Translations under genes and position numbers: made by a program
The notes under the pieces: model-generated
Databases searched by the model: none
Told to the model about the DNA's origin: nothing
The model's input: the letters and a program-made list of their open reading frames with translations, nothing else
Source: an uncultured Brevinematales bacterium
GTDB taxonomy: Bacteria; Spirochaetota; Brevinematia; Brevinematales; CAYRWR01
NCBI GenBank assembly: GCA_964428015.1
Contig: CAYRWR010000007.1
Span: 21,546-85,545, forward strand
Length of the DNA: 64,000 bases
Reading direction: 5' to 3'
Part shown: positions 1 to 64,000 of the stretch, one piece after another
How the letters are laid out: every line of letters begins with the position of its first letter
How positions within the stretch are numbered: the stretch's first letter is position 1

Positions 1-3000
1 AGGTCTTCCAGCGTAGGCTCATTATCTGAAACAGGTTCAACATTTTCATTTAAAGTTTCGGTTTCCGGTTCAAAGGGGGATTCTGAAATTTCAGGCTGTA
101 CCATTTCTTCCATATTTATATCAATAGTAGATTCCAGGTTATTGAGTTCATCCATATCCAGAGAAATGTTATCTTCTTCGCCTTCTTCCCCTACTTCAGG
201 GACTGAATTAATGAGATCATCTATATCCAGGTCAAGTTCCAGAGAACTATTATCTCCTGATGGAATTGCATCTTCCTCTATTTCCACATCCAGATTGGAG
301 AGCTCATCCATACTGAGAGCTATTTCTTCGTCATCATTCATCTCACTGCCTATCTCAGGCACCTGAGCTACCAGACTATCCACATCCAGGATATCACTTT
401 CTTCTAAATCTGATATGGCGCTGACATCCAGTTCATTTACTTCACTGTCTGTAGCCTCATTTTCCAGCAATCCTTTTTCACTATCCAAATCCATGATCTC
501 AGGGATTTCAGCCAGGTCAGGGATCTCCATATCAATATCCTGACTGGTCATATCCCCGCTCTCTATCTCAGTGGGAGGCAGGTCAATTTCAATCTGATTT
601 GTTTCACCTTCTTCCTGTACAGCAGCGATATCTTCCAGATCAGGAATATCCAAAGAAACTATTGAGTCGCCGTCCACTTGTTGCTGATCAGGGGAAACCA
701 AATGCTCATCATCACCTACTTCAATATCCAGATTAGAGATCTCATCCAGGCTGGATAGATCGATATCTTCGGGCAGATCAATATCAGTGATAACGGTCTC
801 CTGAGGTTGGTCGATCAGGGTCTCCTGCATCAGGTCTTCACCGCTGAGTATTTCTTCCGCGGGACCTTCCCCCAGAATAGACAGGTCGTCATCAATCTCT
901 ACGACCCCGTCATCTTCATTGTCTTCAAAGCCTTCTATTTTGTCTTTTTCCAGTGTCTCAAATACTTCCGTATCCAGATTATCCAGATCCAGGCTGCTCA
1001 GGTCCAGTTCGTCAGAGTCGGAGGCAGCTTGCAGATTATTATCTATCCCCAAATCATCCAGATCCAAGTCAGAGGTAATCGCTTCCGTATTCCCTTCCAG
1101 AGAGAATTCAGAGGCATCAGCCGGCTGTTCTTCCAGGTCCATTCCTGACAAATCCAGAGCCGGGGTGTCTGTACTTTCCAGTTCTTCCGTTAACTCTGAA
1201 AGCCCCAAATCACCGCTGTCCGTACCTATCCCATCCAGATCCAGGCCTTCCAGGTCCAGATCCATGGCAGGCATCTCTTCCGCAGTGTTTTCTTCCTGTA
1301 TCTCAGGTAGACCCAGGTCTTGGCTGGGAACGACTTCCTCACTGCCAAAATCCATGTCCGGAGTCTGTCCCAGGCTATCCAGATCCAGTTCTCCTTCTTC
1401 AAAGGAGATATCCGACATGGCCTGTTCATCTTCATCAGAGACTTCAGTTTCTTCTTCCGTACCCATAGACTGGAAGGCATCTTCATCGATACCCTGCAGG
1501 ATGCGGTCCTGTTCCGCGAATAGTTCCGTCTCCAGCTGATTATTGGTAGGCACGCGGGTTTCCGTGGAATAGCCCAGGTCAATAGCCATGGCTTCTTCTC
1601 CCCCGCCGTCGGGCAGCTGCATTTCTTCATAAGTCGATGCTGCCACTTCCAGTTCATCTTTTTCAGTGGGCGGCTCCCACATTGCTTCCCCTTCGGTGGT
1701 TTGGCCTACTTCTTCCCAGTCCATGCCCGGTTCTTCCGGCAGAGTCTCTTCTTCCAATGAGTCAAATACGGGTCTGGTTTCTTTAGTAGTCTTGACTCCC
1801 AGTTTCTCTTCAAAAACTTTGTCAAAACGCTCTACCAGGCTATTGTCATCAAAGGTATTGTCAAAATCAGTTTCTGCAGCGGCGGAGCTATCCAGTTCCT
1901 TATCCCATATATCCTGGCTGTCTTTAAAATCTTCCTGGGATTGAAAAGCTGTGCTTTCCAGAGGCTGATCCAGGTCGATATCTTCCAGGCTGAATTCCCC
2001 GGCGTCAAAATCATCTGAACCAACGGCGCCGGCAATGTCATCTTCATCAGAAGAAATCATACCGGGCATAGTGGTGAAATCCGTATCAGAATTCATGATC
2101 ATATTTTCAATACCCTGATTGCCGCTACCTTCGGCATAGGTCTTGCCCCGTTCTATATCCCTGACCAGCCCTCTGATCTCATCTGAAGGAGGTATGTCAT
2201 AAGCTGCCCGTGAAGGTGACTCATATCCCCGGTCATTGGATACGGGCAGAGGCGCGAATTCATCATCCATATCCACACCGGTATCGTAATTCTGCTGTAC
2301 ATAGTTGTTAACCTGATCGGAATTATGATAAGCGATGAGGGCATAGACTACCAGGCCCAGCAGGGCCATATTCACCAGGATCATTAGAATAGCTATCCAG
2401 GGACGGTAGGGTTTGGAGTTGATATCATAGGCGGCCACTACCCCGTTTATGCGCAGACGGATCAGGAAGTCTTCCTTGCTCTTCTGCCCCGAAGGGAATT
2501 CATCAATACGGCTGAGTGTAGCATTGATCTGTTCGGGACTGTATTTCTTGGTAGTTAAAAAGATACGGTTATTTTTAGTGCCGGCCAGCTGGATATTCTG
2601 CCCTCCGAAGGGCTCCAGGATGCGCTGAGTATCAAAATAGGTCAGCACATAACCGATAATCTCGTCGCTTTCCGAATCACGGGGAAATTTCTCACAGATG
2701 ATAAAATTAGTTTTGTTGGACTGGAAAAGGACGTGAGGCCGCCGGGGATGAATGGCAAAATGCTCCTTGAGCACAGTGAGATAATCCTGGCTGAGCTTCT
2801 TGGTGTCGGCTTCCCTGTCCAGAGTGGACATGAGGATTTTACCGTCCTTATTCACTACCTGTATCTTACGGCCGTATTTCATGCCCATCAGCTTTTTCTG
2901 AAAATCCGCCACGAAGCGCCGAGTGTCCTCACCCAAGGTATAAGACACAAACAGTTTCTGAGTCAGCCCGTCGGCACCGATAGCATGGGCTTCCGTGGAT

Positions 3001-3170
3001 GCTGTACCGATGCTTTTTTCCAGAGCGTCCTGAACGTCCTGGTTAAGATGCTGCAGATAGCTCTGGTACTGCTTGCCGAAGAACCATTTACGGGTCTTGG
3101 CAGCGTAGACGATGATCACCAGTGAGCCCAAAGCCAGTACGAGAGCGAAGTACAGCAGGATCTTTTTCAA
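1..3170 (-). CDS. Membrane-anchored protein with a periplasmic domain and a very long acidic low-complexity tail. It is partial: the 3' end runs off the window.
   Basis: The minus-strand frame is open from the window edge up to a TTG at 3170..3168, preceded by GAGGAAA (rc of 3173-3179). It is absent from the ORF track because there is no in-window stop. Hand translation gives LKKILLYFALVLALGSLVIIVYAA (TM1), about 230 aa of soluble domain, then PWIAILMILVNMALLGLVVYALIAY (TM2, about 2330-2402). About 770 aa follow, dominated by D/E/L/S/I with recurring LDLD, DIDL and EEL motifs. The Ser-rich plus-strand ORFs here are antisense shadows. Confidence 0.75.
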   Translation of the reverse strand, partial: MKKILLYFALVLALGSLVIIVYAAKTRKWFFGKQYQSYLQHLNQDVQDALEKSIGTASTEAHAIGADGLTQKLFVSYTLGEDTRRFVADFQKKLMGMKYGRKIQVVNKDGKILMSTLDREADTKKLSQDYLTVLKEHFAIHPRRPHVLFQSNKTNFIICEKFPRDSESDEIIGYVLTYFDTQRILEPFGGQNIQLAGTKNNRIFLTTKKYSPEQINATLSRIDEFPSGQKSKEDFLIRLRINGVVAAYDINSKPYRPWIAILMILVNMALLGLVVYALIAYHNSDQVNNYVQQNYDTGVDMDDEFAPLPVSNDRGYESPSRAAYDIPPSDEIRGLVRDIERGKTYAEGSGNQGIENMIMNSDTDFTTMPGMISSDEDDIAGAVGSDDFDAGEFSLEDIDLDQPLESTAFQSQEDFKDSQDIWDKELDSSAAAETDFDNTFDDNSLVERFDKVFEEKLGVKTTKETRPVFDSLEEETLPEEPGMDWEEVGQTTEGEAMWEPPTEKDELEVAASTYEEMQLPDGGGEEAMAIDLGYSTETRVPTNNQLETELFAEQDRILQGIDEDAFQSMGTEEETEVSDEDEQAMSDISFEEGELDLDSLGQTPDMDFGSEEVVPSQDLGLPEIQEENTAEEMPAMDLDLEGLDLDGIGTDSGDLGLSELTEELESTDTPALDLSGMDLEEQPADASEFSLEGNTEAITSDLDLDDLGIDNNLQAASDSDELDLSSLDLDNLDTEVFETLEKDKIEGFEDNEDDGVVEIDDDLSILGEGPAEEILSGEDLMQETLIDQPQETVITDIDLPEDIDLSSLDEISNLDIEVGDDEHLVSPDQQQVDGDSIVSLDIPDLEDIAAVQEEGETNQIEIDLPPTEIESGDMTSQDIDMEIPDLAEIPEIMDLDSEKGLLENEATDSEVNELDVSAISDLEESDILDVDSLVAQVPEIGSEMNDDEEIALSMDELSNLDVEIEEDAIPSGDNSSLELDLDIDDLINSVPEVGEEGEEDNISLDMDELNNLESTIDINMEEMVQPEISESPFEPETETLNENVEPVSDNEPTLED

Positions 3171-3460
3171 GCTTTCCTCTTTAATAAGTATCAGAGCACA
3201 ATTACTCTGTTTGATATTTTCGGCAAACCAAGTGAGAATCCTTAGATATTATACATAATATTTACAAAAAAATACAGGGCTTTTTAATTAGGCTATAAAA
3301 CAGGCTGCACAGTTCCGTAGAACAGGTGTTTCAGGGGAAATTAAGACTGCTAAAACGAAGAGGAGGTAGTCCCCCTACCCGGCCCTGGGATATTGAGACT
3401 GTGAATGATTAGAGATGGTTCCTTTTCCCCAGGCGACTTCCGTCGCGGCAGGGCTGTCTA

Positions 3461-3615
3461 GCCTGGTGCCCCTGGGGCGGTTATCCCTTCTCACATGAGT
3501 GTCTGGAGCACAGATTCAGTTTATAGGGAGCAGTAGGCATGATACCGACTACGTCCCGGTGCCGTTGTGTTAACGTTCCGCGGGGGTACAGAAGCATCGC
3601 TGTGGTAGCGACATC
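3461..3615 (+). repeat. Copy A of a dispersed GC-rich element (candidate structured ncRNA or non-autonomous mobile element)
   Basis: It shares conserved blocks with 36725-36850 (+) and 43645-43792 (-). The blocks are ...cccctgg(g/t)ggcggttat(c/g)CCTTCTCAC... and cggtgccgt..g..TAACG..CCGCGgg..gcatcg.ct.tg.ggt. It is intergenic and GC-rich within AT-richer spacer. Confidence 0.5.
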
Positions 3616-3811
3616 ACCTGTTTTTACAGAGTCTATTGTTGAGAAAACACCATAGTATTAATTAGGGAGTTAAGATGGAGATTCCTGAGACTTTATCAGT
3701 AGTGATGAATGCCTTTCAATTTTATGTGAATTACATTAAAATAAACTATTCCTTTATGAATTCTTGATTAATCAGTACAAAAAGGTGAAATAAACAGCAG
3801 GAGTGATACGG

Positions 3812-4510
3812 ATGAAAAATTTTGCTTTTACTGCTATTTTGTTTCTTGGTTTTCAGGCTATCTATGCAGTTACCCAGACCCGTCCGTCTTATCTGGACCG
3901 GGAAGCACAAATCGTCCTGGTGGGACATGCAGACAAAGGTCAGACCCTACCCCTGGTGGTGTTTCTGCCCTACACTACTTCTGATGCCCGTCATTTCTTC
4001 CAGGCCGTGAGCAGCTGCCAGCCCTGGGATGCCTACGTGGCGCTTATCCCCTATGGTGTGACGCAGAGAGAACACTACCTGCCTGATTTCTGGTCCTATA
4101 TTCAGTGGTATGAAAAGCGAATTCTGGTTGATATAAAAACAGCCCAGGCTCTTTACCCAATAGATACCAACCGCATTTATATGGAAGGCTTCTCCCTGGG
4201 GGGCGATCTGGGCTGGGCTTTTATGATCAGGCACAAAGAACTCTTCGCCGGAGCATTGGTCAATGGATCCCGCTGCAGCTATCCCGTCACAGACAAAGAT
4301 CTCAGATACCTCCTGGAACATCATAGAAAAATTATCCTTACCATAGGTGACCATGATATGCAGGACCGCCGTAACGGCATGTCGGTAGCTGCCGGTAAAC
4401 TAAAAAAAGCCGGGGTAAAGCATGTCTATTATCCCTTCCCCGGTGATCACACTATCCCCTCCGAAGTGCAATATCGGGAATTGCTGCTTTGGCTGACAAA
4501 TACGGATTAG
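3812..4510 (+). CDS. Secreted alpha/beta-hydrolase (esterase-type)
   Basis: Track ORF 3803..4510. The ATG at 3812 follows GGAG (3799-3802). It has an N-terminal signal-like segment (FAFTAILFLGFQAIYA), the nucleophile-elbow motif GFSLGG, and later acidic and His residues (GDHDM, GDHTIP) typical of esterase or dienelactone-hydrolase-like folds. Confidence 0.72.
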   Translation: MKNFAFTAILFLGFQAIYAVTQTRPSYLDREAQIVLVGHADKGQTLPLVVFLPYTTSDARHFFQAVSSCQPWDAYVALIPYGVTQREHYLPDFWSYIQWYEKRILVDIKTAQALYPIDTNRIYMEGFSLGGDLGWAFMIRHKELFAGALVNGSRCSYPVTDKDLRYLLEHHRKIILTIGDHDMQDRRNGMSVAAGKLKKAGVKHVYYPFPGDHTIPSEVQYRELLLWLTNTD

Positions 4511-4593
4511 TTAAAATTCATTTTATTTGGTTTTTCATATTGTACTATTCTATATAAAGAGCTACCCTCACCGGGATAATATAATTTGTATAT

Positions 4594-4631
4594 AAAAAAA
4601 CCGTCTCTTTTTTTGAGACGGGTTCTTTTTT
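4594..4631. terminator. Bidirectional intrinsic terminator between convergent genes
   Basis: An A-run is followed by the stem ccgtctc (4601-4607), a T7 loop, the stem gagacgg (4615-4621) and a T-run. It lies between the esterase (+) and the ankyrin gene (-). Confidence 0.7.
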
Positions 4632-4666
4632 GTATCATGTTTGCTTTAAAATAATTTATAGCTGTT

Positions 4667-7021
4667 TTATTTAGCGCCTTTACTCTTCAGGTATTGAACA
4701 ATCTGTTCAAAATTAGGAGTCATTTTCTGCTGATACCAGTACTGCGCTAAAAGCAAGGGGGTCGTTCCGGAAGGCAGCTTCGCATTGATATCCGCCCCGG
4801 CTTCTACCAGAGACCTAATGATACTTGGGTATCCACCTTCTATCGCTATCAGCAATACAGTCCATCCATCTTGTTTTACAGCATTGACATCTGCACCTTT
4901 TTTTATCAAATAGGAGACTATATCGGGATATCCATTATAGGCAGCATTCATTAGAGGAGTCTGGCCATTAAATGCCGTTAAACGAGCCTCGAGGTTCGCT
5001 CCTTTTTCTACCAGCATTTTTGTGATATCAAGGTTTCCTGAAATAGTAGCTTCGGTCAATCCGGTGACGCCTCCTTCTGCTACTGTCAAAGGATCAGCGC
5101 CATTTTTAAGCAGAAGTTCTACTACTTTTGCCTGGTCTGATCTTACGGCAAAAATTATAGCATCTTCTCCGCTATTATTCTTAGAATTAACATTAGCTCC
5201 TTTTTTTATTAGATATTGAATCGCCTCTAAATCTCCAAAGGCTGCAGCGTGCATCAGCAGGGTAGTTTCCTTCTTCATCTGGTTAGCCGAGGCACCATTA
5301 TCAAGGAGAAATTTCATAACCTGTTTATTCAGCACAGGAGTACCGGTTTGTTTGTTCTTTTGGTTCTTAGGTAAGACAAAATAAAATGTCCGTCCACCGA
5401 ACCCCATATACATGATATTTCCACCCAGAGTCCCGGACAATAAAGCTGTTTCATTGTTGTCGGATATAGCATTAATATCGATCCCTTTCTGGATCAGGTA
5501 TTTGAGGAAAGTAGTATTCCCATTTTCCGCAGCTAAAATCATAGCAGTTTCACCATTTTTACTCTTTACCTTGGGGTCAAGACCCAGGCCTTCCAGGTAT
5601 TGAAATAACTCCTGGTTACCGCTTAAAGCAGCACTAAGTATCGCATTCCTGCCATTGGAGTCAGATTCATTCAAGTCAGTCCCTTTTTCCAGGAGAAATT
5701 TTACCAATTCTAGATTTCCTGTCTCAGCTGCATCAGGAAGTATGGGAACCTTATTTTTGACTACACTGAGCTTAAGATCATACAGATATTTTACTAGATC
5801 CAAATTCCCACTCTGTACTGCTGAATTCATTACCACCCGGCCTTCTTTACTGGAGACTTTTATATCAGCTTTATTCTCGATGAGTAACTTAACGAGATCT
5901 AGATTTCCGCTCCCCGCTGCATAAAATAAAGGAGTGGAACCCCAGTTATCTTTTGCATTTACAGCCGATTTCTTGGCAATAAGTAAACGGCACATTTCAA
6001 TATTGCCATTTTTAGCGGCAAACATCAAGGCAGTCTGTTTATTTTTATTTACAGCCTGTACATTGGCTTTATTATCAAGAAAGAGCTGAACCAGTTCGAG
6101 GTTTCCATTCTCTGCTGCCACGACCAGATTGGGCTTGGGGTCTGTGGTGTCTTTTATATAGTTTACATTTGCTTTGTTGGATACCAAAATTTTTGCAAGT
6201 TCGGTATCATTTTTTTGAACCATCACAGGTAGATATCCAGTAGCATATCCGGCGCTGAGTGTAGCGCCTTTAGAAAACAGATAGCGTGCCAGATTATAAT
6301 CAGGATTGTTTTTTTTGGCATCCTTTTGCAGGGCATAGACTACCAGACTTTTGTCGTCGTAGGGCATTTTGATATTGATATCAGATCCCGCTTCTACCAG
6401 TACTTTAACTGCTGCCAGGGGTTCTTCAGCCCAAAAAATAGCATAAAACAAAGGAGTCCTTCCATTTATCACAGCCTTGGGATCACAGCCTTTTTCAATG
6501 AGGTATTTTACGATATCCGCTTTACCAGATGCTGCAGCCACAATGATAGTTGTAAAACCAAAATTATTCACTGCGTTGAGATCTGCTCCTTTTTCTACCA
6601 GAAGTTTTACCACTTCTAGATTACACCCCCACTGTATAGCAAACTGCAATGTAGTATATTTGTACCGATCTACGGCATTAACGTTAGCACCTTTTTCAAT
6701 TAGCAGTTTGGCTACCGGGACATTATTTTCAATGGCTGCACTCATCAGCGGTGTAATGCCTTTTTCATTAGTAGCATTCACATTAGCACCCTTGGAAATA
6801 AGGTAATTAATAATATCAACCGCATTTTTTTGCACGGCTACTGACAAAACAGGCCAGCCTTGTATACTGGTTTTGCAGTTGACATCCCCACCCTTGTCAA
6901 CCGCAGCCTGTACAGCTTTCAGATTTTTTTCAAAAGTTGCCTTCATCAAATCGTCATGAACAGTGGCATTCATAATGTTAAATACAACAAAGAACAATAG
7001 GACAGTAAGTATACTCCTCAT
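4667..7021 (-). CDS. Secreted ankyrin-repeat protein (about 20 or more ANK repeats)
   Basis: 784-aa ORF with an N-terminal signal-like peptide (MRSILTVLLFFVVFNIMNA). Throughout it shows the ~33-aa periodic ANK signature (G.TPLM.AA..GN...VK.LI.KGA.VNA.D). Confidence 0.9.
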   Translation of the reverse strand: MRSILTVLLFFVVFNIMNATVHDDLMKATFEKNLKAVQAAVDKGGDVNCKTSIQGWPVLSVAVQKNAVDIINYLISKGANVNATNEKGITPLMSAAIENNVPVAKLLIEKGANVNAVDRYKYTTLQFAIQWGCNLEVVKLLVEKGADLNAVNNFGFTTIIVAAASGKADIVKYLIEKGCDPKAVINGRTPLFYAIFWAEEPLAAVKVLVEAGSDINIKMPYDDKSLVVYALQKDAKKNNPDYNLARYLFSKGATLSAGYATGYLPVMVQKNDTELAKILVSNKANVNYIKDTTDPKPNLVVAAENGNLELVQLFLDNKANVQAVNKNKQTALMFAAKNGNIEMCRLLIAKKSAVNAKDNWGSTPLFYAAGSGNLDLVKLLIENKADIKVSSKEGRVVMNSAVQSGNLDLVKYLYDLKLSVVKNKVPILPDAAETGNLELVKFLLEKGTDLNESDSNGRNAILSAALSGNQELFQYLEGLGLDPKVKSKNGETAMILAAENGNTTFLKYLIQKGIDINAISDNNETALLSGTLGGNIMYMGFGGRTFYFVLPKNQKNKQTGTPVLNKQVMKFLLDNGASANQMKKETTLLMHAAAFGDLEAIQYLIKKGANVNSKNNSGEDAIIFAVRSDQAKVVELLLKNGADPLTVAEGGVTGLTEATISGNLDITKMLVEKGANLEARLTAFNGQTPLMNAAYNGYPDIVSYLIKKGADVNAVKQDGWTVLLIAIEGGYPSIIRSLVEAGADINAKLPSGTTPLLLAQYWYQQKMTPNFEQIVQYLKSKGAK

Positions 7022-7264
7022 TTCATTTCCTCCAAAAAATGATATTTATTGATATTAGAATTAAGCGTTGTTTAAGTCAAAAATTAACATTATATTTAAA
7101 GATATTCCTTCAAGTAGTCATACATCTGATTTGTTTTAAATTATATAAAATACACTTATACATATTATTTAACTTTAAACAGTAACTAATCATGATTATT
7201 GAAGATTTGTGGGTTTATTTTACAAATAAAAGTGTTTTACGGCTTATTTTTTAATTTCAGGTGT

Positions 7265-7828
7265 TTAATCCTGTGATGGCGCTGAAAGAAATACCCAATA
7301 ATGTTTGTACTCTGAGTTTGGGTCATAGTAATGACCAATAGCTACTACTGTCTGAGAGCTATAAAATTCTATTTCCCCTAAAACATGTTTCTTATGTCCA
7401 GGTGAGTTCATCCACCCGGTATATGTCTCCTGTGCTGTGCTTCTGCCACCACTGATAGATTCAATATAATTCGCAGCTTTTTCATTCTTCCACCATTCAG
7501 GAAGTTTATAACCGGCTTTTTTGAGGAGATAATTTGGACCGTATCCATCAGGATTGGTATGTGAAAAATAATTCCGTTTAGCCATGTCTTTTGCCCGTTC
7601 CCTGGCTACTTGCAGAAGTATAGGATCAAAGGTTATGTTTTTACGGTTTTGTTTGGTATCGCTGAGTAGTATAACAATAAATGCCTGTTCTTTATCAGTA
7701 AATTCTACTGTCTGTTTTTTGTCCATTTTTTCGGAATCACTATCACCCCTACTTTTACTCCAAACCGTTTGGACCTGTACACTAATTAACATTAATGAAA
7801 AAACCAGCACGATTCTTTTCAATAGCAT
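7265..7828 (-). CDS. Secreted CAP/SCP (PR-1-like, YkwD-type) domain protein
   Basis: Track ORF 7265..7840 starts at TTG. The ATG at 7828 is preceded by GGAGGGAG. It has a signal peptide (LLKRIVLVFSLMLISVQVQTVWS) and the C-terminal motifs NYFSHTNPDG ... GWMNSPGHKKH typical of bacterial SCP/CAP domains. Confidence 0.8.
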   Translation of the reverse strand: MLLKRIVLVFSLMLISVQVQTVWSKSRGDSDSEKMDKKQTVEFTDKEQAFIVILLSDTKQNRKNITFDPILLQVARERAKDMAKRNYFSHTNPDGYGPNYLLKKAGYKLPEWWKNEKAANYIESISGGRSTAQETYTGWMNSPGHKKHVLGEIEFYSSQTVVAIGHYYDPNSEYKHYWVFLSAPSQD

Positions 7829-8140
7829 CTCTCCCTCCAAAACGCTTTATTTACCTGATTATACATCCAATCAATTTCTCATACAATAGAATGAGTAGAT
7901 ATTTTCTATTAAAAATATATGCGAATATATTTATTTCAAATATTTCGACACTGGTACAAACAGAGTCAATCAGTTATATCCAAACTGCCTTTACCTATTT
8001 CATTTCACAATATTTATCACCAAAATGCAAAATCATGACAGAGGTCCTATATAAATGTGACAGTAATCCTATTGTAAGGCAGGTGCCGGAGGTGATATTA
8101 TAATGGACCAAATAAAAAAAATATTACCAAGGAGTACGTT

Positions 8141-9853
8141 ATGAAAAAGACTGCATGGTTTGTTTTAGGGATGCTGATACTGGCATCCGGGTGTCAGATG
8201 GATCCGGGAGAAGTAGAAACGGGAATGACTATTAAAAATGCTACTTTTGACCGTGATACCACCCTGGAAGTAAAAAACGAAGATGGTTTCTATACTGTCA
8301 CAGTAGGCGAAGAAGCCACCAATATTCCTTATATGCTGTATTCTCATGATAAGACAAAGGGATGTGTCGTGGTCAAAGATGCTTCGGGACAGGAAATCTC
8401 CCGTTCTTCCATGTTCCCCAATACATTTGAGGACAGATGGCAGAGCCAGAATATTTATTTGACCAAAGGGGTCAACTATATAGAATTTCAGGACAAAGGA
8501 CTGGAAACCAACAAAACCGAGACTGCTGAAGGTGTGACGGTAGGAAATATCGTTTACGATACTTCGGAAGTCAATAACATTGCCTCCGGTGGATGGAAAG
8601 TTTATGGTAATTATGAGGGTACAGGGATCAAACCTACCTACATCTACCGCCGTGAAATGTACAATATGTGGTTTGACTTCCTGGTCAAGAACACGGCTAA
8701 GATATATAAATTCTATGTGATCATCACTGATGGTCCGGAAGCGATAAAAGGCAGTTATGAAGCCTATAAAGACACCTATCAAGACGTATCCGGTGCAGTG
8801 AAGTACAGCGTGGATATCACAGGCGGCGCATCCTATAAGGAACAATCCACCAATGGGATCACAAATACCCCTCCCATCAAATACCATGTGGTAGTATCCT
8901 ACCAGGACTGGATGGTGGCTATTACACCTACAAAAACTTATGATCTGATTAGTGATGTAGACAAAAACACTATTGTAACCTGGAAAAATGCCAGTTCCAC
9001 TTGTTTGTATGACTACCTGGGAGTTTCCTCCGACAAAACCAGTCAGTATTTTCTGGAAACCCGGAAAAGCGACTATTATAAAACATTAAAAAAAGTACCT
9101 GTATCCGAGGTTACCCATAATTATATCGATGGCTATTGGAAGAAGACTCCACCGCCCCTGGATCCCATGGAACAGGAAGCCAAGAAACTTTATAATGTAG
9201 ACCTGGACACAGTGTCAGCCCAGGGTGTAGGCGTAACTCTTCAATTACCGGATAAATATCCATATGATGTGTGCGGTTTCTGGGCTGCCCGATGGAATCA
9301 CCCTTATGAATGGATCTGGGGCAGAGTGGAAGCGGCAGAATTCAGAAAAAACAATAAAAAAATCGTCCTGTGGAAAGGTAATTATCTCAATGGTTCCAAC
9401 GGCTACTGGGGAACGGGTGCGGAAATTGGTTTTTATATGAATATTTACAATCCTCCTTATGCGGAATACTACCCCCGTGACTACAACCGGACTAAAATGA
9501 GTATTGTGCTCATCAGGAGGAGCACCGGTGAAGTCCTGGGCGCCACAGACAGAAATCACGGCAATATGAGAGGGGACAAGATGCACTGGTGGGTGCAGGT
9601 GTGGAGCGGAAAAGGTTACGAACCACATGAGATAGTAATGTATTATAAATGTGATTACTTTTATGGAGATCAGTGGATGAAATGGGACGGTCTCTCCACC
9701 GGTGTCAAACCCTGGCCGCAAAATGACTGGGATAAATGTGTTAAACTGTCCTGGACTGAAACCCCTACTTCAGATAACTACAAAGATGCTTACAATGAAG
9801 AACCGGTCACAGACCCTCACATGAGTGAAGCCTGCGGTGGAAACAGTCTGTAA
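8141..9853 (+). CDS. Hypothetical lipoprotein with a W/Y-rich C-terminal domain
   Basis: RBS AAGGAG lies upstream of the ATG at 8141. The lipobox is LILASGC. The C-terminal segment (LWKGNYLNGSNGYWGTGAEIGFY) resembles what I recall of DUF4474-type domains, which I cannot verify here. There is no enzymatic motif I can name. Confidence 0.7.
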   Translation: MKKTAWFVLGMLILASGCQMDPGEVETGMTIKNATFDRDTTLEVKNEDGFYTVTVGEEATNIPYMLYSHDKTKGCVVVKDASGQEISRSSMFPNTFEDRWQSQNIYLTKGVNYIEFQDKGLETNKTETAEGVTVGNIVYDTSEVNNIASGGWKVYGNYEGTGIKPTYIYRREMYNMWFDFLVKNTAKIYKFYVIITDGPEAIKGSYEAYKDTYQDVSGAVKYSVDITGGASYKEQSTNGITNTPPIKYHVVVSYQDWMVAITPTKTYDLISDVDKNTIVTWKNASSTCLYDYLGVSSDKTSQYFLETRKSDYYKTLKKVPVSEVTHNYIDGYWKKTPPPLDPMEQEAKKLYNVDLDTVSAQGVGVTLQLPDKYPYDVCGFWAARWNHPYEWIWGRVEAAEFRKNNKKIVLWKGNYLNGSNGYWGTGAEIGFYMNIYNPPYAEYYPRDYNRTKMSIVLIRRSTGEVLGATDRNHGNMRGDKMHWWVQVWSGKGYEPHEIVMYYKCDYFYGDQWMKWDGLSTGVKPWPQNDWDKCVKLSWTETPTSDNYKDAYNEEPVTDPHMSEACGGNSL

Positions 9854-9901
9854 ATAAACCGAATTGAATCTTTAAATTGTGATTCAACATTCTATAAAAA
9901 A

Positions 9902-9930
9902 AGAGAGGCTGTCATTTCGACAGCCTCTCT
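9902..9930. terminator. Bidirectional terminator hairpin
   Basis: A perfect 12-bp stem pairs agagaggctgtc (9902-9913) with gacagcctctct (9919-9930) around a 5-nt loop, with an A-run before and a T-rich tract after. It sits between convergent 8141..9853 (+) and nifJ (-). Confidence 0.7.
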
Positions 9931-9951
9931 TAATTTCAAACTATTTTTTCA

Positions 9952-12900
9952 CTAGGCATTAAAATCCATTGCTGCCATTCTCTTGTAGCTGTTATAACGG
10001 TTCTGGGCGTCTTTTTCAGCTGCCTGGAACAATTCTTCAGCCACAGTGGGGAAGGTCTTCAACAGAGTGGAGTAACGTACTTCTCCCTTGATGAAATCCT
10101 GGAAGGAAGTGGTAGGCTCTTTGCTGTCCAGCTGGAAGGGATTTTTACCCTGATCGGCCAGACGGGGGTCAAAGCGGTACAGGTGCCAGTAGCCGGCTTC
10201 CACTGCCTTCTTTTCTTCTTCCTGGGTCTTACCCATTCCGGCTTTGATACCGTGGTTGATACAGGGAGAATAAGCTATTATTAAAGAAGGACCAGGATAG
10301 CTTTCTGCTTCCATCAATGCTTTGTGGAACTGGTTCTTATTGGAACCCATAGCCACCTGAGCCACATAGACGTAGCCGTAGCTCATAGCCATCATACCCA
10401 GGTCTTTTTTGCGGATGCGTTTTCCGGAAGCGGCAAATTTTGCCACAGCCGCGGTAGGACTGGATTTAGAGGCCTGTCCGCCGGTATTGGAATAGACTTC
10501 CGTGTCTACTACCAGGATATTCACATCTTCACCGCTGGCGATGACGTGGTCCAGACCGCCGTAACCGATATCATAGGCCCAACCGTCTCCACCAAAGATC
10601 CACTGGCTGCGTTTCACCAGGTAGTGTTTCAGTTCAGCGATTTTCTTGAAGACATCACCTTTTTCTTTGGCCAGGACAGCGTTGATCTTTGCGCTGGCAG
10701 CTTTGGAGCCTTCTCCATCTTCTTTATTGTCCAGCCATTCCTGGGCTGCTGCTTTTGCTTCAGCACTGGCATTAGAAGAGATGACTTCTTTCATCATATC
10801 AGCCAGTTTATTGCGCATCTGGTCAGCGGCGATCTGAATACCAAAGCCGTATTCGGCATTGTCTTCAAACAGAGAGTTAGCCCAGGCAGGTCCCTGGCCT
10901 TTCTCATTCTTGCAGTAAGGGGTAGCAGGAGCTGATCCTCCGTAGATAGAAGAACAACCGGTAGCATTAGCAATCACCATACGGTCACCGTACAACTGGG
11001 TGATGGTCTTAATATAGGGAGTTTCACCACATCCGGCACAGGCACCGTGGAATTCAAATAAAGGTTTGGCAAACTGGCTGCCCTTGATGGTGTTCAGACC
11101 CATGTATTCTGTTTTATAGCTGACCTTGGCATCAAAATGGTCAAAGGCCTTCTGCTCTTCCAGCTGAGTTCCCAGGGGCTGCATGACCAGAGCTTTGAGG
11201 GTTTCGCCGGTTTCTTTGTCTTTACGTCCCGGACAAATATCGGCACAGTTTCCGCATCCGGTACAATCCAGAACAGAAATGCGCATGGAGAAGTTCAGGG
11301 CTTCCATACCTTTACCTACCGCTTTCATGGTATCGGTGCCGGCAGGCATGCCTTTTTCTTCTTCAGGAGTGGACAGGAAGGGACGAATCACAGCATGGGG
11401 ACAGACATAGGCACACTGGTTACACTGGATACAGTTATCAGCTACCCAGTCAGGCACATTGACCGCGATACCGCGTTTTTCATAATGGGTAGTCCCGTTG
11501 GGGAAGGTTCCGTCTTCTCTATCCACAAACGCGGATACAGGCAGATTGTCACCTTCCTGGCGATTGATGACATTGGCGATTTTTTTAATGAACTCGGGCT
11601 GTCCGGCAGTACTACCTTCGGCTTTGTCAGCACTGAGATTCTTCCATTCCGCAGGCACGGCCACTTTTTCCAGGGCATCGGCGCCGGCATCCACCGCTTT
11701 GTTGTTCATTTCCACGATGATGTCGCCCTTGTTCCCGTAGGACTTCTTGATGGCATCTTTCATGAATTTGACGGCATCTTCATAGGGGATCACATTACTG
11801 AGTTTAAAGAAGGCGCTCTGCATGATGGTATTGGTACGGTTACCCAAACCGATATCTTCAGCAATCTTGGTAGCATTCAGGATGTAGAAGTTGATCTCTT
11901 TATCAGCCAGGTATTTTTTCACGTCATTAGGCAGGTGGTTGACCACTTCCTCTTTTTCCCAGATAGAGTTCAGAAGGAAGGTGCCGCCTTTTTTGAGGCC
12001 CTTGAGCATGTCGTATTTACCCAGATATGCGGGTACGGAACAGGCTACAAAGGAGGGATTATTTACCAGGTAAGGCAGCATGATGGGTTTTTTACCAAAA
12101 CGCAGGTGAGAGATGGTGATACCGCCTGACTTCTTAGAGTCATAGGCAAAATAGCCCTGAGCGTAGAGGTTAGTATGGTCACCGATGATCTTAATGGAGT
12201 TCTTGTTGGCACCTACAGTACCGTCAGATCCCAGACCGTAGAATTTAGCTTCAGTGGTGCCTTCGGGAGCCACATCCAGAACTTCTTTTACGGGCAGAGA
12301 CAGGAAGGTCACGTCATCCACGATACCGATGGTGAAACCATTTTTAGGCTCTTTCTGGGCCAGATTGTCATACACAGCCACGATCTGTTCAGGAGTGGTA
12401 TCCTTAGAGGACAGTCCATAACGCCCGCCGATGATCAGGGGAGCATTGGCTTTGCCGAAGTACAGGTTGCGGATGTCCAGATACAAAGGTTCACCCTCAG
12501 CACCGGGCTCTTTGGTACGATCCAGTACCGCGATACGTTTGACGCTCTTAGGCATAACTTTGAGGATGTATTTTTCAGAGAAGGGACGATAGAGGTGTAC
12601 GGAAACCAGTCCCACTTTTCTACCCTGCTTCATCATATAATCAATGGTGGACTTGGTCACATCGGTGACGGAGCCCATAGCCACGATCACATCTTCCGCG
12701 TCGGGTGCGCCGTAATAGGTGAAGGGGTGGTATTCCCGGCCGGTGAGTTTGGAGAGCTGCTGCATAGATTCTTCTACCATATCGGGCAGGACATCATAGA
12801 ACTTATTGCTGGCTTCACGAGCCTGGAAGAAGATATCGGGGTTCTGAGCAGTACCGCGTGTCACAGGGTTATCAGGGTTCAGGGCTCTTTCACGGAAAGC

Positions 12901-13503
12901 CTGTATAGATCCCTTATCCACCAGTCCGGCCATATCAGCATAATCCCAGACTTCAGCTTTCTGTATTTCGTGGGAAGTACGGAAACCGTCAAAAAAGTGC
13001 AGGAAGGGTACACGGCTTTTGATGGCGACCAAGTGAGCCACCGGAGCCAGATCCAGGATTTCCTGGACACTACCGGTAGCCAGCATTCCAAAACCGGTCT
13101 GGCGGGTAGCCATCACGTCAGAATGATCACCGAAAATAGACAGCGCCTGAGAAGCTACTGTACGGGCAGAAACATGGAACACGCCGGGGAGTAATTCACC
13201 GGAGATCTTGTACATATTGGGGATCATCAGGAGCAGGCCCTGGGAAGCGGTAAAGGTTGAAGTCAGCGCCCCGCCCTGCAGAGATCCATGTACAGCACCG
13301 GCCGCACCGGCTTCAGACTGCATTTCCACAACTTTGACGACATCGCCAAAGATATTCTTTTTTCCATTGGCTGCCCATTCATCACAGTATTCAGCCATGG
13401 TGGAAGAAGGGGTGATAGGGTATATCGCCGCAACTTCTGTAAACGCGTACGCGACATAGGCGGCAGCGTTGTTACCGTCCATTGTCTTCATTGACTTAGC
13501 CAT
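9952..13503 (-). CDS. nifJ: Pyruvate:ferredoxin (flavodoxin) oxidoreductase, single-polypeptide type
   Basis: 1183 aa. It has two ferredoxin-type clusters (CIQCNQCAYVCPH and CTGCGNCADICP), the TPP-binding motif GGDGWAYDIG, and end-to-end similarity to the PFOR/NifJ family. Confidence 0.95.
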   Translation of the reverse strand: MAKSMKTMDGNNAAAYVAYAFTEVAAIYPITPSSTMAEYCDEWAANGKKNIFGDVVKVVEMQSEAGAAGAVHGSLQGGALTSTFTASQGLLLMIPNMYKISGELLPGVFHVSARTVASQALSIFGDHSDVMATRQTGFGMLATGSVQEILDLAPVAHLVAIKSRVPFLHFFDGFRTSHEIQKAEVWDYADMAGLVDKGSIQAFRERALNPDNPVTRGTAQNPDIFFQAREASNKFYDVLPDMVEESMQQLSKLTGREYHPFTYYGAPDAEDVIVAMGSVTDVTKSTIDYMMKQGRKVGLVSVHLYRPFSEKYILKVMPKSVKRIAVLDRTKEPGAEGEPLYLDIRNLYFGKANAPLIIGGRYGLSSKDTTPEQIVAVYDNLAQKEPKNGFTIGIVDDVTFLSLPVKEVLDVAPEGTTEAKFYGLGSDGTVGANKNSIKIIGDHTNLYAQGYFAYDSKKSGGITISHLRFGKKPIMLPYLVNNPSFVACSVPAYLGKYDMLKGLKKGGTFLLNSIWEKEEVVNHLPNDVKKYLADKEINFYILNATKIAEDIGLGNRTNTIMQSAFFKLSNVIPYEDAVKFMKDAIKKSYGNKGDIIVEMNNKAVDAGADALEKVAVPAEWKNLSADKAEGSTAGQPEFIKKIANVINRQEGDNLPVSAFVDREDGTFPNGTTHYEKRGIAVNVPDWVADNCIQCNQCAYVCPHAVIRPFLSTPEEEKGMPAGTDTMKAVGKGMEALNFSMRISVLDCTGCGNCADICPGRKDKETGETLKALVMQPLGTQLEEQKAFDHFDAKVSYKTEYMGLNTIKGSQFAKPLFEFHGACAGCGETPYIKTITQLYGDRMVIANATGCSSIYGGSAPATPYCKNEKGQGPAWANSLFEDNAEYGFGIQIAADQMRNKLADMMKEVISSNASAEAKAAAQEWLDNKEDGEGSKAASAKINAVLAKEKGDVFKKIAELKHYLVKRSQWIFGGDGWAYDIGYGGLDHVIASGEDVNILVVDTEVYSNTGGQASKSSPTAAVAKFAASGKRIRKKDLGMMAMSYGYVYVAQVAMGSNKNQFHKALMEAESYPGPSLIIAYSPCINHGIKAGMGKTQEEEKKAVEAGYWHLYRFDPRLADQGKNPFQLDSKEPTTSFQDFIKGEVRYSTLLKTFPTVAEELFQAAEKDAQNRYNSYKRMAAMDFNA

Positions 13504-13563
13504 GTATAGCCTCCTCGTTTTTTTCTATTAAAAGTACTCTGTTCTTTTTTACATAACAACTGT

Positions 13564-14160
13564 TTATTTCCACACTTCGCGGTTCTTCAGGGCCTGGGTC
13601 AGGCTATTGGTGCCGGCATACTGCAGGTCCGTGCCCACCGGTATTCCTCTGGCCAGATGGGTAAAGTGTATCCCTCTGTTTTTGAGCATCTCCCGTATAT
13701 AAAGAGCTGTGGTGTCCCCTTCGGTGGTAGGGCTGGTGGCAAAGATGATCTCTTTGACCTGCTTTTCCCCTACTCTTTTTACCAGTGATGCCAGGTTCAG
13801 GTCCTGGGGGCTTACCCCGTGCAGAGGGTCAATCACTCCACCCAGTACATGGTACAGACCTTTAAAGCTACGGGTATCTTCAATACTATACAGGTCTACA
13901 GGATCTTCCACCACACACAGTACATCCTGTTCCCTTATGTCATTACTGCAGATCATACAGGGATCGATGATATCCATGTTGCCGCAGATATGGCAGATAT
14001 GGGAATTCCTCTTGAGCTCAACTATGGCTTCCGCCAGCTCCTGTGCATACTCCATAGGCCGTCCGATAATCTCAAAGCCCAGCTTTTCCGCGGACTTGGG
14101 CCCTATGCCAGGGAGCTTGGAAAAGCTCTTTACAAAATGGAGGATATTCCCGGGGAGCAT
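13564..14160 (-). CDS. recR: Recombination protein RecR
   Basis: 198 aa with a helix-hairpin-helix N-terminus (LPGIGPKSAEKL), a C4 zinc finger (CHICGN...CMIC) and a Toprim region. It sits in the conserved dnaX-ybaB-recR order. Confidence 0.95.
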   Translation of the reverse strand: MLPGNILHFVKSFSKLPGIGPKSAEKLGFEIIGRPMEYAQELAEAIVELKRNSHICHICGNMDIIDPCMICSNDIREQDVLCVVEDPVDLYSIEDTRSFKGLYHVLGGVIDPLHGVSPQDLNLASLVKRVGEKQVKEIIFATSPTTEGDTTALYIREMLKNRGIHFTHLARGIPVGTDLQYAGTNSLTQALKNREVWK

Positions 14161-14463
14161 TTATTTGCCCATTAACATATTAGCCAGGGGGGAATTCTTC
14201 ATCTGCTTTTTGAGCAGTTTATCTATTTCTTTGGCAGCCACATTATGGGCTTCTTTTATCAGTTTAGCCAGTTCAGAAGCAGGAATCTTCATGGCGTCAT
14301 CGCTGATCTCCACATTCTTGAGATGCTTTTCCCCATCCAGGCTGATGGTCACAAAACCCCGCTTGGATCTGCCTGTGGCCTTGAGTACTTCTGCGTCTTT
14401 TTTAGCTGCGTCAGCCATTTTTTTCAGTTTTCCGATGTCCTTTAAGTTATCCATCATTCCCAT
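14161..14463 (-). CDS. ybaB: Nucleoid-associated protein of the YbaB/EbfC family
   Basis: 100 aa, located between dnaX and recR, with the typical YbaB pattern (GFVTISLDGEKHLKNVEISDD). Confidence 0.9.
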   Translation of the reverse strand: MGMMDNLKDIGKLKKMADAAKKDAEVLKATGRSKRGFVTISLDGEKHLKNVEISDDAMKIPASELAKLIKEAHNVAAKEIDKLLKKQMKNSPLANMLMGK

Positions 14464-14481
14464 TGGTTTTATTCTCCTGAT

Positions 14482-16119
14482 TTATTGCTGTATTTTTCCA
14501 TCAAAAAGATCAATGATAGTACCGGCTGCTCCCTGTGTAGCTGAGATGGTAGCTGTACCAGCCACATCCAGCGGAGTGTTGCCTTTGTCCGCAGGAGGCT
14601 GAATCGATTCTGTTCTGCTCTCGGTTTTTTCTTCGCCCGGCTGTCGGGCCGGCTCAAAGATAAAATCAAACTGCAGGCTGTGACCGGTCTGCTTTTCTAC
14701 TTCAGATTGAATGGTTTCTTTATTGGACCGCAGCAGTTCCGCGGCATGGGCTATCTTGACGTGCACCTGGATAGTACCACCTTTGCGGGTAAACCCCTGT
14801 ATATGGCTGGAATAATGACGGGTCAGCGGATTCTGAGACAGCACCTGGAAAAAAGCCTGTTTTACCGCGGCGGGATCGATTTCCCGGTCGGAGGCGGGTG
14901 CTGCCGGTGCAGCTGGGGCCGCTGTTTCCACCACTGGTTTGGCTGGGGTTACCGACTGGGGAGCGGGAGAGCCAGTGGTATTGCTCCTGGGGGCGGGAGC
15001 CTGTTGTACAGGTGCGGTATTTTCAGGAGCAGCTTTTTTATGCAGAGCTTTGAACAAAGTAGTTTCCAGTAAAAAACGTTCTTCAGCGTCGCCTTTTAAT
15101 TTGGCAAAGACATCCACAAAAAGATTCAGGAGCCGGATGTTTTCCTCTTCCGAAATGTCACGGAACAGTGTTTTTAAATCATCGTACTGGCGGCGGGGCA
15201 TGTCCAGCAGGGCGTGGCCGTATTCCAGTTTTTTAGCCAGCATGGCATTACGTATGTAGTAGATGAGACCTTTGACAAAGAGTTTGATTTCTCCTACTTC
15301 ATCCAGGTAACTCTGCAATGTATTCATGAGGGAGAGAATATCACCTTCACGAATGGCAGTTATGATCTCATGGTAATAATGTTCGTCGGGAATACCCAGG
15401 ACTTCTTCCGCAATCTGCCGGGTAATGCGTCCCTGGCCGTACAACAGTACCTGGTCAAACAGGCTCTGGGCATCACGCATTGAGCCTTCTGCCGCGGCTG
15501 CTACCAGGTATAAAGCATCTTCATCCGCTTCAATGGATTCACTTTCAGCTATTTTGCGCAGCTGCTCCACTATTACACTGGATGTGATCCGTTTGAAAAC
15601 ATAATGCTGAGTACGGGACCTGATAGTAGGCAGGACCTTATGAGCTTCTGTGGTAGCCATGATAAAGATGACATGTTCAGGGGGTTCTTCCAGTGTTTTA
15701 AGAAGGGCGTTGGAAGCTTCAGTGGTAAGCATATGGACTTCGTCTATGATATAGATTTTATAGGTGGCTGAGAGGGGGCGGTACACCACATTTTCTCTGA
15801 TCTCACGGATATTTTCTATGCCGCGATTGGAAGCACCGTCGATTTCTCTGACATCCAGGGCCTGGCCCTGCATGATATCCTGACCTAGAGGATATTCATT
15901 GACCGGATCCGGATTAGGACCGCCCGGATAATTCAGGGCTTTGGCCAAAATCCTGGCTGTGGTAGTTTTTCCCACTCCACGGGGTCCGGAAAAAAGATAA
16001 GCCTGTGAGATCTTACCGGAGGAGATGGCATTGCGCAGGGCACGGGTTACATGCTCCTGGCCGATCACTTCGCCAAAAAGTTGGGGTCTCCACTTTCTGG
16101 CAGTCACCTGATACTTCAT
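14482..16119 (-). CDS. dnaX: DNA polymerase III subunit tau (and possibly gamma)
   Basis: The track ORF starts at TTG 16131. The ATG at 16119 has GGAG 6 nt upstream. It has Walker A GPRGVGKTT, an AAA+ clamp-loader core, and a Pro/Ala-rich linker followed by a C-terminal tau-specific region. Confidence 0.92.
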   Translation of the reverse strand: MKYQVTARKWRPQLFGEVIGQEHVTRALRNAISSGKISQAYLFSGPRGVGKTTTARILAKALNYPGGPNPDPVNEYPLGQDIMQGQALDVREIDGASNRGIENIREIRENVVYRPLSATYKIYIIDEVHMLTTEASNALLKTLEEPPEHVIFIMATTEAHKVLPTIRSRTQHYVFKRITSSVIVEQLRKIAESESIEADEDALYLVAAAAEGSMRDAQSLFDQVLLYGQGRITRQIAEEVLGIPDEHYYHEIITAIREGDILSLMNTLQSYLDEVGEIKLFVKGLIYYIRNAMLAKKLEYGHALLDMPRRQYDDLKTLFRDISEEENIRLLNLFVDVFAKLKGDAEERFLLETTLFKALHKKAAPENTAPVQQAPAPRSNTTGSPAPQSVTPAKPVVETAAPAAPAAPASDREIDPAAVKQAFFQVLSQNPLTRHYSSHIQGFTRKGGTIQVHVKIAHAAELLRSNKETIQSEVEKQTGHSLQFDFIFEPARQPGEEKTESRTESIQPPADKGNTPLDVAGTATISATQGAAGTIIDLFDGKIQQ

Positions 16120-16312
16120 GTACGGCTCCAAAAAAGATAGGAATATTATAGCTTATTTTCACAGATTAGCAAGTCTTGAAAGAGTTATTTCATGTAAAAC
16201 CAAGGGCTAAAGTATTTTACTGTAAGTATTTAAACTAGTATTGTTAGTGTAGTCTAAACTGAACATGTCCCGTTTGGAAATCCAAGTCAAAATCAGGAAT
16301 TTAAACAGAAAA

Positions 16313-16335
16313 AGCCCCCTGAGGGGCCTTTTCCG
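16313..16335. terminator. Orphan terminator-like GC hairpin upstream of dnaX
   Basis: The stems gcccc (16314-16318) and ggggc (16323-16327) flank a 4-nt loop. On the minus strand the hairpin is followed by tttttctgttt. No annotated gene ends here. Confidence 0.35.
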
Positions 16336-16471
16336 CGGAGTTTGGAGGTTGTTATGAATGGTATTCAGAATATAAGAGCAGAGAAATTCGACTTTGGTTA
16401 GATTTTTTTTGAGGCTTGCGCTTTTTTAATCCTACCGATAAAATATTAACAAATAAACTAAGAAGGTATCA

Positions 16472-16855
16472 ATGGAACAGAAGCATTATCCCAAGGACAG
16501 TCTCATCTCCAAAGAGGGAGAACAATCTGACGGTATGTTCGTGGTTAAAACCGGAAAAGTGGAAGTATTCAAAGTCATTAACGGAGATAAGGTCATCTTA
16601 TCCCAGATAGGCCCCAATGACTTTTTTGGTGAAATGAGCCTGTTCCTTTCCGCTCCCCGCACCGCTAATGTCAGAGCTATGCAGGATTCTGATCTGCTCT
16701 TCTTAAAAAAAGAGGACCTTCTGGATCAGATCAAGAATCAGCCGGACCTGGCAGTAATGATGCTGAGTAGGCTATCCAAAAGACTCAAAGAAGCCCATGA
16801 CGTGATTGCCAAACTGGAAGGAGAAAAGAAAGCCCTGGAACTGATCCACCGCTGA
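16472..16855 (+). CDS. Stand-alone cyclic-nucleotide-binding domain protein
   Basis: 127 aa with a cNMP-binding beta-barrel signature (FFGEMSLFLSAPRTANVRA) and no attached output domain. Confidence 0.8.
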   Translation: MEQKHYPKDSLISKEGEQSDGMFVVKTGKVEVFKVINGDKVILSQIGPNDFFGEMSLFLSAPRTANVRAMQDSDLLFLKKEDLLDQIKNQPDLAVMMLSRLSKRLKEAHDVIAKLEGEKKALELIHR

Positions 16856-16861
16856 TCTTTT

Positions 16862-17485
16862 TTAATCCCGGCGCTTACGCCTCAGTTTCCTGTCCAGGAA
16901 ATTCTTATGTAACCTTTTTCTAAGCAAAGGAAGTATGCCCAATGCAACCAGAAATATTATTATCAGAGCTATTAAGGGCTTCTCCTGGCTTTTATCTGAA
17001 AGATTAGAAGGGGCAGTAACTGGCCGCTTCCCTTTTCTCCAGGACCAGGGCGGTAGTGGAGCTTCGTCCTGCCACAGGCCGATCCTGGCTTCACGTGCTT
17101 TTTTTTCGAGCAGATACCAGTTTAGACAAAAATCTTTTTTGCAATAGCCGGTATAGACCCAGGCCAGCCCTTTTTCCACCAGTAAAGAATTGATGTTGCT
17201 GCCCTGATAGTCCAGCAGAGCCAATACCCGTTGGTATTGATCTGTACCTAATGGCTGTACATCTATGAGTTTTCCCTGAATGGAATCCACCAGAAATTTT
17301 CTGGCATCTGCCCCGCCGGGCTGATCCATTTCCGGGCAGTCTATACCGTACAAACGGATTTTTATGAGAGTACCCCGGGAGTCCACAGTGACAGTATCGC
17401 CGTCATGGATTGTGACTACCCTGCCTTCCCAGGCAAATGTCACTGAAAAACCCAGCAGAAAAATTAAGATTGACACTATTTTCAT
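16862..17485 (-). CDS. Thermonuclease (SNase-like) with a signal peptide and a C-terminal membrane anchor
   Basis: SNase motifs are present (VTIHDGDTVTV, IRLYGIDCPE, ARIGLWQ). It has an N-terminal signal and a C-terminal hydrophobic segment (LIALIIIFLVALGILPLL) followed by a basic tail. Confidence 0.85.
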   Translation of the reverse strand: MKIVSILIFLLGFSVTFAWEGRVVTIHDGDTVTVDSRGTLIKIRLYGIDCPEMDQPGGADARKFLVDSIQGKLIDVQPLGTDQYQRVLALLDYQGSNINSLLVEKGLAWVYTGYCKKDFCLNWYLLEKKAREARIGLWQDEAPLPPWSWRKGKRPVTAPSNLSDKSQEKPLIALIIIFLVALGILPLLRKRLHKNFLDRKLRRKRRD

Positions 17486-17550
17486 TTTTACCTTCCCTGT
17501 AGTATAGTATTATACAGGAAAACTCAGGTATTTGGCAAACAGGAGGAGTT

Positions 17551-18273
17551 ATGAAATTCTACTTACTGATTTTTATTTTGATTTTGCCGGCGGCGGGCTT
17601 TTGTGACTCTTACACCTACCTCAACTGTATACTGCAGAATAACACTATCTCAGCTGACAAAAACCTGAAGCGACTCTCCAGCGGCATTCAGCTATTGACA
17701 GATGACCCGGCGTATAAAGCTATCTACGAAAAACTGGAATCACAGATGCGTGCTCTGGATAGTATGGTTACCGGTCAGCAGGATATGATCAACTACTATA
17801 CCTATGAAGAAGCGGTCCTGGCAAATGTGACCGAAAGCCTCAATAGAATCCGTGAGCTGGCCCTGCAGATGGGCAATTCCCTTCTGGGGGACACAGAAAA
17901 AGACATTATCCGTTCAGAAATGCGCCAGCATTATGAACAGGTCTTATATGAATTGCGCACTGCTCAGTTCAATACCAAGCCGCTTTTTTCAGAATTGTTA
18001 AAAGACCCTGTGGTAACTTCCCGTCTGAATTCCCCGGATTTTTATACCTTAGGATCCATAGATACTCTGCTCCAGTTTATCCTGCAGCGCAGAGTGCTGC
18101 TGGGCAGCTGGTCCAACCGCCTGCGCCACCAGATCAAGGGTGACATGATCAATCAGGAAAACACTGCAGAATTTCAATCTCATGGCGATACAGATTATGG
18201 ACGCGAACTGAGTGAGTTTAAACGAAATCAACTGCTTCTACTGATCAATGTTCTCATGCTTAAGCCCCGTTAA
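17551..18273 (+). CDS. Short flagellin-family (D0/D1-only) homolog with an N-terminal signal-like peptide
   Basis: The flagellin_N pattern is present: KRLSSGIQLLTDDPAYKAIYEKL ... LNRIRELALQMGN ... AQFNTKPLF. So is the flagellin_C pattern: LLGSWSNRLRH ... ELSEFKRNQLL. It is preceded by MKFYLLIFILILPAAGFC (signal peptide or possible lipobox). Confidence 0.6.
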   Translation: MKFYLLIFILILPAAGFCDSYTYLNCILQNNTISADKNLKRLSSGIQLLTDDPAYKAIYEKLESQMRALDSMVTGQQDMINYYTYEEAVLANVTESLNRIRELALQMGNSLLGDTEKDIIRSEMRQHYEQVLYELRTAQFNTKPLFSELLKDPVVTSRLNSPDFYTLGSIDTLLQFILQRRVLLGSWSNRLRHQIKGDMINQENTAEFQSHGDTDYGRELSEFKRNQLLLLINVLMLKPR

Positions 18274-18351
18274 TTCTGTTTATTGACTTTTGCTGGCTTT
18301 GCTTTATCATTTAGTCTATCAGGTATTTCAATTTCACATTGCGGGGTCACT

Positions 18352-19947
18352 ATGAAAAAAGGTTACTGGATGCTGGTACTGCATGCGCATCTTCCTTTTG
18401 TACGACATCCTGAATACGCGGACGCTCTGGAAGAACGCTGGCTGTATGAAGCAATCACCGAAACCTACATTCCTATGCTGGAAATGTACGACCGTTTAAA
18501 TAAAGAAGGCATTTATTTCAGGGTCACCATGTCCCTCACCCCGCCCCTGGCTAATATGCTGGCAGACCCATTGCTGCAGGACAGATACCTGCATCACATC
18601 AACCAGATGATCGAACTTGCTGAAAAAGAAGTGACCCGCACCCAGTACCTTCCGGAATTTCACCGCAGTGCCATGCACTACCTCAGAAAATTCAAATCAG
18701 CCCGCGATCTTTTCCAGAATAAATATCACAAAAATCTGCTGCTGGGCTTTAAATTGTTTCAGGATCTGGGGAATCTGGAAATACTGACCTGCGGTGCTAC
18801 CCACGGCTTTCTGCCCCTCATGGATATGTATCCCAGCGCGGTACGGGGCCAGGTACTCACTGCTGTAGAGGACTATAAGAGGCATTTTGGAATAGCTCCC
18901 AAAGGAATGTGGAACGGAGAATGCGGCTACTATCCCGGACTGGAATCTCTGCTCAAAGAAGGCCAGATCAAGTATTTTTACACCGACACCCATGGGCTCC
19001 TGCATGCTTCCAGCCGCCCCAAGTATGGGGTCTTTGCACCTATGATGACACCTAATCACATAGCCTACTTCGGACGTGATGTAGAGACTTCCAATTCCGT
19101 ATGGAGCGCGGATGAAGGCTATCCTGGTGACCCCAACTACCGAGAATTCTACCGGGATATCGGGTTTGACCTGGATTATGAATACATCAAGCCCTATATC
19201 CATGAAAGCGGCCTGCGCATAGCCACCGGCATCAAGTATCACAAGATCACCAGCAAAGATACACCCATGGAGCAGAAGCATGCCTATGACCCTGAGTATG
19301 CCTATTCCCGTACCATAGAGCATGCCCAGAATTTTACTTTTAACCGTGAGCGCCAGGTAGACTATCTCAGCAATATCATGGATAGAGAGCCACTCATTGT
19401 CAGTATGTATGATGCCGAGTTATTCGGGCACTGGTGGTATGAAGGGCCTGATTTTATTTACAATCTGCTGAAAAGCATCCATCACAGCCAGGTGCTGGAG
19501 ACCATCACCGCTCCTGAATACCTGGACCGTTATCCTGATAACCAGACTGCCACACCTCCCATGTCCAGCTGGGGCTATAAAGGATATAATGAATTCTGGC
19601 TCAATGATACCAATGACTGGGTCTACCGCCATCTGCACAAAGGCTGTGAGCGTGTAATAGAACTAGCTAACAAATTCAAAACCAGTAAAGACAAGCTGAT
19701 ACAGAGAGCCTGCAACCAGGCTGCCCGCGAACTGCTGCTGGCACAATCCTCTGACTGGGCTTTTATCATGCGAACCAATACTATGGTGGAATATGCCAAA
19801 AAAAGGACAGTAGACCACCTGGGTAGACTGGAAAAACTGCATTCAATGATATTTGCTGAAAAAGTGGACACTAAGTGGCTGGCTGAGACAGAATACCGGG
19901 ACAATATTTTTCCTGAAATTAATTTCCGGGTGTGGGCAGATAGCTGA
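18352..19947 (+). CDS. Glycoside hydrolase family 57 protein (1,4-alpha-glucan branching enzyme type)
   Basis: The track ORF starts at TTG 18283. The ATG at 18352 gives the typical GH57 N-terminus MKKGYWMLVLHAHLPFVRHPE. Further GH57 blocks are present (GFLPLM, SMYDAELFGHWWYEG), with a C-terminal helical domain. Confidence 0.85.
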   Translation: MKKGYWMLVLHAHLPFVRHPEYADALEERWLYEAITETYIPMLEMYDRLNKEGIYFRVTMSLTPPLANMLADPLLQDRYLHHINQMIELAEKEVTRTQYLPEFHRSAMHYLRKFKSARDLFQNKYHKNLLLGFKLFQDLGNLEILTCGATHGFLPLMDMYPSAVRGQVLTAVEDYKRHFGIAPKGMWNGECGYYPGLESLLKEGQIKYFYTDTHGLLHASSRPKYGVFAPMMTPNHIAYFGRDVETSNSVWSADEGYPGDPNYREFYRDIGFDLDYEYIKPYIHESGLRIATGIKYHKITSKDTPMEQKHAYDPEYAYSRTIEHAQNFTFNRERQVDYLSNIMDREPLIVSMYDAELFGHWWYEGPDFIYNLLKSIHHSQVLETITAPEYLDRYPDNQTATPPMSSWGYKGYNEFWLNDTNDWVYRHLHKGCERVIELANKFKTSKDKLIQRACNQAARELLLAQSSDWAFIMRTNTMVEYAKKRTVDHLGRLEKLHSMIFAEKVDTKWLAETEYRDNIFPEINFRVWADS

Positions 19948-19962
19948 TTCTGAGTGGATATC

Positions 19963-21360
19963 TTAGTTGATATCTATACTGATCATACAAATGTCGTCTT
20001 CAAAATCTTCGCTGCCATGATAGGATACAAGATCCCAGTAAATTTCCTGCAATAACTGATCCCCTTTCTGATCTTTCATTTGTATCAGGATTGTATTCAG
20101 GGCTTCACTGTAATCCTTATGAGGATCTTTTTTACTGACTGCGTCTGTCAAACCATCAGTATATAAAAATATCCTATCATCCTTTTCCAGTCGCACTTTT
20201 TGATTATAATACAATTTTGAATTTTTCTGGATCTCCTGGTTGCTCATAATGGCTAGAGGTATCCCGGATTCCTGATCACGCAATTCTGAAACCTTACCAT
20301 CCCGTATCAATAATGGGGGGTTATGCCCGGCATTGGCAAATGCCATTTCTTTTTTACTATGATCGATAACGGCATACATTGCTGTCACAAACTGATTGCC
20401 ACTGTGATCCTGTAAAATATCATTTAGATAATACAAAACTTTAGCCGGGTCATTTCTCAGTTCTCCCGCCTGGAGCAGAAAACTCTTCAACATGGAAGTG
20501 ATAAAGGCGGCCGGCACCCCATGCCCGGAAACATCAGACAGAAATATACCGATTTTTTCCTGATTACGAAAAAGGATGTAGTCAAAATAATCCCCGCCTA
20601 CCATTTCCATGGGCTTATAGAAATGTGCAATCCAGGAATGAGGGGATACCGATGGTATGAATTTCTCCTGAATGGATCGTGCCATCCTCATTTCTTTTTC
20701 GATATTGAGATTTTTCTGCTGAAGAATTGATCTGTCTTTGATAATCTCCATGGAATTGAGATATGTTTTATAGCGCAGGTGATCCAACACATAGGTAAAT
20801 GCCAGCACCACCACAGTAGTGGACAAAATATCTCTCAGAGAATACTGGAAACGGGGGTCAGAAAAGTCTATACCGGTAATCAGGAGGCTGGTAAAAAAAG
20901 TGGCCAGGGATGTGAATAACAGAATAAAAGCCTCATATTTAAATAATGGAATAACGATGATGACCATAAGAATGAAAAGATAACCTCCCACATAAACAGG
21001 ATCTCCTCCTGTCAGACCCGTAATCAGACCGGTGGCATTCAGCAGGTAAATACCTACAACAAACATAACAGTACGGGCTTTTTTTACAAAAATCTGCTGA
21101 AACTGCAGGATAAGAGCTAAACCGGCAAAAATAGTAAGCCCCAGCCGTATATAAAGTAGTGCCGGAATTTCCGGGTGTAATTGCCGGTCTGCCGGAAGAT
21201 AAGGAATCCAGGCTAAAGAGGCAATCAGAAGAGAAAAGAAAAGATATTTGCGGGATTGACGATGCAGTTCTTCACCAAAATTTGCCGGTATCTCCTTTCT
21301 GGAATCTACATGTAAAACATGCCGGTAGAAAAAATTTTTCCAACTGTGCTTTTTATCCAT
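19963..21360 (-). CDS. Membrane-bound PP2C-family (SpoIIE-type) serine/threonine phosphatase
   Basis: The N-terminal half has multiple TM helices. The C-terminal SpoIIE/PP2C domain carries the motifs GGDYFDY, DVSGHGVPAA, NAGHNPP and LYTDGL. Confidence 0.85.
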   Translation of the reverse strand: MDKKHSWKNFFYRHVLHVDSRKEIPANFGEELHRQSRKYLFFSLLIASLAWIPYLPADRQLHPEIPALLYIRLGLTIFAGLALILQFQQIFVKKARTVMFVVGIYLLNATGLITGLTGGDPVYVGGYLFILMVIIVIPLFKYEAFILLFTSLATFFTSLLITGIDFSDPRFQYSLRDILSTTVVVLAFTYVLDHLRYKTYLNSMEIIKDRSILQQKNLNIEKEMRMARSIQEKFIPSVSPHSWIAHFYKPMEMVGGDYFDYILFRNQEKIGIFLSDVSGHGVPAAFITSMLKSFLLQAGELRNDPAKVLYYLNDILQDHSGNQFVTAMYAVIDHSKKEMAFANAGHNPPLLIRDGKVSELRDQESGIPLAIMSNQEIQKNSKLYYNQKVRLEKDDRIFLYTDGLTDAVSKKDPHKDYSEALNTILIQMKDQKGDQLLQEIYWDLVSYHGSEDFEDDICMISIDIN

Positions 21361-21485
21361 AGTATTTCATTGTACTACAGTTAAAGTATTTATACAAAAA
21401 AAATGGATTCAAACCTGAACCATAATTTTAAAATGGATTGACTCTGTGAAGTGTATTCACTAAATTTTGTTTTAAGGAGTATTTC

Positions 21486-21743
21486 ATGTTTAATTTGTAT
21501 TGCGCCGCATGGTGCCCAGATTGCCGTTTAACTGTACAATACCTGGATGAGCATTCTATTCCTTATCATTATTTTGATATTGAGTCAATTGAACAGGATA
21601 TATTACAGAAATGTATTGATGCCAATGGCGGAAGTGACTGGTCAGTGCCTACTTTTGAGAAAAATGGACATTGGATCGTACCCGGGACTATGGATAATGC
21701 TAAAATCGAAGAAACTCTGAAAACACTACTGAACATTAAATAA
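21486..21743 (+). CDS. Glutaredoxin/NrdH-like thioredoxin-fold protein
   Basis: 85 aa with the CxxC motif (WCPDC) near the N-terminus and a conserved downstream VP (cis-Pro region). Confidence 0.7.
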   Translation: MFNLYCAAWCPDCRLTVQYLDEHSIPYHYFDIESIEQDILQKCIDANGGSDWSVPTFEKNGHWIVPGTMDNAKIEETLKTLLNIK

Positions 21744-21744
21744 T

Positions 21745-23214
21745 TCAGGGGCCCGTCACCTGATACACTGAATCCCCCTGCTGTTGTAAATACAGGTATT
21801 TTTCTATACCTGACTGCATTATGGTCTGCAGGTTAAAACATTCCGTTTGGATATCCTTTGCAGGTGCTATAAGCTGGTGTTTCTCTTTATCCAGTATATA
21901 CATTTTTTTCAGGTATGCAGTCTGCGGGATGCTTTGAAAAGGCCCCCAACGATTCCCGTCTTCCGTTTGAACATACCATCTCTCGTCTTTTCCTTTAAAT
22001 ACAAATGAATAACTGGATTCATCACTGAATTGCAAACTATCCACACGGGTTGCCTGGATATCCATCCAGATCCCGTTGATACAAAGATCCAGCCAACCTT
22101 TCCCTTGTGTGTCTGCGGTTACTGCCCAATTGGTACCACTACCGGGTATAAACTCTCCTATCCGATCAAAGGGTCCCAGAGTCAGGCCCCCTATCCGCCA
22201 AAAGAAAGATCGCCGTATTTTTACTCCGGCAAATACCCTGTCTCCATGAATCCCGGAACAGACAATTTTATCAAAAGGCCCTATCAGATCCGCATGTGTC
22301 TGAATATAGAATTCCCGTCCTTTTAAAAATGAAAACATAAATGTACCGGGAAAATCAGGATCAATATAAATCCTGCTGTCCTCATTAAAACGGCCCTGTA
22401 AATCACCCTGTCTGCCATTCATGAGAATCTTGTCTTTTCCTTTTTCGCTGACCAGAGCGGCCCAGGTGTTGGTATTTATATACTTTATATCCCACAATTT
22501 GCGGAAAGGTCCCCAGGAAAGAGTGGTTTTCATGATAAAAATGTCACCGGTAGGAGTTTTTCTGACTACTACACTTTCTGTCCATTCAGGACTGTGTACC
22601 AGATTTACTGTTTCAGGGACCCTTTCCGGTTTTATCAGATCAGTTTCTTTTTCTTCGAAGAGAAAGAACGCACCTTCCGGTGTCTGCTGGTATACCTTGT
22701 GGTCTACCCCCACAGCATTATATGCCCAAAGTTCCCCTTTATGGCTGAATCTGACATCATAAACTCTGGTATAGGGACCATAGCTACGGCCATCCACCAG
22801 TACTATTATCCATCCCGGAGAAGATTGGATACTGGCTATCCAGTGATTTCCGCTGGTCTTAATATCCAGGATATCGGAGAAATTCCCATATTCTGTCCCA
22901 TAACTATCAATCAGGCAATATTTCCTATTCATATCCAGGACCTGAATGAGAAACTGGGAACCGTCAGCCTGACGGAAAATTTTCAACAGAGCTTTGTAGG
23001 GTCCCAGTTTTTTCCCGCCCAGAAATAGGCTAAACTTTTCTCCTTTATCCAACTTGATAACCGGCAATTGCTGCTTTCCCTGATTTACTTTCATTTGAAA
23101 ATTAGGATCGATTTTTTCTCCCTGTTCCAGGGTATAATACAAAGTCCGTTTTTCAGAAAAAGACTGAGAATTAGTAAAAAATAGTAACACTAAAAGAAGG
23201 AATATACGGTTCAT
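21745..23214 (-). CDS. Secreted repeat protein with a recurring G-P-[YF] motif
   Basis: The track ORF extends to 23280. The ATG at 23214 forms an ATGA overlap with the stop of the upstream methyltransferase and yields a signal peptide, MNRIFLLLVLLFFTNSQSFS. The motif recurs about every 50-70 aa: LGPYKAL, YGPYTRV, WGPFRKL, IGPFDKI, LGPFDRI, WGPFQSI. Confidence 0.7.
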   Translation of the reverse strand: MNRIFLLLVLLFFTNSQSFSEKRTLYYTLEQGEKIDPNFQMKVNQGKQQLPVIKLDKGEKFSLFLGGKKLGPYKALLKIFRQADGSQFLIQVLDMNRKYCLIDSYGTEYGNFSDILDIKTSGNHWIASIQSSPGWIIVLVDGRSYGPYTRVYDVRFSHKGELWAYNAVGVDHKVYQQTPEGAFFLFEEKETDLIKPERVPETVNLVHSPEWTESVVVRKTPTGDIFIMKTTLSWGPFRKLWDIKYINTNTWAALVSEKGKDKILMNGRQGDLQGRFNEDSRIYIDPDFPGTFMFSFLKGREFYIQTHADLIGPFDKIVCSGIHGDRVFAGVKIRRSFFWRIGGLTLGPFDRIGEFIPGSGTNWAVTADTQGKGWLDLCINGIWMDIQATRVDSLQFSDESSYSFVFKGKDERWYVQTEDGNRWGPFQSIPQTAYLKKMYILDKEKHQLIAPAKDIQTECFNLQTIMQSGIEKYLYLQQQGDSVYQVTGP

Positions 23215-24416
23215 TTCCGTTCCAAAAGAGTCAGCATTTCTACATGGTGTGTCTGGGGAAACATATCCACCAGGTAACATTCTTTCAGCGAATACTTTTC
23301 ACTGAGTAACTGAATATCACGAGCCAATGTGGATACTTTACAGGAAGAATAAATAATTTTGCGTGGTGCCATATCCAAAAGGAGCTGGACTACTTCCCGG
23401 TCCAATCCGCGACGGGGCGGATCTACGATGATCACGTCAGCCGGGCCCAGACGAGGCAACACTTCAAACACATCTCCCAGTTCAAAGCGGACATTACTGG
23501 AAATTTTGTTGATCTGCAAATTATGACGCGCGTCCTGAACGCTGGATTTAGCCAGCTCTACCCCTATGGTCTCACCGGCAAAATGGCTCACGAAAAGTGT
23601 AATCAGTCCGATTCCGCTGAACAGGTCATATATCTTTTCATGGCCGTCTTTATCCAGGAAGCTTACTATCTTTTCCAGCCAGAGGGGCACCACATAATCG
23701 TTAACCTGAAAGAAGGAATCCTTGGATATCTTGAATTTTATTTCCCGGCCAGCAGCACGCACAGTCTCATATACAGGCCTGTCTTCATATTTATCGGAAT
23801 GGACCCAGTGGACTGTTGTATCCCCATCCAGGGTAGTCCTCACTTTGTAATTATGGCCGGGATATTGTTCCTGAGTGCGCATGGACTGCAGAGCCTGATT
23901 GATACCGGGCATGGCGATCCTGCATTCTTCGATATCCACTACAAATTTACTGTCCCTTCGGAAAAAGCCGGTAAGCTGTTTTCTGGGATTTACCTTGAAA
24001 GTAGTGGTGTTGCGGTAATAATATTCCTGAGGGCTGGATATTATGCCGCTGAGTTTTTCAATGCCCAGTTTACCTATGCGGTTCAAAGTCTCCAGGACCC
24101 ATTCACTCTTCAGTGCCAGCTGATCCTCATAGGAAATCATCTGATAGTCACACCCCCCGCACATGGAAAAATAAGGACAGGGGGGCTCCAGTCTGCGCTC
24201 TGATTTTTCCAGGATTTCCACCGGTTCAGCCATGGCATAATCTTTGCTTTCTTTGTAGACCTTGACTTTCATTAGTTCTCCGGGTATACCAAAGCGGACA
24301 AAGATGACCTTTTCATCTTCATAGGCCAGACTCACCCCTTCCCCGACATATTTCACTATGCGCACGGTGAGTTCCCTGTCTGTCCCCTTTAGTTTACGGG
24401 GGCTTAAGCCTTCCAT
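23211..24416 (-). CDS. RumA/TrmA-family RNA (uracil-5)-methyltransferase with a TRAM domain and an Fe-S cluster
   Basis: It has a TRAM-like N-terminus, a Cys cluster (PPCPYFSMCGGCDYQ), a SAM-binding DLFSGIGL motif and a C-terminal catalytic Cys region (YSSC). The start is ambiguous (24482, 24458 or 24416). The 24416 start avoids overlap with the upstream gene's stop at 24421. Confidence 0.85.
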   Translation of the reverse strand: MEGLSPRKLKGTDRELTVRIVKYVGEGVSLAYEDEKVIFVRFGIPGELMKVKVYKESKDYAMAEPVEILEKSERRLEPPCPYFSMCGGCDYQMISYEDQLALKSEWVLETLNRIGKLGIEKLSGIISSPQEYYYRNTTTFKVNPRKQLTGFFRRDSKFVVDIEECRIAMPGINQALQSMRTQEQYPGHNYKVRTTLDGDTTVHWVHSDKYEDRPVYETVRAAGREIKFKISKDSFFQVNDYVVPLWLEKIVSFLDKDGHEKIYDLFSGIGLITLFVSHFAGETIGVELAKSSVQDARHNLQINKISSNVRFELGDVFEVLPRLGPADVIIVDPPRRGLDREVVQLLLDMAPRKIIYSSCKVSTLARDIQLLSEKYSLKECYLVDMFPQTHHVEMLTLLERK

Positions 24417-24420
24417 GTTT

Positions 24421-25710
24421 TCAGGCTGTTGGTTGGTTGCTGGTGGTGTTTTTCCCATTGGATTTTTTTCCTTTTTTCCCATTAGTGCCAGTCCGTTTAC
24501 GGGTACTGATCCTGACTTTCTCTATCCTGCGGTTGACGATGGACAATACTTCAAATTCATAGCGGGAGTAGTTGAATTTTTCTCCGGCATGGGGCAAATG
24601 TTCCAACTGCTGTAAAACAAAGCCGCTGACTGTCTCAAAACTGTCTTTTTTGATATCTATATGGAGTTCTTCTTCCAATTCATCTATGTCAAATAAACCA
24701 TCCACCACAAAACTATCACCTTCTTTTTTGAAGGGCTGATCACTGCCCAGATCCACAAACTCACCCACGATTTCTGTGACCAGATCCTGGGAAGTAATGA
24801 CTCCGGAGACCCCGCCATATTCATCCACAGTAAATATCATCTGGGACATTGATTCCTGCATTTCCAGGAGTAGTTTATCGATTTCCAGACACTCCGGCAG
24901 GAATAAAGTATCCCGGGTATATTGTTTTACCATCTCATTACGCCGAGCGTTCAGTATATCTTTATTTTCAATATAACCGACTATATTGTCTACCCTGCCC
25001 CGGTATACAGGCAGTCGGGAATGCCGGCGTGTCAGCATCAGCTGACTGGCTTTTGAAACTGAGTCATTTTCTTCCACACAGACCATACGGATCAGAGGAA
25101 TCATGATTTCACGGGCTTTAATATTCTTGAAATTCATGATACTTTCAATAAAGTCTTTTTCCCTGTCCTTCATCACCCCTTTGGAGATGGAGATATCCAA
25201 GAGAAGCTTAAAATCATCTCTGGAAACCGCGCCTTTATTCTTTTTATTCATCCCCAAAAGGCGTAGCAGAAGCTTGATACTCCGGACAAATAAAAACTGG
25301 AAAGGAAACAGCAGAATAAACATCAGCCAATAGATCCAGGCCAAACCCCGCATGATCTGGTCAGAAAAAGTGCGAAAAATAATTTTAGGAAACACATCTG
25401 AAAACAATAAAATAAGCGGAGTCAAAATACCTGTGACTATCAGGGGTATAAACTCCGCTGTCTTGAAATGATTGGCGACATAATTGGTAAAAATAAGAGA
25501 AGCAGCTACAATACAGGTGTTAGTTCCCAACAGAAACATGCCTATCATATCTTCCGGCCTCTGCATCAGCCATTCCAGTATACGGGAACGACGGTCTTTA
25601 GCTGCGAGATTGGCATGCAGTCTCAGTCGGTTAATGGAAATAAAGGCGGTTTCTGAACCGGAGAAAAATCCTGCCAGGAGGATGAATATGCCTACCCATA
25701 ACAGTTCCAT
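24421..25710 (-). CDS. CNNM/CorC/TlyC-family membrane protein (DUF21 - CBS pair - CorC_HlyC)
   Basis: It has an N-terminal DUF21 with the SGSETAF motif, a CBS pair, a C-terminal CorC/HlyC transporter-associated domain and a basic K/G/N-rich tail. It overlaps the upstream paralog by 1 nt (TGATG). Confidence 0.85.
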   Translation of the reverse strand: MELLWVGIFILLAGFFSGSETAFISINRLRLHANLAAKDRRSRILEWLMQRPEDMIGMFLLGTNTCIVAASLIFTNYVANHFKTAEFIPLIVTGILTPLILLFSDVFPKIIFRTFSDQIMRGLAWIYWLMFILLFPFQFLFVRSIKLLLRLLGMNKKNKGAVSRDDFKLLLDISISKGVMKDREKDFIESIMNFKNIKAREIMIPLIRMVCVEENDSVSKASQLMLTRRHSRLPVYRGRVDNIVGYIENKDILNARRNEMVKQYTRDTLFLPECLEIDKLLLEMQESMSQMIFTVDEYGGVSGVITSQDLVTEIVGEFVDLGSDQPFKKEGDSFVVDGLFDIDELEEELHIDIKKDSFETVSGFVLQQLEHLPHAGEKFNYSRYEFEVLSIVNRRIEKVRISTRKRTGTNGKKGKKSNGKNTTSNQPTA

Positions 25711-26945
25711 CAGCGACGCTCCACCAGAAATTTATCAATATGATTGGCACTGCGGTCTCTGACCGTGAGTTTCCATTTATCCACTTCGATAAAGTAACCG
25801 GTGGAAGGAATATCCCCGGCTTTTTCAATAACCAGGCCGGCTAAAGTCTCAAAATCCTCCGATGTCACATCTGTCTTGAAATATTCGTTGAATTCACCAA
25901 TAGATGTATCCCCGCTGACCAGGTATTTAGTATTTGACATGCGAATAATTTTTTTATGTATATCGAATTTTTCATCAATAAATTCACCAACAATTTCACT
26001 CAATACATCAGCAATGGTGATAATTCCCATGGCAGAGCCGTATTCATCCACCACGGTGGCCATACGTATCTTTTTTTTCTGAAAGTCATCCAGCATCTCA
26101 GTCAGCCTCTTAGTCTCCGGTACAAAATACATCGCTTCCATGATATCACCGATTTTTCTTTCACCGATTTCATTTATCTGATGTATATAGGGATAGATAT
26201 CCCGCAGATAAATCACACCGACTATATTATCATCGGTCTCATCAAATACCGGGAATTTTGAGTAAGATGATTTTTTGATGACAGATATCGCTTTCTTCAG
26301 GGGCATCTCTTTATCCAGACTGATCAATTTATTACGGGGAGTCATAATATTGTAGACTTCCCGGCCTGTAAATTTCAGTACAGATTCCACCAGACGTTTT
26401 TCATCATTATCCAGAAAAGTTCCCCGGGAGACCAGGGAGAGAAGCGCGTCCAGATGGTTTTCCTGCTCATCCTGATTCCGGTTACGCAGCAGATGATTGA
26501 CTAATTTGAGAATACCATTGGACAAAGCTTCGATAGGTATGGCCAGAGGCCTGAGGAATATATAGATTGGATAAAGTAATTTGGAGTTGAACAGACTGAC
26601 CGCTTCCACATTTCGGATAGCGATAGTCTTGGGCGTAATCTCTCCGAAAAACAGCAGAAGCGCTGTAATGAGTATCGTGCTGAGTATATAGTTATCTATT
26701 TGCAGGTGCCTTTCCAGAATGGAGGAAGTGGCTACATTGACGAAAGTATTTCCCAGAAGGATTGTAATTAGCAGTAAAGAGCTCCGGTTCAGCATGGTGT
26801 GAATGCGTTTAAAGCCCTTGTGCTTGCGCATCTTTTTGAGTTTGATATTATCCAGGCTGAATAATCCTGTCTCACTGGAGGAAAAAAAAGCTGAAAGAAG
26901 TAACAATACAGTAACAATAGCGACAGTTACCAGGTCCAGTTGCAT
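25710..26945 (-). CDS. CNNM/CorC/TlyC-family membrane protein, tandem paralog
   Basis: It has the same architecture (the SSSETGLFS motif, a CBS pair and a CorC_HlyC domain). Confidence 0.85.
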   Translation of the reverse strand: MQLDLVTVAIVTVLLLLSAFFSSSETGLFSLDNIKLKKMRKHKGFKRIHTMLNRSSLLLITILLGNTFVNVATSSILERHLQIDNYILSTILITALLLFFGEITPKTIAIRNVEAVSLFNSKLLYPIYIFLRPLAIPIEALSNGILKLVNHLLRNRNQDEQENHLDALLSLVSRGTFLDNDEKRLVESVLKFTGREVYNIMTPRNKLISLDKEMPLKKAISVIKKSSYSKFPVFDETDDNIVGVIYLRDIYPYIHQINEIGERKIGDIMEAMYFVPETKRLTEMLDDFQKKKIRMATVVDEYGSAMGIITIADVLSEIVGEFIDEKFDIHKKIIRMSNTKYLVSGDTSIGEFNEYFKTDVTSEDFETLAGLVIEKAGDIPSTGYFIEVDKWKLTVRDRSANHIDKFLVERR

Positions 26946-26991
26946 TACGAGAATACCTCCGGGACTTCCTCCGGGGTGCTGATCAATGTAT

Positions 26992-28089
26992 TCAGGATAC
27001 CACCTCTTTGATTACATCAGCAATCTGTTTCTGAGAAGCTTCATCCAGGAAGGGGTGCATAGGCAAACTCATGATTTCAAGGGCAATTTTTTCTGAAACC
27101 GGAAAATCGCCGGCTGAATGTCCCAGATAATCAAAAGCCTTCTGCAGGTGAATGGGTATAGGATAATGGACCGCTGTGGGTATATTGGCTTTGGTCAATG
27201 CATCCACTACTTTCTGACGGTCTTTTACCCGGATAGAGTATTGCGCGTATACATGCCGGGTGGTATCTTTTCCACTCTTGGGTGTGATCACATCGATATC
27301 TTTCATGAGATCGTTATAACGCTGTCCGATTTTATGACGGGCGTCACACTCTTTGTCGAAATGATCCAGTTTAGCCAGTAGGATGGCAGCCTGCATACTA
27401 TCCAGACGGCCGTTGATTCCTATGCTGCTGTGTATGTACCGCGCGCTCTGGCCATGGTTGAGCAGTTCCCGGATTTTGAGGGCGGTTTTTTCATCTTCAC
27501 AGAAGATCATTCCGCCATCACCATAGCAACCCAATGGCTTGGAAGGGAAAAAGGAAGTAGCAGAAAGAGAAGAAAGCGCTCCGGAAGCGCGGCCTTTGTA
27601 TCTGGCGCCCAGACTCTGTGCAGCATCTTCCAGTACAAACAGGTTATGTTTTGCAGCTATGGCATTGATTCTGTCCATATCAGGACACTGGCCATACAGC
27701 GAAACAGGCATGATACCTTTGGTACGGGAGGTAATTTTAGCTTCAATCTGGTCTATATCCATCATATAAGTTTGTTCTTCTATATCTACAAAAACAGGTT
27801 TTGCTTTTAGAAATGCGATGACTTCAGCGGTGGCAAAAAAAGTAAAGGGAGTGGTGATGATCTCATCTCCCGGCTGTATATCCATAGCCATCAACACTAA
27901 CAACAGAGCATCTGTGCCGGAAGAACAGGCAATGGCATGGCCGGCACCTGTAAAAGCTTTGAGACGGTCTTCCAGTTCTTTGACCTGGGGACCCATAATA
28001 TACTGGGAACTTTTTAATACATCCCATATCCTATTGTCAATCTCAGATTTGTAGGCCTGGTACTGTGCCTGAAGGTCGATAAACTGCAT
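26992..28089 (-). CDS. DegT/DnrJ/EryC1/StrS-family PLP-dependent sugar aminotransferase
   Basis: 365 aa. The family pattern includes GPQVKELE, SSGTDALLL and the conserved Lys region (SFFPSKPLGCYGDGG). Confidence 0.85.
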   Translation of the reverse strand: MQFIDLQAQYQAYKSEIDNRIWDVLKSSQYIMGPQVKELEDRLKAFTGAGHAIACSSGTDALLLVLMAMDIQPGDEIITTPFTFFATAEVIAFLKAKPVFVDIEEQTYMMDIDQIEAKITSRTKGIMPVSLYGQCPDMDRINAIAAKHNLFVLEDAAQSLGARYKGRASGALSSLSATSFFPSKPLGCYGDGGMIFCEDEKTALKIRELLNHGQSARYIHSSIGINGRLDSMQAAILLAKLDHFDKECDARHKIGQRYNDLMKDIDVITPKSGKDTTRHVYAQYSIRVKDRQKVVDALTKANIPTAVHYPIPIHLQKAFDYLGHSAGDFPVSEKIALEIMSLPMHPFLDEASQKQIADVIKEVVS

Positions 28090-28168
28090 CCTCTGCTCCT
28101 TTACTTATACACCCTGTTATTTTTAGACTATTCTATTTCCATAAACAAAAACCAGCTGTTAATGCCAC

Positions 28169-29020
28169 CTACTTTCCTACCACTATCGAATTGGGTTTAT
28201 TTTTCAAGATAGCGGTAAATTCTTCCAGATTCTTGATAGTGGATTTAATATTCTGGGCCAGATTTCTGTCTTTTGCCAGAGACAGTAATCCATCCGGAGT
28301 ATTTAAAGTATCCGAAAGCTGATGCAGCTGTTTGGTAGTAGCTTCCAGGTCATTGACAATCCTGCTTATCTTAGCAGGATCTATGTTGGTAAAAGAACCG
28401 GATAAAAGAGCCAGATTACGGGATGCAACCTTCAGGCTGGAAACTGTACTTTTGATATCCTGTTCATTTTCCAGGACCAGTTTGTTCAAATTGTTTACCA
28501 GATTACCTATATTATTAAAAGTAGAGCTGACATTGCCGATGATTTCTCCCTGGGTATCCCCCATGACAGAGGCAATTAAATCCCCAAAAGAATCCATCAT
28601 CTGTGACATTCCTACCGGTGATCTACCTGTAATAACTTCTCCGTCTTTAAAAAAGACGCCTTCATTAGGATTGAAATTTTCTACACTGATGTATTTGGTA
28701 CCAACCACGCCGGTAGAATAGATGTGAAATGTAGCAGACCGGTTGATCTTATACTTTCCTTCGATAGCCAGGACAATATTCAATCTATCCCCTTTAAACT
28801 GGATATCATCCACAAAGCCTATATCTTTACCTCCCAGCACCCGGACTTTGGACCGGGGTGTAAGGTTGTCCACAAAAGAATATTCTACATTCAGTTTGTA
28901 ACCGCCTGAGAATTTATAACTGTACTTTCCGGCAAAATAAATACCCACTAAAAACAGGATTATGCCTAGAAAAATAAAAATACCGATGCCTACATAATGT
29001 ATATCTTCTTTTTTCTTCAT
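28169..29020 (-). CDS. mlaD: MlaD/MCE-domain substrate-binding protein of an Mla-type ABC system
   Basis: It has an N-terminal TM anchor and an MCE domain (VRVLGGKDIGFVDDI), followed by a helical C-terminus. Its start overlaps the stop of the upstream ATPase gene. Confidence 0.8.
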   Translation of the reverse strand: MKKKEDIHYVGIGIFIFLGIILFLVGIYFAGKYSYKFSGGYKLNVEYSFVDNLTPRSKVRVLGGKDIGFVDDIQFKGDRLNIVLAIEGKYKINRSATFHIYSTGVVGTKYISVENFNPNEGVFFKDGEVITGRSPVGMSQMMDSFGDLIASVMGDTQGEIIGNVSSTFNNIGNLVNNLNKLVLENEQDIKSTVSSLKVASRNLALLSGSFTNIDPAKISRIVNDLEATTKQLHQLSDTLNTPDGLLSLAKDRNLAQNIKSTIKNLEEFTAILKNKPNSIVVGK

Positions 29021-29868
29021 TATTTTCTCCTAAAACGTGATGAATGCATCTTCTCGTTTATCTTCTCTATTTCTTTTAGATACTCGTTGGTGATGGGGCC
29101 TTCTGTACTGCCTTGTATAAACTGCCTCAGATAAGGATTGTCACTGGTATCCAGTTCATCCGGTGTACCAATAAATATTATCTTGCCCTGAAATACCATC
29201 CCTACTCTGTCAGCAATATATTTGGCACTGCTGATATCATGTGTGACCACTACAAAGGTAGTATTCAACTGCTGTTTAACCGACTTAATGAGATGATTAA
29301 TATTGGCAGTCATGATCGGATCCAATCCTGTGGTCGGTTCATCAAAGAGTACTACCTGGGGCTCAGACACGATAGCTCGAGCCAGTGCCACCCTTTTCAT
29401 CATACCGCCCGATAAATCTGAGGGCATGACGTCCTCCACTCCGGGCAGCCCCACTAAAATAAGAGCATTTTTAATTTTCTCTTCTTTTTCTGCTTCGTTC
29501 ATTTCCGGACGCATATGATCCAGCGCAAATAGGAGGTTCTGGCCCACGGTGATAGAGTCAAATAAGGCTCCACCCTGGAACAGCATGCCTATCTCATTTT
29601 GTATTTCAAAGTGTCTTTCATCAGACACACTATGGATCTCTTCATTATCAATATAAATTTCACCTTCATCTGGCAGCAGGATACTGGTAATGTGTTTAAG
29701 AAGTACACTTTTACCTACACCGCTCTGCCCGATAATGACAAAGGTTTCACCTTTAATGATTTTTAGATCCAGTCCGTCTAAGATGACTTTATCACCAAAT
29801 TTTTTCTTCAAGCCGTAGAGCTCAATTTTGTATTCAACATCGCTGTCTGCATGTCTTTTTTGCGGCAT
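29020..29868 (-). CDS. mlaF: Mla-type ABC transporter ATP-binding protein
   Basis: It has Walker A GQSGVGKS, the signature LSGGM and Walker B VVLFDEPTTGLD. Confidence 0.9.
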   Translation of the reverse strand: MPQKRHADSDVEYKIELYGLKKKFGDKVILDGLDLKIIKGETFVIIGQSGVGKSVLLKHITSILLPDEGEIYIDNEEIHSVSDERHFEIQNEIGMLFQGGALFDSITVGQNLLFALDHMRPEMNEAEKEEKIKNALILVGLPGVEDVMPSDLSGGMMKRVALARAIVSEPQVVLFDEPTTGLDPIMTANINHLIKSVKQQLNTTFVVVTHDISSAKYIADRVGMVFQGKIIFIGTPDELDTSDNPYLRQFIQGSTEGPITNEYLKEIEKINEKMHSSRFRRK

Positions 29869-29879
29869 AAAATAATTTC

Positions 29880-30677
29880 CTAAAATTTAAAAATAATAAA
29901 CAACATTCCTAAAAAGTAATCCAGTAAGATCACCATAAAACTGGAAGATACCACAGAACGGATCGTGGCCTTTCCCACGCCATCCGCTCCGCCCTGGGCG
30001 TTAAAACCCTGGTATGTAGCTATCAGCATCAATGTGGCACCAATAACTACGGATTTAGTCATAGACTCCCATACATAAGACGCTTTCAAAGGTATTTGCA
30101 CCCACTCCCAATAAGTATAGCTGGTCACCTTGTGCGCGCCAAAGGCGGAGAGCCATCCTCCAAACATGGATATCAGGCTGGAAATAAAAGTCAGCACCGG
30201 CATGGCCACTATTCCAGCCAACAAGCGGGAGGAAACCAGAAACCTGATGGGATCAACAGAAAGTGTCTTCAGGGCGTCAATCTGTTCTGTCACTCTCATG
30301 GTACCCAGCTCAGCAGTAACAGAAGAACATACCCGGCTGACCACAATGAGAGATGTCAGCACTGGACCCAGCTCTCTGATAATAGCAATACCCAGTGCAC
30401 CACCTACAAATTGTGCTGTGCCGGACATAATATATTCCAGGGCATTACCAATCTGCAAACCCAGGATCATTCCGGTAAAAAAACCGGTCAGACCTACAAC
30501 CGGAATTGACCTGATACCTATATGCCATATATGTTTCAATGTCTCTTTGGGATGCTTTATATTATAAGGTAAATTCCTCAATGCTTCAATTCCAAACATC
30601 AATAACTTACTGAGTTTAATAAAAAAGTTATTCATCTTTGCTTTCAGGTTATTAAACATTTTTTCCCCATATGTCAA
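29880..30677 (-). CDS. mlaE: Mla-type ABC transporter permease (MlaE/YrbE family)
   Basis: It is polytopic with the MlaE conserved block RELGPVLTSLIVVSRVCSSVTAELGTMRVTEQIDAL. The start is either TTG 30677 or ATG 30659. Confidence 0.85.
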   Translation of the reverse strand: MTYGEKMFNNLKAKMNNFFIKLSKLLMFGIEALRNLPYNIKHPKETLKHIWHIGIRSIPVVGLTGFFTGMILGLQIGNALEYIMSGTAQFVGGALGIAIIRELGPVLTSLIVVSRVCSSVTAELGTMRVTEQIDALKTLSVDPIRFLVSSRLLAGIVAMPVLTFISSLISMFGGWLSAFGAHKVTSYTYWEWVQIPLKASYVWESMTKSVVIGATLMLIATYQGFNAQGGADGVGKATIRSVVSSSFMVILLDYFLGMLFIIFKF

Positions 30678-30814
30678 CTAATCGATAATTTTATCACAGT
30701 ATTTATTTAATTTCAAAGAAAGGCATTTTTCACCCAGTCATTTTCAGATAAAATTGTAAACTTTAAAAATTTCTATTCAGTTTATAATAATAAACTCTGG
30801 TTTCGAGTAATTTT

Positions 30815-30905
30815 GTCATTCTGAATGGGAGTAAAGAGTCTCTCTTTCTTATAAAATATATTACTTCAACGTCACCAGGATACCCTTCTTTTCACTTAAA
30901 TCGAC
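30815..30905. repeat. Imperfect inverted repeat of the GTCAYYCTGA...AAGArTCTC type (REP-like)
   Basis: The left arm is gtcattctgaatgggagtaaagagtctc and the right arm is gatacccttcttttcacttaaatcgac (rc gtcgatttaagtgaaaagaagggtatc). It is related to the element at 51861-51962. Arm pairing is weak. Confidence 0.35.
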
Positions 30906-31009
30906 AAGCAGAGCGGTGTATAAATAGTGTCAGATTAAAACTAATATTCCTTACAATGTATACAGAAACCTTGTAATAGAGCTTATTCTATTTAAGTTCC
31001 GGGCTTAGT

Positions 31010-31038
31010 TTGCTAAATTTAGCACATTTTAGTATAAT
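31010..31038 (+). promoter_or_regulatory. Sigma70-like promoter with an overlapping 14-bp perfect palindrome
   Basis: The -35 is TTGCTA (31010-31015), the spacer is 17 nt, and the -10 is TATAAT (31033-31038). The palindrome TGCTAAATTTAGCA (31011-31024) overlaps the -35 and spacer. The OMP gene starts 34 nt downstream. Confidence 0.5.
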
Positions 31039-31071
31039 AATCATTACTGATTCCATTCTAAGGATTTATAA

Positions 31072-32268
31072 ATGAAAAAACTCATTGTACTTTTTATTCT
31101 CTCCCTTACCTTACTAATTAACCAGGCTTATAGTATAACTATTACCAAAATTGAATATAAAGGTTTAGGCGAATCCCACACCAATATGATTTTATCATTT
31201 TTCAAAGAGTACCAGCCTGGAAAAGATTGGGAACCGGAACAGTTGAACCGGGTACTCAACCGGGTTGCTGACAGAATGACCATCACCGGATGGTTTAAAA
31301 ATGTCTCCGTAACCAATATATCCACTAATAAAAATGAAGCTCATATACTTTTTGATTTTCAGGAAAGGATCTCCTATACCGCCTGGCTGGGAGACCTCTA
31401 TGTGGGGCTTACCAAATTTAATCTGTGGGGCAAAGGTAAAGTAGTCTCCTTTGAAGTAGGACCCTATAGGCAGTTGGTCTTTATACAGGATAAGATGCTG
31501 AATTTTACTCCTTTTTCTTATATTTTTGAATTAGGCGCCAAGGAAATCTTCTGGCAGACTTATTCCAACAATACCTACGCGGAGACAAAGATACTGTGCA
31601 GAATCCTGCGGGGCGATGCCGCTTATGAAATCATCCCTGACGGCATGATCCACTTAAATTTCACTGCCATTAAACTGGTGGAACTCACCAATAATATAAA
31701 GATTGACAGTTATTTTGATGTGGGCCTGGGCCTGAGTTATGACCGTACTGCAGGTTTCCCGGTTATCAATTCCGGATGGAAATCAAAACTGGATATGAAA
31801 TATGTGTTCGGACCTAATTTTCTGAAAACTGAATTTAAAATAAACCTTTACCAAAAAGTATCCAAAACCATCCATTTTTCAGAGTTCCTGCATGGGGGAT
31901 TTAACACCACCTCTGCCGACATACCCAGTTATCATATGTTTTCACTGAGAAATATCGATGGGCTGCATAGCCTGACTCAGGGACTGAGCGGTATGATAGG
32001 CAACTATGTCTGGGATGTCCATGGAGAATTCCGATGGGCTTTCTGGGAAGTAATTCCTTTTCTGCTGATCTTTGACCTTCAAATCGAAGCGGTGGCCTTT
32101 ATCGAAGCCGGAGAAGCCCGTATCACTCCGGATACTTTGGGCAATCCCCACTTTGTCTATGGCGGAGGCCTCAGATTTTATATGAATACCTTTGTAGTCA
32201 GAGCGGAAATGGGTATTGATGAGACCGGAGAAAGTTCTGTAACCAGCTCCTTCAGTGCCGCGTTCTAA
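31072..32268 (+). CDS. BamA/surface-antigen (D15)-family outer-membrane protein with one POTRA domain and a beta-barrel
   Basis: It has a signal peptide and a POTRA-like N-terminus (ITITKIEYKGL...ILFDFQER). The C-terminal part has an alternating beta-strand pattern and ends in a terminal Phe (SFSAAF). Confidence 0.65.
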   Translation: MKKLIVLFILSLTLLINQAYSITITKIEYKGLGESHTNMILSFFKEYQPGKDWEPEQLNRVLNRVADRMTITGWFKNVSVTNISTNKNEAHILFDFQERISYTAWLGDLYVGLTKFNLWGKGKVVSFEVGPYRQLVFIQDKMLNFTPFSYIFELGAKEIFWQTYSNNTYAETKILCRILRGDAAYEIIPDGMIHLNFTAIKLVELTNNIKIDSYFDVGLGLSYDRTAGFPVINSGWKSKLDMKYVFGPNFLKTEFKINLYQKVSKTIHFSEFLHGGFNTTSADIPSYHMFSLRNIDGLHSLTQGLSGMIGNYVWDVHGEFRWAFWEVIPFLLIFDLQIEAVAFIEAGEARITPDTLGNPHFVYGGGLRFYMNTFVVRAEMGIDETGESSVTSSFSAAF

Positions 32269-32312
32269 AGGATAGAAGTTTCCATTGGGTTCTATATAGC
32301 TGAAATATCTAA

Positions 32313-33710
32313 TTAAAAGCCGCTATCTTCCAGGTCCATATCCACGGGCGGGAGGTGGTGCGTATCCAGATTTTCAAACTTGACACATTCACCCAGGAAG
32401 GTAAGATCGATGGTATCCGTGGGACCGTTACGGTGTTTTCCCACTTTCAGTTCAGTGATGCCTTTGCGGTCCGTCTCTTTGTTGTAGTACTCATCCCGGT
32501 ACAAAAAAGCCACAATGTCGGCGTCCTGCTCAATAGCTCCCGACTCTCTTAAGTCTGACAGCAGGGGGCGTTTATCCACCCGGCTCTCTACGCCGCGGGA
32601 CAGCTGGGACAACACGATCACCGGCAAATCCAGTTCCTTGGACAGGGCTTTGAGTGAACGGGATATATAGGAGATTTCAGCGTTGCGGTTAAAGCTGGGC
32701 TTGGAGGAATCATCCGCGGTAATCAGCTGCAGGTGGTCGATTACTATTAAGTTCACTTTATACTTGGACACCACGCGGCGGGATTTGGCCCGGATCTCGT
32801 GAATGGAGATAGCCGGTGTGTCGTCCACTATGATGTTGAGGTCATGCAGACGTCCCGCTGTCTCCACCAGAGCGGCCCATTCCCCATGCGCGTCACTGAG
32901 ACGGCCCTTGCGGATTTTTTCCATGGCGATGCGGCTTTCACTGGACAGCATACGCATGGCCAGCTCCTGGTCACTCATTTCCAGTGAAAAGATGAGCACA
33001 CCGTTTTTCTTGTCCATCTGGGCGGCATTGGCGGCTATATTCAGAGCCATGGCTGTTTTTCCCATAGCGGGACGCGCCGCCAGCACGATCAGGGTCCCTT
33101 TCTGCAGACCGCCGGTGAGTTCATCAAATTTCTTAAAGCCGGTGGGCAGGCCGGTGTAGGCGCTGTCATTCTTGGACAGGCGCTGGATGCCATTGAGAGT
33201 CTCGGTGACCACATCCTTGAGCTCATTATAGGAGGTGCGCAGCTTGCGGTTGGTGACGTCGAATATGGCACGTTCCGCCATCTCCGAGACATGCTCCACC
33301 TGGGTCTGGTTCTGGAAGACATCGTCGATGATCTGATGAGAGGCCTGGATCAGGGAGCGCAGCAGGGAGCGGTCGGCCACCATGCGGGAATAATACCCCA
33401 CGCTGGACGCCGCGGGTACCCTGTCCATAAGAGAGGCCAGGTAGGCGGATCCACCCACTCTGGCCAGTTTACCTTCTGATTCTAAGCGGTCAGCCACGGA
33501 TACCAGATCGACCGGAGCATTGGTTTCCTGCAGAGCCTTGATGGCGCTGAAGATGGTATAATGCTTCTGGTCAAAAAAATCATCCGCTTTCAGTGCTTCA
33601 AAAACTATATTAATAGCCTGCTCATTATTACTGAGCATCGCACCTATGACTGCCTGTTCTGCTTCAATACTATGAGGAGGGACCCGTTTAATCAGTTCAT
33701 CATTTGCCAT
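32313..33710 (-). CDS. dnaB: Replicative DNA helicase DnaB
   Basis: The N-terminal DnaB domain has PPHSIEAEQAVIGAML. It also has Walker A ARPAMGKT and the RecA-like C-terminal motifs. Confidence 0.95.
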   Translation of the reverse strand: MANDELIKRVPPHSIEAEQAVIGAMLSNNEQAINIVFEALKADDFFDQKHYTIFSAIKALQETNAPVDLVSVADRLESEGKLARVGGSAYLASLMDRVPAASSVGYYSRMVADRSLLRSLIQASHQIIDDVFQNQTQVEHVSEMAERAIFDVTNRKLRTSYNELKDVVTETLNGIQRLSKNDSAYTGLPTGFKKFDELTGGLQKGTLIVLAARPAMGKTAMALNIAANAAQMDKKNGVLIFSLEMSDQELAMRMLSSESRIAMEKIRKGRLSDAHGEWAALVETAGRLHDLNIIVDDTPAISIHEIRAKSRRVVSKYKVNLIVIDHLQLITADDSSKPSFNRNAEISYISRSLKALSKELDLPVIVLSQLSRGVESRVDKRPLLSDLRESGAIEQDADIVAFLYRDEYYNKETDRKGITELKVGKHRNGPTDTIDLTFLGECVKFENLDTHHLPPVDMDLEDSGF

Positions 33711-33734
33711 ATTTTGGCCTGTACTCCTCCAGGA

Positions 33735-34361
33735 TTACTCCTGGTCTTCTGTACCCTCTTCAGCGGTATTTACTTCTACTTTTTCGTCTTCAAAGTCATC
33801 TTCTTCTTCGTCTTCATCTTCGTTAAAGAAGCCTTCAGTAGTAGCTTTGGAAGGGACAGCCAGGGCTTTTCTTTCCGCGGCGACTTCTTCTTTGACTTCT
33901 GATGCTACCATGTCGGGATGGTTAGGATCCTGCACTTTGAGCTTGACTTCCGCGGTCACACCTTCGTCCAGTTTGATCTTGACGGTGTGCATACCCACGG
34001 TCTTAATGTGCTGATTGACGACTTTTTTCTTTTCAATGGTAAAGCCTTTTCCGGACAGAGCGTCAGAGATATCGGCGTTGGTCACAGAACCAAACAGTTT
34101 GCCTTCATCACCGGCTTTTACTTCGATGAGCAGTTCGACTTTTTCCAGAGCTTCTTTGAGCTCACGGCTGGATTCCAGACTGGCCAGGGCTTTTTTAGCC
34201 AGGCGTTCCTGAATCTTATGCAGATAGCTTTCCTTGGCCCGGGTGGCTACATCAGCCATGCGCTGGGGCAGGAGATAATTACGGGCATAACCGTCTTTTA
34301 CTGATTTAATATCACCGGCTTTTCCCAGTCCGACCACGTTTTCCAATAATATGACTTTCAT
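33735..34361 (-). CDS. rplI: 50S ribosomal protein L9 with an acidic C-terminal extension
   Basis: The track ORF extends to 34415. The ATG at 34361 is preceded by GGAGGAAAA and gives the canonical MKVILLENV..GLGKAGDIKSVKDGYARNYLLP. About 58 extra C-terminal residues are rich in D/E (NEDEDEEEDDFEDEK). Confidence 0.9.
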   Translation of the reverse strand: MKVILLENVVGLGKAGDIKSVKDGYARNYLLPQRMADVATRAKESYLHKIQERLAKKALASLESSRELKEALEKVELLIEVKAGDEGKLFGSVTNADISDALSGKGFTIEKKKVVNQHIKTVGMHTVKIKLDEGVTAEVKLKVQDPNHPDMVASEVKEEVAAERKALAVPSKATTEGFFNEDEDEEEDDFEDEKVEVNTAEEGTEDQE

Positions 34362-34390
34362 GTTTTCCTCCAATAGTAGGCATCCATCTA

Positions 34391-35206
34391 TCATGCTCTC
34401 AAATAATGCATCCAAGAATCACTGATACCGATGCCGAAATACAACACCAGTACAAACAGAAAATAAGGTCCGGTCAGTACCAGCAGGCAGTAGAGTAGCG
34501 CCACTGACAGCATCACCGGCCATCTTTTCTTTCTGAGCCAGGTTATCAGCACCTGGAATCCCAGCACCGAGTAAACCAGGGCCAGGAACAAGGTCAGGTT
34601 GCTGGCCACCAGGCCCAGCTTATCCCATAGTCCCATCTGGTAGACCACAAAACCTGCCAGCAGACAGGCCAGGGCGGGATATACCCAGCGGTGGTCAAAA
34701 TCCCTGCTCCAGCGGTACCATCCGGTCACCGGATAGCTCTCCTGGCTGATTGCGGAACTGATGCCTGTCCAAAGGACAAAGACCAGTATTCCGGGCAGGT
34801 ATTCCAGGTAGACCCAGAAACTATATACCGCGTCTATGATCCGGGTCTTTTTGAGGCCGGGAAAGATGGCGGATATGGCATCCAGTATCCTGGTATAGCC
34901 CTGTTTAAGGGGCTCCGCTCCTACATTAAAGCCCAGGCTCAGCACCAGGACCATAACCAGAGCGGTTATTAACAATCCATGAAAAGGGGCTTCCTTTTCA
35001 GCGGACATAAACACCCTGTATCCCAGGAATGTAACCCCCAGGGCCAGGGTGGCGGCCCACACCCCGCTGCGCGTGAACAGCGCTATCAGGGTCAGGACCA
35101 GGAGCAGGAAGGGCACTCTGAAAACCAGGGCCATAGACCTGCTCACTATAAAATGCGTTCCCGTCAGGACCAGGGAGACGCACAGCAGAAAAAGGGTCTC
35201 AGCCAC
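34391..35206 (-). CDS. Polytopic membrane protein, probably DUF2232/YybS-like
   Basis: It has 7-8 hydrophobic helices. Its position between rpsR and rplI mirrors yybS in Firmicutes (rpsR...yybS-yybT-rplI-dnaC). The family assignment comes from synteny and topology only. Confidence 0.6.
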   Translation of the reverse strand: MAETLFLLCVSLVLTGTHFIVSRSMALVFRVPFLLLVLTLIALFTRSGVWAATLALGVTFLGYRVFMSAEKEAPFHGLLITALVMVLVLSLGFNVGAEPLKQGYTRILDAISAIFPGLKKTRIIDAVYSFWVYLEYLPGILVFVLWTGISSAISQESYPVTGWYRWSRDFDHRWVYPALACLLAGFVVYQMGLWDKLGLVASNLTLFLALVYSVLGFQVLITWLRKKRWPVMLSVALLYCLLVLTGPYFLFVLVLYFGIGISDSWMHYLRA

Positions 35207-35212
35207 CCTTCC

Positions 35213-35656
35213 CTATCTGTCGACGTAGGGCAACAGGGCCAGGATACGGGCTTTCTTGATCTCCTGGGACAGCATTCTCTGGTACTTAGCGGCAGTACCG
35301 GTGATGCGGCGGGGAACAATCTTGCCTGAGGGCATCACGTACTTGCGCAGCAGGTCGACATTTTTATAATTGATCATCTTGGGGTCGGTCTGACCGGTGC
35401 TGAAACGGCATACTTTTTTGGTATAAAAGAATTTTCTCTTTCCGCCGCCGCGTGAATCGCCGCGGTCACCACGGTCTCCGCGATCGCCGCCGCGGTCGCC
35501 GCCGCGTGAGTCGCCACGGGGCTTGCTGAAACGTCTTTCTTTGGGAGCGTCTTCAGCGCCTTCTTCTTTTTCAGCTACAGCTTCATCAGCGTGTACTACT
35601 ACATCTTCTACTAAAGCTTCTACGAGTTCGTCGTCTTTCTTGATATCATCTGACAT
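35213..35656 (-). CDS. rpsR: 30S ribosomal protein S18 with a ~72-aa N-terminal extension (acidic segment plus RGD/RGG repeats)
   Basis: The C-terminal 72 aa is canonical S18 (KVCRF...[12 protein letters not shown]...[10 protein letters not shown]...KYQR). The N-terminus has an acidic stretch, then [27 protein letters not shown] (nt 35441-35518). Confidence 0.9.
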
Positions 35657-35681
35657 GTTTAATCTCCTTAATCAATGGCCT

Positions 35682-36179
35682 CTAAAAAGGAACATCATCC
35701 TGGTTGTTGATATTGTCATAATCCACAGGAGTGGGATCAAAACCGGTATTGTCATAAAAGTCGTCATTAAAATCACCTGCTCCTGACGCGGGCTGATTCT
35801 GGCTCTTATTCTGACCCTGAGGCCGGGGAGCCTGAGATCCGCCGCCACCGCCGCTTCCGGCTGTGGTCAGGAACTGCACCCTTTCCGCTATGATTTCAAT
35901 AACAGACCGGTTTGAACCGTCCTGGGCCTGCCAGCGCCGCTGTTCCAGACGCCCGTCGATGCAGACCTGTTTACCCTTGGACAAAAACTGTGAGCAGTTT
36001 TCACCCATTTTGCCCCACACGATGATGTTGAAAAAACTCACGGTGTCCTGTCCGTCACGGGGCTTCCCGCCTACTGCCAGGCCGAATTTGGCGATAGCAG
36101 TACCGCTGGGGGTATACTTCAGATCGACATCACCGGCCAGTCTCCCTACGAGGGTGACCCGGTTGACATCCCAACTCAT
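35682..36179 (-). CDS. ssb: Single-stranded DNA-binding protein
   Basis: It has an OB-fold N-terminus (NRVTLVGRLAGD...), a Gly/Gln/Pro-rich linker and an acidic C-terminal tip, DDVPF. Confidence 0.95.
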   Translation of the reverse strand: MSWDVNRVTLVGRLAGDVDLKYTPSGTAIAKFGLAVGGKPRDGQDTVSFFNIIVWGKMGENCSQFLSKGKQVCIDGRLEQRRWQAQDGSNRSVIEIIAERVQFLTTAGSGGGGGSQAPRPQGQNKSQNQPASGAGDFNDDFYDNTGFDPTPVDYDNINNQDDVPF

Positions 36180-36180
36180 C

Positions 36181-36471
36181 CTAATCCTCCCGGTTTACGA
36201 GATGACGGATGACATCCTGGTCGTACTTGATGGCTGCTTCAAACACAGGAATTGCTTCCGGCTTGCCGGACACTTTGGCGAAATAGTAATACGCCTTGTG
36301 GAATCTTTCTCTGTCCCTGATGATCTCATAGGCCAGCTCTCTGACTCCAAACGTGTCTTCCTTGTCCAGCTCCAGCTCGGACTTCTTGAAATAATCCTTG
36401 ATCCTTTTGACAGTAGGGTCTACTGTCTCGCCTTCTCGAATAAGAAAAGCGATCTCATACTTTCTTGACAT
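36181..36471 (-). CDS. rpsF: 30S ribosomal protein S6
   Basis: 96 aa, starting MSRKYEIAFLI..., and the first gene of the rpsF-ssb-rpsR cluster. Confidence 0.9.
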   Translation of the reverse strand: MSRKYEIAFLIREGETVDPTVKRIKDYFKKSELELDKEDTFGVRELAYEIIRDRERFHKAYYYFAKVSGKPEAIPVFEAAIKYDQDVIRHLVNRED

Positions 36472-36724
36472 GGTACCTCCTTATGGTCTTGTCGTCCGTA
36501 TATACGGAAAGGATAGAATATTTTAAAGAATGACAAGGAATTAGTCAAGAATGTCGACAGTCCCTGGTCTTCTCTCTGCTGCAGGGAAAAAGGACTATGG
36601 GGATAGGCACACCGAAAAAGGGCAAATTTACCGCATAGGTTTAGGGAGAGCCTCTTGCCTGTACCACGTCAGCACTAGGGCAGAGGCGGCTTCCGCCGCG
36701 GGGAATATCTCCACAATAGCGGAG

Positions 36725-36850
36725 GGTCTCCTCATCCCTTCTCACCCGGGATAGGGGATCACTGTGTCCCCTGGTACTGAGTGGAGTGGCGCACCCCCTA
36801 GCCCTGGGCGGTCTGCGGCATCTTAACGCTCCGCGAATGTAGATGCTTTC
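36725..36850 (+). repeat. Copy B of the dispersed GC-rich element
   Basis: It contains tcatcCCTTCTCAC (36732-36745) and ccctgggcggtctgcggcatctTAACGctCCGCG (36801-36834), homologous to copies A and C. Its end overlaps the vapC stop codon by 2 nt. Confidence 0.45.
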
Positions 36851-37253
36851 AGCTCACCCAGTTTTCCATTTTCAGATCAGGGATCCTGGAAAAATGCTTT
36901 TGATTGTTAGTCACCAGGGTCAGATTGTGACTGAGGGCAGTGGATGCGATTAACAGGTCCAAATCATCCTGAGGCAGGCCTTGTTTCGATACATCAGCCT
37001 TGAGAAGAGCAAAACTCTCCATAACAGACCGGTCAACTTCCAGAATGGGATAGATATCAGCCAGCCGCATGACAGTAGCCAAATTCTTCTGAAAATGGCG
37101 GGATTTATGGGCACCATACAGCAGTTCGCCATAGGTCACCACGGAAATGAATTTAGGGTCATTTTTCCTGTCCAGAAAATTTTGATTCACGCCATTTTCA
37201 TTTTTAAGACTGTACATGATAATATCAGTATCAATCAAATAAAGCATTGTCAT
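36849..37253 (-). CDS. vapC: PIN-domain toxin VapC
   Basis: The track ORF extends to 37325. In-frame ATGs at 37253 and 37247 give M(TM)LYLIDTDI..., with the PIN acidic residues (IDTD, YGEL, DLLIAST, TNN.KHF). It overlaps the antitoxin stop (37231) by about 20 nt. Confidence 0.8.
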   Translation of the reverse strand: MTMLYLIDTDIIMYSLKNENGVNQNFLDRKNDPKFISVVTYGELLYGAHKSRHFQKNLATVMRLADIYPILEVDRSVMESFALLKADVSKQGLPQDDLDLLIASTALSHNLTLVTNNQKHFSRIPDLKMENWVS

Positions 37254-37509
37254 CCCCAAAGCGTTGACTGTTGGCCCTGTCTTTTTTGATATCTGAGAGA
37301 ATCTCCGCGCTACTGCGGTCATCAATCCAGCTGCCCGCCAGTTCCAGAAATTTTTCAGTAGGATTGATACCGATCCTGTTTTTGCCGGATATATAGTTTT
37401 CTAATATTTGAATCACTTCCTGACTGAGAGATCTTTTTTCTTTTTTTACCAGGGCCTGGAGTTCAGAATACAAGCTGTCTTCTATATCTCGTACCTGGAG
37501 AATAGCCAT
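37231..37509 (-). CDS. vapB: Ribbon-helix-helix antitoxin (VapB/FitA-like)
   Basis: The ATG at 37509 is preceded by AGGAGG. MAILQVRDIEDSLYSELQALVKKEKRSLSQEVIQILE matches the RHH beta-alpha-alpha pattern. It lies immediately upstream of and overlaps vapC. Confidence 0.7.
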   Translation of the reverse strand: MAILQVRDIEDSLYSELQALVKKEKRSLSQEVIQILENYISGKNRIGINPTEKFLELAGSWIDDRSSAEILSDIKKDRANSQRFGDDNALFD

Positions 37510-37638
37510 ATTTTCCTCCTTTCTTTTTAATATATCGCACCATGCATGAAATGTCATTCATTTCGCATGAACATTATATAATTTTCCGTTATATATTTTT
37601 ACAAAACAACATTGAAAAATTGAAATAAAAAAAATCAC

Positions 37639-37667
37639 TTGACATTGTTTATGTGCGCACATATAAT
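37639..37667 (+). promoter_or_regulatory. Near-consensus sigma70 promoter with an embedded palindromic operator for the second TA module
   Basis: The -35 is TTGACA (37639-37644), the spacer is 17 nt, and the -10 is TATAAT (37662-37667). A perfect 12-bp palindrome, ATGTGCGCACAT (37651-37662), lies in the spacer. An RBS AGAGGAGG follows, then the ATG at 37691. Confidence 0.65.
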
Positions 37668-37690
37668 GTGTAATAGAGGAGGTTTTTTAT

Positions 37691-37915
37691 ATGAAAAACA
37701 TAACACTATCCATAGATGATAAACTTTTATCCGCGGGAAGAGAATACGCGGCCAGACACCATATTTCTTTCAATGTTCTGGTGAGAAAACTGATAGAACA
37801 GACTGTTCTTAAAAAATCTGATCATTGGCTGGAAGACACCTTTCTACTGATGGATAAGGCTGAGGTAAAAGATAAAAAAGCAAAATGGACACGGGAGGAA
37901 TTATACCGTGTCTAA
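37691..37915 (+). CDS. Antitoxin (RHH-like) of the second PIN toxin-antitoxin pair
   Basis: 74 aa. The N-terminal ITLSIDDKLLSAGREYAARHHISFNVLVRKLIE matches the RHH pattern. It overlaps the downstream PIN gene by 8 nt. Confidence 0.65.
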   Translation: MKNITLSIDDKLLSAGREYAARHHISFNVLVRKLIEQTVLKKSDHWLEDTFLLMDKAEVKDKKAKWTREELYRV

Positions 37916-38339
37916 AATATTTCTTGATACCAACTTTCTGGTTTACAGTATCGATACCCGGGACAAAGAGAAGCATCAAAAAGCACGTTTGATTCTGGCA
38001 AAGGCTGTGGAACTGCATCTGCCGGTGATTTCTACCCAGGTCATTCAGGAGTTTTACGTGGTTTGTACTCAAAAATTAAAAATTGACCCTTTGATAATCA
38101 AAAACATTATACACAACTTCCAGAACCTGGAAATCGTGAATAATGATTTAAGCCTGGTGGAACAGGCCATCGATATCAGTATACTTTCTCAGCTGTCATT
38201 TTGGGATTCCTTAATCATTGCGGCAGCCGAAAAAGCCAATTGCGACCTGGTTCTTTCTGAAGACTTGAATTCAGGCCAGAATTACAGGGGTATAATAGTA
38301 TTGAATCCTTTTAGTGTGGAAAATTTCGATAATCTCTGA
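37908..38339 (+). CDS. vapC: PIN-domain toxin (VapC family), second module
   Basis: It has a GTG start that overlaps the antitoxin. The PIN acidic residues are present (FLDTN, QEF, FWDSLI, SED). Confidence 0.82.
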   Translation: MSKIFLDTNFLVYSIDTRDKEKHQKARLILAKAVELHLPVISTQVIQEFYVVCTQKLKIDPLIIKNIIHNFQNLEIVNNDLSLVEQAIDISILSQLSFWDSLIIAAAEKANCDLVLSEDLNSGQNYRGIIVLNPFSVENFDNL

Positions 38340-38344
38340 TTTTC

Positions 38345-40369
38345 TCAGTACTCATCCCCGCTGAACTGGGCATGGTTCAGTACCTTGTCTTCGATTTCCT
38401 GTTTTTCTTCAGGGGAGGCATCGGGGGCGGTTTTGGAGCCGCTGCGCCGGAAGCGTTCCAGCCAGTCCCTACCCAGCAAAGTAAACCCGCGGGCCGCCGC
38501 GGCGGTACTGAAGGCGGTGGTAGTCTCGGACTTGGGGCCTGTGCCCGGCCCGACACCCACATAGAACCCCGCCGCCAGCAGGGCTCCCCTCACCTGGGTG
38601 GAGGTGGAATAAGTCAATAGCCTGGTCCCGGCGGGGGCGCACAGACGGAACAGCCTGGAAAAAGAAGCATAATTCCACAAGGGTCCATTGGTATTCAGTG
38701 AAAACATGTCATAATAGATACAGCGCGGCGCGGGAGCCTGGCTGCACCGCTCCTCAAAATCCCCTTCCAGTAAGACCCATTCGATCCGTCCATCCGGAGA
38801 TACCCATTGGCCCTGGCGGAGCAGGCTACCCGGCCCGGCATGCCTGACATGAGGAAAGTGCGCGGTATGTTTACAGGCCAGCCGCAGGGAGTCCAGGTCA
38901 TTCTCAAAACTGAATATACGTATGCGTAGTGTGGAATCGGCCTCCAGCAGTTTTTCCGCCTCCATGATGGTCACCATGGCATTGGTACCCGCGCCCAGAC
39001 CCACATCCCAGATCACAAAATCTGCCTGGTCCTGCCCCTGTATAGCTTGCCTCAGTCCGCTTTGTTCAAAATACAGCGTCCGGGACTCCACCATGGGGTC
39101 GGAGACAGAGTGCATGGTCTCCCCGGAGGAGCGCTGACGGATGCTGTTGAAGCCGGGTCCCTCTACTATCTCATAATCCCCCAGGGTGTAGGCTTTTTTG
39201 CGTACAGGCCTGCTTGGGGGTAATTTGGGATGCTCCCCGTCGGGGGCAGACAGCAGCTCCCGGTGGGTGTTATAAAAGGACAGGAAGCTATTGTCCAGGA
39301 TATGCCGGCGCATATTGTCCATAAGCTGTTTATAATAGGCCAGGTTGTGCCGTCCGATGAGGCTGTACCCCAGGAATTCTTTGGTCTTGACCAGGTGGTG
39401 CAGATAGGCCCGGGAGTAGCTGCGGCAGGTGGGGCAGGCGCAGTTTTCGTCGAGGGGGCGGTCGGACAGTTTGTAGACTGAGCGCCTCAGCTCTACCCGT
39501 CCCTGTGAGGTATAGGCCAGCCCCTGCTGGGACACATAGGTGGGGATGATGCAGTCAAACATGTCCATCCCCCGGTGCACCGCCTCCAGCAGGTCCAGGG
39601 GCGTACCCACTCCCATGAGATAACGGGGCCGGTCGGGGGGGAGCAGTGCCGCGGTGAGAGCGGTGATGTCCTTGCGCTCCTCTTCCTCCTCCCCTACCGC
39701 CAGTCCCCCGATGGCATAGCCGTCAAAGGGCAGAGAGGTGATCTGAGCGGCGCTCCGCTTACGCAGGGCCGGAAAGCAGCCCCCCTGTACGATTCCGAAC
39801 AGGGACTGGGGAGAGTCCTGCCGGGCGGCCAGGCTCCGCTCCGCCCAACGCGCGGTGAGCTCCACCGCCTCCCGGCAGACATCGAGGGGTGAGCGGGAGG
39901 ACGCGCACTGGTCCAGGGCCATCATGATATCACTGCCTATGGCCTTCTGGGTATCGATACTGAGCTCGGGGCTGAGCAGGTAGCCGCGTCCGTCCACGTA
40001 GGACCGGAAAGAGGCTCCTTCTTCCGTGATTTTAAATGACTGTGACATGGAAAATATCTGGAATCCCCCGCTGTCGGTCAGGACCGAACGGGGCCAGTTC
40101 ATAAATTTGTGGATACCGCCCAGTGTCCGGAACACCTCTGTCCCGGGCCGGAGCAGGAGATGGTAGGTATTGGCCAGCAGTACCGGATAGCCCATGTCTT
40201 CCACGGCAGGGGTGGGCTGATTGCGCAGAGCGGCAAAGGTAGCCACAGGCATGAACAGAGGGGTCAGGACCTCATTGTGCAGAGTTTTAAAGCGGCAGGC
40301 CCGTGCCGCCGTACCGTCCGCCCTGGCCTCCACCTCAAAGCCCAGCCTGGAATCAGAAACATCCTTCAT
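38345..40369 (-). CDS. tgt: Queuine/preQ1 tRNA-ribosyltransferase (Tgt) fused to a C-terminal MnmC-type (Methyltransf_30/DUF752-like) SAM methyltransferase domain
   Basis: The N-terminal ~380 aa has LTDSGGFQ, DGYAIGGLAVGE, LMGVGTPLDLLEAV and the zinc site CACPTC...H. The C-terminal ~280 aa has ETMHS...VESRTLYF, VIWDVGLGAGTN, YYDMFSLNTNGPLW and LLTYSTSTQVRGALLAAGF, resembling the MnmC methyltransferase domain. It is a single uninterrupted 674-aa ORF and is visibly GC-rich (about 60-70% in sampled lines). Confidence 0.85.
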   Translation of the reverse strand: MKDVSDSRLGFEVEARADGTAARACRFKTLHNEVLTPLFMPVATFAALRNQPTPAVEDMGYPVLLANTYHLLLRPGTEVFRTLGGIHKFMNWPRSVLTDSGGFQIFSMSQSFKITEEGASFRSYVDGRGYLLSPELSIDTQKAIGSDIMMALDQCASSRSPLDVCREAVELTARWAERSLAARQDSPQSLFGIVQGGCFPALRKRSAAQITSLPFDGYAIGGLAVGEEEEERKDITALTAALLPPDRPRYLMGVGTPLDLLEAVHRGMDMFDCIIPTYVSQQGLAYTSQGRVELRRSVYKLSDRPLDENCACPTCRSYSRAYLHHLVKTKEFLGYSLIGRHNLAYYKQLMDNMRRHILDNSFLSFYNTHRELLSAPDGEHPKLPPSRPVRKKAYTLGDYEIVEGPGFNSIRQRSSGETMHSVSDPMVESRTLYFEQSGLRQAIQGQDQADFVIWDVGLGAGTNAMVTIMEAEKLLEADSTLRIRIFSFENDLDSLRLACKHTAHFPHVRHAGPGSLLRQGQWVSPDGRIEWVLLEGDFEERCSQAPAPRCIYYDMFSLNTNGPLWNYASFSRLFRLCAPAGTRLLTYSTSTQVRGALLAAGFYVGVGPGTGPKSETTTAFSTAAAARGFTLLGRDWLERFRRSGSKTAPDASPEEKQEIEDKVLNHAQFSGDEY

Positions 40370-40624
40370 AATCAGCAGCCTCTCGCGGGATAAGTATTTT
40401 TTAACATAAATAAGTCATCATTAATATTACCATCGAAATCTACTTCACTGCACCTACTTTATTTCCTTTTTTTCTCTTGGCCTTTATAGTAATATATAGG
40501 TCCAGAATATGAATTTATTACATCTTTTGAATCATTTTGATTTTGGTGTACTTGAGATTTATATGTGAAAAGTGAGATTCCTGTCTTATAAAAACAAATT
40601 TAAATAGTACTTTAATATTTATTT

Positions 40625-41659
40625 TCATTTTATATCTCCTAACGAATTAGGAATATTCTCATAATCATAAAACCGTTCTAATTCAGCACCTGTATTAATA
40701 TCCCTTAAATAAATTCTCAAATCATTTCCTTGAAATCCAACCCACACCGCAAAATTGTTCGAATTTTTGTATGAGAGAGTTTTACTTAATTCTTTTTTTA
40801 AATCTAATATTTCGTATCTTTCATTGATTTTATCATTATATATATATAATTTTCCATCATGACTAAAAGAATTTTGTTGGGGTATCGAACTAAAATGATT
40901 TTTTTTATCTAAAATGATATTAGTTTTATTATTTATAACAAGCAATCTAGTTTCTGTTTCTGGTAAATTAAGAACTAATTCTACATAATTTCCATTTTCT
41001 GAAATATTACTATATTCAACTTGTCCAAATGTTATATATACCCATTTTTTTCTAAAACTTAAATCGTAGACATTAACTTGAGTCATCGGAAAGGTATCGG
41101 ATAAGTCTACTTTATTACTTTGATCATAGATAAAGAACATTTGAATTTCCAAAATACTTTTTCCATCTTTAGAAGTAAGTAAACTTTTTGATATTATTTC
41201 AGAAATATCGTTTTGTTCGTCGGGAACAATATTATTATTAAGACAAATTTTTTTAAATATTTGATCATTTTTTTGTTTTAGAATGTTTGTCACTAAGGTG
41301 TTATTTGGCACCCTTAAAATGATAGTAGAGTTAGAAACAATAATTAATTGAGAATAACCTTGCATTTTGAAATTATCATAATTCATGATAGATAGGTTTA
41401 TAGCCCTATTTTCAAAAGCATCACCAATCCATTTCTCTATAATTGAATTATAGAATTCTTTTTTTATCCTAATAAAATTATGTATTTTTATTTCATTTTT
41501 AAAATACAATATTGTTTCATTTCTATTCGACAAATTAAATTTCGGCTCTATTTCACTAGATTGTGTATTTTTTTCCTCTGGCTTCACTTGTCCGCATGAG
41601 GCCAGGAGGACCAGGATGGTTACAATGGTGGTGGTTTTGGTGGACAGGGTGGTTTTCAT
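40625..41659 (-). CDS. Hypothetical lipoprotein with an extremely AT-rich mature part
   Basis: The lipobox is LLASC. There is no recognisable domain. The first ~80 nt (signal peptide) are about 54% GC, and the remaining ~950 nt are about 17-25% GC in sampled lines. Confidence 0.7.
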   Translation of the reverse strand: MKTTLSTKTTTIVTILVLLASCGQVKPEEKNTQSSEIEPKFNLSNRNETILYFKNEIKIHNFIRIKKEFYNSIIEKWIGDAFENRAINLSIMNYDNFKMQGYSQLIIVSNSTIILRVPNNTLVTNILKQKNDQIFKKICLNNNIVPDEQNDISEIISKSLLTSKDGKSILEIQMFFIYDQSNKVDLSDTFPMTQVNVYDLSFRKKWVYITFGQVEYSNISENGNYVELVLNLPETETRLLVINNKTNIILDKKNHFSSIPQQNSFSHDGKLYIYNDKINERYEILDLKKELSKTLSYKNSNNFAVWVGFQGNDLRIYLRDINTGAELERFYDYENIPNSLGDIK

Positions 41660-41731
41660 GTATGTACTCCGTTCTACCCCTCGATGCGATCCTCTGTGTG
41701 GTCCACTCGGGGGCTGTGTTTTTTTATAGCG

Positions 41732-41760
41732 AGAGTCTTAAGTGAGACTCTGTTTTTTTT
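41732..41760 (+). terminator. Orphan plus-strand intrinsic terminator
   Basis: A 7-bp stem pairs agagtct (41732-41738) with agactct (41745-41751) around a 6-nt loop, followed by g + T8 (41753-41760). No plus-strand gene lies upstream. Confidence 0.5.
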
Positions 41761-41792
41761 ATTGTAGCGGCGTGTTTGCCGTACCGTGGGGT

Positions 41793-41841
41793 CTCGGTAC
41801 AATTTTCCGCGCGAGCGCGGAAAATCACTCGACCTCCAATC
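41793..41841 (-). repeat. Hairpin repeat copy 1 (inverted relative to copies 2 and 3)
   Basis: The reverse complement reads GATTGGAGgtCGAGTGATTTTccgcgctcgcgcggAAAATTGTACCGAG. Confidence 0.6.
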
Positions 41842-41968
41842 GGGTCGGTGGGACACGAGGGCTAAACAGCCTTTTCTCTTTTTTCTGTTTGTCTTACCTC
41901 ACCCTGTGATTAATTAACATTGGCAAATATCTAAACTGTCTCCTATAAATATCTTATCCAACCTTAGC

Positions 41969-42037
41969 GATTGGACTTCGAGCGGTGTGCTGAGACTGCC
42001 GAAGTATGATTTTCGACGTAGTAGAAAATCGTACCGA
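41969..42037 (+). repeat. Hairpin repeat copy 2 (with a ~20-nt insertion)
   Basis: The sequence is GATTGGActtCGAGcggtgtgctgagactgccgaagtaTGATTTTcgacgtagtaGAAAATCGTACCGA. Confidence 0.5.
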
Positions 42038-42106
42038 AATGTCCGCTCTATTCCTACCAACAGAAGCTCTAGCTCCGTCTCCTCCAAGTCCCGAGTCTAT
42101 CTAAAA

Positions 42107-42154
42107 GATTGGAGTCCGAGTGATTTTTCGATGTAGTCGAAAAATTGTACCGAG
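42107..42154 (+). repeat. Hairpin repeat copy 3
   Basis: The sequence is GATTGGAGtcCGAGTGATTTTtcgatgtagtcgaAAAATTGTACCGAG. The stem sequence differs from copy 1 but pairing is preserved. Confidence 0.6.
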
Positions 42155-42188
42155 GACCCGTTCAACCCTACCCCCCCTCCCTCTATAC

Positions 42189-43520
42189 CTACTGCCTCTT
42201 CTTCACGATCATCAGCACCACGGCGGCTGTGGCTACAGCCAGGTTGGGGAACCACTCCATGAGGACGGGCAGGGAGCCTTTGGAGATCAGGGTCTCCACC
42301 CCTACCTTGACCCCGTAGTAGGTCACCATGATCAGAAAGCTGATGCCCAGGCCTTCGTTGCGGCCGCTGCGGGCATTGAACATGCCCAGGAACAGGCTCA
42401 GAAAGGCGAACAGAAAGGCCGAGACCGGGGCCGTGAATTTCTCGTGGTACTTCTGAATATATTTGGTGGGGATGGACTGTTTGATATTAATCACCTGTTT
42501 ATCCACTTCCCGGAGCTGATTCAGTACATTGGTATACTGCGCGGCGTTGGACGGCACAGAGGCTTTGTCTGCCTTTTTTAATTTAGCTTTCTCAATCTGG
42601 AGGCGGGACTGGAGTTGATCGCGCAGGGTGTACTGCTGTTTGAGCTTGGTCATGGTGGTGCCGGTGAGCCGGGCGATCTCGGCCCGGAGCTCGGCCTCAT
42701 TCATGGTGTCGGGGGTCTTGCGGTAGTAGTCCTCGGGCAGGTTGACATAGATATTGAGGGCCAGGTAGTTAAAGGAGGAAATAAAGAAATGCTCCTCCTC
42801 CCGGCCGGACTGGTCTTTGGCTTCCAGCACTTCGGTGAGAGTGCCGTTCTGGAATTTCATGATGTAGTGTTCCGCGTTCTCGGGATTGGAGATGAGGCGG
42901 GCTTTTTTAGCCTTGATGATCTTTCGGCCCCCGGTATCCACCACGTAGACATTGCGCAGGACTTCGTAGCCCTCTTCGTTGACCAGTTTTTCAAAGGATA
43001 TCTTGTAGATGCCCATGGACAGGCTGGACTGCTCCTTGAGGGAGATAGCCGGCTTTTGGGCCAGGAGCTTGGCATTGAGGCGGATGAGATTGTAATTAGC
43101 GCGTACCTCCACTGTATCCTTGAAATAAAACGCGAAGAAGCTAATAAAGATACCGAACAGTATCCCCGGAAGTACTACCCGGGGCATGGAAATACCGCAG
43201 GACTTCATAGCGGTGAGTTCACTGTCCTGGGACAGCCGGGACATGGTCAGGAGATAGCCGGGCAGGACCGCGAATGGAATAGAGAAAGAAATAACCATAG
43301 GCAGCTGGTTGAGGAGGAGCAGCAGGACCTGGTTGAAGGGAAAATTGTACTCAAAGTACATCTTGGCCAGCCATACCAGCTGGTTGAGCATGACCAGAAA
43401 GGTAAAAAACAGCAGTCCGAACAGGTAGTTAGGCAGCAGATCCCGGTAAAAATAGCGGTCCAGCCGGGAAAACAAGACACGTTGGAAAAAGTTGTTTTTA
43501 ACAGATACCCGGGGGGCCAT
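42189..43520 (-). CDS. LptF/LptG (YjgP/YjgQ)-family permease
   Basis: The track ORF extends to 43631. The ATG at 43520 gives MAPRVSVKNNFFQRVLFSRLDRYFYRDLLPNY..., the typical family N-terminus. It has three N-terminal TM helices, a large periplasmic insert, and three C-terminal TM helices. Confidence 0.8.
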   Translation of the reverse strand: MAPRVSVKNNFFQRVLFSRLDRYFYRDLLPNYLFGLLFFTFLVMLNQLVWLAKMYFEYNFPFNQVLLLLLNQLPMVISFSIPFAVLPGYLLTMSRLSQDSELTAMKSCGISMPRVVLPGILFGIFISFFAFYFKDTVEVRANYNLIRLNAKLLAQKPAISLKEQSSLSMGIYKISFEKLVNEEGYEVLRNVYVVDTGGRKIIKAKKARLISNPENAEHYIMKFQNGTLTEVLEAKDQSGREEEHFFISSFNYLALNIYVNLPEDYYRKTPDTMNEAELRAEIARLTGTTMTKLKQQYTLRDQLQSRLQIEKAKLKKADKASVPSNAAQYTNVLNQLREVDKQVINIKQSIPTKYIQKYHEKFTAPVSAFLFAFLSLFLGMFNARSGRNEGLGISFLIMVTYYGVKVGVETLISKGSLPVLMEWFPNLAVATAAVVLMIVKKRQ

Positions 43521-43644
43521 AGTTACATCCTGTGATTTTGATTCTGGGGATATAGTATCATAATACACGTCAGTTATCAAAAAATAGGATTTTTTCGTAG
43601 GAATGATTGCATTTAATAACAGACAGGTCAAGGTATGCTATATC

Positions 43645-43792
43645 CTATCACCGCAGAGACGATGCCCGCGGCAGGCGTTAGGACCACGGCACCGCCCAGG
43701 GGTCGGCATATCGCCCCGACCGGGCTACCAGGAGACGGGGTATATCCAGTGACCGCGTGAGAAGGCATAACCGCCACCAGGGGACCCGGTCC
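43645..43792 (-). repeat. Copy C of the dispersed GC-rich element
   Basis: The reverse complement reads ggtcccctggtggcggttatgCCTTCTCACgcggtcactgg ... ccctgggcggtgccgtggtccTAACGcctgCCGCGggcatcgtctctgcggt. It lies between the dnaJ terminator and the lptF-like start. Confidence 0.5.
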
Positions 43793-43795
43793 CGG

Positions 43796-43824
43796 AAAAA
43801 AATCGGCCCTGACGAAGGGCCGAC
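43796..43824 (-). terminator. Intrinsic terminator of the grpE-dnaK-dnaJ operon
   Basis: On the minus strand the stem CGGCCCT, loop tcgtc and stem AGGGCCG are followed by a + T7. It lies about 120 nt downstream of the dnaJ stop. Confidence 0.7.
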
Positions 43825-43942
43825 TCTGCATAGAAAAAATGTTAGCTAAAAGAGATGACAGGCTGCTGTCAGCCCTCTCCTGGAATGCCGGGCCGCTGTC
43901 CCGGTACAGAACCGTGTAGGCCCTTTTTCCAGGGAAAAAAAC

Positions 43943-45055
43943 CTAAAGCTCCTCGCCCAGCTCCCGGGAAAAATCCTTGAGCAGGGACTTGGCTTTGGCG
44001 GACATGTTCTTGGGCACGTCGATCACCACTTCGTAGAAAATGTCTCCCCGCACTTTGGAACGGATATCGGGGGCGCCGTCGCCTTTGAGGCGGATCTGAT
44101 GGCCCACCTGGACTCCTGTGGGGATATTGATGGACTTGCTGCCCTCCAGGGTCTTGACATCGATCTTGCCGCCGAAGATAGCCCGGGGATAGGAAATATG
44201 CAGTTTGGCATGGAGGTCCTTGCCGTCGCGTTCAAATTCGGTATTGTTGCGCACGCCGATCAGGACATAGAGGTCGCCCCGGGGGCCGCCGTTTTTGCCC
44301 ACATCGCCTTCACCGGAGACGCGCAGGCGCATGCCGTCTTCCACCCCGGCGGGTATCTTGACGGTGATGACCGAGTCTTTTTCCTTGAGGCCGTGGCCGC
44401 GGCAGGAGGGACAGGGGTCGCTGATCTGGGTGCCGGTACCATGACAGGCGGGACAGGTAGTCTGCACGGTGAAAAAGCCCTGTGAGGTACGCACCGCGCC
44501 GCTGCCTCCACAGGTGGTACAGGCGGTGGGGGCTTTGCCGGATCGGCTGCCCGTGCCGTGACAGGTATCGCACACTTCATTGCGCTTGACTTTGAGTTTG
44601 AGATTTTTATCGTTTAATATATCGGTAATATCCAGATTGATATCGGCCCGGATGTCGGAACCTCGCGCTCTGCGGGGGCCGCTCTCGCGGGTACGCTGAC
44701 GGGTACCGCCGCCGAAGAAAGTGTCGAAGATGTCATCAAACACACCGCCGCCGCCCATGCCGCCGCCGAAGATATCGTTGAAATTGAAGCCGCCCTGGAA
44801 TCCGCCGGCTCCGCCTCCCCCGCCCTGCTGGAACGCGGCATGCCCGAACTGGTCGTACATTTTGCGTTTTTCCCCATTGGACAGGACATCGTAGGCTTCG
44901 GTAGCTTCTTTGAATTTATCTTCGGCTACCTTGTCGCCCGGATTGCGGTCGGGGTGGTATTGCATCGCCTTTTTGCGGTAGGCTTTTTTGATCTCATCGT
45001 CATTGGCATTCCGGGGAACGCCCAGGATCTCGTAAAAATCCTTTTCGGTGGCCAT
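43943..45055 (-). CDS. dnaJ: Molecular chaperone DnaJ
   Basis: It has a J-domain with HPDRNPGD, a G/F-rich region and four CxxCxGxG zinc motifs ([32 protein letters not shown]). Confidence 0.96.
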
Positions 45056-45122
45056 GAACAGCTCCTGATTTAAAATAAAGACATACCGCGGGACAGGGTC
45101 CCGCGGTGAGATTCAGTTTTTC

Positions 45123-47024
45123 TTATTTATCGTCGTCTACGACTTCAGCGTCTACGACTTTTTCACCCTTGTCGTCACCGCCCTGGTCATTGCCGCCGGG
45201 AGCGGGGCCGCCGGGCTGAGGTCCGCCCTGGGGATAGAGCTTCTTGGCGATCTCTTCAGAGATCTTGGACAGCTCTTCCATGGCTTTTTTGATGCGGGGC
45301 TCATCGTCGGTCTTGATGGCTTCTTTGACGGCTTCTATCTTGGCTTCCGCTTCTTTCTTTTCTTTTTCGTCTACTTTGTCCTTGCTTTCACGCAGGGCGT
45401 TTTCCAGTCCCATAGCCAGTCCGTCGGCCTGGTTTTTGAGTTCGACCAGTTCTTTGGCTTTTTTGTCTATTTCGGCGTTCTTTTCCGCGTCTTCCTGCAT
45501 GCGCTTCACTTCTTCTTCAGACAGACCGGAGCTGGACTCGATACGGATCTTCTGTTCCTTACCGGTGCCCATGTCCTTGGCGGATACATGGAGGATACCA
45601 TTAGCATCGATGTCAAAGGAGACTTCGATCTGGGGGACGCCGCGGGGGGCGGGTGGAATGCCGTCCAGGTTGAACATTCCCAGAGTACGGTTGTCCTTGG
45701 CCATGGGGCGTTCACCCTGCAGGACATGGATGGTCACCATAGTCTGGTTGTTGTCCGCCGTGGAGAAGATCTGTGACTTCTTGGCGGGGATGGTGGTATT
45801 ACGGGTGATCAGCACGGTGCAGACACCGCCCAGGGTCTCAATTCCCAGAGACAGAGGAGTCACGTCCAGGAGCAGCAGGTCTTTGACCTCTCCGGCCAGT
45901 ACTCCGCCCTGAATAGCCGCGCCCATAGCCACTACTTCGTCGGGGTTGACACCCTTGCTGGGGTCTTTGCCGAAGACTTTTTTGACCATATCCACGATGA
46001 AGGGCATACGGGTCTGTCCGCCTACCAGGATCACTTCGCTGAGCTGGCTCTTACTGATACCGGCGTCTTTGATCACGGCTTCACAGGGAGCGATAGCCCG
46101 TTCGATGATGGGCCGGGTGATATTTTCCAGCTGGGCGCGGGAAATGGTCATCTGGAGGTGCTTGGGCCCGCTGGCATCGGCAGTGATAAAGGGCAGGTTG
46201 ACCTGAGACTCCATCTTGGAGGACAGTTCAATCTTGGTCTTTTCAGCCGCGTCTTTGAGACGCTGTACGGCCATAGTGTCGCTGGCCAGGTCTATGCTGG
46301 ATTCTTTTTTGTATTCCGCGATGATATAGTCCATGAGGGCGTGGTCCAGGTCATCGCCTCCCAGGTGGGTATCCCCGTTGGTGGCCTTGACCTCAAACAC
46401 ACCGTCGCCGATTTCCAGGATGGAGATATCGAAAGTACCGCCGCCAAAGTCAAATACCGCGACCAATCCTTCTTTTTTCTTGTCCAGTCCATAAGCCAGG
46501 GCAGCGGCTGTAGGTTCATTGATGATACGCTCCACTTTGAGCCCGGCTATAGTACCGGCGTCTTTGGTAGCCTGACGCTGACTGTCGTTAAAATAAGCGG
46601 GTACGGTGATGACCGCGCTTTCGACCGTAGTGCCCAGATAATCTTCAGCGGCCTGCTTGAGCTTCTGCAGGACCCGGGCGGAGATCTCCTGGGGGCTGAA
46701 GTCGCCGGAGCGGGTGGAAAAACGCACGTCGCTGTGCTGACCGGCTATCACTTTGTAGGGTACCTTGGCGATTTCGCGGCCGGCTTCGTCATAGCGCATC
46801 CCGATGAAGCGCTTGGCGGAGTAGATGGTGTTGTCGTGGTTGGTGACCATCTGATTTTTGGCAGGCTGTCCTACTACGGTCTCTCCCTTTTCTGTAAAAG
46901 CTACGATGGAGGGAGTGGTACGAGCGCCTTCCTGGTTAGGGATGACAACAGGCTGACCGTTTTCCATGATGGCGACTACTGAATTGGTAGTCCCCAGGTC
47001 GATTCCGATTACTTTTCCTGGCAT
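45123..47024 (-). CDS. dnaK: Molecular chaperone DnaK (Hsp70)
   Basis: The track ORF starts at 47042. The ATG at 47024 (RBS GAGAGGA) gives [15 protein letters not shown] and lies 4 nt after the grpE stop. Hsp70 signatures are present throughout. Confidence 0.97.
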
Positions 47025-47028
47025 TTTG

Positions 47029-47604
47029 TTATCCTCTCTCATTATCTTTCTTTATTTTTTTGGCTACTTTGACCTTGGCATGGCGCAGTACCGCCTCTCC
47101 CATCATGTAGCCTCTTTCAAACTCTTCCACCACTGTGCTGTCAAAGGGGAGGTCTTCCCTTTCTTCGATCATGAGCGCCTCATGCAGATTGGGGTCAAAC
47201 TCCTGGTTCACGCATTCGATAGGCTTGACATGATAGGTCTCAAACAGATTGTGAATCTGCTGGTGCACCATTTTGATGCCTTCCATCAGGGCGTCAAAAT
47301 TGCGCGACTCTTCACTGCTCTTGATACCCCTGTCAAAATTATCCAGTACCGGCAGAATGGCAGAGACCAGCTCCCGGTTGGCTGTGACGCGGTATTCTTC
47401 TTTTTCCTTGAGGGTGCGTTTGCGGTAATTATCAAACTCGGCAGCTTTGCGCAACAGCATATCATGCAGTTCCAGTTTTTCAGCTTCCAGTTTTTCTAAT
47501 TTCTGCTGGAGTTCATCCTCATGATGCTTCTTTTTGTCTTTTTTGTGATTCTTGTTTTCCTCAGGCTGGAGTTCATCCTTGGCTTGAGTCTCATTCTGAG
47601 ACAT
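47029..47604 (-). CDS. grpE: Nucleotide exchange factor GrpE
   Basis: The track ORF starts at 47631. The ATG at 47604 is preceded by GGAGGAGGAG. It has the GrpE coiled-coil and a C-terminal beta domain ([10 protein letters not shown]). Confidence 0.9.
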
Positions 47605-47755
47605 GTTCTCCTCCTCCAAATCAATCAGCATTTAAATTTACAAATAACACACCCAATCGTCAAGTGGAAATCAGGGGATTGCTTATAATAGCGCTGAAAT
47701 ATTAATCATTTTCGGTAACTTCCGAAATATATAGAGTAATATTGAGGAGAGTTTT

Positions 47756-48796
47756 ATGAAAAAATTCCTGTTGATCCTGGCCGGCCTGCTCTGCCTATCC
47801 CCTGCCCTGGCGGAAGAGAAACCCAAAGGACTGGACCCGGTAGTGCTGGCGCAGTGGCAGAAAAACATGGATTACGGTATTTCTGCCCAAAGGATCGATA
47901 CCATCAAAGCCATCTCCCAGAATAAAAGCAAAGAAGCTTATTATCTGATAGAAAAAGCCTTGACCTCAGATCAGAATTCAGGGGTCAGAGGGGAAGCCGC
48001 CTACACTCTCATCAATCTCAAGCAGGATAATGCACAGGTATGGCTGCAGGCCCTCAAGTCGGAAAAAGACACTGAAGTACTGCGCCGCATTGTGTTCGGG
48101 ATTTCTGAGCTGAAAATAGCCAGCGCCGGGCCTCAACTCTACATTATTATGACCAATTATGTCTCCAATCCCAAAGAAAGCTACCTCACGGCCTCAGCTA
48201 TTCGGGCTATGGGAGAACTGAGCTACAAGACTGCGGGTAAAGCTATTTTTTCTCTCTTAACCAATCTGGAGATGTCTCCTGAGATACGCTCCGCCTCAGC
48301 CATAGCCATGGGTACCCTGGGCGGCGCGGATGAAATGAAAGAGGTGCGCTACCTGGTGGACAATCCCGGAGAGGATAAGGCGGTCCGCATGTACTGTGCC
48401 TACGCCCTGGGGAAATCAGGAGACAAACAGTACATAGATCTTTTGTTTAATCTCATAGCCAATGAAAAGGAAGACCTCTACATCCGGTTGTGGGCCATTG
48501 CGGGACTGGAATTTATCAAAGACCCTGTAGTCAGCGACAAGCTGATAGAGCTCACCAAAGTGGACCATAAGCAGGTCAGAGGCAAAGCTATCGAAACCCT
48601 GGGCAAGATGAAAGAGACCAAAGCCAAAGAAATCCTCATCTACAAAGCTAAATTTGACCCTGATTTTGAAGTGCAGAAAGCTGCCAAGAAAGCCCTGGTA
48701 GACATGGGCTATGACCTGGATGAAATAGCTAAAAAAGAAAAAGAAGCCCAGCAGGAAAAAGAAAAGCAAAAAGAAATGATGATGAATAAAAAATAA
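47756..48796 (+). CDS. Secreted HEAT/PBS-lyase-type repeat protein
   Basis: It has a signal peptide (LLILAGLLCLSPALA), repeated ~30-aa helical units with the V/IR..A..ALG pattern, and a Lys/Glu-rich tail. Confidence 0.72.
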   Translation: MKKFLLILAGLLCLSPALAEEKPKGLDPVVLAQWQKNMDYGISAQRIDTIKAISQNKSKEAYYLIEKALTSDQNSGVRGEAAYTLINLKQDNAQVWLQALKSEKDTEVLRRIVFGISELKIASAGPQLYIIMTNYVSNPKESYLTASAIRAMGELSYKTAGKAIFSLLTNLEMSPEIRSASAIAMGTLGGADEMKEVRYLVDNPGEDKAVRMYCAYALGKSGDKQYIDLLFNLIANEKEDLYIRLWAIAGLEFIKDPVVSDKLIELTKVDHKQVRGKAIETLGKMKETKAKEILIYKAKFDPDFEVQKAAKKALVDMGYDLDEIAKKEKEAQQEKEKQKEMMMNKK

Positions 48797-48828
48797 GCCA
48801 TAACATTTTTTCTACCACCTCCCATCAT

Positions 48829-48851
48829 AAAGCCCCTGTAACAGGGGCTTT
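48829..48851 (+). terminator. Terminator-like hairpin after the HEAT-repeat gene
   Basis: A perfect 10-bp stem pairs aaagcccctg with caggggcttt around a 3-nt loop. The U-tract is short, so termination efficiency is uncertain. Confidence 0.5.
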
Positions 48852-48912
48852 ATGGCGTTAGGGTTCCTTGTGATTTTCCCGGCATTGGGGTACAATATAT
48901 CCGGAGGCCGTC

Positions 48913-50373
48913 ATGCTGGAAAATGCAGATCTGGAAAGCAGGCTAAGCAAACCGGAATATAAATCCCAGATGGATGTACTGGAAAAGGAACTGGGTATAC
49001 TGCAGCGGCAGGCCCAGCAGGAAGGCAGACCCATCGCTATAGTATTCGAGGGATGGGATGCCGCGGGTAAAGGCAGCTGTATCAGCCGGCTCATCCAGGC
49101 ATTAGACCCCCGGGGCTATCAGGTCTATCCCACCAGCGCCCCCACTCAGGAAGAAGCCCTCCGTCCCTTCTTATGGAGATTCTGGAAAAACACACCGGCT
49201 AAAGGCCGTATCTCAATTTTTGACCGCAGCTGGTACGGTAAGGTGCTGTTTGAAAGGGTTAATAAGCTGATACCGGATAAGGAATGGAAAAACGCCTATG
49301 CCCGGATCACTGATTTTGAACAGGCCCTGGCAGCCGACGGGACAATATTGATCAAACTGTTTCTGCACATCTCTCAGGAACAACAAAAAAAACGCTTTGA
49401 AAAGATTAAAAAAAATAAAGCTGAAGCCTGGAAAGTCAGTCCCTCCGACTGGAAACAATACAAGCATTACCAGGATTACTGGTACGCTGTGGAAGACATG
49501 TACCATGCTACCCATCAGCCTGACGCTCCCTGGTTTCTGATTGAGACGGAACAGCTGCGCTACGGCATCCTGAAAATGTATAAGACCGTGATCAATGCCA
49601 TCCGCCATGGGCTCAGCCACAAACCCCGCCGTGTGAGTACGGGCTACAAAGCCTGCAAAAAATCTCTACTGGACCAGGCCGACCTGAGCCTGGAACTGTC
49701 CCGGGAAGATTATAAAGAGGAGCTGAAGAAGTACCAGAAAAGATTCCGTGAACTGGAATACATCATCTACACCCGAAGAATCCCGGTAATAATCGCCTAC
49801 GAAGGCTGGGACGCCGCCGGCAAGGGAGGCAATATCCGCCGACTCATCTCCGGACTGGACCCACGGGGCTTTGATGTCGTACCTATAGCCGCCCCTACCC
49901 CCCGGGAGCTGGCACACCACTACCAGTGGCGGTTCTGGAAGGAATTGCCCAAAGCCGGACATATCGCTATCTTTGACCGGACCTGGTACGGGCGGGTCCT
50001 GGTAGAAAGAATCGAAGGCTTCGCTGGGGAAACAGAATGGAAACGTGCCTATGCGGAGATAAATGCCATGGAAAAAGCCTGGACGCAGTCCGGCGCGGTC
50101 CTGGTCAAATTGTGGCTGCATATCAGCCCGGAAGAACAGCTGCGCCGTTTTGAAGAAAGAAAAAATACCCCGGAAAAGAACTGGAAGATTACCGACGAAG
50201 ACTGGCGCAACCGCGAAAAATGGGACGTGTATCATCAGGCGGTGGATGATATGCTGAGCCTGTGTTCCCCACCTGAGGCCCCCTGGACCATCATCGAGGC
50301 TAATTCCAAATATTTTGCCCGAATAAGAGTACTCAAGACAGTTTGTGAAGCTATCGAAAAAGTGTTAAAATAA
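48913..50373 (+). CDS. Two-domain polyphosphate kinase 2 (polyphosphate:AMP phosphotransferase-like)
   Basis: It has two PPK2 modules, each with a P-loop (FEGWDAAGKGS and YEGWDAAGKGG) and a lid (W...FDRSWYG and FDRTWYG). RBS GGAGG lies upstream. A possible promoter is TTGTGA, 17 nt, TACAAT (48868-48896). Confidence 0.9.
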   Translation: MLENADLESRLSKPEYKSQMDVLEKELGILQRQAQQEGRPIAIVFEGWDAAGKGSCISRLIQALDPRGYQVYPTSAPTQEEALRPFLWRFWKNTPAKGRISIFDRSWYGKVLFERVNKLIPDKEWKNAYARITDFEQALAADGTILIKLFLHISQEQQKKRFEKIKKNKAEAWKVSPSDWKQYKHYQDYWYAVEDMYHATHQPDAPWFLIETEQLRYGILKMYKTVINAIRHGLSHKPRRVSTGYKACKKSLLDQADLSLELSREDYKEELKKYQKRFRELEYIIYTRRIPVIIAYEGWDAAGKGGNIRRLISGLDPRGFDVVPIAAPTPRELAHHYQWRFWKELPKAGHIAIFDRTWYGRVLVERIEGFAGETEWKRAYAEINAMEKAWTQSGAVLVKLWLHISPEEQLRRFEERKNTPEKNWKITDEDWRNREKWDVYHQAVDDMLSLCSPPEAPWTIIEANSKYFARIRVLKTVCEAIEKVLK

Positions 50374-50400
50374 TTTATCCCTATCTCACAGGAGTCAAAT

Positions 50401-51861
50401 ATGAAAAGAATTTTTACTGCCGTGTTGTTTTTATTTAGCTTAGCCGGAATAAACAGCCTGTATGGCGCGACAACTTACCAGGCATTTCTGGAAGAATGCA
50501 CTACCCAGATAGAAAAACACTATGATAAATCGGTTAAAAGGCTCACTGTGACAGTTTTTCAGACCAGTCAGGAAAAATACCGGCAAAAACCGGAGATCGG
50601 AGAATATCTGGCGGATAAACTGGCAGACCGTCTGGTCAAAAGTAAAACCCTGAAAATCTACGAACGTTCCAAGCTCCAGGATATCATGAAAGAACACCAG
50701 CTCCTCATGTCAGGAGTAATCAATGAAGATGAAGTCGTCCGCCTGGGGGAACTGGCACCCATTGATGCCATTTTATTCGCCTCCTATCTCAAGCTCAAAG
50801 ATGTGGTGGAGATCAATATACGCTTAGTGGATGTGACTTCGGGAGAGATTGAATGGACATTTTCCCAGAGTGTACCCCTGGACGAGAGCCTGGCCAGCCT
50901 CTTTGCCTCCACTCAGGAAGTGAAACAGATCACCGAAGAAGAGCGCATCCAGATCATCCAGGATAAACTGGCCAATATCACCAGCCAGGATGACGTAGAC
51001 CTGATAGTCAAACAAGCAGTTAAAATACCCGTGTTTTCTGTCAAAGGGGATATACACAAAGATATCATCACCACTTTTAATAAACAGGAAATTACCTCTG
51101 AAAGCCTGTCTGCTTTTTACAGGACTAATCTGACTCAGATAGAAAAGATAGGCACCGAAGAGATCATGGTAAAGTGTCTCATGATGCTGCATTTTCAGAG
51201 AAAGAATAAAGCTCTCACTAAAGAGGATACCGAATTGGGACTGCGCATCCTGCGTATCTGGAACTCACCTCAATACTCCTCCTCCCTGGTGGATTATTTC
51301 CTGGTGCAGCTCGATCCCAAAACACCGGAAGCCACTTTGAAAAAGGATGTGGATAACTTTTATAATATGTATAAAAAAGGTGAACTGGGTAAAATGAGAC
51401 TGGATGATATTTTTATGCCCGTGGTGCAGGTATATTTTAACCGGGCTAATTATAATCCTGTCACCAATGACAATGTGGCCATCTATGCCATGGAATTGCT
51501 CTACCCTGGCCTCAGTCAGAAGAGAAAAAATACCATAGGTAATTCGCTGACCTTTTTATACCGGAGCACCAAGGATGATAAACTGAAAGCCAGGATCATG
51601 CTGGTACTGTGCCAGAATTTCAATGACAGGGAAAACAGTCTGGGTATCATGTATGATTTTGTAGACCTGGCACAAAAACTGAAAAAGGCCCAGGATAATC
51701 CTAAAGACAACCCGGAATTCCGGGGACAGGATTTACCGGTACTGGTCAGTCATTGTAAAGACAAAATAAAAATAGCCTATAAGGAAGTAGATCCCCGTAA
51801 TCAGTCCACCAAGTTGGAATGGAAGAACACCCTGGAGAACCTGGGTATTAAAGTGGAATAG
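50401..51861 (+). CDS. Secreted protein with a CsgG/LpoB-like N-terminal domain and a helical C-terminal region
   Basis: It has a signal peptide. The N-terminal pattern (GEYLADKLADRLVKSKTLKIYERSKLQDIMKEHQLLMSGVINEDEVVRLGELAPIDAILFASY) resembles CsgG/FlgO/LpoB-type domains. It is a paralog of the N-terminus of 61494..62702. Confidence 0.55.
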   Translation: MKRIFTAVLFLFSLAGINSLYGATTYQAFLEECTTQIEKHYDKSVKRLTVTVFQTSQEKYRQKPEIGEYLADKLADRLVKSKTLKIYERSKLQDIMKEHQLLMSGVINEDEVVRLGELAPIDAILFASYLKLKDVVEINIRLVDVTSGEIEWTFSQSVPLDESLASLFASTQEVKQITEEERIQIIQDKLANITSQDDVDLIVKQAVKIPVFSVKGDIHKDIITTFNKQEITSESLSAFYRTNLTQIEKIGTEEIMVKCLMMLHFQRKNKALTKEDTELGLRILRIWNSPQYSSSLVDYFLVQLDPKTPEATLKKDVDNFYNMYKKGELGKMRLDDIFMPVVQVYFNRANYNPVTNDNVAIYAMELLYPGLSQKRKNTIGNSLTFLYRSTKDDKLKARIMLVLCQNFNDRENSLGIMYDFVDLAQKLKKAQDNPKDNPEFRGQDLPVLVSHCKDKIKIAYKEVDPRNQSTKLEWKNTLENLGIKVE

Positions 51862-51962
51862 ACATTCTGACCGCCAGTGAAGAATCTCCTCAGTGATGAG
51901 GAGAGGATAGGTTCAATCACTTCCTTCTTTTCAGTGAGACCCTTCGTTTCACTCAGGGTGAC
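51861..51962. repeat. REP-like imperfect inverted repeat with an internal perfect hairpin
   Basis: The left arm is gacattctgaccgccagtgaagaatctc and the right arm is gagacccttcgtttcactcagggtgac (rc gtcaccctgagtgaaacgaagggtctc). An internal hairpin, tctcctca-gtga-tgaggaga, lies at 51885-51904. Confidence 0.45.
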
Positions 51963-52151
51963 ATAGAGGGTTGTGATTTGTTTCTGTCAGATTAAATAAT
52001 TTATTTATATAAAATATGAAGGGATCCTTTTACCCTAAACACTTGGAGTTCTCAGGATAAAAGGGGACCTTTATTCAAAGTCCGTCCTGCACTTGAAACT
52101 TTTGACATCTCAGCTTAAAATAATTGGAATGAATTTCGTAAGGGGACAGTC

Positions 52152-53591
52152 ATGGATATTCTCAGTCTGAGCGTGGGAGAATTATCCCGGGGTCTGAAAG
52201 ATAAACAATTCAGCTCGGTGGATATCACCAAAGCCTACCTGGACGCTATCGAAAAGGATAAAGCATCCTCTGAGCCGATCAATGCCTATATCAGCGTCTA
52301 TCCGGAACTGGCCCTGCAGCAGGCCAAACAGGCCGACCAGCTGATTCAATCCGGAAAGGCAACTACCCTGACCGGTGTCCCCATTGCCATAAAAGACAAT
52401 ATCAACATCAAGGGATTAACTACCACCTGTGCCTCCCACATTCTGAACGGCTACCACGCCAGTTACGACGCCGGTGTCATAGACCGCCTGGTCCACCGCG
52501 AAGGTATGGTAGTGCTGGGAAAGACCAACATGGATGAATTTGCCATGGGAAGTTCAACAGAAACTTCCTACTATGGTATCACCCGCAATCCGGTCGATAA
52601 AAACCGTATACCCGGAGGCTCTTCGGGCGGCTCTGCGGCTGCTGTGGGCGGACGCCTGGCGCCCATCGCCCTGGGCAGTGACACCGGAGGATCTATACGT
52701 CAACCCGCGTCACTTTGCGGTATAGTAGGTATGAAACCTACCTACGGCAGAGTATCCCGTTATGGCCTGGTGGCTTTTGCCTCCTCCCTGGACCAGATCG
52801 GCTCCTTATCACGTACTGTTGAAGACGGAGCTTTATTACTCCAGGCGATGTCCGGCCACGACGGCCGTGATTCCACCAGCCTGGAGCTGGAGTATAAGCC
52901 CTCCCCTCTCAACAGCCAGGTCAAAGGTCTAAAAATCGGCCTGCCTAAAGAGTTTTTTATCGACGGTATGGATGCTGCTGTGGAAAAAAATATCAAAGCT
53001 ACTATCGATCTGTTAAAGCAGCAGGGAGCGGAGATTGTGGAGATCAGCCTGCCCCACACCAAATACGCGGTAGCTACCTACTATATCGTGGCTACAGCAG
53101 AAGCCAGTTCTAATCTGGAACGCTTTGATGGTGTCAAGTACGGCCATCGCGCTGAAACTCAGACCCTGTCTGATCTTTACCTGCACAGCCGCAGTGAAGG
53201 CTTTGGCGAAGAAGTCAAGCGCCGTATCATGCTGGGTACTTATGTTCTCTCCGCGGGATATTACGATGCCTATTACTTAAAAGCCCTCAAAGTAAGGACT
53301 CTGATTAAAAATGATTTTGAAGAAGCTTTTAAAAAGGTAGATGTCATCCTGGGGCCAACGGCTCCCACCACAGCCTTTAAAATCGGTGAAAAACTCAACG
53401 ATCCCATTAGTATGTACCTCAGTGATATTTTTACCATCAGCGTCAATCTGGCGGGATTGCCGGCTATTTCCGTGCCCAGCGGCAAAGATAACCAGGGCCT
53501 GCCTATCGGGACTCAGATCATAGGCAGATTGCTGGATGAACAGACTGTACTGAATACTGCTCTGGCTGTTCAGAATCTGCAGGGGGTGTGA
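52152..53591 (+). CDS. gatA: Glutamyl-tRNA(Gln)/aspartyl-tRNA(Asn) amidotransferase subunit A
   Basis: It has the amidase signature [11 protein letters not shown] and a GatA-typical N-terminus ([10 protein letters not shown]). Confidence 0.95.
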
Positions 53592-53592
53592 T

Positions 53593-54321
53593 ATGAAAAA
53601 ATGGTTACTTTTAACGATTTTTCCTTTGTTATTCTCCTGTTCCAGCCTGATCCGTAGTCCTCAACAGGCTCTTATTTCTGATTTTGCATTATTGGACAAA
53701 TCTTTTATTTCCGCTTTATATCTCTCCAGGCAGGGTGATCCCAATGCCGCTAGGAAATATTTTCCTGTACTCCGTAAACAATGGAAATATATCGCTACAA
53801 AGTATAAAAATGAATTGTTTGATGAAACCGGCTGGATCAATCCGGGGGATAAGATATCAATCATGATTACCGGGCTTCCCCAGATTTCCAGTGAGGATAT
53901 GCACGATGAGCTGGAAGACATTCAGGACCTGTTAACTGATTTAAGAGGCAGAAACGAAATAGATTATTATCTTGATTATTTGTTTCATTTTCATACTGCC
54001 ATGGAAACATTCGGTAACCTTGTACCCCTATGGATTAATAAATCCACCACCCTGGTCAATCTGAAAAACGCCGGTCGTACTATGGAAAGTGAATGGAATA
54101 AATGGAAAGCACAGTCCGTCAATCCCAGGATCTTTAGTATGAATAATGAAGATTATACTAAGCTGCAACAGCAAATTACAAATATGGATATGATTATGTC
54201 TAAAATGATACCTGCAATAAATGCCGGAGATCAGACCCAGATACCGGCCTTAATGCCGGATATCAAGAAAACGTATATTTCCTGTCTTTTACTGTTCAGT
54301 AATCTTGAGAAGAAAAAATGA
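53593..54321 (+). CDS. Hypothetical lipoprotein
   Basis: The lipobox is LLFSC. It starts 1 nt after the gatA stop, and its own stop forms an ATGA overlap with the rlmN start. There is no recognisable domain. Confidence 0.7.
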   Translation: MKKWLLLTIFPLLFSCSSLIRSPQQALISDFALLDKSFISALYLSRQGDPNAARKYFPVLRKQWKYIATKYKNELFDETGWINPGDKISIMITGLPQISSEDMHDELEDIQDLLTDLRGRNEIDYYLDYLFHFHTAMETFGNLVPLWINKSTTLVNLKNAGRTMESEWNKWKAQSVNPRIFSMNNEDYTKLQQQITNMDMIMSKMIPAINAGDQTQIPALMPDIKKTYISCLLLFSNLEKKK

Positions 54322-55400
54322 CGGATATTCTGGATATCTCTTTCAAGGACTTTAAAGAAAAACTGCAGGAACATGGTTATCCCCCCTATAAAGCCAATGC
54401 TATCCTGGGTTGGATCTATAAAAAAACCATCTTTGACTTTCAGGAAATGTCTGACCTCTCTAAAGCTATGCGATCAGAAATGGCGGAGCGGTATCGCGTA
54501 ATCAATCTGGAACAGGTTGACATGCAGCCCTCCACAGATGACGAAAGTTTTAAATTCGTATTCCGAACCCTGGACGGCAAATTCATCGAAAGCGTGCTTA
54601 TCGTCAGTGCCGACCCCGAAGAGCGCCTCACGGTCTGTGTCTCCTCCCAGATAGGTTGTGCCTTGGGCTGCGCTTTTTGCGCCACGGGACGTATGGGTTT
54701 TGACCGTGATCTGCTGGCCTCAGAGATCATCTCCCAGGTACTGCTCATTGACCGTTTCGCCAAACAGCATTTCAAACTGGATCCTAAAGACAGAGGCATC
54801 ACCAATGTCGTCTATATGGGCATGGGCGAGCCACTTTTGAATTATGAGCAGGTAGTCAAATCTATCCAAACCCTGAATTTTTCCGGCGCCTACAATCTGG
54901 GAAAACGGCATATCACTGTGTCTACAGCCGGGGTTGTCCCTCAGATTTTAAAAATCGCCCAGGATCTGGATCAGGTACGTCTGGCTGTATCTCTGAACAG
55001 CACAGACCAGGATAAGCGTAAGATACTTATGCCTCTTACCCTGAAGTATTCCGTCACTGAACTCCTCAACGCGGTCAGAGAGTATCAGGATGTCACCAAC
55101 CGGCGGGTCACTTTTGAATATGTGCTGATCGAAGGGATAAACGATACAGAAAATGATGTGATCAATATGAAAAGAGCCTTGTACAAACTCAAATATAACC
55201 TCAACCTCATCCCCTATAACGAAAACGATGAGATCGCCTTTGACAAACCTGCTGCCAATACCCTGAAACAGTTCAGAGGATATCTGAAAAAGCACGGTAT
55301 TCCCTTTGTAGAAAGATATTCCAAAGGCCAGGAGATCAAAGCTGCCTGCGGACAATTGGGCCTGAAACTGAAAAGACAGCAGGAACATGGCGCGCGATAA
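54318..55400 (+). CDS. rlmN: Radical-SAM 23S rRNA/tRNA adenine-C2 methyltransferase RlmN
   Basis: It has the radical-SAM motif CALGCAFCATG and RlmN-type N- and C-terminal blocks (YRA/KANAILGWIY, AACGQL). Confidence 0.92.
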   Translation: MTDILDISFKDFKEKLQEHGYPPYKANAILGWIYKKTIFDFQEMSDLSKAMRSEMAERYRVINLEQVDMQPSTDDESFKFVFRTLDGKFIESVLIVSADPEERLTVCVSSQIGCALGCAFCATGRMGFDRDLLASEIISQVLLIDRFAKQHFKLDPKDRGITNVVYMGMGEPLLNYEQVVKSIQTLNFSGAYNLGKRHITVSTAGVVPQILKIAQDLDQVRLAVSLNSTDQDKRKILMPLTLKYSVTELLNAVREYQDVTNRRVTFEYVLIEGINDTENDVINMKRALYKLKYNLNLIPYNENDEIAFDKPAANTLKQFRGYLKKHGIPFVERYSKGQEIKAACGQLGLKLKRQQEHGAR

Positions 55401-56025
55401 GTTATACCATTCCGCTTCACATCCCCGCGATTTCCCCGAGGGCCAGATTCTGACAAATGCCATGGAAATGGCCAAAGTCCAGCTTAAACTAAAAATAAAG
55501 CCCGGTGATCTTGTGGCGGATGCCACCGCGGGCAACGGTTACGATAGCCTGTTCCTGGCGGACCTGGTGGGTAATAGCGGCCATGTTTACAGCTTTGACA
55601 TCCAGGACACTGCTATTGAAGCTACCCGGACTCTGCTTTCCCGCTATGGACTACTGGAAAGAGTCACTCTCGTTCTTTCAGGACATGAGAATCTGGATCA
55701 ATATTGTACAGCTCCGCTCAGGGCGGTAGTATTTAACCTGGGATATCTGCCCGGTGGTGACCGTACCAAAACCACACAATTTGAAACTACAAAAACAGCC
55801 ATAGAAAAAAGCCTGTCTTTGCTGACTGAGGATGGAATGATTGTTCTGGTCGTGTACAGCGGTCACTCCACAGGAAATCTGGAAGCCAGTGATCTTCGGG
55901 TGTGGCTGACTGATTTACCTCAAAAGCAATACAGTGTGATGGAATGGAAATTCATTAACCAGAAGAATTCCCCACCCTCCCTGATTCTGATTGAAAAAAA
56001 TCAGAAACCGGGTTTTAAACCATAA
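55387..56025 (+). CDS. Class I SAM methyltransferase of the YtqB/MnmM type (PF06962-like)
   Basis: The blocks DATAGNGYDSLFLADLVG..GHVYSFDIQ, FNLGYLPGGD, VVYSGH and INQKNSPPSLILIEK match what I recall of B. subtilis YtqB (MnmM). It overlaps rlmN by 14 nt. Confidence 0.7.
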   Translation: MARDKLYHSASHPRDFPEGQILTNAMEMAKVQLKLKIKPGDLVADATAGNGYDSLFLADLVGNSGHVYSFDIQDTAIEATRTLLSRYGLLERVTLVLSGHENLDQYCTAPLRAVVFNLGYLPGGDRTKTTQFETTKTAIEKSLSLLTEDGMIVLVVYSGHSTGNLEASDLRVWLTDLPQKQYSVMEWKFINQKNSPPSLILIEKNQKPGFKP

Positions 56026-56032
56026 AAGGGAA

Positions 56033-58873
56033 TTACTTCCTATCAGGATTCAATTCCATGCCTATTATAGTGATATCGTCATTTAACTGACCGCTGCCGA
56101 TAAAATCCTGTACAGATTTATACATTATTGCCACCAGACTTTTGAGATCCTGATTCTGATTATCATGAATGAGAGTCATCAATCTTTCATCGCCATATTC
56201 CACATTCAGAGCATTGAACTGTTCGTAAATTCCGTCGGTAAAGAGTAGCAGTTTATCCCCTTTATGGAATACCGATGCTTTATTGGTATAAACACTGTTT
56301 TCTTCCAGTCCCAGAATCTTACCCGTGGAATGCAGTTCTCTGACCCCATGACTGTGGATAAGGGACTGGGGAGGGTGTCCGCCGGATGACCAGGTGACTT
56401 TTTCAGCTTTGATATCAATATCCACTACGATACAGGTGAAGAAAAAAGAAAGATATGGATAATTTCGTATAAACCCCAGATTCAGTTTTTCCAGAATACG
56501 GGCGGGAGTTTTTTCAATTCTTTTTATTTTTTCATATTCACTTTTTATCAACATGGTGACCAGGGCTGCCTGTACTCCGTGACCTGTGGCATCAGCTATA
56601 AACACCCTGATCCGGCCTTCTTTGATCCGGAAGATATCATAGATATCACCACCGACCTCTCCCATGGGGTCATAAATAATTTCCATATCGATATCATGGA
56701 GTTCCTGGGGACGGTACATCAGCAGACTTTTTTGAATTTTCTGGGCGATACTTAAATCGGTTGACATGATGAGGTCTTTTTTCTTGAGGTCAGAATAAGT
56801 TGTCCGTAATTCCGCCGTCCTTTCCTGAATCAGTTTTTCCAGATTCTGAATGATATAGGAATTCTCCAGGTTAGCAGAAAAATCATTGATAATAATCTGG
56901 AGCTGATTAATATCCTCTTCACGAATAGGCTTTTTTTGAAAGTAATTATCCACAAATAATACGCCGATGGCTTGTTCACCTTTATACACCGGTAAAAAAG
57001 CACATTCATCCAGGTCTAATAGACTCTGTAGCTGTTTATCTTTTAGGTGAAAAAACATTTCCCTGTCATGAACATAAAACACAGCCTGTCTATTATATAC
57101 GTCCCATAGTATGGATCGGTCATCCTTTTCCAATACTATGCCACGGGCGACTTTTGACAATCTCCCCTCTTTAGGTTTCATTTTTCCCCGGTAATTAGCC
57201 ATAAAATCCATGGCGTCCAGTCTCAGATTGGTATAATTGGATCTGGAGCCGAATGTTTCCAATAACTCAGTCTCATCCAGTTTCCCAATGGCATAGCGTC
57301 CCTGTAATACTCCGTCATCTACCAGAAAAATGATGGCGCGGTTATATTCAAACCCAAAATTAGCGGTGATAAAGGTTAAGAATACATTATATAAATCATC
57401 CACGTTTGTCACATGATGAAGATTGGCGGTGACCAGGTTCAGAAGTTTAAGGTTGTTCATATTCTGCCCCATAGTCAAGCGCATAGCATCAAAATTCCTT
57501 GCAAGGTCTTCAATTTCATCATTGGTGGCTATCTTTTTTTCTACATTGAAATTGCCCTTGATGATAAATCTCGTCCATTCTGTCAGTTCTTCCAGATGAG
57601 AACTGATTATACCTCCCATATTCAGGTAAATAATGATCATCAATATGGCGATGCTGGCCAGTAGAATGAGATTGAACATGAAGATTCTACGGACTTCCAT
57701 ACCCAGCATCTCCACTTCGATCATACCCACATAAAAACCCTTCAATTCATTCTGAATCATTATTGGGGTTACAATGGTATTAAATCCCAGCCAGGGCAAA
57801 ATGTGCTGATATTTCCGGGAGTATTCACCAAGCATTCGGGACGGTACTGTTAAAAATATGCGTCGAGGCTTCTGACTCCAATCCACCTTTTCTTGTTTGT
57901 AATGATCCAGAAATTCTGTTTGTAAGAAATCACGTCTCAGTTTATAACCCAGTCTTTTCTGACTCTCTCTCTCAATGTCTAGAACTTCATCTCTGCTTTG
58001 TGAAAAGATAAACTCTAGATGGGTATCAGTAATGAAAAAATCACTCAATGTAATCTGAATATTGGCCAGTTTATTCTTTTCAATCCTCACTCGGGCATTA
58101 GCCAGAACTTTTTTCATTTCCCGCTGAAAAATACGCTGATTTTTGTAACTATGCAGTTCATTAAAATCAATCCCCGCGCCTTCCAATACCAGGTGAATCT
58201 GATTCATATTGTCAATGAGACCCTGTTTTATTATTTGTCTGATTTCATAAATATTATAAAAGATGAATGCCAGATTTGTGATCAATGGTACCAGCAGCAT
58301 ACTTAAAGTGAGTTTAACACGGAAAGGGAGCCTTAATACCAGAATCCAGCGGATCAAAGGCTCTAGAATGGTGTATAATAACAGTAAAATAATCGAACCT
58401 GCCAGCAGCAGGTTGACTAACGTCCTGAGGCCTCGGATATTAGGAATAGTGTAAACTGAATTAAACCCGCCAAATGAATCATCCGTGGTCTTTTTTTTGA
58501 TGTCATGCGTCCAGATGGGTGCAGCCCAGCCTTTGACAAAGATGACATATTTGTAGGCATTTTCTCCCGGCTCAAAATCTTCCATCAGGTATTCCCATTG
58601 ATGGTCGCCGGTCTTTTTCATCACATATTTATCATTTTCAATGTCCCAGGCTGAAAAAAATCCGGTTACTATCACTTTTTCAATATCCAGTTTAAGAACT
58701 TCATCATTATCCAGATTATAATTGATCAGGACGTTTTCTGGTAGAGGAAAGGTCAAAGTGAGCTTCTGAGGCTGATCAAATTGCCGTTCCAGGTTTTCCA
58801 AAGGAAACTGTATAAGATAAAGAAGCAAAAGGAGTCCAGTAATCATAAGAATACGGTATAAAATTTTTTTCAT
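56033..58873 (-). CDS. Large membrane sensor phosphatase (extracytoplasmic domain - TM region - HAMP - GAF - SpoIIE/PP2C)
   Basis: 946 aa. After an N-terminal TM it has a beta-rich extracytoplasmic domain, then several TM helices and a HAMP-like segment (IATNDEIEDLARNFDAM). A GAF-like region follows, then a C-terminal SpoIIE domain (GGDIYD, DATGHGVQAA, SGGHPP, LFTDGI). Confidence 0.85.
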   Translation of the reverse strand: MKKILYRILMITGLLLLLYLIQFPLENLERQFDQPQKLTLTFPLPENVLINYNLDNDEVLKLDIEKVIVTGFFSAWDIENDKYVMKKTGDHQWEYLMEDFEPGENAYKYVIFVKGWAAPIWTHDIKKKTTDDSFGGFNSVYTIPNIRGLRTLVNLLLAGSIILLLLYTILEPLIRWILVLRLPFRVKLTLSMLLVPLITNLAFIFYNIYEIRQIIKQGLIDNMNQIHLVLEGAGIDFNELHSYKNQRIFQREMKKVLANARVRIEKNKLANIQITLSDFFITDTHLEFIFSQSRDEVLDIERESQKRLGYKLRRDFLQTEFLDHYKQEKVDWSQKPRRIFLTVPSRMLGEYSRKYQHILPWLGFNTIVTPIMIQNELKGFYVGMIEVEMLGMEVRRIFMFNLILLASIAILMIIIYLNMGGIISSHLEELTEWTRFIIKGNFNVEKKIATNDEIEDLARNFDAMRLTMGQNMNNLKLLNLVTANLHHVTNVDDLYNVFLTFITANFGFEYNRAIIFLVDDGVLQGRYAIGKLDETELLETFGSRSNYTNLRLDAMDFMANYRGKMKPKEGRLSKVARGIVLEKDDRSILWDVYNRQAVFYVHDREMFFHLKDKQLQSLLDLDECAFLPVYKGEQAIGVLFVDNYFQKKPIREEDINQLQIIINDFSANLENSYIIQNLEKLIQERTAELRTTYSDLKKKDLIMSTDLSIAQKIQKSLLMYRPQELHDIDMEIIYDPMGEVGGDIYDIFRIKEGRIRVFIADATGHGVQAALVTMLIKSEYEKIKRIEKTPARILEKLNLGFIRNYPYLSFFFTCIVVDIDIKAEKVTWSSGGHPPQSLIHSHGVRELHSTGKILGLEENSVYTNKASVFHKGDKLLLFTDGIYEQFNALNVEYGDERLMTLIHDNQNQDLKSLVAIMYKSVQDFIGSGQLNDDITIIGMELNPDRK

Positions 58874-58921
58874 CTACCCCTCGGGCATTGGTAACATATT
58901 TTAAAGAAGGATTTTACTCTG

Positions 58922-60553
58922 TCAAGCCCGTTCTCTCACCACCAAAACCGCTGTCAGAACTACAGCAATACTTATCAGAATGATGGCAAGGAAGAATTTC
59001 CCCGGTTTAAATCCGACAGTCTTGGATTGATACTCAATAACCTGGAATCCATTCAAAAGCTTTTTCTTAATATTATCTCCCGTTAAAAAATTAAAATCAG
59101 ATTCTTTTTCAATATTTATAATTTTATATTTAGAACTATCTTTAATTCTATAAAATCCGGGTTGGTTCACTAAAACCCTATGTAAATTTTCATCCAGTAG
59201 AGTCCTACCTGGGATATCTCCCTGTTCAATCAACTCATTAAACCAAAAGCGGCTGATTCTGTCATTCAGATAAAAAAGAAGAAAAAGACTGTCCTGCAAT
59301 AATTCCTGGTTTTCATTCACAGAAAAATGAAAGAAAGAAATATTTTTATTTTCACTTATTATTACTTTATCTCCTATTGATATTTTATCTTCTCCGGGAA
59401 GCCTGCTGTAGGAAAGCTGTAAGGCACTCATTGAGATATAATCCATTATTGGATAGTCTTTACTTAATATTTTTCCGGTTGCCATTGTTTTTTCGGGTGT
59501 AGTTAATACTCCCCAATTAATTCTTAAACTGTTTTCAAATTGGTCTTTTTTTTCCGGAATTAGAAAAACAATCTGCCGGGTAGTCGTCCCCTGCAAAGTA
59601 GACGTAAAACAGATGTCTGCTGCGGCGGGGATAGAAACATACTGAATCCTGGGGAATATTGAGGAAAGATATTTTTTTATCAAAGTGGATTGACCTTCCA
59701 GAAACACTGCAGGCACATTTTTCTGCAATAGTCCAAAGTAAAAATGATTGTCTTCAGCCCAATCATCCCCTGAAAGCTCTACTCTTCCCTTATTTAATCC
59801 CCTGTTTTCCAGGTACCTGGATAGTCTGATCTGCTGAGTAGCTGCTGAGTCCAGAACTAATTTATCATTAATATAAAGACTCAACCTGTCTCCCTCCTGG
59901 ATTTCACCACCCAGTCGGATGACTATTTCAGTGGGTACCTGATCCACAGAGACTGTAGGTGTCAGACTAACTTCTTTTACAAAAATATTTCTGGCTGTAT
60001 TCCTGAGTATTATAACTTCGCTTCCCGGGGGTACTGAAATCCGGTTTTCTTGGGGTCCCAGCTGATATTCCTGGCCATCAGTCAGCAGGATTAGCGGTGT
60101 GTTTTTGTGTTTTGATAGGATTGAGCTAAGAAGATTGTTAAGTAAGGGCCCCTGTAGAGTAAACTCTTCCAGTGGACCTTCTCCCTCCCACGATTTTTCT
60201 CCAAAATAGATTTTTTTTATATTAAACGTGGACCTGATATCAGAGATTACTTCTTTTAAAGGATATTGATTCATGCTTAAACTGGGATCTATCACCAGTA
60301 TATAATCCTTATGAGGAAATTCTTCCAGCATGGGGACCATGGCGCCTGTAGTGATAAGTCCTAAAATTAATAGTCTAATCAGCTGGTTAAATACACTTCG
60401 CCTATTCTGGTGAGTTCTAAGCAGTATCTCGTTTAAAATCATGTGGGATGGAAATACTTCCCGTGAACGCTGCAGACGCAGTCTTATAGCTAAAAGGAGT
60501 GGTATAAGCATGGCCAGATATAACCAGGCAAATTGCGGGTATAAAAAACTCAC
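58922..60553 (-). CDS. BatA_N-type (aerotolerance-operon-like) membrane protein
   Basis: The N-terminal FLYPQFAWLYLAMLIPLLLAIRLR matches the BatA N-terminal pattern. It has a second TM, a large middle domain and a C-terminal TM. It overlaps the DUF58 gene by 4 nt. Confidence 0.6.
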   Translation of the reverse strand: MSFLYPQFAWLYLAMLIPLLLAIRLRLQRSREVFPSHMILNEILLRTHQNRRSVFNQLIRLLILGLITTGAMVPMLEEFPHKDYILVIDPSLSMNQYPLKEVISDIRSTFNIKKIYFGEKSWEGEGPLEEFTLQGPLLNNLLSSILSKHKNTPLILLTDGQEYQLGPQENRISVPPGSEVIILRNTARNIFVKEVSLTPTVSVDQVPTEIVIRLGGEIQEGDRLSLYINDKLVLDSAATQQIRLSRYLENRGLNKGRVELSGDDWAEDNHFYFGLLQKNVPAVFLEGQSTLIKKYLSSIFPRIQYVSIPAAADICFTSTLQGTTTRQIVFLIPEKKDQFENSLRINWGVLTTPEKTMATGKILSKDYPIMDYISMSALQLSYSRLPGEDKISIGDKVIISENKNISFFHFSVNENQELLQDSLFLLFYLNDRISRFWFNELIEQGDIPGRTLLDENLHRVLVNQPGFYRIKDSSKYKIINIEKESDFNFLTGDNIKKKLLNGFQVIEYQSKTVGFKPGKFFLAIILISIAVVLTAVLVVRERA

Positions 60554-61368
60554 AGGACAGAACCTTTCCCAATCCTGTTCTGTAAAAGAAAATCTTTTAA
60601 CTGAACATAATAGGGTTCTTTATGGTCAAACAATGCGTATGACAAACCTGCTTGCCGAAATTGCCGGGCCAATCGGGTGTTTCTGTCTCTGAGACGGGAC
60701 AGGTATTCTTTTCTGACCGCCGCCGGTATGACCTCCAGACGGGACTGTGTCTCCAGGTCTATCAGTTCCAGATTTCCGGTAAGATTAAATTCTACTTCCT
60801 CCCGGCTCAGGATATGAATGACATGAATACCTTCTCTCACCAGATGGTCGATGCCGGATGGCTCTATCCAGAGATCACTGATAAAAATGGAAGTCCACTC
60901 TTTTTTACGGCTGAATCGTTCCGGATGCGACAGCCCCTGGTATTTTAAACCAGCCAGTTGTACTTCCAATAGTGAAATATTTTCCGGGTATTCTTTAAAG
61001 TGTTCCGTTGATTCTGCCAGGATAACCCGACTATGAAAATTTTTTAATAAGTAACCCAGAAGAGCAGCGATTTTTCGCGATTTGTCCTGTTTATCCTGAT
61101 AATCCATAGAGCGGGAACAATCCAGAATAATTCGAACTCTGGTACTGAGATCGGAGCCGTATTTTTTGATAAATAATTTTTGGCTTCTTCCATAAACTTT
61201 CCAGTCGATATCTTTCAGATTATCCCCAGGGCGATAGGCATTATACTGCTCAAATTCCATATTTCGTCCCAGTACCCTGGACGAAAAATCGCCCTGTTTA
61301 AATCCCAGGACAGGCATGGAGAAATCAAATCTTCGGAAATATTCTATGGCTTGCTGTTCTAAAAACAC
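60550..61368 (-). CDS. DUF58 (vWA-like) protein
   Basis: The sequence G.NMEFEQYNAYRPGDNLKDIDWKVYGRSQKLFIKKY is the DUF58 hallmark, and the vWA-like DxS motif is ILDCSRSM. Confidence 0.85.
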   Translation of the reverse strand: MFLEQQAIEYFRRFDFSMPVLGFKQGDFSSRVLGRNMEFEQYNAYRPGDNLKDIDWKVYGRSQKLFIKKYGSDLSTRVRIILDCSRSMDYQDKQDKSRKIAALLGYLLKNFHSRVILAESTEHFKEYPENISLLEVQLAGLKYQGLSHPERFSRKKEWTSIFISDLWIEPSGIDHLVREGIHVIHILSREEVEFNLTGNLELIDLETQSRLEVIPAAVRKEYLSRLRDRNTRLARQFRQAGLSYALFDHKEPYYVQLKDFLLQNRIGKGSVL

Positions 61369-61493
61369 ATTGCCTCCGTCTTATCCATATTATAAATGAT
61401 AGCTGGCGTTTAATAAAGAATATATTGCCCAGTGGTTTGGAAATTAGCCAGTAATAGTGTTATAATAATACCAATAATTATCCAGGGGAAAAC

Positions 61494-62702
61494 ATGAAAA
61501 CTCTACTCCACCTTAGTGTGCTTTTATTTATTTCGTCCGCAATTTTTGCTGCAGAACTGCCCAGTATCGCAGTACTGAGTATTGAACCTAAAAACACAGA
61601 CAGCGAGATTGCTGATATGATCAGTGAGAAACTCAATCTGGAATTGTATAAATCCGGACATTATAAGGTCGTGGAAAGAGAAAAATTATCACAAATCACC
61701 AAAGAACAACAGCTCCAGCTTTCAGGCCTGACCGGAACTGAATATGCATCCCAACTAGGAGAAATGATTTCAGCACAGCAACTTATGCTGGGCAGTATCT
61801 ATACAATGGAAAATGTGTATCATCTCTATATCCGTGTTCTGGATGTACAGAGTAGTCAATATATTTCTGCCGGTGAAATTGAAAGTTCGACAATCAAAGA
61901 GCTTTTCAGTAAGATTCCTGGCCTGGTAGTTGAAATCAGTGGAGGAAAAACTTCCCCAAATACCTCTGGTGAAACTTCTGATTTTAACATCGAAGACAGT
62001 ATCCAGTTCCTTAAAAAAAACTATTTTCCCAATCTCCAGAATTTCACCAACCGTATTGATATCAAACTGGAAGACAGGATAAAAGCACTAACCCAGTCTA
62101 TAGATAATCAGACTAAAACCGGCAATATCCAGGGTAATAAAAAAGAAACCAGTATAACTAATAATAAACCTCAAAAAACTGTTTTACCACAAAAAAAACG
62201 TGAATTTCCCTTTTTTGACATATTTGTGGATTCCCGCTATTCCTTTGCTGATTTTAATTTTCCAGCCTACAATTTAACCGGAAATTTCTTCTACCTGGGC
62301 GGTTCCCTGCTTTATAATATTAATCCTCTTTTTGCCATGGGCCTGGGTGGAGGAGTAGGTCTACTTTTCAATGAATTCAACCCTCAGTATGACCTCAGTA
62401 TGGGCTATGCCGGGATTCAGATGCGTTTCCGTTTGACCTTATGGAGGATAAGCCTGGGTGCTTCAGTCACGGGCGGCGTAGGCAAAATCTCGGTCATTGA
62501 TAATGGTATTTTCAGTATTTTAGATCAAATTGTGATTAACCCCACTATTATACTATTGGATAGCGCCGGGCATTTATCTTTTATGGTGGGGCCTCATCTG
62601 GACATCACTTTAAGCGTCTCTTACCTCTGGTCATCCCAGTTCAGCAGCGGTGTAAGCCTCAACAGTCTCACTGCTGGTCTTTCTTTGGATTTCCGTATCT
62701 AG
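61494..62702 (+). CDS. Secreted protein with a CsgG/LpoB-like N-terminal domain fused to a predicted C-terminal beta-barrel
   Basis: It has a signal peptide and the N-terminal pattern PSIAVLSIEPKN...ISEKLNLELYKSGHYKVVEREKLSQITKEQQLQLSG...MLGSIY. The last ~170 aa show alternating hydrophobic beta-strand periodicity with Gly-rich turns and end LSLDFRI. Confidence 0.55.
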   Translation: MKTLLHLSVLLFISSAIFAAELPSIAVLSIEPKNTDSEIADMISEKLNLELYKSGHYKVVEREKLSQITKEQQLQLSGLTGTEYASQLGEMISAQQLMLGSIYTMENVYHLYIRVLDVQSSQYISAGEIESSTIKELFSKIPGLVVEISGGKTSPNTSGETSDFNIEDSIQFLKKNYFPNLQNFTNRIDIKLEDRIKALTQSIDNQTKTGNIQGNKKETSITNNKPQKTVLPQKKREFPFFDIFVDSRYSFADFNFPAYNLTGNFFYLGGSLLYNINPLFAMGLGGGVGLLFNEFNPQYDLSMGYAGIQMRFRLTLWRISLGASVTGGVGKISVIDNGIFSILDQIVINPTIILLDSAGHLSFMVGPHLDITLSVSYLWSSQFSSGVSLNSLTAGLSLDFRI

Positions 62703-62778
62703 AGGATTATTGACAAGCAGAGATGAAAAAACTACAATGATAAGTGTAGGTAAAATTTGAACTGGGGCCGGAGTTTTC

Positions 62779-63288
62779 ATGTTTAATAAAAGATTGCTGG
62801 AACCGATACTGGAAGAATACCTGAAAAAATTCCCGGAAAATGCTCTGGAAGACGTCCGGATTGAATTAAAGGACGATGGTATTTTTATCCTGATCGGTGG
62901 AGCCCTCCCCTCTCTGCGTGTAGCCAATGTTATTATCAATGTTCTGCTCCGTCATGTAATAAAAGGAGAGTCTAACAAATTTGTTATTTATGATGTCTCC
63001 CTGGCTATTGAAGAAACCATCATGAATGTTTTCCACCATGACAGCCCCGAAAATCTTGACCAGATAGAAGTCAATCTGCGATTTTCCAGTGATAACATAT
63101 ATTGTGAGATTACGGATCATCTATCCGATAAGGCACCCATTGACTTTCCACAGATTTTTGCCAGTACTCCCGGACATAAATTCAGCGATGAAGGCAGAGA
63201 TATCCTGCTGATCAAAAAAGCAGTGGATACCCTGGATTATGAATTTGCCAATCAAAAAAACATATTACGATTCACGAAAAGTTACTGA
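62779..63288 (+). CDS. Possible RsbW/SpoIIAB-like ATP-binding protein (HATPase_c_2-type)
   Basis: 169 aa. The weak pattern VSLAIEETIMNVFHH...IEVNLRF..DNIYCEITD......GRDILLIKKAVD resembles anti-sigma-factor kinases. This is a tentative call. Confidence 0.45.
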   Translation: MFNKRLLEPILEEYLKKFPENALEDVRIELKDDGIFILIGGALPSLRVANVIINVLLRHVIKGESNKFVIYDVSLAIEETIMNVFHHDSPENLDQIEVNLRFSSDNIYCEITDHLSDKAPIDFPQIFASTPGHKFSDEGRDILLIKKAVDTLDYEFANQKNILRFTKSY

Positions 63289-63299
63289 TTTCAAGTTTA

Positions 63300-63328
63300 T
63301 TGACTTTTTTGAGCGGTTCTTTTAAATT
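63300..63328 (+). promoter_or_regulatory. Candidate trp operon promoter
   Basis: The -35 is TTGACT (63300-63305), the spacer is 17 nt, and the -10 is TAAATT (63323-63328). It lies 19 nt upstream of the leader-peptide start. Confidence 0.5.
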
Positions 63329-63346
63329 ATGGTTCAAGAGGATGAT

Positions 63347-63394
63347 ATGAAAACAAATTATTGGCAGACTCAGCAGAATTGGTGGACTTCTTAA
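63347..63394 (+). CDS. trp operon leader peptide (15 aa, 3 Trp including tandem WW)
   Basis: RBS AAGAGGA (63335-63341) is followed by an ATG at 63347. The peptide is MKTNYWQTQQNWWTS with a stop at 63392-63394. A terminator hairpin follows, then trpE. Confidence 0.7.
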   Translation: MKTNYWQTQQNWWTS

Positions 63395-63431
63395 GTTTTT
63401 ATAAATGGATCCTTTTGTGATATAATATCAT

Positions 63432-63460
63432 ACCGCAGGATTCTACCTGCGGTTTTTTTA
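63432..63460 (+). terminator. Attenuator terminator in the trpE leader
   Basis: The stem accgcagg (63432-63439), a 6-nt loop and the stem cctgcggt (63446-63453) run into a T-run (to 63459). It lies 63 nt upstream of the trpE ATG. Confidence 0.75.
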
Positions 63461-63522
63461 TTTTGGAGTTGATAGGATGGATTTTAATACAAAAAGACAT
63501 TATGGCAGAATAGGAGATTCCT

Positions 63523-64000
63523 ATGCAGGGCAGCTATAAATTATTTCCGGTGTATAAAGAGGTGCCGGCAGACGTTGAAACTCCGGTTTCAGCGTTTCTG
63601 GCATTAAAAAGTGAGAATGAGAAGGGTTTTCTGCTGGAAAGTGTAGAGATGGAAGAAAAACTGGGGAGATTTTCATTTCTGGGCTTTCAGCCTGAATTGG
63701 AATTTAAAGCCAAGAAAAATAAAGTCAGTATTTCCTTTCGGGGCAGTCTGGAAGAATACCAGTCAGAGAATCCCGTAGTTGAACTGAAAAAAGTCATCAA
63801 TTCCTTTAAAGAGCAGGCTATAGAAAAACTCCCCCCCTTCAGCGCTGGCCTGATTGGCTACTTCAGTTATGACAGCGTGCGATATTTTGAAAACCTGCCT
63901 GACCTCAAACCTGATAAACTGGGCTTACCTGATATCTATTTTGTGCTGCCTAAGATTTTAATCGCTTTCGACCATATCAAACAAAAACTAATTTTCATAG
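63523..64000 (+). CDS. trpE: Anthranilate synthase component I. It is partial: the 3' end runs off the window.
   Basis: RBS AGGAG (63512-63516) precedes the ATG at 63523. Hand translation gives MQGSYKLFPVYKEVPADVETPVSAFLALK...GFLLESVE...RFSFLGF...AGLIGYFSYD, the TrpE N-terminal Trp-feedback region (LLES motif). It is not in the ORF track because there is no in-window stop. Confidence 0.9.
   Translation, partial: MQGSYKLFPVYKEVPADVETPVSAFLALKSENEKGFLLESVEMEEKLGRFSFLGFQPELEFKAKKNKVSISFRGSLEEYQSENPVVELKKVINSFKEQAIEKLPPFSAGLIGYFSYDSVRYFENLPDLKPDKLGLPDIYFVLPKILIAFDHIKQKLIFI

Follow-up and report, generated by a model that had tools for sequence, protein, structure and literature searches.

Three diverged copies of an unclassified GC-rich intergenic element, possibly an old interspersed repeat, in an uncultured Brevinematales spirochaete

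The window, i.e., the whole 64-kb stretch of DNA analysed here, is chromosomal DNA (45% GC) of an uncultured spirochaete from the Brevinema group. In DnaJ, it shares 61% identity with a protein named “MAG: Brevinematales bacterium”, 53% with Brevinema andersonii, and 85% and 79% with the closest relatives. The housekeeping genes include grpE-dnaK-dnaJ, rpsF-ssb-rpsR-rplI-dnaB and dnaX-ybaB-recR as well as pyruvate:ferredoxin oxidoreductase, tgt and lptF, alongside a 784-aa ankyrin-repeat protein and two vapBC-type PIN modules; neither a tRNA nor any Rfam 15 family at gathering score was detected in the same 64 kb. Ankyrin repeats are a hint of a host-associated lifestyle, and the spirochaete itself is probably host-associated. 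Public short-read assemblies of runs SRR13617028-46 hold pieces 100% identical to the window, and the public contigs reached through the window proteins were short and again 100% identical, and so revealed no strain variation and no empty site. The motif CCWGG is over-represented in the window (345 sites vs. ~92 expected from base composition), which we rejected as a feature of the repeats described below since this enrichment is genome-wide.

Three intergenic segments of this DNA (copies A, B and C) are homologous and constitute a genuine, unclassified family. They are 182-195 nt long, GC-rich (57-66%) amid otherwise AT-rich spacers, and built in the same order from a 5' hairpin, GGCGGTTAT[C/G]CCTTCTCAC, a spacer of 76-78 nt and CGGT..TAACG..CCGCG, with the following features:

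Copy A
3431-3625, + strand: core, 195 nt, 57% GC; the HMM built from B and C spans 3431-3591
3431-3448, + strand: 5' hairpin P1, AGGCGAC-TTCC-GTCGCGG, 2 differences from copy B
3462-3494, + strand: block 1, CCTGGTGCCCCTGGGGCGGTTATCCCTTCTCAC, aligned to 43789-43757 of copy C
3557-3582, + strand: block 2, CGGTGCCGT-TGTGT-TAACG-TT-CCGCG
3558-3625, + strand: predicted long imperfect 3' hairpin, GGUG...CACC, then UGUUUUU
3614-3625, + strand: 3' end, TCACCTGTTTTT

Copy B
36684-36865, + strand: core, 182 nt, 60% GC; the HMM built from A and C spans 36688-36843
36684-36701, + strand: 5' hairpin P1, AGGCGGC-TTCC-GCCGCGG
36732-36745, + strand: remnant of block 1, TCATCCCTTCTCAC
36802-36835, + strand: block 2, CCCTGGGCGGT...TAACG-CT-CCGCG, aligned to 43701-43667 of copy C
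36804-36872, + strand: predicted 3' hairpin of ~20 bp, CUGGG...CCCAG, then UUUUCCAUUUU
36854-36865, + strand: 3' end, TCACCCAGTTTT

Copy C
43826-43645, - strand: core, 182 nt, 66% GC, limits approximate; the HMM built from A and B spans 43780-43645
43796-43823, - strand: 5' hairpin UCGGCCC-UUCGUCA-GGGCCGA, then U7, at the position of P1 and unlike it in sequence
43757-43789, - strand: block 1, CCGGGTCCCCTGGTGGCGGTTATGCCTTCTCAC
43667-43701, - strand: block 2, CCCTGGGCGGTGCCGT-GGTCC-TAACG-CCTG-CCGCG

Copy A lies close to two minus-strand genes, one for a protein of more than 1056 aa without family match (1-3170) and the other for the ankyrin protein (4667-7021), which consists almost entirely of repeats. 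The T-run of copy A is followed after 50 nt by a 30-codon ORF (3675-3767, + strand; MEIPETLSVVMNAFQFYVNYIKINYSFMNS) that has a good ribosome-binding site (AGGGAG), and then by a 235-aa ORF with weak resemblance to an esterase.

Copy B overlaps the end of a gene: the vapC (PIN) ORF at 36849-37325 (- strand) has its 3' end and stop within the last ~17 nt of the copy, so that the copy B 3' end encodes the stop of this VapC and the ~5 codons before it. Two VapC-like PIN-domain genes are adjacent here (36849-37557, - strand, and 37691-38339, + strand), each with a small ORF, its likely antitoxin, in front, and beyond them tgt (38345-40369, - strand) encodes a 674-aa tRNA-guanine transglycosylase with a SAM-methyltransferase domain (Methyltransf_30) fused to its C-terminus. 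A 67-codon ORF (36551-36754, + strand) runs across copy B and is annotated as a protein in one public assembly. On the other side, rpsF has a promoter (TTGACT-17-TAAAAT; 36472-36548, - strand) and a leader carrying the hairpin TTCTATCCTTTCCGTAnATACGGACGAC...AAGGAGG, and both are kept in relatives with S6 identities of 69-80% (L014 9920-10000; L016 1690-1770); the leader may serve S6/S18 autoregulation, and no significant Rfam match was found for it. Ribosomal protein S18 (35213-35656, - strand) is 147 aa long with its Pfam domain confined to residues 93-142, which indicates a long N-terminal extension, and a 271-aa ORF without family match (34391-35206, - strand) separates rpsR from rplI, an arrangement also present in relative L016.

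Copy C has the dnaJ stop (43943) on one side and the promoter and start of lptF (43520) on the other. It is also crossed by a 67-codon ORF (43628-43831, - strand) that was left uncalled by the gene caller used for the public assemblies. Downstream of lptF, the 529-nt spacer (41660-42188) is itself repeat-rich, with inverted arms of 54 nt (41789-41841 and 42107-42159; 80% complementary, ~265 nt apart), a direct repeat of 29 nt (42010-42037 and 42125-42153) and several perfect GC hairpins. Its content looks like a separate MITE-like element, without any Rfam match at E ≤ 1, and two public assemblies break in it or within 30 nt of its edge (41798, 42214).

The homology of the three copies is best seen when an HMM built from two of them is searched against the window (nhmmer): the third was in each case the best non-self match, with E-values of 6.2e-4 for copy C, 3.3e-5 for copy B and 3.9e-7 for copy A, as compared to at least 1.2 for the next-best match, and no fourth copy was found in the window. 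Each copy contains CCTTCTCAC once (3486-3494 and 36737-36745 on the + strand, 43757-43765 on the - strand), which makes three occurrences in all across the window against 0.47 expected from shuffles, and the 18-nt 5' hairpin common to A and B (AGGCGRCTTCCGYCGCGG) has two matches, where 0.03 are expected. The best local alignment of A and C, over block 1, scores 44 (shuffle maximum 26), and the A-B and B-C local alignments barely exceed the shuffle maxima. Only 67 of 214 columns are invariant in the three-way alignment, the longest invariant run being a 9-mer, and pairwise identity across the copies is just 52-56%, which indicates that the similarity is truly restricted to the blocks.

These blocks form a mosaic, with blocks 1 and 2 common to A and C, CCCTGGGCGGT and TAACG..CCGCG to B and C, and the 5' hairpin and the 3' end (TCACCYRGTTTT) to A and B. 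Over one stretch of 27 nt, A and C reach 92.6% identity (BLASTN), and this figure, set against the overall identity, suggests selection on the blocks, which would fit a functional RNA or a binding site equally well. Beyond the cores, the flanks have no significant similarity between copies. A dispersed three-copy family in unrelated gene contexts and both orientations, as proposed by the sequence-only reading, is thus borne out by the leave-one-out searches, and the strings quoted there are all found in place. That reading had also located the copies correctly and drawn them too short, the 5' hairpin and 3' end of A and B lying outside its limits. The segment between the blocks, described there as variable in length, is nearly constant, since CCTTCTCAC and TAACG are separated by 76, 78 and 76 nt in A, B and C, and the gap between cggtgccgt and TAACG is 5 nt instead of the 6-8 nt given before.

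Almost nothing is known of non-coding elements in the Brevinematales, and neither their repeats nor the source runs turned up in the literature searched. The element had no sequence similarity to anything searched. A strict motif scan (CGCGG-N2-6-CGTTA-N70-85-GTGAGAAGG-N-AT) returned 4 hits in 596 Gb of GTDB species-representative genomes, none of which scored with the element HMM, and 2 hits in JGI metagenomes, both in unrelated sequence and without an element HMM score; scans of viral contigs gave chance hits or nothing, and BLASTN against plasmids and phages only GC-rich chance matches of ~40 nt.

The nearest relatives (DnaJ 79-85% identical) are informative at the dnaJ, rpsF and lptF loci, 68 kb of which contained no copy by nhmmer where 3.2 would be expected at the density of the window. 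Their intergenic regions are 100-230 nt long with 24-41% GC and no GC-rich inserts, and the rpsF promoter and leader of a relative align with the window while the element upstream is missing. Downstream of dnaJ, relatives have yfbR or an aldehyde dehydrogenase gene after a spacer of 64-90 nt, vs. copy C and then lptF in the window. Likewise, lptF belongs to an lptFG operon in the sole relative readable at this locus, and in the window it stands alone between copy C and the repeat-rich 529-nt spacer. These changed neighbours indicate that the copies coincide with breaks in gene order. We infer that the copies were inserted, with the neighbouring genes differing too at every comparable site, for which reason no clean empty site is available.

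A 6.8-kb block with two vapBC, tgt, an ORF of 344 aa with no known function and lptF is enclosed by copies B (+) and C (-), which point towards each other (36684-43826). Only the window genome has this block between dnaJ and rpsF, relatives having other neighbours there, which suggests an old rearrangement bounded by repeats. We rejected B and C as the arms of a composite transposon because the cargo consists of housekeeping genes and the arms are just 54% identical; the layout is more naturally read as an old inversion or rearrangement. Public k-mer assemblies are continuous through copies B and C, from which near-identical copies elsewhere in the genome would seem to be absent. The family is old.

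No conserved RNA fold is detectable among the copies. Single-copy folds had no extra stability over dinucleotide shuffles (z = -0.03, -0.59 and -1.0), and RNAalifold gave a structure conservation index (SCI) of 0.21-0.28 and column-shuffle z-scores of -0.5 to -1.1 on both strands, with a covariation term of +0.22, three sequences giving these values low power. Positionally conserved helices were as frequent in shuffles (p = 0.1-0.7, three copies), and a long-range helix around block 1 (GCCUG/UAGGC in A, CUCCAC/GUGGAG in B, GACCGGGU/GCCCGGUC in C) that looked covarying by eye was dropped because equally matched helices are as common in shuffled GC-rich sequences. With fold z-scores, SCI and helix test all at shuffle level, the structured RNA envisaged before is unsupported. 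The structural positives are two and weak: the sole two differences between the P1 hairpins of A and B fall on both partners of one pair (A-U vs. G-C), and UUCUCAC is predicted to be unpaired with a probability of 0.39-0.76 in A and ~0.8-0.95 in B and C (sequence mean 0.37-0.39). The predicted structural context around the CCUUCUCAC motif varies between copies.

The best Rfam match of any copy at E ≤ 10 was rpfG (E = 0.15; 18 bits vs. a threshold of 75.9 bits), with nothing meaningful among the matches, in agreement with the earlier reading, which had left the element unclassified. Consensuses of the DnaA box, the sigma-54 promoter and the integron attC core site, compared by eye, matched poorly.

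Three hairpins nevertheless have the look of terminators. In copy C, the predicted 5' hairpin with its U7 would be a textbook intrinsic terminator behind dnaJ. The predicted 3' hairpin and U-run of copy B (-23.7 kcal/mol, z = -2.5, equalled by 4 of 200 shuffles) resemble a terminator, as do those of copy A on the strand of the element, where the fold is no better than shuffles (z = 0.17) and the likeness is thus purely anatomical. Copy C lacks the TCACC..GTTTT 3' end of A and B, and has no terminator at its 3' end. A sigma-70-like consensus promoter was found directly upstream of no copy, a search that leaves room for non-consensus promoters, and the nearest same-strand promoter matches of copy A lie more than 170 nt 5' of it.

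Hallmarks of mobile elements were sought as well. Inverted-repeat searches in each spacer found no terminal inverted repeats (TIRs) at homologous boundaries, only unrelated pairs of 10-19 nt in the non-homologous flanks, differing by copy. No direct repeats bracket the cores, whose ends are fixed to within a few nt and which are old enough for target-site duplications (TSDs) to have decayed. Among 53 window ORFs scanned with Pfam and NCBIfam, there was no transposase, integrase or reverse transcriptase, and no TnpA (Y1), TnpB or IscB. Apart from four, every one of the ~50 non-overlapping ORFs with 90 codons or more was covered; the exceptions were grpE, known from its annotation in an identical public contig, a partial ORF at the edge of the window and two overlapping alternatives.

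Overall, we tentatively prefer to read copies A, B and C as an old, diverged, lineage-specific non-coding interspersed repeat of ~180-195 nt, of the MITE, REP or mosaic-element kind. This is suggested by their dispersal in both orientations and unrelated contexts, their absence from the close relatives' loci examined, their position at synteny breaks, and the lack of a detectable conserved RNA structure, of a consensus promoter directly upstream and of a conserved reading frame. The single compensatory pair between the P1 hairpins of A and B points the same way, such changes being usual in REP-type hairpins, as do three copies per 64 kb, a density that is repeat-like and not sRNA-like. Against this reading stand the missing TIRs and transposase (among the 53 scanned ORFs), the lack of visible target duplications, and the internal position of the conserved blocks, unlike classical MITEs. 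Of the earlier suggestion of a mobile element, what we retain is a non-autonomous or relic interspersed repeat, favoured on circumstantial grounds only.

Under such a scenario, a short DNA module would have spread into intergenic DNA after this Brevinematales lineage and its closest sampled relatives had diverged. The module would comprise a 5' GC hairpin, GGCGGTTAT[C/G]CCTTCTCAC, a spacer of ~76 nt and a 3' part with CGGT..TAACG..CCGCG in a long imperfect hairpin followed by a T-run, and it might have been moved by an enzyme encoded elsewhere in the genome or spread by recombination. The surviving short blocks would then be the parts recognised by the mobilising machinery or by the host, in copies that are presumably no longer active and that would sit where gene order departs from that of relatives. 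Hairpin-plus-U terminators (P1 plus U7 behind dnaJ in C, the 3' hairpin plus U in A and B) would be a by-product, and copy B may in addition have come to supply the last codons and stop of vapC.

The main alternative, possible if doubtful, is that the copies are paralogous small-RNA genes, each giving an RNA of ~190 nt from the CCTTCTCAC strand that ends at the 3' hairpin and U-run. UUCUCAC, presented unpaired, could then, with equal reserve, serve as a seed or be bound by a protein, while TAACG..CCGCG would form a second conserved loop and the variable stems would be free to drift. Blocks held at fixed spacing (76, 78 and 76 nt) within sequence of 52-56% identity argue for purifying selection on short motifs, and are accompanied by terminator-like 3' hairpins with a U-run on the motif strand in A and B (z = -2.5 for B), a mostly unpaired UUCUCAC predicted in all three copies, the compensatory pair in P1 (A vs. 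B), and a GC content of 57-66% amid AT-rich spacers. However, small-RNA genes would be at odds with the missing sigma-70-like promoter directly upstream of each copy, the lack of a 3' terminator in copy C and of a detectable conserved structure, the unlike contexts of the CCUUCUCAC motif, the absence of the family from the relatives' loci and the motif scans, and the antisense course of copy B into the vapC end. Three copies are too few to separate small-RNA genes from an interspersed repeat, and the two are not mutually exclusive. In a broader form, the copies would be an undescribed functional-RNA family restricted to one Brevinematales lineage, either UUCUCAC-seed sRNAs or guide or scaffold RNAs of an unrecognised mobile-element enzyme, which we consider unlikely; the conserved blocks could in that case be binding sites of an enzyme encoded elsewhere.

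An IS200/IS605 origin, suggested earlier on the basis of the sequence, finds no positive support and appears improbable. The copies would here be ORF-less relics (PATEs) or the guide-RNA scaffold of a TnpB or IscB, with subterminal hairpins that a Y1 transposase from elsewhere in the genome would have to recognise in single-stranded DNA. The missing TIRs and the lack of visible target duplications are what such elements lead one to expect, hairpins lie close to both ends, and the 5' hairpin both carries a compensatory change and forms, in copy C, a predicted terminator like the IS200 left end, whose hairpin acts as a terminator. Yet Y1 transposase, TnpB and IscB are absent among the 53 window ORFs scanned, no copy matches an omega-RNA, HEARO or IS605-orfB RNA model of Rfam even at E ≤ 10, the 5' and 3' hairpins are unlike each other in sequence, and the left flanks (..TTTTCCCC, ..CTAGGGC and ..TCTATGC) have no common tetra- or pentanucleotide target.

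Decayed fragments of a small protein-coding gene are very improbable and, like chance similarity, effectively excluded. One forward frame of A and C reads PG..(A)V(I/M)PSH ... GAVVLT, with 3 nucleotide differences in GAVVLT that are all synonymous, and the 67-codon ORF of copy C is intact; against this, the 21 codons between the PSH and GAVVLT motifs have no amino-acid similarity, with 3 stops in A and a frameshift in B. No reading frame is conserved across the copies and no translation has a Pfam match, in line with the earlier observation that the frames differ in their stops. Searched against 1.84 billion representative proteins, the 67-aa ORF of copy C matched only giant, repetitive low-complexity proteins, and no ribosome-binding site precedes its start, which overlaps the predicted terminator hairpin behind dnaJ. 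The 67-codon ORFs of B and C, which have no protein homology to each other, are most probably spurious calls in non-coding, GC-rich sequence. Finally, a chance resemblance of GC-rich spacers, to which the overall identity of 52-56% and the A-B and B-C scores might point, is hardly conceivable given leave-one-out E-values of 6e-4 to 4e-7 with a clear gap to the background, collinear blocks at the same spacing in all three copies, and the counts of the P1 18-mer (2 vs. 0.03 expected) and the 9-mer (3 vs. 0.47), all within copies.

If the interspersed-repeat reading is true, the element would be one more lineage-specific interspersed repeat, useful for tracing genome rearrangement in an uncultured spirochaete that carries ankyrin-repeat proteins and toxin-antitoxin modules and has expanded spacers. 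It would also be a caution for annotators, as gene callers put spurious 67-codon ORFs on the repeat. Its importance would be greater if the blocks were recognition sites of an unknown mobilising enzyme or the seed of a multicopy sRNA family.

How does this element compare with known systems? The families for comparison are BIME/REP, ERIC, RIME, the pneumococcal BOX and RUP, the Correia elements of Neisseria and the RPE of Rickettsia. Like the element, they are short non-coding stretches (100-200 nt) with a higher GC content than the spacers around them. Bacterial interspersed repeats of this type stand in either orientation between genes and are lineage-specific and mosaic, their hairpins can terminate transcription, and they may overlap gene ends.

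Multicopy trans-acting sRNA families resemble the element in having a short motif (here predicted to be unpaired) within an otherwise variable sequence and a 3' hairpin plus U-run, here in two of three copies, but the element lacks a recognisable promoter or conserved fold, one copy lacks a terminator, and three copies per 64 kb would be unusually dense. IS200/IS605 PATEs and omega-RNA scaffolds are comparable in size (~150-200 nt), in their lack of TIRs, with no TSD visible around the element either, and in hairpins near the ends; the element differs from them in having no tnpA, tnpB or iscB among the window ORFs scanned, no match to the Rfam families of that type, dissimilar end hairpins and no conserved flanking target.

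MITEs share with it a short, non-coding sequence and several dispersed copies, but the element has no TIRs, and its conserved blocks are internal where those of classical MITEs are terminal; likewise, it differs from the MITE-type Correia and RUP in having neither TIRs nor visible target duplications. REP/BIME units are imperfect palindromes of 20-40 nt, often paired as REPINs, whereas the element is a unit of ~190 nt with collinear, non-palindromic blocks and not a simple palindrome. Its copies are also far more diverged than is typical of active interspersed-repeat families. As in bacterial interspersed repeats generally, however, the element is short, GC-rich, dispersed, lineage-specific and hairpin-bearing, overlaps a gene end, and is mosaic, with a different subset of blocks in each pair of copies.

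Follow-up and report, generated by a model that had tools for sequence, protein, structure and literature searches.

A spirochaete clade of flagellin homologues with a predicted Sec-type leader and a shortened C-terminus

Flagellins are the textbook example of a cargo carried by the flagellar type III export apparatus (T3SS): canonical members have no cleavable signal, and their termini are thought to be jointly constrained by export, chaperone binding, channel formation and polymerisation. A gene located in a 64 kb stretch of DNA from an uncultured Brevinematales bacterium (the whole of which is referred to below as the window) raises the question of what a flagellin homologue may be doing behind a hydrophobic, signal-like N-terminus and away from any flagellar operon. 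The initial annotation described its product as a minimal flagellin homologue with a Sec/lipoprotein-type signal sequence, possibly repurposed for a periplasmic or membrane-anchored role. Here we followed up this proposal computationally.

The 240-residue reading frame was recovered in our ORF list with the same coordinates and length (Table 1), and each of the peptide motifs originally quoted for it was located in the translation. A protein identical to the window copy (P0001) is present in NCBI and Logan assemblies. The signal-peptide part of the proposal depends on the start codon: as the initial annotation had pointed out, a true start located 3' of the hydrophobic segment would leave no signal peptide. 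When the first 70 codons were scanned, the ATG at codon 1 was the only in-frame start with a Shine-Dalgarno sequence, and the start of the orthologue at locus L007 is likewise preceded by AGGAGG. The following in-frame ATG is codon 66; the in-frame TTG codons 10 and 12 lack a Shine-Dalgarno sequence and lie within the hydrophobic stretch, as does every alternative start before codon 49. Moreover, the leader is conserved clade-wide (see below), and a downstream start was therefore ruled out.

Table 1. Location of the flagellin-like gene, its parts and its flanking genes in the window.
Feature	Position	Strand	Basis or remark
CDS, 240-aa flagellin-like protein	17551..18273	+	ORF list; stop codon included
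Shine-Dalgarno sequence, AGGAGG	17541..17546	+	Read from sequence; 4 nt before ATG
Predicted Sec signal peptide, residues 1-18	17551..17604	+	Hydropathy and (-3,-1) rule
ND0 helix and RLSSG segment, residues 19-45	17605..17685	+	Aligns from flagellin position about 9
ND1 region, residues 46-148	17686..17994	+	PF00669 match covers residues 28-148
CD1 and truncated hydrophobic CD0, residues 166-238	18046..18264	+	Aligns to solved flagellins
Weak sigma70-like promoter candidate, TTTTCA-18-TATAGT	17479..17508	+	Consensus scan, 9/12 matches
SNase-family nuclease (5' neighbour)	16862..17485	-	
GH57 branching enzyme (3' neighbour)	18283..19947	+	Real start probably the ATG near 18352

The product is a true member of the flagellin superfamily that stands outside every named family. 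Pfam PF00669 (Flagellin_N) matched the window protein with 56 bits against a gathering score of 26.6 (E = 5.9e-15), and phmmer searches of the PDB returned many flagellins at E values of about 1e-16, including B. subtilis Hag and Leptospira FlaB1, in two separate stretches, one N-terminal (residues about 24-150) and one C-terminal (about 165-237). PF00700 (Flagellin_C) was sub-threshold in the window copy (17.6 bits, gathering score 23); precomputed matches to it are carried by several relatives. Besides these two domains, the Pfam scan at E<=10 gave two chance matches and nothing else, and in particular no match to the FlaA family. The flagellin N- and C-terminal (D0/D1) signatures noticed initially are borne out by the alignment of both termini to solved flagellins and, for the N-terminal part, by the PF00669 match of the suggested hmmscan, and so is the absence of a variable middle domain, the protein consisting of D0/D1 only, with no D2 or D3. 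In contrast, the window protein scored far under the cutoff of each of the 20-odd NCBIfam flagellin models, the best of which was NF009446 (67 bits, cutoff 352). Because the Pfam and PDB matches pass while the NCBIfam models fail, we assign the protein to the superfamily and to none of its named families.

It had also been considered that the family might already be characterised as a hook-filament junction protein. The window protein does share a flagellin-type N-terminal helical region with FlgL (HAP3), and some automatic annotations use that name; however, its scores were far below the cutoffs of the FlgL models TIGR02550 (58.1 bits, cutoff 127.2) and NF005187 (36 bits, cutoff 337), and the solved FlgL chains matched in the PDB have 338 and 411 residues, against 240 here. 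Furthermore, FlgL, which lacks a signal peptide, leaves the cell through the flagellar T3SS, and its genes normally lie within flagellar operons. The source names of the relatives are 'flagellin', 'flagellin-like hook-associated protein FlgL' or 'hypothetical protein' only; the JGI 'FlgL' labels are unspecific automatic labels and no evidence of FlgL identity, which we rejected.

An exhaustive HMMER profile search covering 1.84 billion representatives delimited the family. A single stretch of alignment spans the whole length of about 45 clusters at 50% identity (E<=1e-30); beyond this single-stretch set, ordinary flagellins begin, matching as two stretches. We estimate the family size at about 45-50 clusters at 50% identity. 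In an NJ tree computed from 105 sequences and 231 columns, the family was monophyletic in 199 of 200 bootstraps. A leader-bearing, C-terminally short flagellin-like protein (P0091) emerged as its weak sister (105/200), and the nearest non-family sequences were long-branch atypical short flagellins. No specific affinity of the family for FlaB was found in this tree, the FlaB-like sequences P0070 and P0071 being no closer than the others.

All the taxonomically labelled members belong to the Spirochaetota. These comprise a homologue from a Brevinematales MAG (55% identity, with the same synteny as the window), members from MAGs labelled 'Spirochaetes', 'Spirochaetia' and 'Spirochaetaceae', and a copy in Spirochaeta isovalerica (P0173, named 'flagellin' by NCBI), a cultured organism, which makes the family experimentally approachable. 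The divergent member P0058 has beside it a TypA that shares up to 90% identity with the TypA of Rectinemataceae and whose named matches are all spirochaetal. No member was detected under a Treponema, Borrelia, Leptospira or Brachyspira name. Literature searches on Sec-signal and flagellin-like proteins, and recent papers on spirochaete filaments, turned up no Sec-signal flagellin homologue, and the filament-structure papers that we examined for these same four genera report no flagellin-fold sheath protein. All together, the family is a real, conserved and previously unremarked clade, restricted to spirochaetes as far as its members are labelled.

What sets this clade apart at first sight is its N-terminus, and the signal-like character first ascribed to it proved real. 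In the window copy, the leader is composed of an n-region (MK), an h-region (FYLLIFILIL) and a c-region (PAAGFC), with rule-based cleavage predicted after G16 or C18. Its maximum 9-residue Kyte-Doolittle hydropathy is 3.36, compared with 0.4-1.1 in canonical flagellins, and the RLSSG motif is found at residue 41, compared with 29-31. We scored a leader where at least 18 residues precede the 'LN' motif of ND0 and the 9-residue hydropathy peaks at 2.0 or more; the position of this conserved motif was anchored on the alignment. An equivalent leader is present in 46 of the 47 family members with a complete N-terminus, the sole leaderless one coming from an 813-bp contig, versus 1 of 54 canonical short flagellins (Fisher p = 1.6e-26), namely P0091; in this canonical set, the median leader length is 14 residues and the median hydropathy maximum 0.63. 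Besides the six close relatives considered below, three members found on spirochaete MAG contigs have a leader, one of them with a textbook site (...ARASA|QSDS). Across the family, a basic n-region is followed by a hydrophobic core and usually by an AxA-type site; in most relatives the SPase I sites are of this type (ISA|E, VFA|Q, ASA|Q, LSA|E, AFA|Q, VQA|D) and stand 3-8 residues ahead of the conserved ND0 helix. Counts over 44 members, for which ND0 was anchored by a regular expression that misplaced several sequences, gave a K or R in the n-region of 39, a (-3,-1) site in 41 with Ala at -1 in 28, and a Cys in the c-region of about 6. The conserved leader is thus predicted to be of the Sec/SPase I type, and the protein would be exported by Sec, cleaved and located in the periplasm.

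The other half of the original assignment, a lipoprotein-type signal read from AAGFC, did not survive the comparison. In the window copy, the sequence ...AAGFC18-D does lie immediately past the hydrophobic core, and spirochaetal lipoboxes are loose, so that Cys18 might be lipidated after signal peptidase II cleavage and anchor the domain to a membrane. However, the classical lipobox (PROSITE PS51257) requires A, G or S at -1, and this residue is Phe. Moreover, a word-indexed search yielded six close relatives (37-100% identity) that all have a hydrophobic N-terminus, and the Cys was particular to the window copy. It is absent from the three closest orthologues (59%, 55% and 51% identical, with LVFS, LVFG and LLFP) and from most of the family. 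We rejected the lipobox on these grounds, and consider a lipoprotein very improbable. A further reading, also improbable in our view though not to the same degree, is that of an uncleaved signal-anchor, which would tether the protein to the cytoplasmic membrane and expose the flagellin-like domain to the periplasm. In most members, a canonical short h-region leads into an AxA-type site, and about 10-14 residues make a short h-region for stable anchoring across the membrane; what agrees with tethering is that a clean AxA site is lacking in the window copy (PAAGFC|D) and that a few relatives, such as P0004 (...LLFP|LSS) and P0030, have poor residues at -1.

The domains behind the leader combine retained and altered features. 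ND0 follows a family motif, S-L-x-[FY]-L-N-R-I-L, of which L24, N25 and L28 are conserved in at least 90% of the family; positions 21, 23, 24 and 27 are L/F/L/I, as opposed to S/N/A/N in flagellins. Two residues are deleted after RLSSG, giving DDPA-Y/N where canonical proteins have A-x-DDAAG, and the RLSSG motif itself is lost in some members, which hints at relaxed flagellin-type constraints. The ND1 region holds DDPAY, LNRIRELALQ and the FNTKPLF mini-hairpin. The core motifs of D1 are retained (LQRIREL, FN-x-K-x-LF and R-x-x-LG-x-x-x-N-x-L) and form the best conserved portion of the family; among 35 members, R101, L103 and N141 are invariant, and Q98, E123, F146, D171, R181 and G185 are conserved in at least 90% of them. 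An insert of ~40 residues between ND1 and CD1, carried even by minimal flagellins, is missing. In CD0, positions 230-236 are F/L/V/N/L/L/M in the family versus Q/Q/A/G/V/A/V in flagellins, and the final 12-14 residues of the flagellin C-terminus are missing. The window protein ends in ...NQLLLLINVLMLKPR (VLMLKPR), without the canonical ...AQANQxPQxVLxLL tail; past the 'ML' position, 47 of 52 members have 0-6 residues, as compared with 14-18 in almost every one of the 58 canonical sequences (p = 8e-23).

These observations bear on another alternative, in which the protein would be an ordinary flagellin or FlgL that uses the flagellar T3SS for its export, its hydrophobic N-terminus resulting from a mis-called start, or its gene being a decaying relic. 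The automatic names of the relatives would suit this reading, but in the window gene only the start at codon 1 has a Shine-Dalgarno sequence, the leader is kept in 46 of 47 members at 30-60% identity, the NCBIfam scores are far from their cutoffs for flagellins and FlgL alike, and the C-terminal end of D0 that canonical flagellins need is missing family-wide. Decay is unlikely because the clade is monophyletic and conserved, with invariant motifs. We thus regard this reading as largely refuted, and scarcely tenable in any of its forms.

Structure prediction was consistent with the sequence comparisons. With a mixed family-plus-flagellin alignment, AF2 produced an all-helical model (pLDDT 73.5) that Foldseek matched with probability 1.0 to filament flagellins, including Leptospira FlaB, at a TMq of about 0.6. 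With a 35-member family-only alignment, the model had a pLDDT of 84.0 and a pTM of 0.78; the Foldseek probability was again 1.0, yet superposition on the filament form was poorer (TMq about 0.45, rmsd about 28 Å). Over both models, TMq ranged from 0.45 to 0.62. The poorer fit of this second model could reflect a different, compact D0-D1 arrangement, or it could be a modelling artefact caused by the attached leader. The predicted helices follow the order ND0, ND1a, ND1b, mini-hairpin, CD1, CD0, with helices at residues 53-107 and 114-136 and the hairpin at about 139-145. In these models, the window protein thus has the helical-hairpin D0/D1 architecture of flagellins.

The genomic setting is not that of a motility gene. 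The nuclease and the GH57 enzyme named as neighbours in the initial annotation were both confirmed, and a SpoIIE phosphatase, a cNMP-binding protein and dnaX-ybaB-recR are also nearby. Housekeeping genes make up the rest of the window (PFOR, mlaDEF-like genes, dnaB, L9, ssb, tgt, lptF/G, grpE-dnaK-dnaJ, PPK2, an amidase and rlmN). The Pfam scan of the window's ORFs of at least 150 aa revealed no motility gene, and the window holds no tRNA and no Rfam match. The order SNase-gene-GH57 is kept only in close Brevinematales relatives and is absent at L002, L003, L004, L010, L011, L013 and L016; since synteny is limited in this manner, we draw no functional tie to the nuclease or to the glycogen branching enzyme. 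Flagellar genes were found beside none of the family members in eight distinct contexts, and the seven contexts other than SNase/GH57 have no common neighbour; one member lies directly 3' of three response-regulator genes. Spirochaete flaB and flaA genes are themselves often monocistronic, so that a location outside a flagellar operon is weak evidence when taken alone. The sigma70-like promoter candidate sits in the 65 bp that separate the gene from the divergent SNase gene, and an AT-rich -10-like block (TATATTATAAA / TAGTATTATAC) is common to the window and to the Brevinematales loci L007 and L009. When the 160 nt upstream of 8 family genes were searched for the sigma28-type promoter TAAA-N14-16-GCCGATAA (N15 form included), none was found, the matches being poor and inconsistently placed.

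What could such a protein do? The reading that we put forward, which we hold to be about evenly poised between right and wrong, is that of a Sec/SPase I-exported periplasmic flagellin paralogue that packs in the manner of flagellins, its most likely partner being the FlaB filament, to which it would be an accessory. A spirochaete-restricted offshoot of the flagellins would have switched export route, a cleavable Sec/SPase I leader taking the place of the disordered N-terminus that serves for recognition by the flagellar type III apparatus. The mature protein, predicted to be acidic and helical (~26 kDa, about 222-224 aa, pI about 5.5), would be delivered straight into the periplasm, as expected from a Sec leader, and hence into the compartment of the spirochaete flagellar filament. 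In flagellins, the FliS chaperone is bound by the C-terminal part of D0, and the export channel is lined by an inner tube made of D0. We propose that the chaperone-binding, channel-forming tail was lost because the family left the T3SS route, and that Leu, Ile and Phe could settle at formerly polar or small D0 positions because these helices have ceased to be the walls of a hydrophilic export channel. Protofilament contacts require the LQRIREL region of D1; from the retention of the D1 subunit-contact motifs, we infer a flagellin-type helical packing, either between copies of the protein or, most probably, against the FlaB filament.

The periplasmic FlaB filament would be the most economical target, but that it is the actual one is at best an even call and perhaps slightly less. 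The protein would then act as a Sec-delivered accessory, sheath or assembly-modulating component, FlaA-like in its route, and Sec-exported filament-associated proteins are already established in spirochaetes (FlaA, FlaL1 and FlaL2). It is homology and the shared compartment that suggest an association with the flagellum. More generally, the repurposed function first suggested for the protein is plausible, if putative. A bolder possibility, which we consider distinctly doubtful, is that this is the first flagellin-fold protein to be assembled from the outside, independently of the T3SS channel, its Sec-delivered subunits coating the FlaB filament, intercalating with it or forming a channel-less, flagellin-like fibre; the hydrophobic, shortened D0 would then be explained by an export lumen that is no longer needed.

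Alternatively, the Sec-exported protein may have a role unrelated to the flagellum, as a self-assembling, channel-less periplasmic polymer or oligomer, or as an envelope protein that buries its hydrophobic D0 hairpin in a membrane or in a partner. The D0 helices are markedly more hydrophobic than those of flagellins and RLSSG is degenerate in some members, but the motifs of D1 that make flagellin-flagellin contacts are what the family has conserved best, down to its three invariant residues. The departure of the family-only AF2 model (pTM 0.78) from the filament conformation agrees with a non-flagellar role, as do the constant lack of a flagellar neighbour and of a sigma28 promoter in the contexts surveyed, the member placed directly downstream of three response-regulator genes, and the origin of the divergent member in the Rectinemataceae, a lineage that includes a rod-shaped spirochaete. 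Nevertheless, all labelled hosts belong to a phylum with periplasmic flagella, where an encounter with FlaB would be hard to avoid. We regard a role unrelated to the flagellum, the main rival of our reading, as unlikely on balance, while giving it real weight.

Comparison with known systems places the family between two groups of filament proteins. With FlaB and minimal flagellins such as B. subtilis Hag, it shares a homologous D0/D1 helical fold, a similar small size and the motifs RLSSG, LQRIREL, FN-x-K-x-L and R-x-x-LG-x-x-x-NRL, and its host phylum is that of FlaB. It differs from them by a Sec/SPase I leader in place of a T3SS-recognised N-terminus, by the lack of the last ~14 CD0 residues and of the ~40-residue ND1-CD1 insert, by the 2-residue deletion after RLSSG and by a more hydrophobic D0; in addition, its genes do not lie beside motility genes, no sigma28 promoter was seen, and it fails the NCBIfam cutoffs. 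With FlaA, FcpA/FcpB, FlaL1 and FlaL2, it shares the phylum and the predicted Sec route to the periplasm, but there is no relationship in sequence or fold: FlaA has been described as non-homologous to FlaB, FlaL1 as a protein of HEAT repeats and other components of the asymmetric sheath lattice as mainly beta-sheet, whereas the family is a flagellin paralogue whose membership in the filament is putative. If the protein decorates or modulates the filament, the FlaA-type sheath proteins would be its closest functional analogy. Its route is most like that of FlaA and its ancestry most like that of FlaB/Hag, and it is a member of neither group. Elsewhere in the window, a secreted HEAT-repeat protein (47756..48796) was considered as a FlaL1-like sheath protein and discarded, the PDB returning only generic designed HEAT repeats.

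A non-motility role on the cell surface has been proposed for another pair of flagellin-fold proteins, p5 and p6 of Sphingomonas sp. A1 (PDB 2ZBI, 3K8V, 3K8W), which are among the PDB sequence and structure matches of the window protein. However, these are full flagellins with extra domains and no Sec leader, and the likeness is limited to the general D1 fold.

The family has kept the polymerisation core, swapped in a Sec leader and lost the chaperone- and channel-related end, and therefore shows which of the constraints on flagellin termini go with which function. The labelled hosts all belong to a phylum with periplasmic flagella, the one setting in which a Sec-exported protein meets the filament. 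If the family binds or builds onto these flagella, it would bring a new class to the filament components and open a way into the control of curvature and assembly in environmental spirochaetes; if outside assembly is true, it would offer a natural experiment in which flagellin polymerisation is uncoupled from T3SS export; and if it does not bind flagella, it would be a clear case of a flagellin fold recruited to a non-motility role in the envelope. On a practical note, the 'flagellin' and 'FlgL' labels that annotation pipelines give to the family inflate flagellin counts in spirochaete MAGs.

The gene of P0003, a member of the Sec-leader flagellin family, probably has been called four codons too late: its likely start is four codons upstream of the called one (ATG AAA AAA CTA ATG, MKKLM...; L009:9986-10000, a Brevinematales orthologue locus), and this earlier start would restore a basic n-region. 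P0006, another family member (L010:6932-7021), was called from an upstream GTG, which places 30 spurious residues ahead of the real MKRILLF... start, and the call for a third, P0026, truncates the ORF in locus L002. Start-call errors of this kind can mask the leader in automated surveys.

P0091 is a flagellin-like protein of 274 aa (L015:10001-10825), more distant than the family members. It begins with a signal-like leader (MGRSGFLKILFILVIGILLTSSVMSQ...) and has a short C-terminus ending ...GILILKNK; its sister relationship with the family is weak (105 of 200 bootstraps). No flagellar genes were present in its context at this locus, where its neighbours are a glycosyltransferase and a cNMP-GGDEF protein. 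Within the family, the divergent member P0058 lacks the RLSSG motif and is carried on a Rectinemataceae-like contig (L016:4974-8004). Three response-regulator genes (REC, REC-PAS-HisKA_2 and REC) precede it, with P0058 following 33 nt downstream in the same orientation; this arrangement raises the possibility, in a single case, that P0058 is co-transcribed with a signalling module. Also ranked among the family matches was P0057, a giant protein of 1101 aa in which two complete sets of flagellin N- and C-terminal helices surround large non-flagellin inserts, one of them containing a zinc-metalloprotease-type (HExxH) motif, HEFTH. P0057 was matched through its flagellin helices only and is unrelated to the finding of the Sec-leader family.

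Genes of the window considered alongside the flagellin-like gene.
Feature	Coordinates	Strand	Remarks
Ankyrin-repeat protein, 784 aa	4667..7021	-	Ank_2, 480 bits, 12 stretches (Pfam)
CAP/SCP-domain protein	7265..7840	-	Near ankyrin-repeat gene
Large ORF, 570 aa	8141..9853	+	Without Pfam match
SNase-family nuclease	16862..17485	-	Divergent from flagellin-like gene
Large ORF, 511 aa	21745..23280	-	Without Pfam match
TGT-Methyltransf_30 fusion, 674 aa	38345..40369	-	TGT 448 bits
PBS/HEAT-repeat protein, 346 aa	47756..48796	+	Adjoins grpE-dnaK-dnaJ
Partial CsgG-like domain protein, 486 aa	50401..51861	+	PF03783, E about 1e-11
Partial CsgG-like domain protein, 402 aa	61494..62702	+	PF03783, E about 1e-11

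The SNase-family nuclease has a signal-like N-terminal peptide (MKIVSILIFLLGFSVTFA), while towards its C-terminus a hydrophobic stretch leads into a polybasic tail (...LIALIIIFLVALGILPLLRKRLHKNFLDRKLRRKRRD); these features suggest a membrane-tethered extracytoplasmic enzyme. Its synteny with the flagellin-like gene is confined to close Brevinematales relatives. The HEAT-repeat protein carries a textbook signal peptide (MKKFLLILAGLLCLSPALA, followed by EEKPK). Because FlaL1, a sheath protein of T. denticola, is likewise a Sec-exported HEAT-repeat protein, the window protein could by analogy be a periplasmic flagellar accessory; a PDB sequence search with it matched generic designed HEAT repeats only.

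Ankyrin repeats fill nearly the whole of the 784-aa protein, which is unusual, such a protein being atypical of a free-living bacterium. The two CsgG-like proteins are paralogues and far longer than CsgG itself, and curli genes were not seen. The fusion protein joins a queuine tRNA-ribosyltransferase (TGT) to a C-terminal MnmC-like Methyltransf_30 domain, an uncommon pairing. Finally, the product of the 511-aa ORF has a signal-like N-terminal segment, and the syntenic Brevinematales locus L007 holds, at the equivalent position, a 491-aa gene that also lacks a Pfam match.

What the first reader, a model, noticed from the sequence alone, without database searches (positions are those of the whole stretch)
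38345..40369. Tgt fused to an MnmC-type methyltransferase domain: a possible undescribed wobble-base (preQ1) methylation route
A single 674-aa ORF joins two domains. The first is a complete bacterial-type tRNA-guanine transglycosylase, with DSGGFQ, GGLAVGE, LMGVGTP.D and the Zn site CxCxxC..H. The second is a ~280-aa domain whose motifs resemble the SAM-dependent methyltransferase half of MnmC: VIWDVGLGAGTN, YYDMFSLNTNGPLW (compare FLDGFAPAKNPEMW) and LLTYSTSTQVRGALLAAGF. Both parent enzymes act on tRNA position 34. The MnmC substrate (nm5s2U) and the Tgt product (preQ1) both carry a free exocyclic aminomethyl group. This suggests, as inference only, that the fused domain may N-methylate preQ1 in tRNA or otherwise couple the two pathways. 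A separate MnmM/YtqB-like methyltransferase at 55387-56025 could already cover canonical mnm5U methylation. That would leave the fused domain free for another role.
Basis: partly seen in the sequence, partly recalled or inferred. Interest (0 to 1): 0.7.

Follow-up and report, generated by a model that had tools for sequence, protein, structure and literature searches.

The report
Tgt fused to MnmC2-type methyltransferase
One gene really does join the enzyme that inserts the queuosine precursor into tRNA to a second tRNA wobble-base methyltransferase, but this fusion is already on record and common, and the idea that it methylates the queuosine precursor remains an untested minority reading.

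Summary
ORF 38345-40369(-) encodes 674 aa: a complete bacterial Tgt (PF01702 E=3.6e-134; TIGR00430 439 bits, cutoff 307), a flexible basic linker, and an MnmC2-like SAM methyltransferase with a conserved 55-aa tail. The fusion is not an artefact: over 120 protein clusters and at least 599 matched stretches in species-representative genomes from eight or more phyla carry this methyltransferase type, and nearly all those inspected are fused to Tgt.

It is not new. A 2023 preprint lists TGT/MnmC2 among the MnmC2 fusions, without testing function.

The most likely function is two independent wobble modifications. Tgt inserts preQ1 at G34. The methyltransferase, closest in sequence and fold to validated Aquifex MnmC2, converts nm5(s2)U34 to mnm5(s2)U34.

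This methyltransferase subfamily is linked in genomes only to tgt, whether fused, adjacent or nearby, and never to que or mnm genes. Its Tgt partners share an altered conserved motif. It scores below NCBI's MnmC2 cutoff.

MnmM is real here, but it has one syntenic relative and otherwise resembles Firmicutes proteins. Full-genome queA/queG/mnmE/mnmG inventories could not be made.

The parts
39257..40339 (-). Tgt domain (aa 11-371), bacterial tRNA-guanine(34) transglycosylase of the preQ1 type. Key residues: D99, F103, D153/C155, G221-G-L-A-V225-G-E227, M252, nucleophile D272, Zn site C310/C312/C315/H341, and dimer hot-spot Y318/Y322/H325/E331.
   Evidence: PF01702 E=3.6e-134. TIGR00430 scores 439 bits, above its cutoff. 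It is 44% identical to E. coli Tgt. Foldseek TM 0.94 and rmsd about 1.7 A to Z. mobilis and T. maritima Tgt. The listed residues are invariant in 41 fusion proteins.
39182..39256 (-). Inter-domain linker (aa 372-396), proline- and lysine/arginine-rich, predicted to be disordered.
   Evidence: pLDDT is below 50 for aa 385-391, and pTM is 0.59 for the whole chain although mean pLDDT is 87.8. The alignment consensus is D.EHP..PP..KKRK.
38510..39181 (-). MnmC2-like class I SAM-dependent methyltransferase domain (aa 397-620). Motifs: SGE.MHS, W454-D-V-G-L-G-A-G-T-N463, S487-F-E489, G536-D537, D554-M-F-S557...W565, T586-Y-S, G611-P-K613..T616-T617.
   Evidence: PF05430 E=2.3e-11. NF033855 scores 76.7 bits, below its cutoff of 136. 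A profile search against PDB gives Aquifex MnmC2 3vyw at E=2.3e-22 and the E. coli MnmC N-domain at about 1e-12. The AF2 model has pLDDT 92 and pTM 0.90. The top Foldseek hit is 3vyw (E=3.8e-15, TMq 0.68).
38348..38509 (-). Conserved C-terminal tail (aa 621-674) of two helices packed on the methyltransferase domain. W636, S643, H666, Q668 and F669 are invariant. The tail is shared by fused and stand-alone members of the subfamily.
   Evidence: Invariant columns. Helices at aa 634-642 and 653-664 fold with high confidence. Foldseek aligns 287 columns to the 305-residue Aquifex MnmC2. PMC3648344 says Aquifex MnmC2 ends in a loop-helix-loop-helix that E. coli MnmC lacks.
55387..56025 (+). Separate MnmM (YtqB-type) nm5s2U methyltransferase gene. 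It overlaps the end of rlmN (54318-55400).
   Evidence: NF053511 scores 223.5 bits against a cutoff of 135, and PF06962 E=3.8e-48. The one syntenic relative is P0391 at 53% identity. The named hits among the rest are Firmicutes at under 50% identity, and one unnamed hit that was checked lies in a Firmicutes-like context.

Best explanation
The gene encodes a bifunctional tRNA wobble-position enzyme. Its two catalytic domains work independently and are joined by a flexible basic linker.

The N-terminal domain is the organism's Tgt. It swaps G34 of GUN-anticodon tRNAs (Asp, Asn, His, Tyr) for preQ1, through the D272 covalent ribosyl intermediate. It probably works as the usual Tgt homodimer.

The C-terminal domain is a stand-alone-type (Aquifex-like) MnmC2. 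It uses SAM to methylate the aminomethyl nitrogen of nm5(s2)U34, which MnmE/MnmG make by the ammonium route on Lys, Glu and related tRNAs. The product is mnm5(s2)U34.

What is shown: domain identities, intact catalytic and cofactor motifs, confident folds, a flexible linker, and wide conservation of the fusion. What is inferred: the substrates of both domains, and their independence.

On this reading the fusion gives co-expression and perhaps shared affinity for the anticodon arm, not a new pathway. In this particular genome an acquired MnmM is a second, redundant nm5s2U methylase.
For: Tgt half:
- It passes the NCBIfam equivalog cutoff.
- All catalytic, preQ1-pocket (C155, V225), Zn and dimer residues are conserved.
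- Its predicted fold matches bacterial Tgt at TM 0.94.

Methyltransferase half:
- The residues reported as critical in E. coli MnmC (motif I glycines, E101, D178, K236; PMC3648344) have counterparts D455/G457/G459, E489, D554 and K613.
- The best PDB match, by sequence profile and by fold, is Aquifex MnmC2. The literature cites Aquifex MnmC2 as a tRNA methyltransferase that works without MnmC1.

Genome-level evidence:
- In the three Verrucomicrobia with this fusion in the published 968-genome set, MnmA, MnmE and MnmG are present, the fusion is the only COG4121 protein, and YtqA/MnmL is absent. This is the Aquifex-type ammonium-route pattern.
- Stand-alone members of the same subfamily exist on long contigs far from tgt.
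- AF2 predicts two well-folded domains with no confident interface (pTM 0.59, disordered linker).
- MnmM is not a general companion of the fusion.
Against: - The methyltransferase domain scores 76.7 bits against a cutoff of 136 for NCBI's MnmC2 model. It lacks G179 and P182, which are more than 98% conserved in bifunctional MnmC.
- About 2 Mb of flanks around about 170 family members contain no mnmE, mnmG, mnmC1 or yhcC/ytqA-like gene, and only one mnmA. Tgt, in contrast, is fused, adjacent or nearby in most loci. The only genomic association is therefore with the queuosine enzyme.
- The Tgt partners form a distinct type, with MGVG-T-P and PT-x-x-x-Q-[R/Q]-G in place of the E. coli and Z. mobilis MGVG-K-P and PT-R-x-x-R-N-G, whether fused or separate.
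- This genome also encodes a bona fide MnmM, although mnmM and mnmC are reported to be mutually exclusive.
- The presence of mnmE/mnmG and queA/queG in this genome was not established.
Confidence: 0.6

Rival explanations
1. Sequential action on one tRNA. After the Tgt domain inserts preQ1 at position 34, the tethered methyltransferase N-methylates the 7-aminomethyl group. The product is 7-(methylaminomethyl)-7-deazaguanosine, either as an end product replacing queuosine or as a branch of the Q pathway.
For: - nm5U and preQ1 both carry an exocyclic aminomethyl group at position 34 (established chemistry).
- Methyl-preQ1 exists in nature, in phage DNA, although it is made there by an unrelated enzyme, DpdM.
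- This methyltransferase subfamily is linked in genomes only to tgt. It was fused in 81 of 91 and 49 of 80 loci sampled, in separate adjacent genes in L153 and L144, and 1.5-5.4 kb apart in L102, L104, L139 and L167. No que or mnm genes lie nearby, apart from a single mnmA.
- The Tgt partners are a distinct motif type.
- The methyltransferase is below the MnmC2 equivalog cutoff.
- This genome has MnmM as well, against the reported mutual exclusivity.
Against: - There is no direct evidence, and no methylated preQ1 in tRNA appears in the searched literature.
- The nearest characterised relatives are nm5s2U methylases.
- Stand-alone members are unlinked to tgt in Chthoniobacterales and in 14 metagenome loci.
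- No fixed interface that would bring the two active sites together is predicted.
- The shared Tgt motif could simply mark descent from one ancestral fusion.
- The MnmM co-occurrence is confined to a narrow lineage.
Confidence: 0.2
2. The methyltransferase is active on nm5(s2)U, but the fusion also has a structural role. The extra domain and the basic linker add tRNA anticodon-arm affinity to a Tgt type that has lost basic RNA-contact residues. The two activities then depend physically on each other while acting on different tRNAs.
For: - K264 and R289 (Z. mobilis numbering) are replaced in nearly all partner Tgts, and R286 in all of them (mostly Q, sometimes K).
- The linker is rich in Lys and Arg.
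Against: - Separate, unfused tgt genes of the same motif type exist (L102, L104, L139, L167, L153), so this Tgt type works without a covalently attached methyltransferase.
- Most family members have an Arg one position later (Q-R-G), which may compensate.
- No interface is predicted.
Confidence: 0.15
3. The fusion is an artefact of assembly, frameshift or gene calling, or the methyltransferase half is a decayed remnant.
For: None was found. One locus of about 170 (L069) does show a frameshift between the halves.
Against: - The exact protein is found on an independent contig.
- Hundreds of fused orthologues occur across phyla.
- The SAM and catalytic motifs are invariant.
- The fold is predicted with high confidence.
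- Both halves have the same composition.
Confidence: 0.01

Closest known systems
[quoted passage not shown]
   Same: The architecture is the same (PF01702 followed by an MnmC2 domain) and so is the length, 680-696 aa against 674 aa. Opitutaceae and Lacunisphaera loci were recovered as relatives of the window's methyltransferase domain at 45-50% identity.
   Different: The window's protein comes from a spirochaete-like lineage that the paper did not list. The paper records the fusion only as one of four 'other' MnmC2 fusions and neither tests nor discusses its function.
Aquifex aeolicus MnmC2 (DUF752, PDB 3VYW), a stand-alone nm5s2U34 methyltransferase
   Same: It is the best hit by sequence profile (E=2.3e-22) and by fold (E=3.8e-15, TMq 0.68). 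It shares the motifs DVG.G..N, SFE, GD, D.FS...W, YS.S..VR..L..GF and G.K. It is about the same size and also has a C-terminal helical extension that E. coli MnmC lacks.
   Different: Identity is only about 21%. The 'SP.KNPELW' loop after the catalytic D-x-F is not kept in the window protein ('SLNTNGPLW'). The tail does not align by sequence. Aquifex MnmC2 is not fused to Tgt.
E. coli MnmC (MnmC2 N-terminal domain fused to the FAD oxidase MnmC1; PDB 3AWI, 3PS9, 2QY6)
   Same: It has the same methyltransferase fold and equivalents of the SAM-binding and catalytic residues. It is also a fusion protein that acts at position 34.
   Different: The partner domain in MnmC catalyses the preceding step on the same nucleotide. 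Here the partner is Tgt, which acts on other tRNAs. No MnmC1 domain is present in the window protein, and none lies near any family member. G179 and P182 are not conserved.
Canonical bacterial Tgt (E. coli, Z. mobilis)
   Same: Identity is 42-44%, TM-score is 0.94, and all catalytic, preQ1-pocket, Zn and dimer-interface residues are kept.
   Different: The window protein has MGVG-T-P in place of MGVG-K-P, and PT-Y-V-S-Q-Q-G in place of PT-R-N/S-A/G-R-N-G. It also carries a C-terminal extension of about 300 aa.
DpdM (DUF3109), the dPreQ1 methyltransferase of phages
   Different: It has an unrelated metal-binding fold, acts on DNA, and shares no homology with the window protein. The only phage match to the window's methyltransferase domain was an E. 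coli prophage mnmC at 26% identity.

Membership tests
Bacterial tRNA-guanine(34) transglycosylase Tgt (TIGR00430 / PF01702) | Whole-domain match above the curated equivalog cutoff | tested here: met
   TIGR00430 scores 439 bits against a cutoff of 306.75. PF01702 scores 447.8 bits.
Bacterial tRNA-guanine(34) transglycosylase Tgt (TIGR00430 / PF01702) | Catalytic Asp pair, the preQ1-specific pocket (Cys158 and Val233 in Z. mobilis numbering, GGLAVGE) and the Zn site CxCxxC...H | tested here: met
   D99, D272, D153/C155, V225/E227 and C310/C312/C315/H341 are invariant in 41 homologues and align to E. coli Tgt.
Bacterial tRNA-guanine(34) transglycosylase Tgt (TIGR00430 / PF01702) | [quoted passage not shown] | tested here: not met
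   The window has PT-YVSQQ-G. Nearly all of the 97 partner Tgts have Q (a few K) at the second Arg position. E. coli has RNARNG and Z. mobilis has RSGRNG. The consequence for function is unknown.
Bacterial tRNA-guanine(34) transglycosylase Tgt (TIGR00430 / PF01702) | Base-exchange activity on G34 of GUN tRNAs | not testable with these tools
   This needs a biochemical assay.
MnmC2 / MnmD, the nm5s2U34 methyltransferase (NF033855; PF05430) | Match to the Pfam family above the gathering score | tested here: met
   PF05430 scores 44.1 bits against a cutoff of 22, at aa 529-620.
MnmC2 / MnmD, the nm5s2U34 methyltransferase (NF033855; PF05430) | Match to NCBI's equivalog-domain model above its cutoff | tested here: not met
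   NF033855 scores 76.7 bits against a cutoff of 136.
MnmC2 / MnmD, the nm5s2U34 methyltransferase (NF033855; PF05430) | SAM-binding and catalytic residues (E. coli G66-G70 loop, E101, D178, K236) | tested here: met
   D455-V-G-L-G-A-G, E489, D554 and K613 are conserved. G179 and P182 are not.
MnmC2 / MnmD, the nm5s2U34 methyltransferase (NF033855; PF05430) | MnmC2 fold | tested here: met
   The AF2 model has pLDDT 92. The top Foldseek hits are 3vyw, 2qy6, 3ps9 and 3awi. TM-scores of 0.6-0.7 show considerable divergence.
MnmC2 / MnmD, the nm5s2U34 methyltransferase (NF033855; PF05430) | Co-occurrence with MnmE/MnmG, which make the nm5(s2)U substrate | tested here: inconclusive
   MnmA, MnmE and MnmG are present in three published Verrucomicrobia genomes with the fusion. 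They are not in the 64-kb window or in any +-10 kb flank.
MnmC2 / MnmD, the nm5s2U34 methyltransferase (NF033855; PF05430) | Methylation of nm5s2U-tRNA | not testable with these tools
   This needs complementation or an in vitro assay.
Hypothetical preQ1-tRNA N-methyltransferase coupled to Tgt | Absence of queA and queG/queH, with queF present, in fusion-bearing genomes | not tested
   Whole genomes could not be searched. No que gene lies within +-10 kb of any of about 170 loci.
Hypothetical preQ1-tRNA N-methyltransferase coupled to Tgt | A defined inter-domain geometry that allows hand-over of nucleotide 34 | tested here: not met
   The full-length AF2 model has pTM 0.59 and a disordered linker. 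A flexible tether does not rule out hand-over.

The most novel reading that the evidence does not exclude
A distinct Tgt subtype (MGVG-T-P / PT-x-x-x-Q-[R/Q]-G) and a distinct tail-bearing MnmC2-like methyltransferase subtype form a two-step module, fused in most lineages and encoded by neighbouring genes in some. The module inserts preQ1 at position 34 and then N-methylates its aminomethyl group. This would give a methyl-preQ1 wobble nucleoside not yet known in tRNA, perhaps in place of queuosine.
Probability: 0.2. Interest if true: 0.85.

Novelty: new member of a known kind. Interest (0 to 1): 0.45.

Why it matters
If the ordinary reading holds, the value is mainly in annotation. Databases name these proteins only 'Tgt'. 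JGI even names the stand-alone methyltransferases 'queuine tRNA-ribosyltransferase'. The second activity is therefore missed in at least 599 species. These proteins would also fill the missing last step of mnm5s2U synthesis in Opitutae, Bacteriovoracaceae, Leptospirales-like spirochaetes and other groups.

If the minority reading holds, it would add a new tRNA wobble nucleoside and a new branch of the queuosine pathway. It would also be a natural tRNA counterpart of the methyl-preQ1 recently found in phage DNA.

The survey made here makes the question cheap to test in cultured organisms such as Lacunisphaera limnophila or Peredibacter. It shows the exclusive linkage to tgt, the unfused tgt-methyltransferase neighbours, and the partner-specific Tgt motif.

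Tried and rejected
1. Conserved gene neighbourhood of the fusion. Three contexts of close homologues and 79 genome loci share no neighbours. tblastn with E. coli QueA/C/D/E/F/G, MnmA/E/G, MnmC1, YhcC and YajC, plus the window's MnmM, found only one mnmA in about 2 Mb.

2. Context of the stand-alone methyltransferases. In Chthoniobacterales the conserved neighbours are DUF2911, PIG-L, SSF and MacB, none related to tRNA.

3. Whole-genome inventory of que and mnm genes. This was not possible. The look-up of encoding contigs returned only a 2.3-kb Logan contig for the window protein, and the collection scans are capped.

4. Matching contig lengths to detect MnmM on fusion-bearing contigs. No overlap was found. 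This is suggestive only, because just the top 120 hits are listed.

5. Phage search for an MnmC2-like preQ1 methylase. Only an E. coli prophage mnmC matched.

6. Rfam and tRNA scans of the window, looking for a preQ1 riboswitch or tRNA genes. Nothing was found.

7. Literature search for methylated preQ1 in tRNA, and for the role of Tgt R286/R289 in U35 recognition. The first found only the phage DNA work. [quoted passage not shown]

8. Other N-terminal partners of the methyltransferase (P0244, P0264, P0138). No queuosine- or mnm-related domain was found, only an AMIN domain in P0264.

9. Genes lying between separate tgt and methyltransferase genes (L102, L104, L167). They are unrelated: peptidases, a Ser/Thr kinase and an AHH/Imm11 pair.

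10. An NJ tree of fused against stand-alone methyltransferase domains. It suggests about 19 state changes. I give it little weight because metagenomic fragments can pass for stand-alone genes.
Full report
**1. The observation**

The window carries one uninterrupted 674-aa ORF at 38345-40369 on the minus strand.
- Pfam finds TGT (PF01702) at aa 21-369, E=3.6e-134, and Methyltransf_30 (PF05430) at aa 529-620, E=2.3e-11.
- NCBIfam finds the Tgt equivalog TIGR00430 at 439 bits (cutoff 306.75).
- NCBIfam also finds the MnmC2 domain model NF033855 over aa 413-620, at 76.7 bits. That is below its curated cutoff of 136.

The fusion is genuine.
- The same protein sits on an independent Logan contig.
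- All 120 listed homologues (53-70% identity) are about 675 aa, apart from a few shorter or partial ones, and all but one partial sequence have both domains on record.
- The two halves have matching composition, GC 0.61 and 0.585. This resembles the other core genes of the window (dnaJ, dnaK, lptFG).

The separate MnmM at 55387-56025(+) is also real. NF053511 scores 223.5 bits against a cutoff of 135, and PF06962 matches.

**2. Anatomy**

An alignment of 41 fusion proteins (A1) shows strong conservation along the whole chain.

The Tgt half keeps these features, as shown by the alignment to E. coli Tgt at 44% identity:
- the general acid/base D99 (DSGGFQ) and the nucleophile D272 (MFDC);
- the preQ1 pocket of bacterial type (D153-Q-C155; G-G-L-A-V225-G-E227);
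- the zinc site C310/C312/C315/H341;
- the aromatic dimer hot-spot (Y318, Y322, H325, E331).

The full-length AlphaFold model has mean pLDDT 87.8 but pTM only 0.59, and aa 385-391 fall below pLDDT 50. This means two well-folded domains joined by a flexible, Lys/Arg-rich linker, with no confident fixed interface. Foldseek places the N-terminal domain on Z. mobilis and T. maritima Tgt, with TM 0.94 and rmsd about 1.7 A.

The C-terminal 290 aa, modelled with stand-alone relatives (A2), fold as one compact unit with pLDDT 92 and pTM 0.90. Their best structural match is Aquifex aeolicus MnmC2 (3VYW; E=3.8e-15; TMq 0.68 over 287 columns). The E. coli and Yersinia MnmC N-terminal domains follow. A sequence profile gives the same order: 3VYW at E=2.3e-22 and E. 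coli MnmC at about 1e-12.

PMC3648344 singles out several residues for E. coli MnmC. Their counterparts here are:
- the motif I glycine loop: D455-V-G-L-G-A-G;
- E101: E489;
- D178: D554;
- K236: K613.

G179 and P182, which are more than 98% conserved in bifunctional MnmC, are not kept. The window has D-M-F-S-L, and the family has D-[P/M/L]-F-S-x.

A 55-aa tail (aa 621-674; W636, S643, H666, Q668 and F669 invariant) forms two helices packed on the domain. Aquifex MnmC2 also ends in a helical extension that E. coli MnmC lacks.

**3. How common and how old the fusion is**

An exhaustive HMMER search with the C-terminal 290 aa gave 2065 hits at E<=1e-3 and 191 at E<=1e-30. The best 150 cluster representatives mix fusions of about 670-690 aa with many stand-alone proteins of about 275-300 aa. 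The stand-alone proteins cover the whole query, tail included.

The best 79 loci come from:
- Spirochaetia and Leptospirales;
- Bdellovibrionota, including a complete Peredibacter genome;
- Opitutae and Lacunisphaera;
- Steroidobacteraceae;
- Binatia;
- Acidobacteriota;
- Chitinispirillaceae;
- Kiritimatiellia.

In 81 of 91 loci examined, Tgt lies in the same ORF, with a median length of 680 aa. The exceptions are the Chthoniobacterales stand-alone genes, contig-edge truncations and one frameshift.

**4. It is already on record**

[quoted passage not shown] Its Data S3 names three Verrucomicrobia with TGT+MnmC2 proteins of 680-696 aa. The paper does not test or discuss their function.

In those three genomes MnmA, MnmE and MnmG are present, the fusion is the only COG4121 protein, and YtqA/MnmL is absent. 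That is the pattern expected of an Aquifex-type ammonium route, in which a lone MnmC2 finishes mnm5s2U synthesis.

**5.

Against the idea:
- The nearest characterised relatives are nm5s2U methylases.
- The domain exists as a stand-alone gene far from tgt. The Chthoniobacterales loci L006-L011 have conserved neighbours DUF2911, PIG-L, SSF and MacB. Fourteen metagenome loci have no tgt upstream.
- AlphaFold predicts no interface.
- No methylated preQ1 in tRNA appears in the searched literature. The only methyl-preQ1 reported is in phage DNA and is made by the unrelated DpdM.
- No phage encodes a close relative of this domain.

- The window's MnmM has a single relative above 50% identity. It lies in the same syntenic block in another assembly: dnaJ-dnaK-grpE-HEAT-PPK2-CsgG-gatA-rlmN-mnmM-SpoIIE-BatA.
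- The next hits are 44-53% identical. The named ones are Firmicutes, and one unnamed hit that was checked sits in a Firmicutes-like context.
- None of the 120 MnmM hits shares a longest-contig length with a fusion-bearing contig, including the complete 4.95-Mb chromosome that carries P0048.

MnmM therefore looks like a lineage-restricted acquisition, not a general companion of the fusion.

In favour, or at least unexplained by the ordinary reading:

(a) The only genomic partner of this methyltransferase subfamily is tgt.
- A metagenome scan was seeded with a block of stand-alone-only members (A3).
- Of its 80 loci, 49 were still fused.
- L153 and L144 have tgt and the methyltransferase as separate adjacent genes.
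- L102, L104, L139 and L167 have a separate tgt 1.5-5.4 kb upstream on the same strand. The genes between them are unrelated and vary from locus to locus.
- About 2 Mb of flanks contain no queA/C/D/E/F/G, mnmE/G, mnmC1, yhcC/ytqA-like or mnmM gene, and only one mnmA.

(b) The partner Tgts share a signature, whether fused or separate.
- They have MGVG-T-P in 93 of 97 cases, and PT-x-x-x-Q-[R/Q]-G.
- E. coli and Z. mobilis have MGVG-K-P and PT-R-N/S-A/G-R-N-G.
- The signature may only mark common descent from one ancestral fusion, with later fissions. It may also reflect changed RNA handling.

(c) The domain fails NCBI's MnmC2 equivalog cutoff.

(d) Cho et al. (PMC9976899) report that mnmM and mnmC are mutually exclusive. 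This genome breaks that rule.

**6. Weighing**

A methyltransferase with every MnmC2 cofactor and catalytic motif, whose best sequence and fold match is the validated Aquifex enzyme, most likely does the same chemistry on the same substrate. This is supported by its being the sole MnmC-family protein in MnmEG-positive genomes.

I give the bifunctional-but-independent reading about 0.6. On this reading Tgt acts on GUN tRNAs and MnmC2 acts on nm5(s2)U34 tRNAs.

The recurrent and exclusive association with tgt is what comparative genomics normally takes as a sign of a shared pathway. For that reason I keep the preQ1-methylation reading at about 0.2. An artefact is effectively excluded.

The decisive datum is the presence or absence of queA and queG/H and of mnmE/G in fusion-bearing genomes. 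The tools available could not provide it.

**7. Verdict**

- The architecture is known and widespread, so the window's protein is a new member of a known but functionally untested kind.
It is currently unsupported by direct evidence, and one of its props, MnmM, is weak.
- Interest is moderate (0.45). It would be high (about 0.85) if methyl-preQ1 were found in tRNA.

Noticed in passing
window 39512-39535 and 39602-39619 (aa 279-286 and 251-256 of the ORF); also L102, L104, L139, L153, L167: Every Tgt associated with this methyltransferase subfamily, fused or encoded separately nearby, has MGVG-T-P and PT-x-x-x-Q-[R/Q]-G. E. coli and Z. mobilis have MGVG-K-P and PT-R-x-x-R-N-G. [quoted passage not shown]
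   Followed up: partly
window 40625-41659 (-): A 344-aa ORF directly upstream of the 60%-GC tgt fusion has only 26.7% GC (GC3 22%). It has a lipoprotein-like N-terminus (…LLASCGQ) and no Pfam or NCBIfam match. It looks like a foreign or fast-evolving insertion.
   Followed up: partly
window 36849-38339: Two small toxin-antitoxin-like pairs lie immediately downstream of the fusion gene. They consist of PIN/VapC-like ORFs at 36849-37325(-) and 37908-38339(+), with short partner ORFs at 37231-37557(-) and 37691-37915(+). This call rests on the sequence alone and was not checked against family models.
   Followed up: no
window 54318-56025 (+); L179: rlmN and mnmM overlap by 14 nt. The pair is syntenic in one other assembly (DRR438485). 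All other MnmM hits are under 50% identical, and those that could be placed look Firmicutes-like. This genome carries both MnmM and an MnmC2-like domain, although the two families are reported to be mutually exclusive.
   Followed up: yes
P0141 and relatives; L006-L011: JGI labels stand-alone methyltransferases of about 300 aa from Chthoniobacterales, which have no Tgt domain, as 'queuine tRNA-ribosyltransferase'. The annotation was apparently propagated from the fusion proteins.
   Followed up: yes
L104 5980-7914: In a Myxococcota-like metagenome contig, an AHH-nuclease toxin and Imm11 immunity pair, plus DUF6068, lie between a separate tgt and the methyltransferase gene. The two genes seem to have been pushed apart by insertions.
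   Followed up: partly
P0264 (504 aa): A member of the same methyltransferase subfamily carries an N-terminal AMIN domain instead of Tgt. P0244 (505 aa) has an unassigned N-terminal region of about 230 aa.
   Followed up: partly
window 4667-7021 (-): A 784-aa protein made almost entirely of ankyrin repeats (12 Ank_2 stretches). This is unusual for a free-living bacterium.
   Followed up: no
window, whole: Gene-to-gene GC heterogeneity is very strong, from 27% to 60%. Conserved housekeeping genes (tgt fusion, dnaJ, dnaK, lptFG, dnaB) have GC3 of 65-76%. Lineage-specific genes have GC3 of 22-43%.
   Followed up: partly
L069 7241-9254: One GTDB locus (Deltaproteobacteria bacterium DP_20) has the Tgt and methyltransferase halves in different frames. 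This is either a frameshifted or pseudogenised fusion, or a sequencing error.
   Followed up: no

Follow-up and report, generated by a model that had tools for sequence, protein, structure and literature searches.

In Mycoplasma pulmonis, the vsa genes join a leader-encoding 5′ segment to alternative bodies, and switching of this type depends on a site-specific recombinase together with recombination sites inside the 5′ coding region, and on silent cassettes. In Borrelia, the erp genes have a common leader and a 5-residue sorting sequence, and the rest of each open reading frame (ORF) is of independent origin, brought in by recombination (PMC10016077). ORFans, for their part, are reported to be AT-richer than other genes (PMC3514957; PMC12315717), and an orphan gene can be low in GC because it is foreign or because it diverged rapidly while mutation was AT-biased (reviewed in PMC12315717). 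We describe here a locus that can be set beside these systems. It lies in a 64-kb stretch of DNA, which we analysed as a whole and call the window, and which is part of a 128-kb NCBI contig of a metagenome-assembled genome (MAG). The locus holds a lipoprotein gene (40625–41659, minus strand; 344 aa) that is a compositional chimera: its 5′ part, with the ribosome-binding site, the signal peptide and the lipobox, is host-style, and the remainder is not.

The lipoprotein gene occupies most of an AT-rich island. A two-segment maximum-likelihood fit of GC placed the change points at 40390 and 41575, which almost coincide with the limits of the ~1.2-kb island drawn in the initial annotation (40385–41580). 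GC is ~24% within the island; outside it, GC is 58% towards tgt and 48% towards lptF, and the mean of the window is 45%. Sliding windows of 200 nt show 21–26.5% GC across 40400–41599, a peak of 69.5% within tgt (39700–39899) and 51–61% over most of the length of lptF and dnaJ, in agreement with the values that had been sampled earlier (~17–25% inside the island, ~70% in one line of tgt and 55–60% in lptF and dnaJ). The content of the island is simple: a single ORF, that of the lipoprotein, then a 235-nt non-coding tail. With an overall GC of 26.7% and a GC3 of 0.22, this ORF is the compositional outlier among the 46 plausible ORFs of the window. The other 45 range from 0.38 to 0.60 in GC and from 0.33 to 0.75 in GC3, and the highest GC3 values (0.71–0.75) are those of tgt, lptF and dnaJ, which adjoin the island or lie near it. 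Deviant composition together with deviant codon usage is a criterion of horizontal acquisition, and the coding part of the island deviates in both (24% GC, and GC3 of 0.18 versus 0.33–0.75). The same GC is found elsewhere in non-genic DNA, since the stretches 6901–7400 and 30501–31200, mostly intergenic, are also at 24–29%. Hence, the composition of the island is unique for a gene of the window but not for DNA of this genome, and base composition alone cannot prove a foreign origin. One of these stretches (6901–7400) covers the annotated 5′ end of the ORF at 4667–7021, whose true start may be further downstream.

The initial annotation had placed the compositional break inside the lipoprotein ORF, and this is where we find it. 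The ORF begins MKTTLSTKTTTIVTILVLLASCG and is preceded by a ribosome-binding site of host-type composition (GGAG, 7 nt 5′ of the ATG; 41660–41670, minus strand). Codons 1–22 read M-K-T-T-L-S-T-K-T-T-T-I-V-T-I-L-V-L-L-A-S-C, with the lipobox L-A-S↓C. The first 21 encode, in host-type codons, the signal peptide MKTTLSTKTTTIVTILVLLAS (41597–41659, minus strand), and they are followed by Cys22, which is predicted to be lipidated, and a short host-type tether, the two reading CGQVKPE (41575–41596, minus strand). This segment ends at the change point 41575, where an A7 run adjoins it. We recognised lipoproteins by a charged n-region, a hydrophobic core and a lipobox of the form [LVI][ASTVI][GAS]C within ~15–35 residues; here, the n-region has two Lys, the hydrophobic core is 11 residues long and the lipobox is found in MKTTLSTKTTTIVTILVLL-A-S-C22. 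A scan of the window with the lipobox pattern picks up this ORF and a lipoprotein at 8141–9853. From its leader and its residue content, the product should be an exported, membrane-anchored lipoprotein with a body rich in Asn, Lys and Ile.

The change in composition along the ORF is abrupt. GC3 is 0.77 in codons 1–22; codons 1–27 are at 53% GC with a GC3 of 0.70, close to the ~54% first estimated for the opening ~80 nt, and codons 28–344 are at 24% GC with a GC3 of 0.18, as expected from the earlier remark that everything after ~41575 is AT-rich. The break is an effect of synonymous codons and not of amino acids. Codons for Thr, Leu, Val, Ile, Ala and Ser end in G or C in 15 of 18 cases in codons 2–22 versus 23 of 124 after codon 28 (Fisher test, p = 1e-7). 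All seven Thr codons of the leader are ACC, and 12 of the 14 that follow are ACA or ACT; Leu is encoded by CTG or CTC in the leader (4/4) and mostly by TTA or TTG afterwards (21/28). The leader thus counts seven ACC and three CTG, plus GTC, CTC and GCC, and its choices (ACC, CTG, ATC, GCC, TCC) are those that tgt, lptF, dnaJ and dnaK also prefer. The switch occurs ~7 codons past Cys22, at the A7 homopolymer (41568–41574).

The AT-rich segment (40625–41574, minus strand; 24% GC) comprises residues ~29–344 and the stop codon. It encodes a mature domain rich in Asn, Lys and Ile, in which the FYMINK residues make up 45% and the GARP residues 10%. GC decreases from the first codon position to the third (GC1 0.31, GC2 0.24, GC3 0.18). 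The stop-free run in the island spans 316 codons, whereas the longest run in 5000 shuffles had a mean of 65 and a maximum of 194. The lipoprotein ORF is a real gene and not a chance ORF, and the ordering of the codon positions together with the length of the stop-free run shows that it has long been coding under AT-rich conditions.

The initial annotation had recognised no domain in the 344-aa product, and neither did we: Pfam, NCBIfam, PHROGs and PADLOC gave no significant match (the strongest were SPO1_gp41, E = 0.03, and phrog_24400, E = 0.1). Among PDB sequences, the top match had E = 0.014 and was spurious. Neither tblastn searches of phage and plasmid collections nor a scan of viral contigs returned a match to the lipoprotein. 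We then relied on a collection of about 15 billion proteins, searched twice. A word-indexed search of 5.8 billion protein clusters returned the lipoprotein itself alone, and an exhaustive phmmer search of 1.84 billion representatives returned the lipoprotein itself and one other protein (P0004, E = 3e-5). The latter consists of 41-residue tandem repeats that resemble beta-propeller blades. A profile built from its five units matches, marginally, one 22-residue stretch of the lipoprotein, NSNNFAVWVGFQGNDLRIYLRD (residues 299–320); two other stretches were not significant, and we dropped the beta-propeller identity, which had only this single match behind it. The structure prediction proposed at the outset was run, with a single-sequence AlphaFold2 model, and gave no usable fold (pLDDT 34.6). 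In the collections searched, the product is an orphan without known relatives.

Between the lipoprotein stop codon and tgt lies the AT-rich non-coding tail (40390–40624, minus strand; GC about 25%), which either arrived with the insertion or is intergenic DNA of native type. Stop codons break all its six reading frames. One of these frames, reading GPIYYYKGQEKKRK, a stop and then ..EVDFDGNINDD, was considered as a decayed repeat of the MORN/YwqK type and dropped, as hmmscan gave no support. One promoter-like site is predicted in the tail, on the minus strand (40569–40540), and no minus-strand terminator is predicted between the lipoprotein gene and tgt. The last ~20 nt directly before the tgt ATG, from the change point at 40390, are of host type and carry a Shine-Dalgarno-like motif, GAGAGG (40370–40389, minus strand). 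Since the DNA upstream of tgt is that of the AT-rich island only and shows no minus-strand terminator, tgt probably shares a transcript with the lipoprotein gene or is expressed from a promoter in the tail. Neither Rfam nor tRNA matches were found in or near the island, and we found no direct or inverted repeats, nor target-site duplications, at 40390 or 41575.

The DNA on the lptF side of the lipoprotein gene has structures of its own. Three terminator-like hairpins with T-runs lie on the plus strand (41696–41719, 41732–41751 and 41857–41874, within 41696–41884), upstream of the lipoprotein gene and antisense to it, and no gene on that strand reads into them. Their role may be to stop antisense transcription that leaves the island, or they may be relics of an earlier arrangement. 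Downstream of lptF, towards the lipoprotein gene, is a repeat region (41788–42159) with three copies of a ~55–75-nt unit, two direct and one inverted (41782–41848, minus strand; 41962–42050 and 42100–42165, plus strand). The unit reads GATTGGA..CGAG..hairpin..AAAAT.GTACCGA, with flanks that are conserved between copies and a hairpin stem that differs. The region has inverted arms of 54 nt with 86–88% complementarity, and its fold energy of −134.8 kcal/mol is low relative to shuffles (z = −5.3). We found no further copies of the unit in the window and no Rfam match; the region could be a REP- or MITE-like element.

The genes around the island are mostly core genes: rpsF-ssb-rpsR-rplI-dnaB lie beyond tgt, and the opposite flank has lptF, dnaJ, dnaK and grpE. 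The DnaK protein shares 88% identity with its counterpart in MAG GCA_964537555.1, which we call the nearest relative, 77–78% with those of Brevinematales MAGs and Thermospira aquatica, and 64–66% with those of Leptospira, which places the host among uncultured spirochaetes related to Brevinematales. The tgt gene (38345–40369, minus strand; 674 aa, 60% GC) encodes a Tgt fused to an MnmC2-like methyltransferase domain (PF01702, 3.6e-134; PF05430, 2.3e-11; TIGR00430; NF033855), a fusion that Leptospira, Chthoniobacterales, Bdellovibrionota and other MAGs also have, at 52–63% identity. On the opposite side, the LptF/LptG-family permease (42189–43520, minus strand; 443 aa, GC3 0.75; PF03739, 1.7e-55; start according to the Logan gene call P0005) stands alone after dnaJ. 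It shares only 49% identity with the LptF of the nearest relative and may be a divergent paralogue or the product of a relocated gene. The closest matches in collections reach about 62–63% identity for the tgt fusion and 56% for LptF. Two divergent VapBC-like modules at 39–44% GC lie between rpsF and tgt and form a second accessory patch by tgt. One is on the minus strand (antitoxin 37231–37557, PIN 36849–37325) and the other on the plus strand (antitoxin 37691–37915, PIN 37908–38339). There are no integrases, transposases or recombinases in the window, the genes near the island being housekeeping or VapBC, and no tRNA genes in the window either.

Comparison with other genomes places the end of synteny at the island region. 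The nearest relative keeps HEAT-grpE-dnaK-dnaJ and diverges right after dnaJ, where it has an aldehyde dehydrogenase gene, and its lptF adjoins lptG on another contig. Neither the order lptF-X-tgt nor a homologue of the lipoprotein was present in 80 loci fetched via the tgt fusion, and the order was likewise absent from the nearest relative itself. The collections offered no relative near enough to have the locus in common. Within the window, the genome is compositionally mosaic: genes in 32300–50400 have GC3 of 0.57–0.75 and most others of 0.36–0.55. The orthologues of grpE-dnaK-dnaJ in the nearest relative have GC3 of only 0.36–0.44, from which it appears that the lineage of the host, or this region of its genome, has shifted strongly towards GC.

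We favour an explanation in which a single recombination event placed AT-rich DNA of foreign origin after the leader of a resident lipoprotein, and we give it a probability of roughly 55%. A Brevinematales-related spirochaete would have had a resident lipoprotein gene between lptF and tgt, whose body was replaced or interrupted by ~1.2 kb of DNA from a much more AT-rich regime, the likely donor being an unsampled low-GC phage, plasmid or other bacterium. The join would have been made in frame, ~7 codons after the predicted lipidated Cys and at the A7 run, and the rest of the resident gene would have been deleted to ~20 nt before the start codon of tgt. In such an event the host would supply the ribosome-binding site, the signal peptide, the lipobox, the first residues of the tether and presumably the promoter, and the incoming DNA an intact mature domain of 316 codons and the 235-nt tail that now immediately precedes tgt. 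The Sec pathway would export the product, lipidation at Cys22 would anchor it to a membrane, and it may act as an accessory, lineage-specific envelope protein. The sharp change points and the synonymous-codon switch inside the ORF argue for this explanation, as do the coding history of the body, the end of synteny right after dnaJ, the tgt-side junction in an independent assembly and the erp precedent in another spirochaete. In addition, the GC3 of 0.18 is far below the values of all other genes of the window (0.33 or more) and of the genes of the nearest relative (0.36–0.50), and the two VapBC-type modules show that this region of core genes is already interrupted by accessory DNA. Against it, no collection searched returned a donor or a homologue, the window shows no mobile-element genes and no repeats at the junctions, and the junction at 41575 and the coding sequence are found in the one MAG contig only. 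On composition and codon usage alone, the island is likely to be foreign. The initial annotation had gone as far as proposing a foreign mature domain behind a resident leader: the chimeric structure that this implies is borne out by the steps in composition and codon usage, and the foreign source is tempered by the missing donor, by an ordinary dinucleotide signature and by intergenic DNA of the same GC.

These last three points are also those that would be expected if the gene were a native, fast-evolving orphan, whose body drifted to the AT-rich mutational equilibrium of the genome under weak codon selection. The intergenic stretches of the window give an idea of where this equilibrium might lie. 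The dinucleotide signature of the island (δ* of 0.102) is within the normal range of the window, where 26 of 153 random segments of 1186 nt have a higher value (mean of all segments 0.078, sd 0.028); hence, the island does not have an atypical signature in this test, which is of low power at 1.2 kb. The exhaustive search yielded no donor, and low GC is also known to arise in rapidly diverging genes (PMC12315717). Drift, however, cannot take GC3 from 0.77 to 0.18 within ~20–30 nt, nor can it spare the leader alone, and no gene of the window or of the nearest relative approaches a GC3 of 0.2. The 5′ ends of genes are usually not GC-enriched, which also counts against a native origin of the contrast between leader and body. 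We therefore regard a native origin of the whole gene as unlikely.

The contrast between leader and body could also be an artefact, if AT-rich reads of another organism had been threaded between lptF and tgt during metagenome assembly. The source is indeed a MAG assembled from metagenome runs, and we compared it with the Logan assemblies of runs SRR13617028, SRR13617029 and SRR13617032, in which the flanking genes are identical. The coding sequence and the junction at 41575 are attested by the one NCBI contig only: on the lptF side, the Logan contigs of the three runs end at 42214, 42047 and 41798, in or next to the repeat region, and the protein collection holds no Logan fragment of the lipoprotein ORF, though it does hold the flanking genes. 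This is weak evidence, because Logan contigs are short here (1.8–7.2 kb) and break readily, including at an ordinary position (38300); in a low-coverage genome whose contigs break there and in repeats, missing coverage is unremarkable. In contrast, the tgt-side junction was assembled independently together with 218 nt of the island (40390–40608), as contig L081 of SRR13617032 is 100% identical to the window over 38300–40608. A chimera would moreover require two false joins that return to the same genome, and it would have to leave an ORF of 344 codons that starts with a canonical leader and keeps its frame to the end. Such an artefact is, in our view, distinctly improbable.

The initial annotation had offered a hypervariable cassette as the alternative to a foreign one. 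Such a locus could be a programmed expression site in which mature-domain cassettes are swapped by recombination behind a fixed promoter and leader, so that the population is hypervariable. We find this very unlikely: the junction does resemble that of erp in following closely on the leader and a short tether, and strain variation could also cause the Logan contigs of three runs to stop before the gene, but these breaks are explained by repeats and low coverage, the 64-kb window has one copy of the leader and no second AT-rich promoterless ORF, alternative cassette, recombinase or junction repeat resembling a recombination site, and an exact scan of JGI metagenome contigs for a 30-mer of the leader gave 0 matches. 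There is accordingly only a slim chance that the leader (promoter, ribosome-binding site, signal peptide, lipobox and tether) is a landing pad that recurrently captures and exchanges unrelated cassettes in the manner of Erp or Vsa. In that case, the AT-rich body would be one of several cassettes circulating in a free-living, uncultured Brevinematales population.

If a single recombination did build this gene, the locus would be a clean natural case of an orphan coding sequence that becomes a working envelope protein by borrowing a leader for secretion and lipidation. It would have done so in one in-frame recombination event, which bears on the debate about how bacterial orphan genes originate and come to be expressed. 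In practice, this concerns a single accessory gene in the MAG of an uncultured spirochaete. Since nothing points to a dedicated mechanism, the locus is of limited wider importance. The locus looks like an orphan gene built by recombination, an event of an ordinary and known kind, here in an uncultured lineage.

The resemblance to described systems is partial in each case. The erp genes of Borrelia burgdorferi (OspE/F-related, with their 'upstream homology box') also encode lipoproteins of a spirochaete, in which the promoter, the leader and the first mature residues have one origin and the rest is unrelated (PMC10016077), and here too the junction falls a few residues past the Cys. However, erp genes are multicopy on cp32 prophages, with many alleles behind one leader, whereas ours is a single gene on a chromosome-like contig, with no second leader known, and protein searches revealed no sequence similarity between the lipoprotein and Erp proteins. 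The vsa genes of Mycoplasma pulmonis likewise join one lipoprotein-leader 5′ segment to a body, a likeness of arrangement that we draw from general knowledge of vsa and not from a sequence comparison; their recombinase, inverted recombination sites and silent cassettes are all absent from the 64-kb window. AT-rich ORFan islets share with this locus the lack of homologues, a composition far more AT-rich than that of the genome and the insertion of a single gene between core genes. Yet at 344 aa the product exceeds the typical short orphan, and the island has an ordinary dinucleotide signature. Orphan genes in general do not show a compositional junction in frame behind a leader of host type, and this sets the locus apart from such islets.
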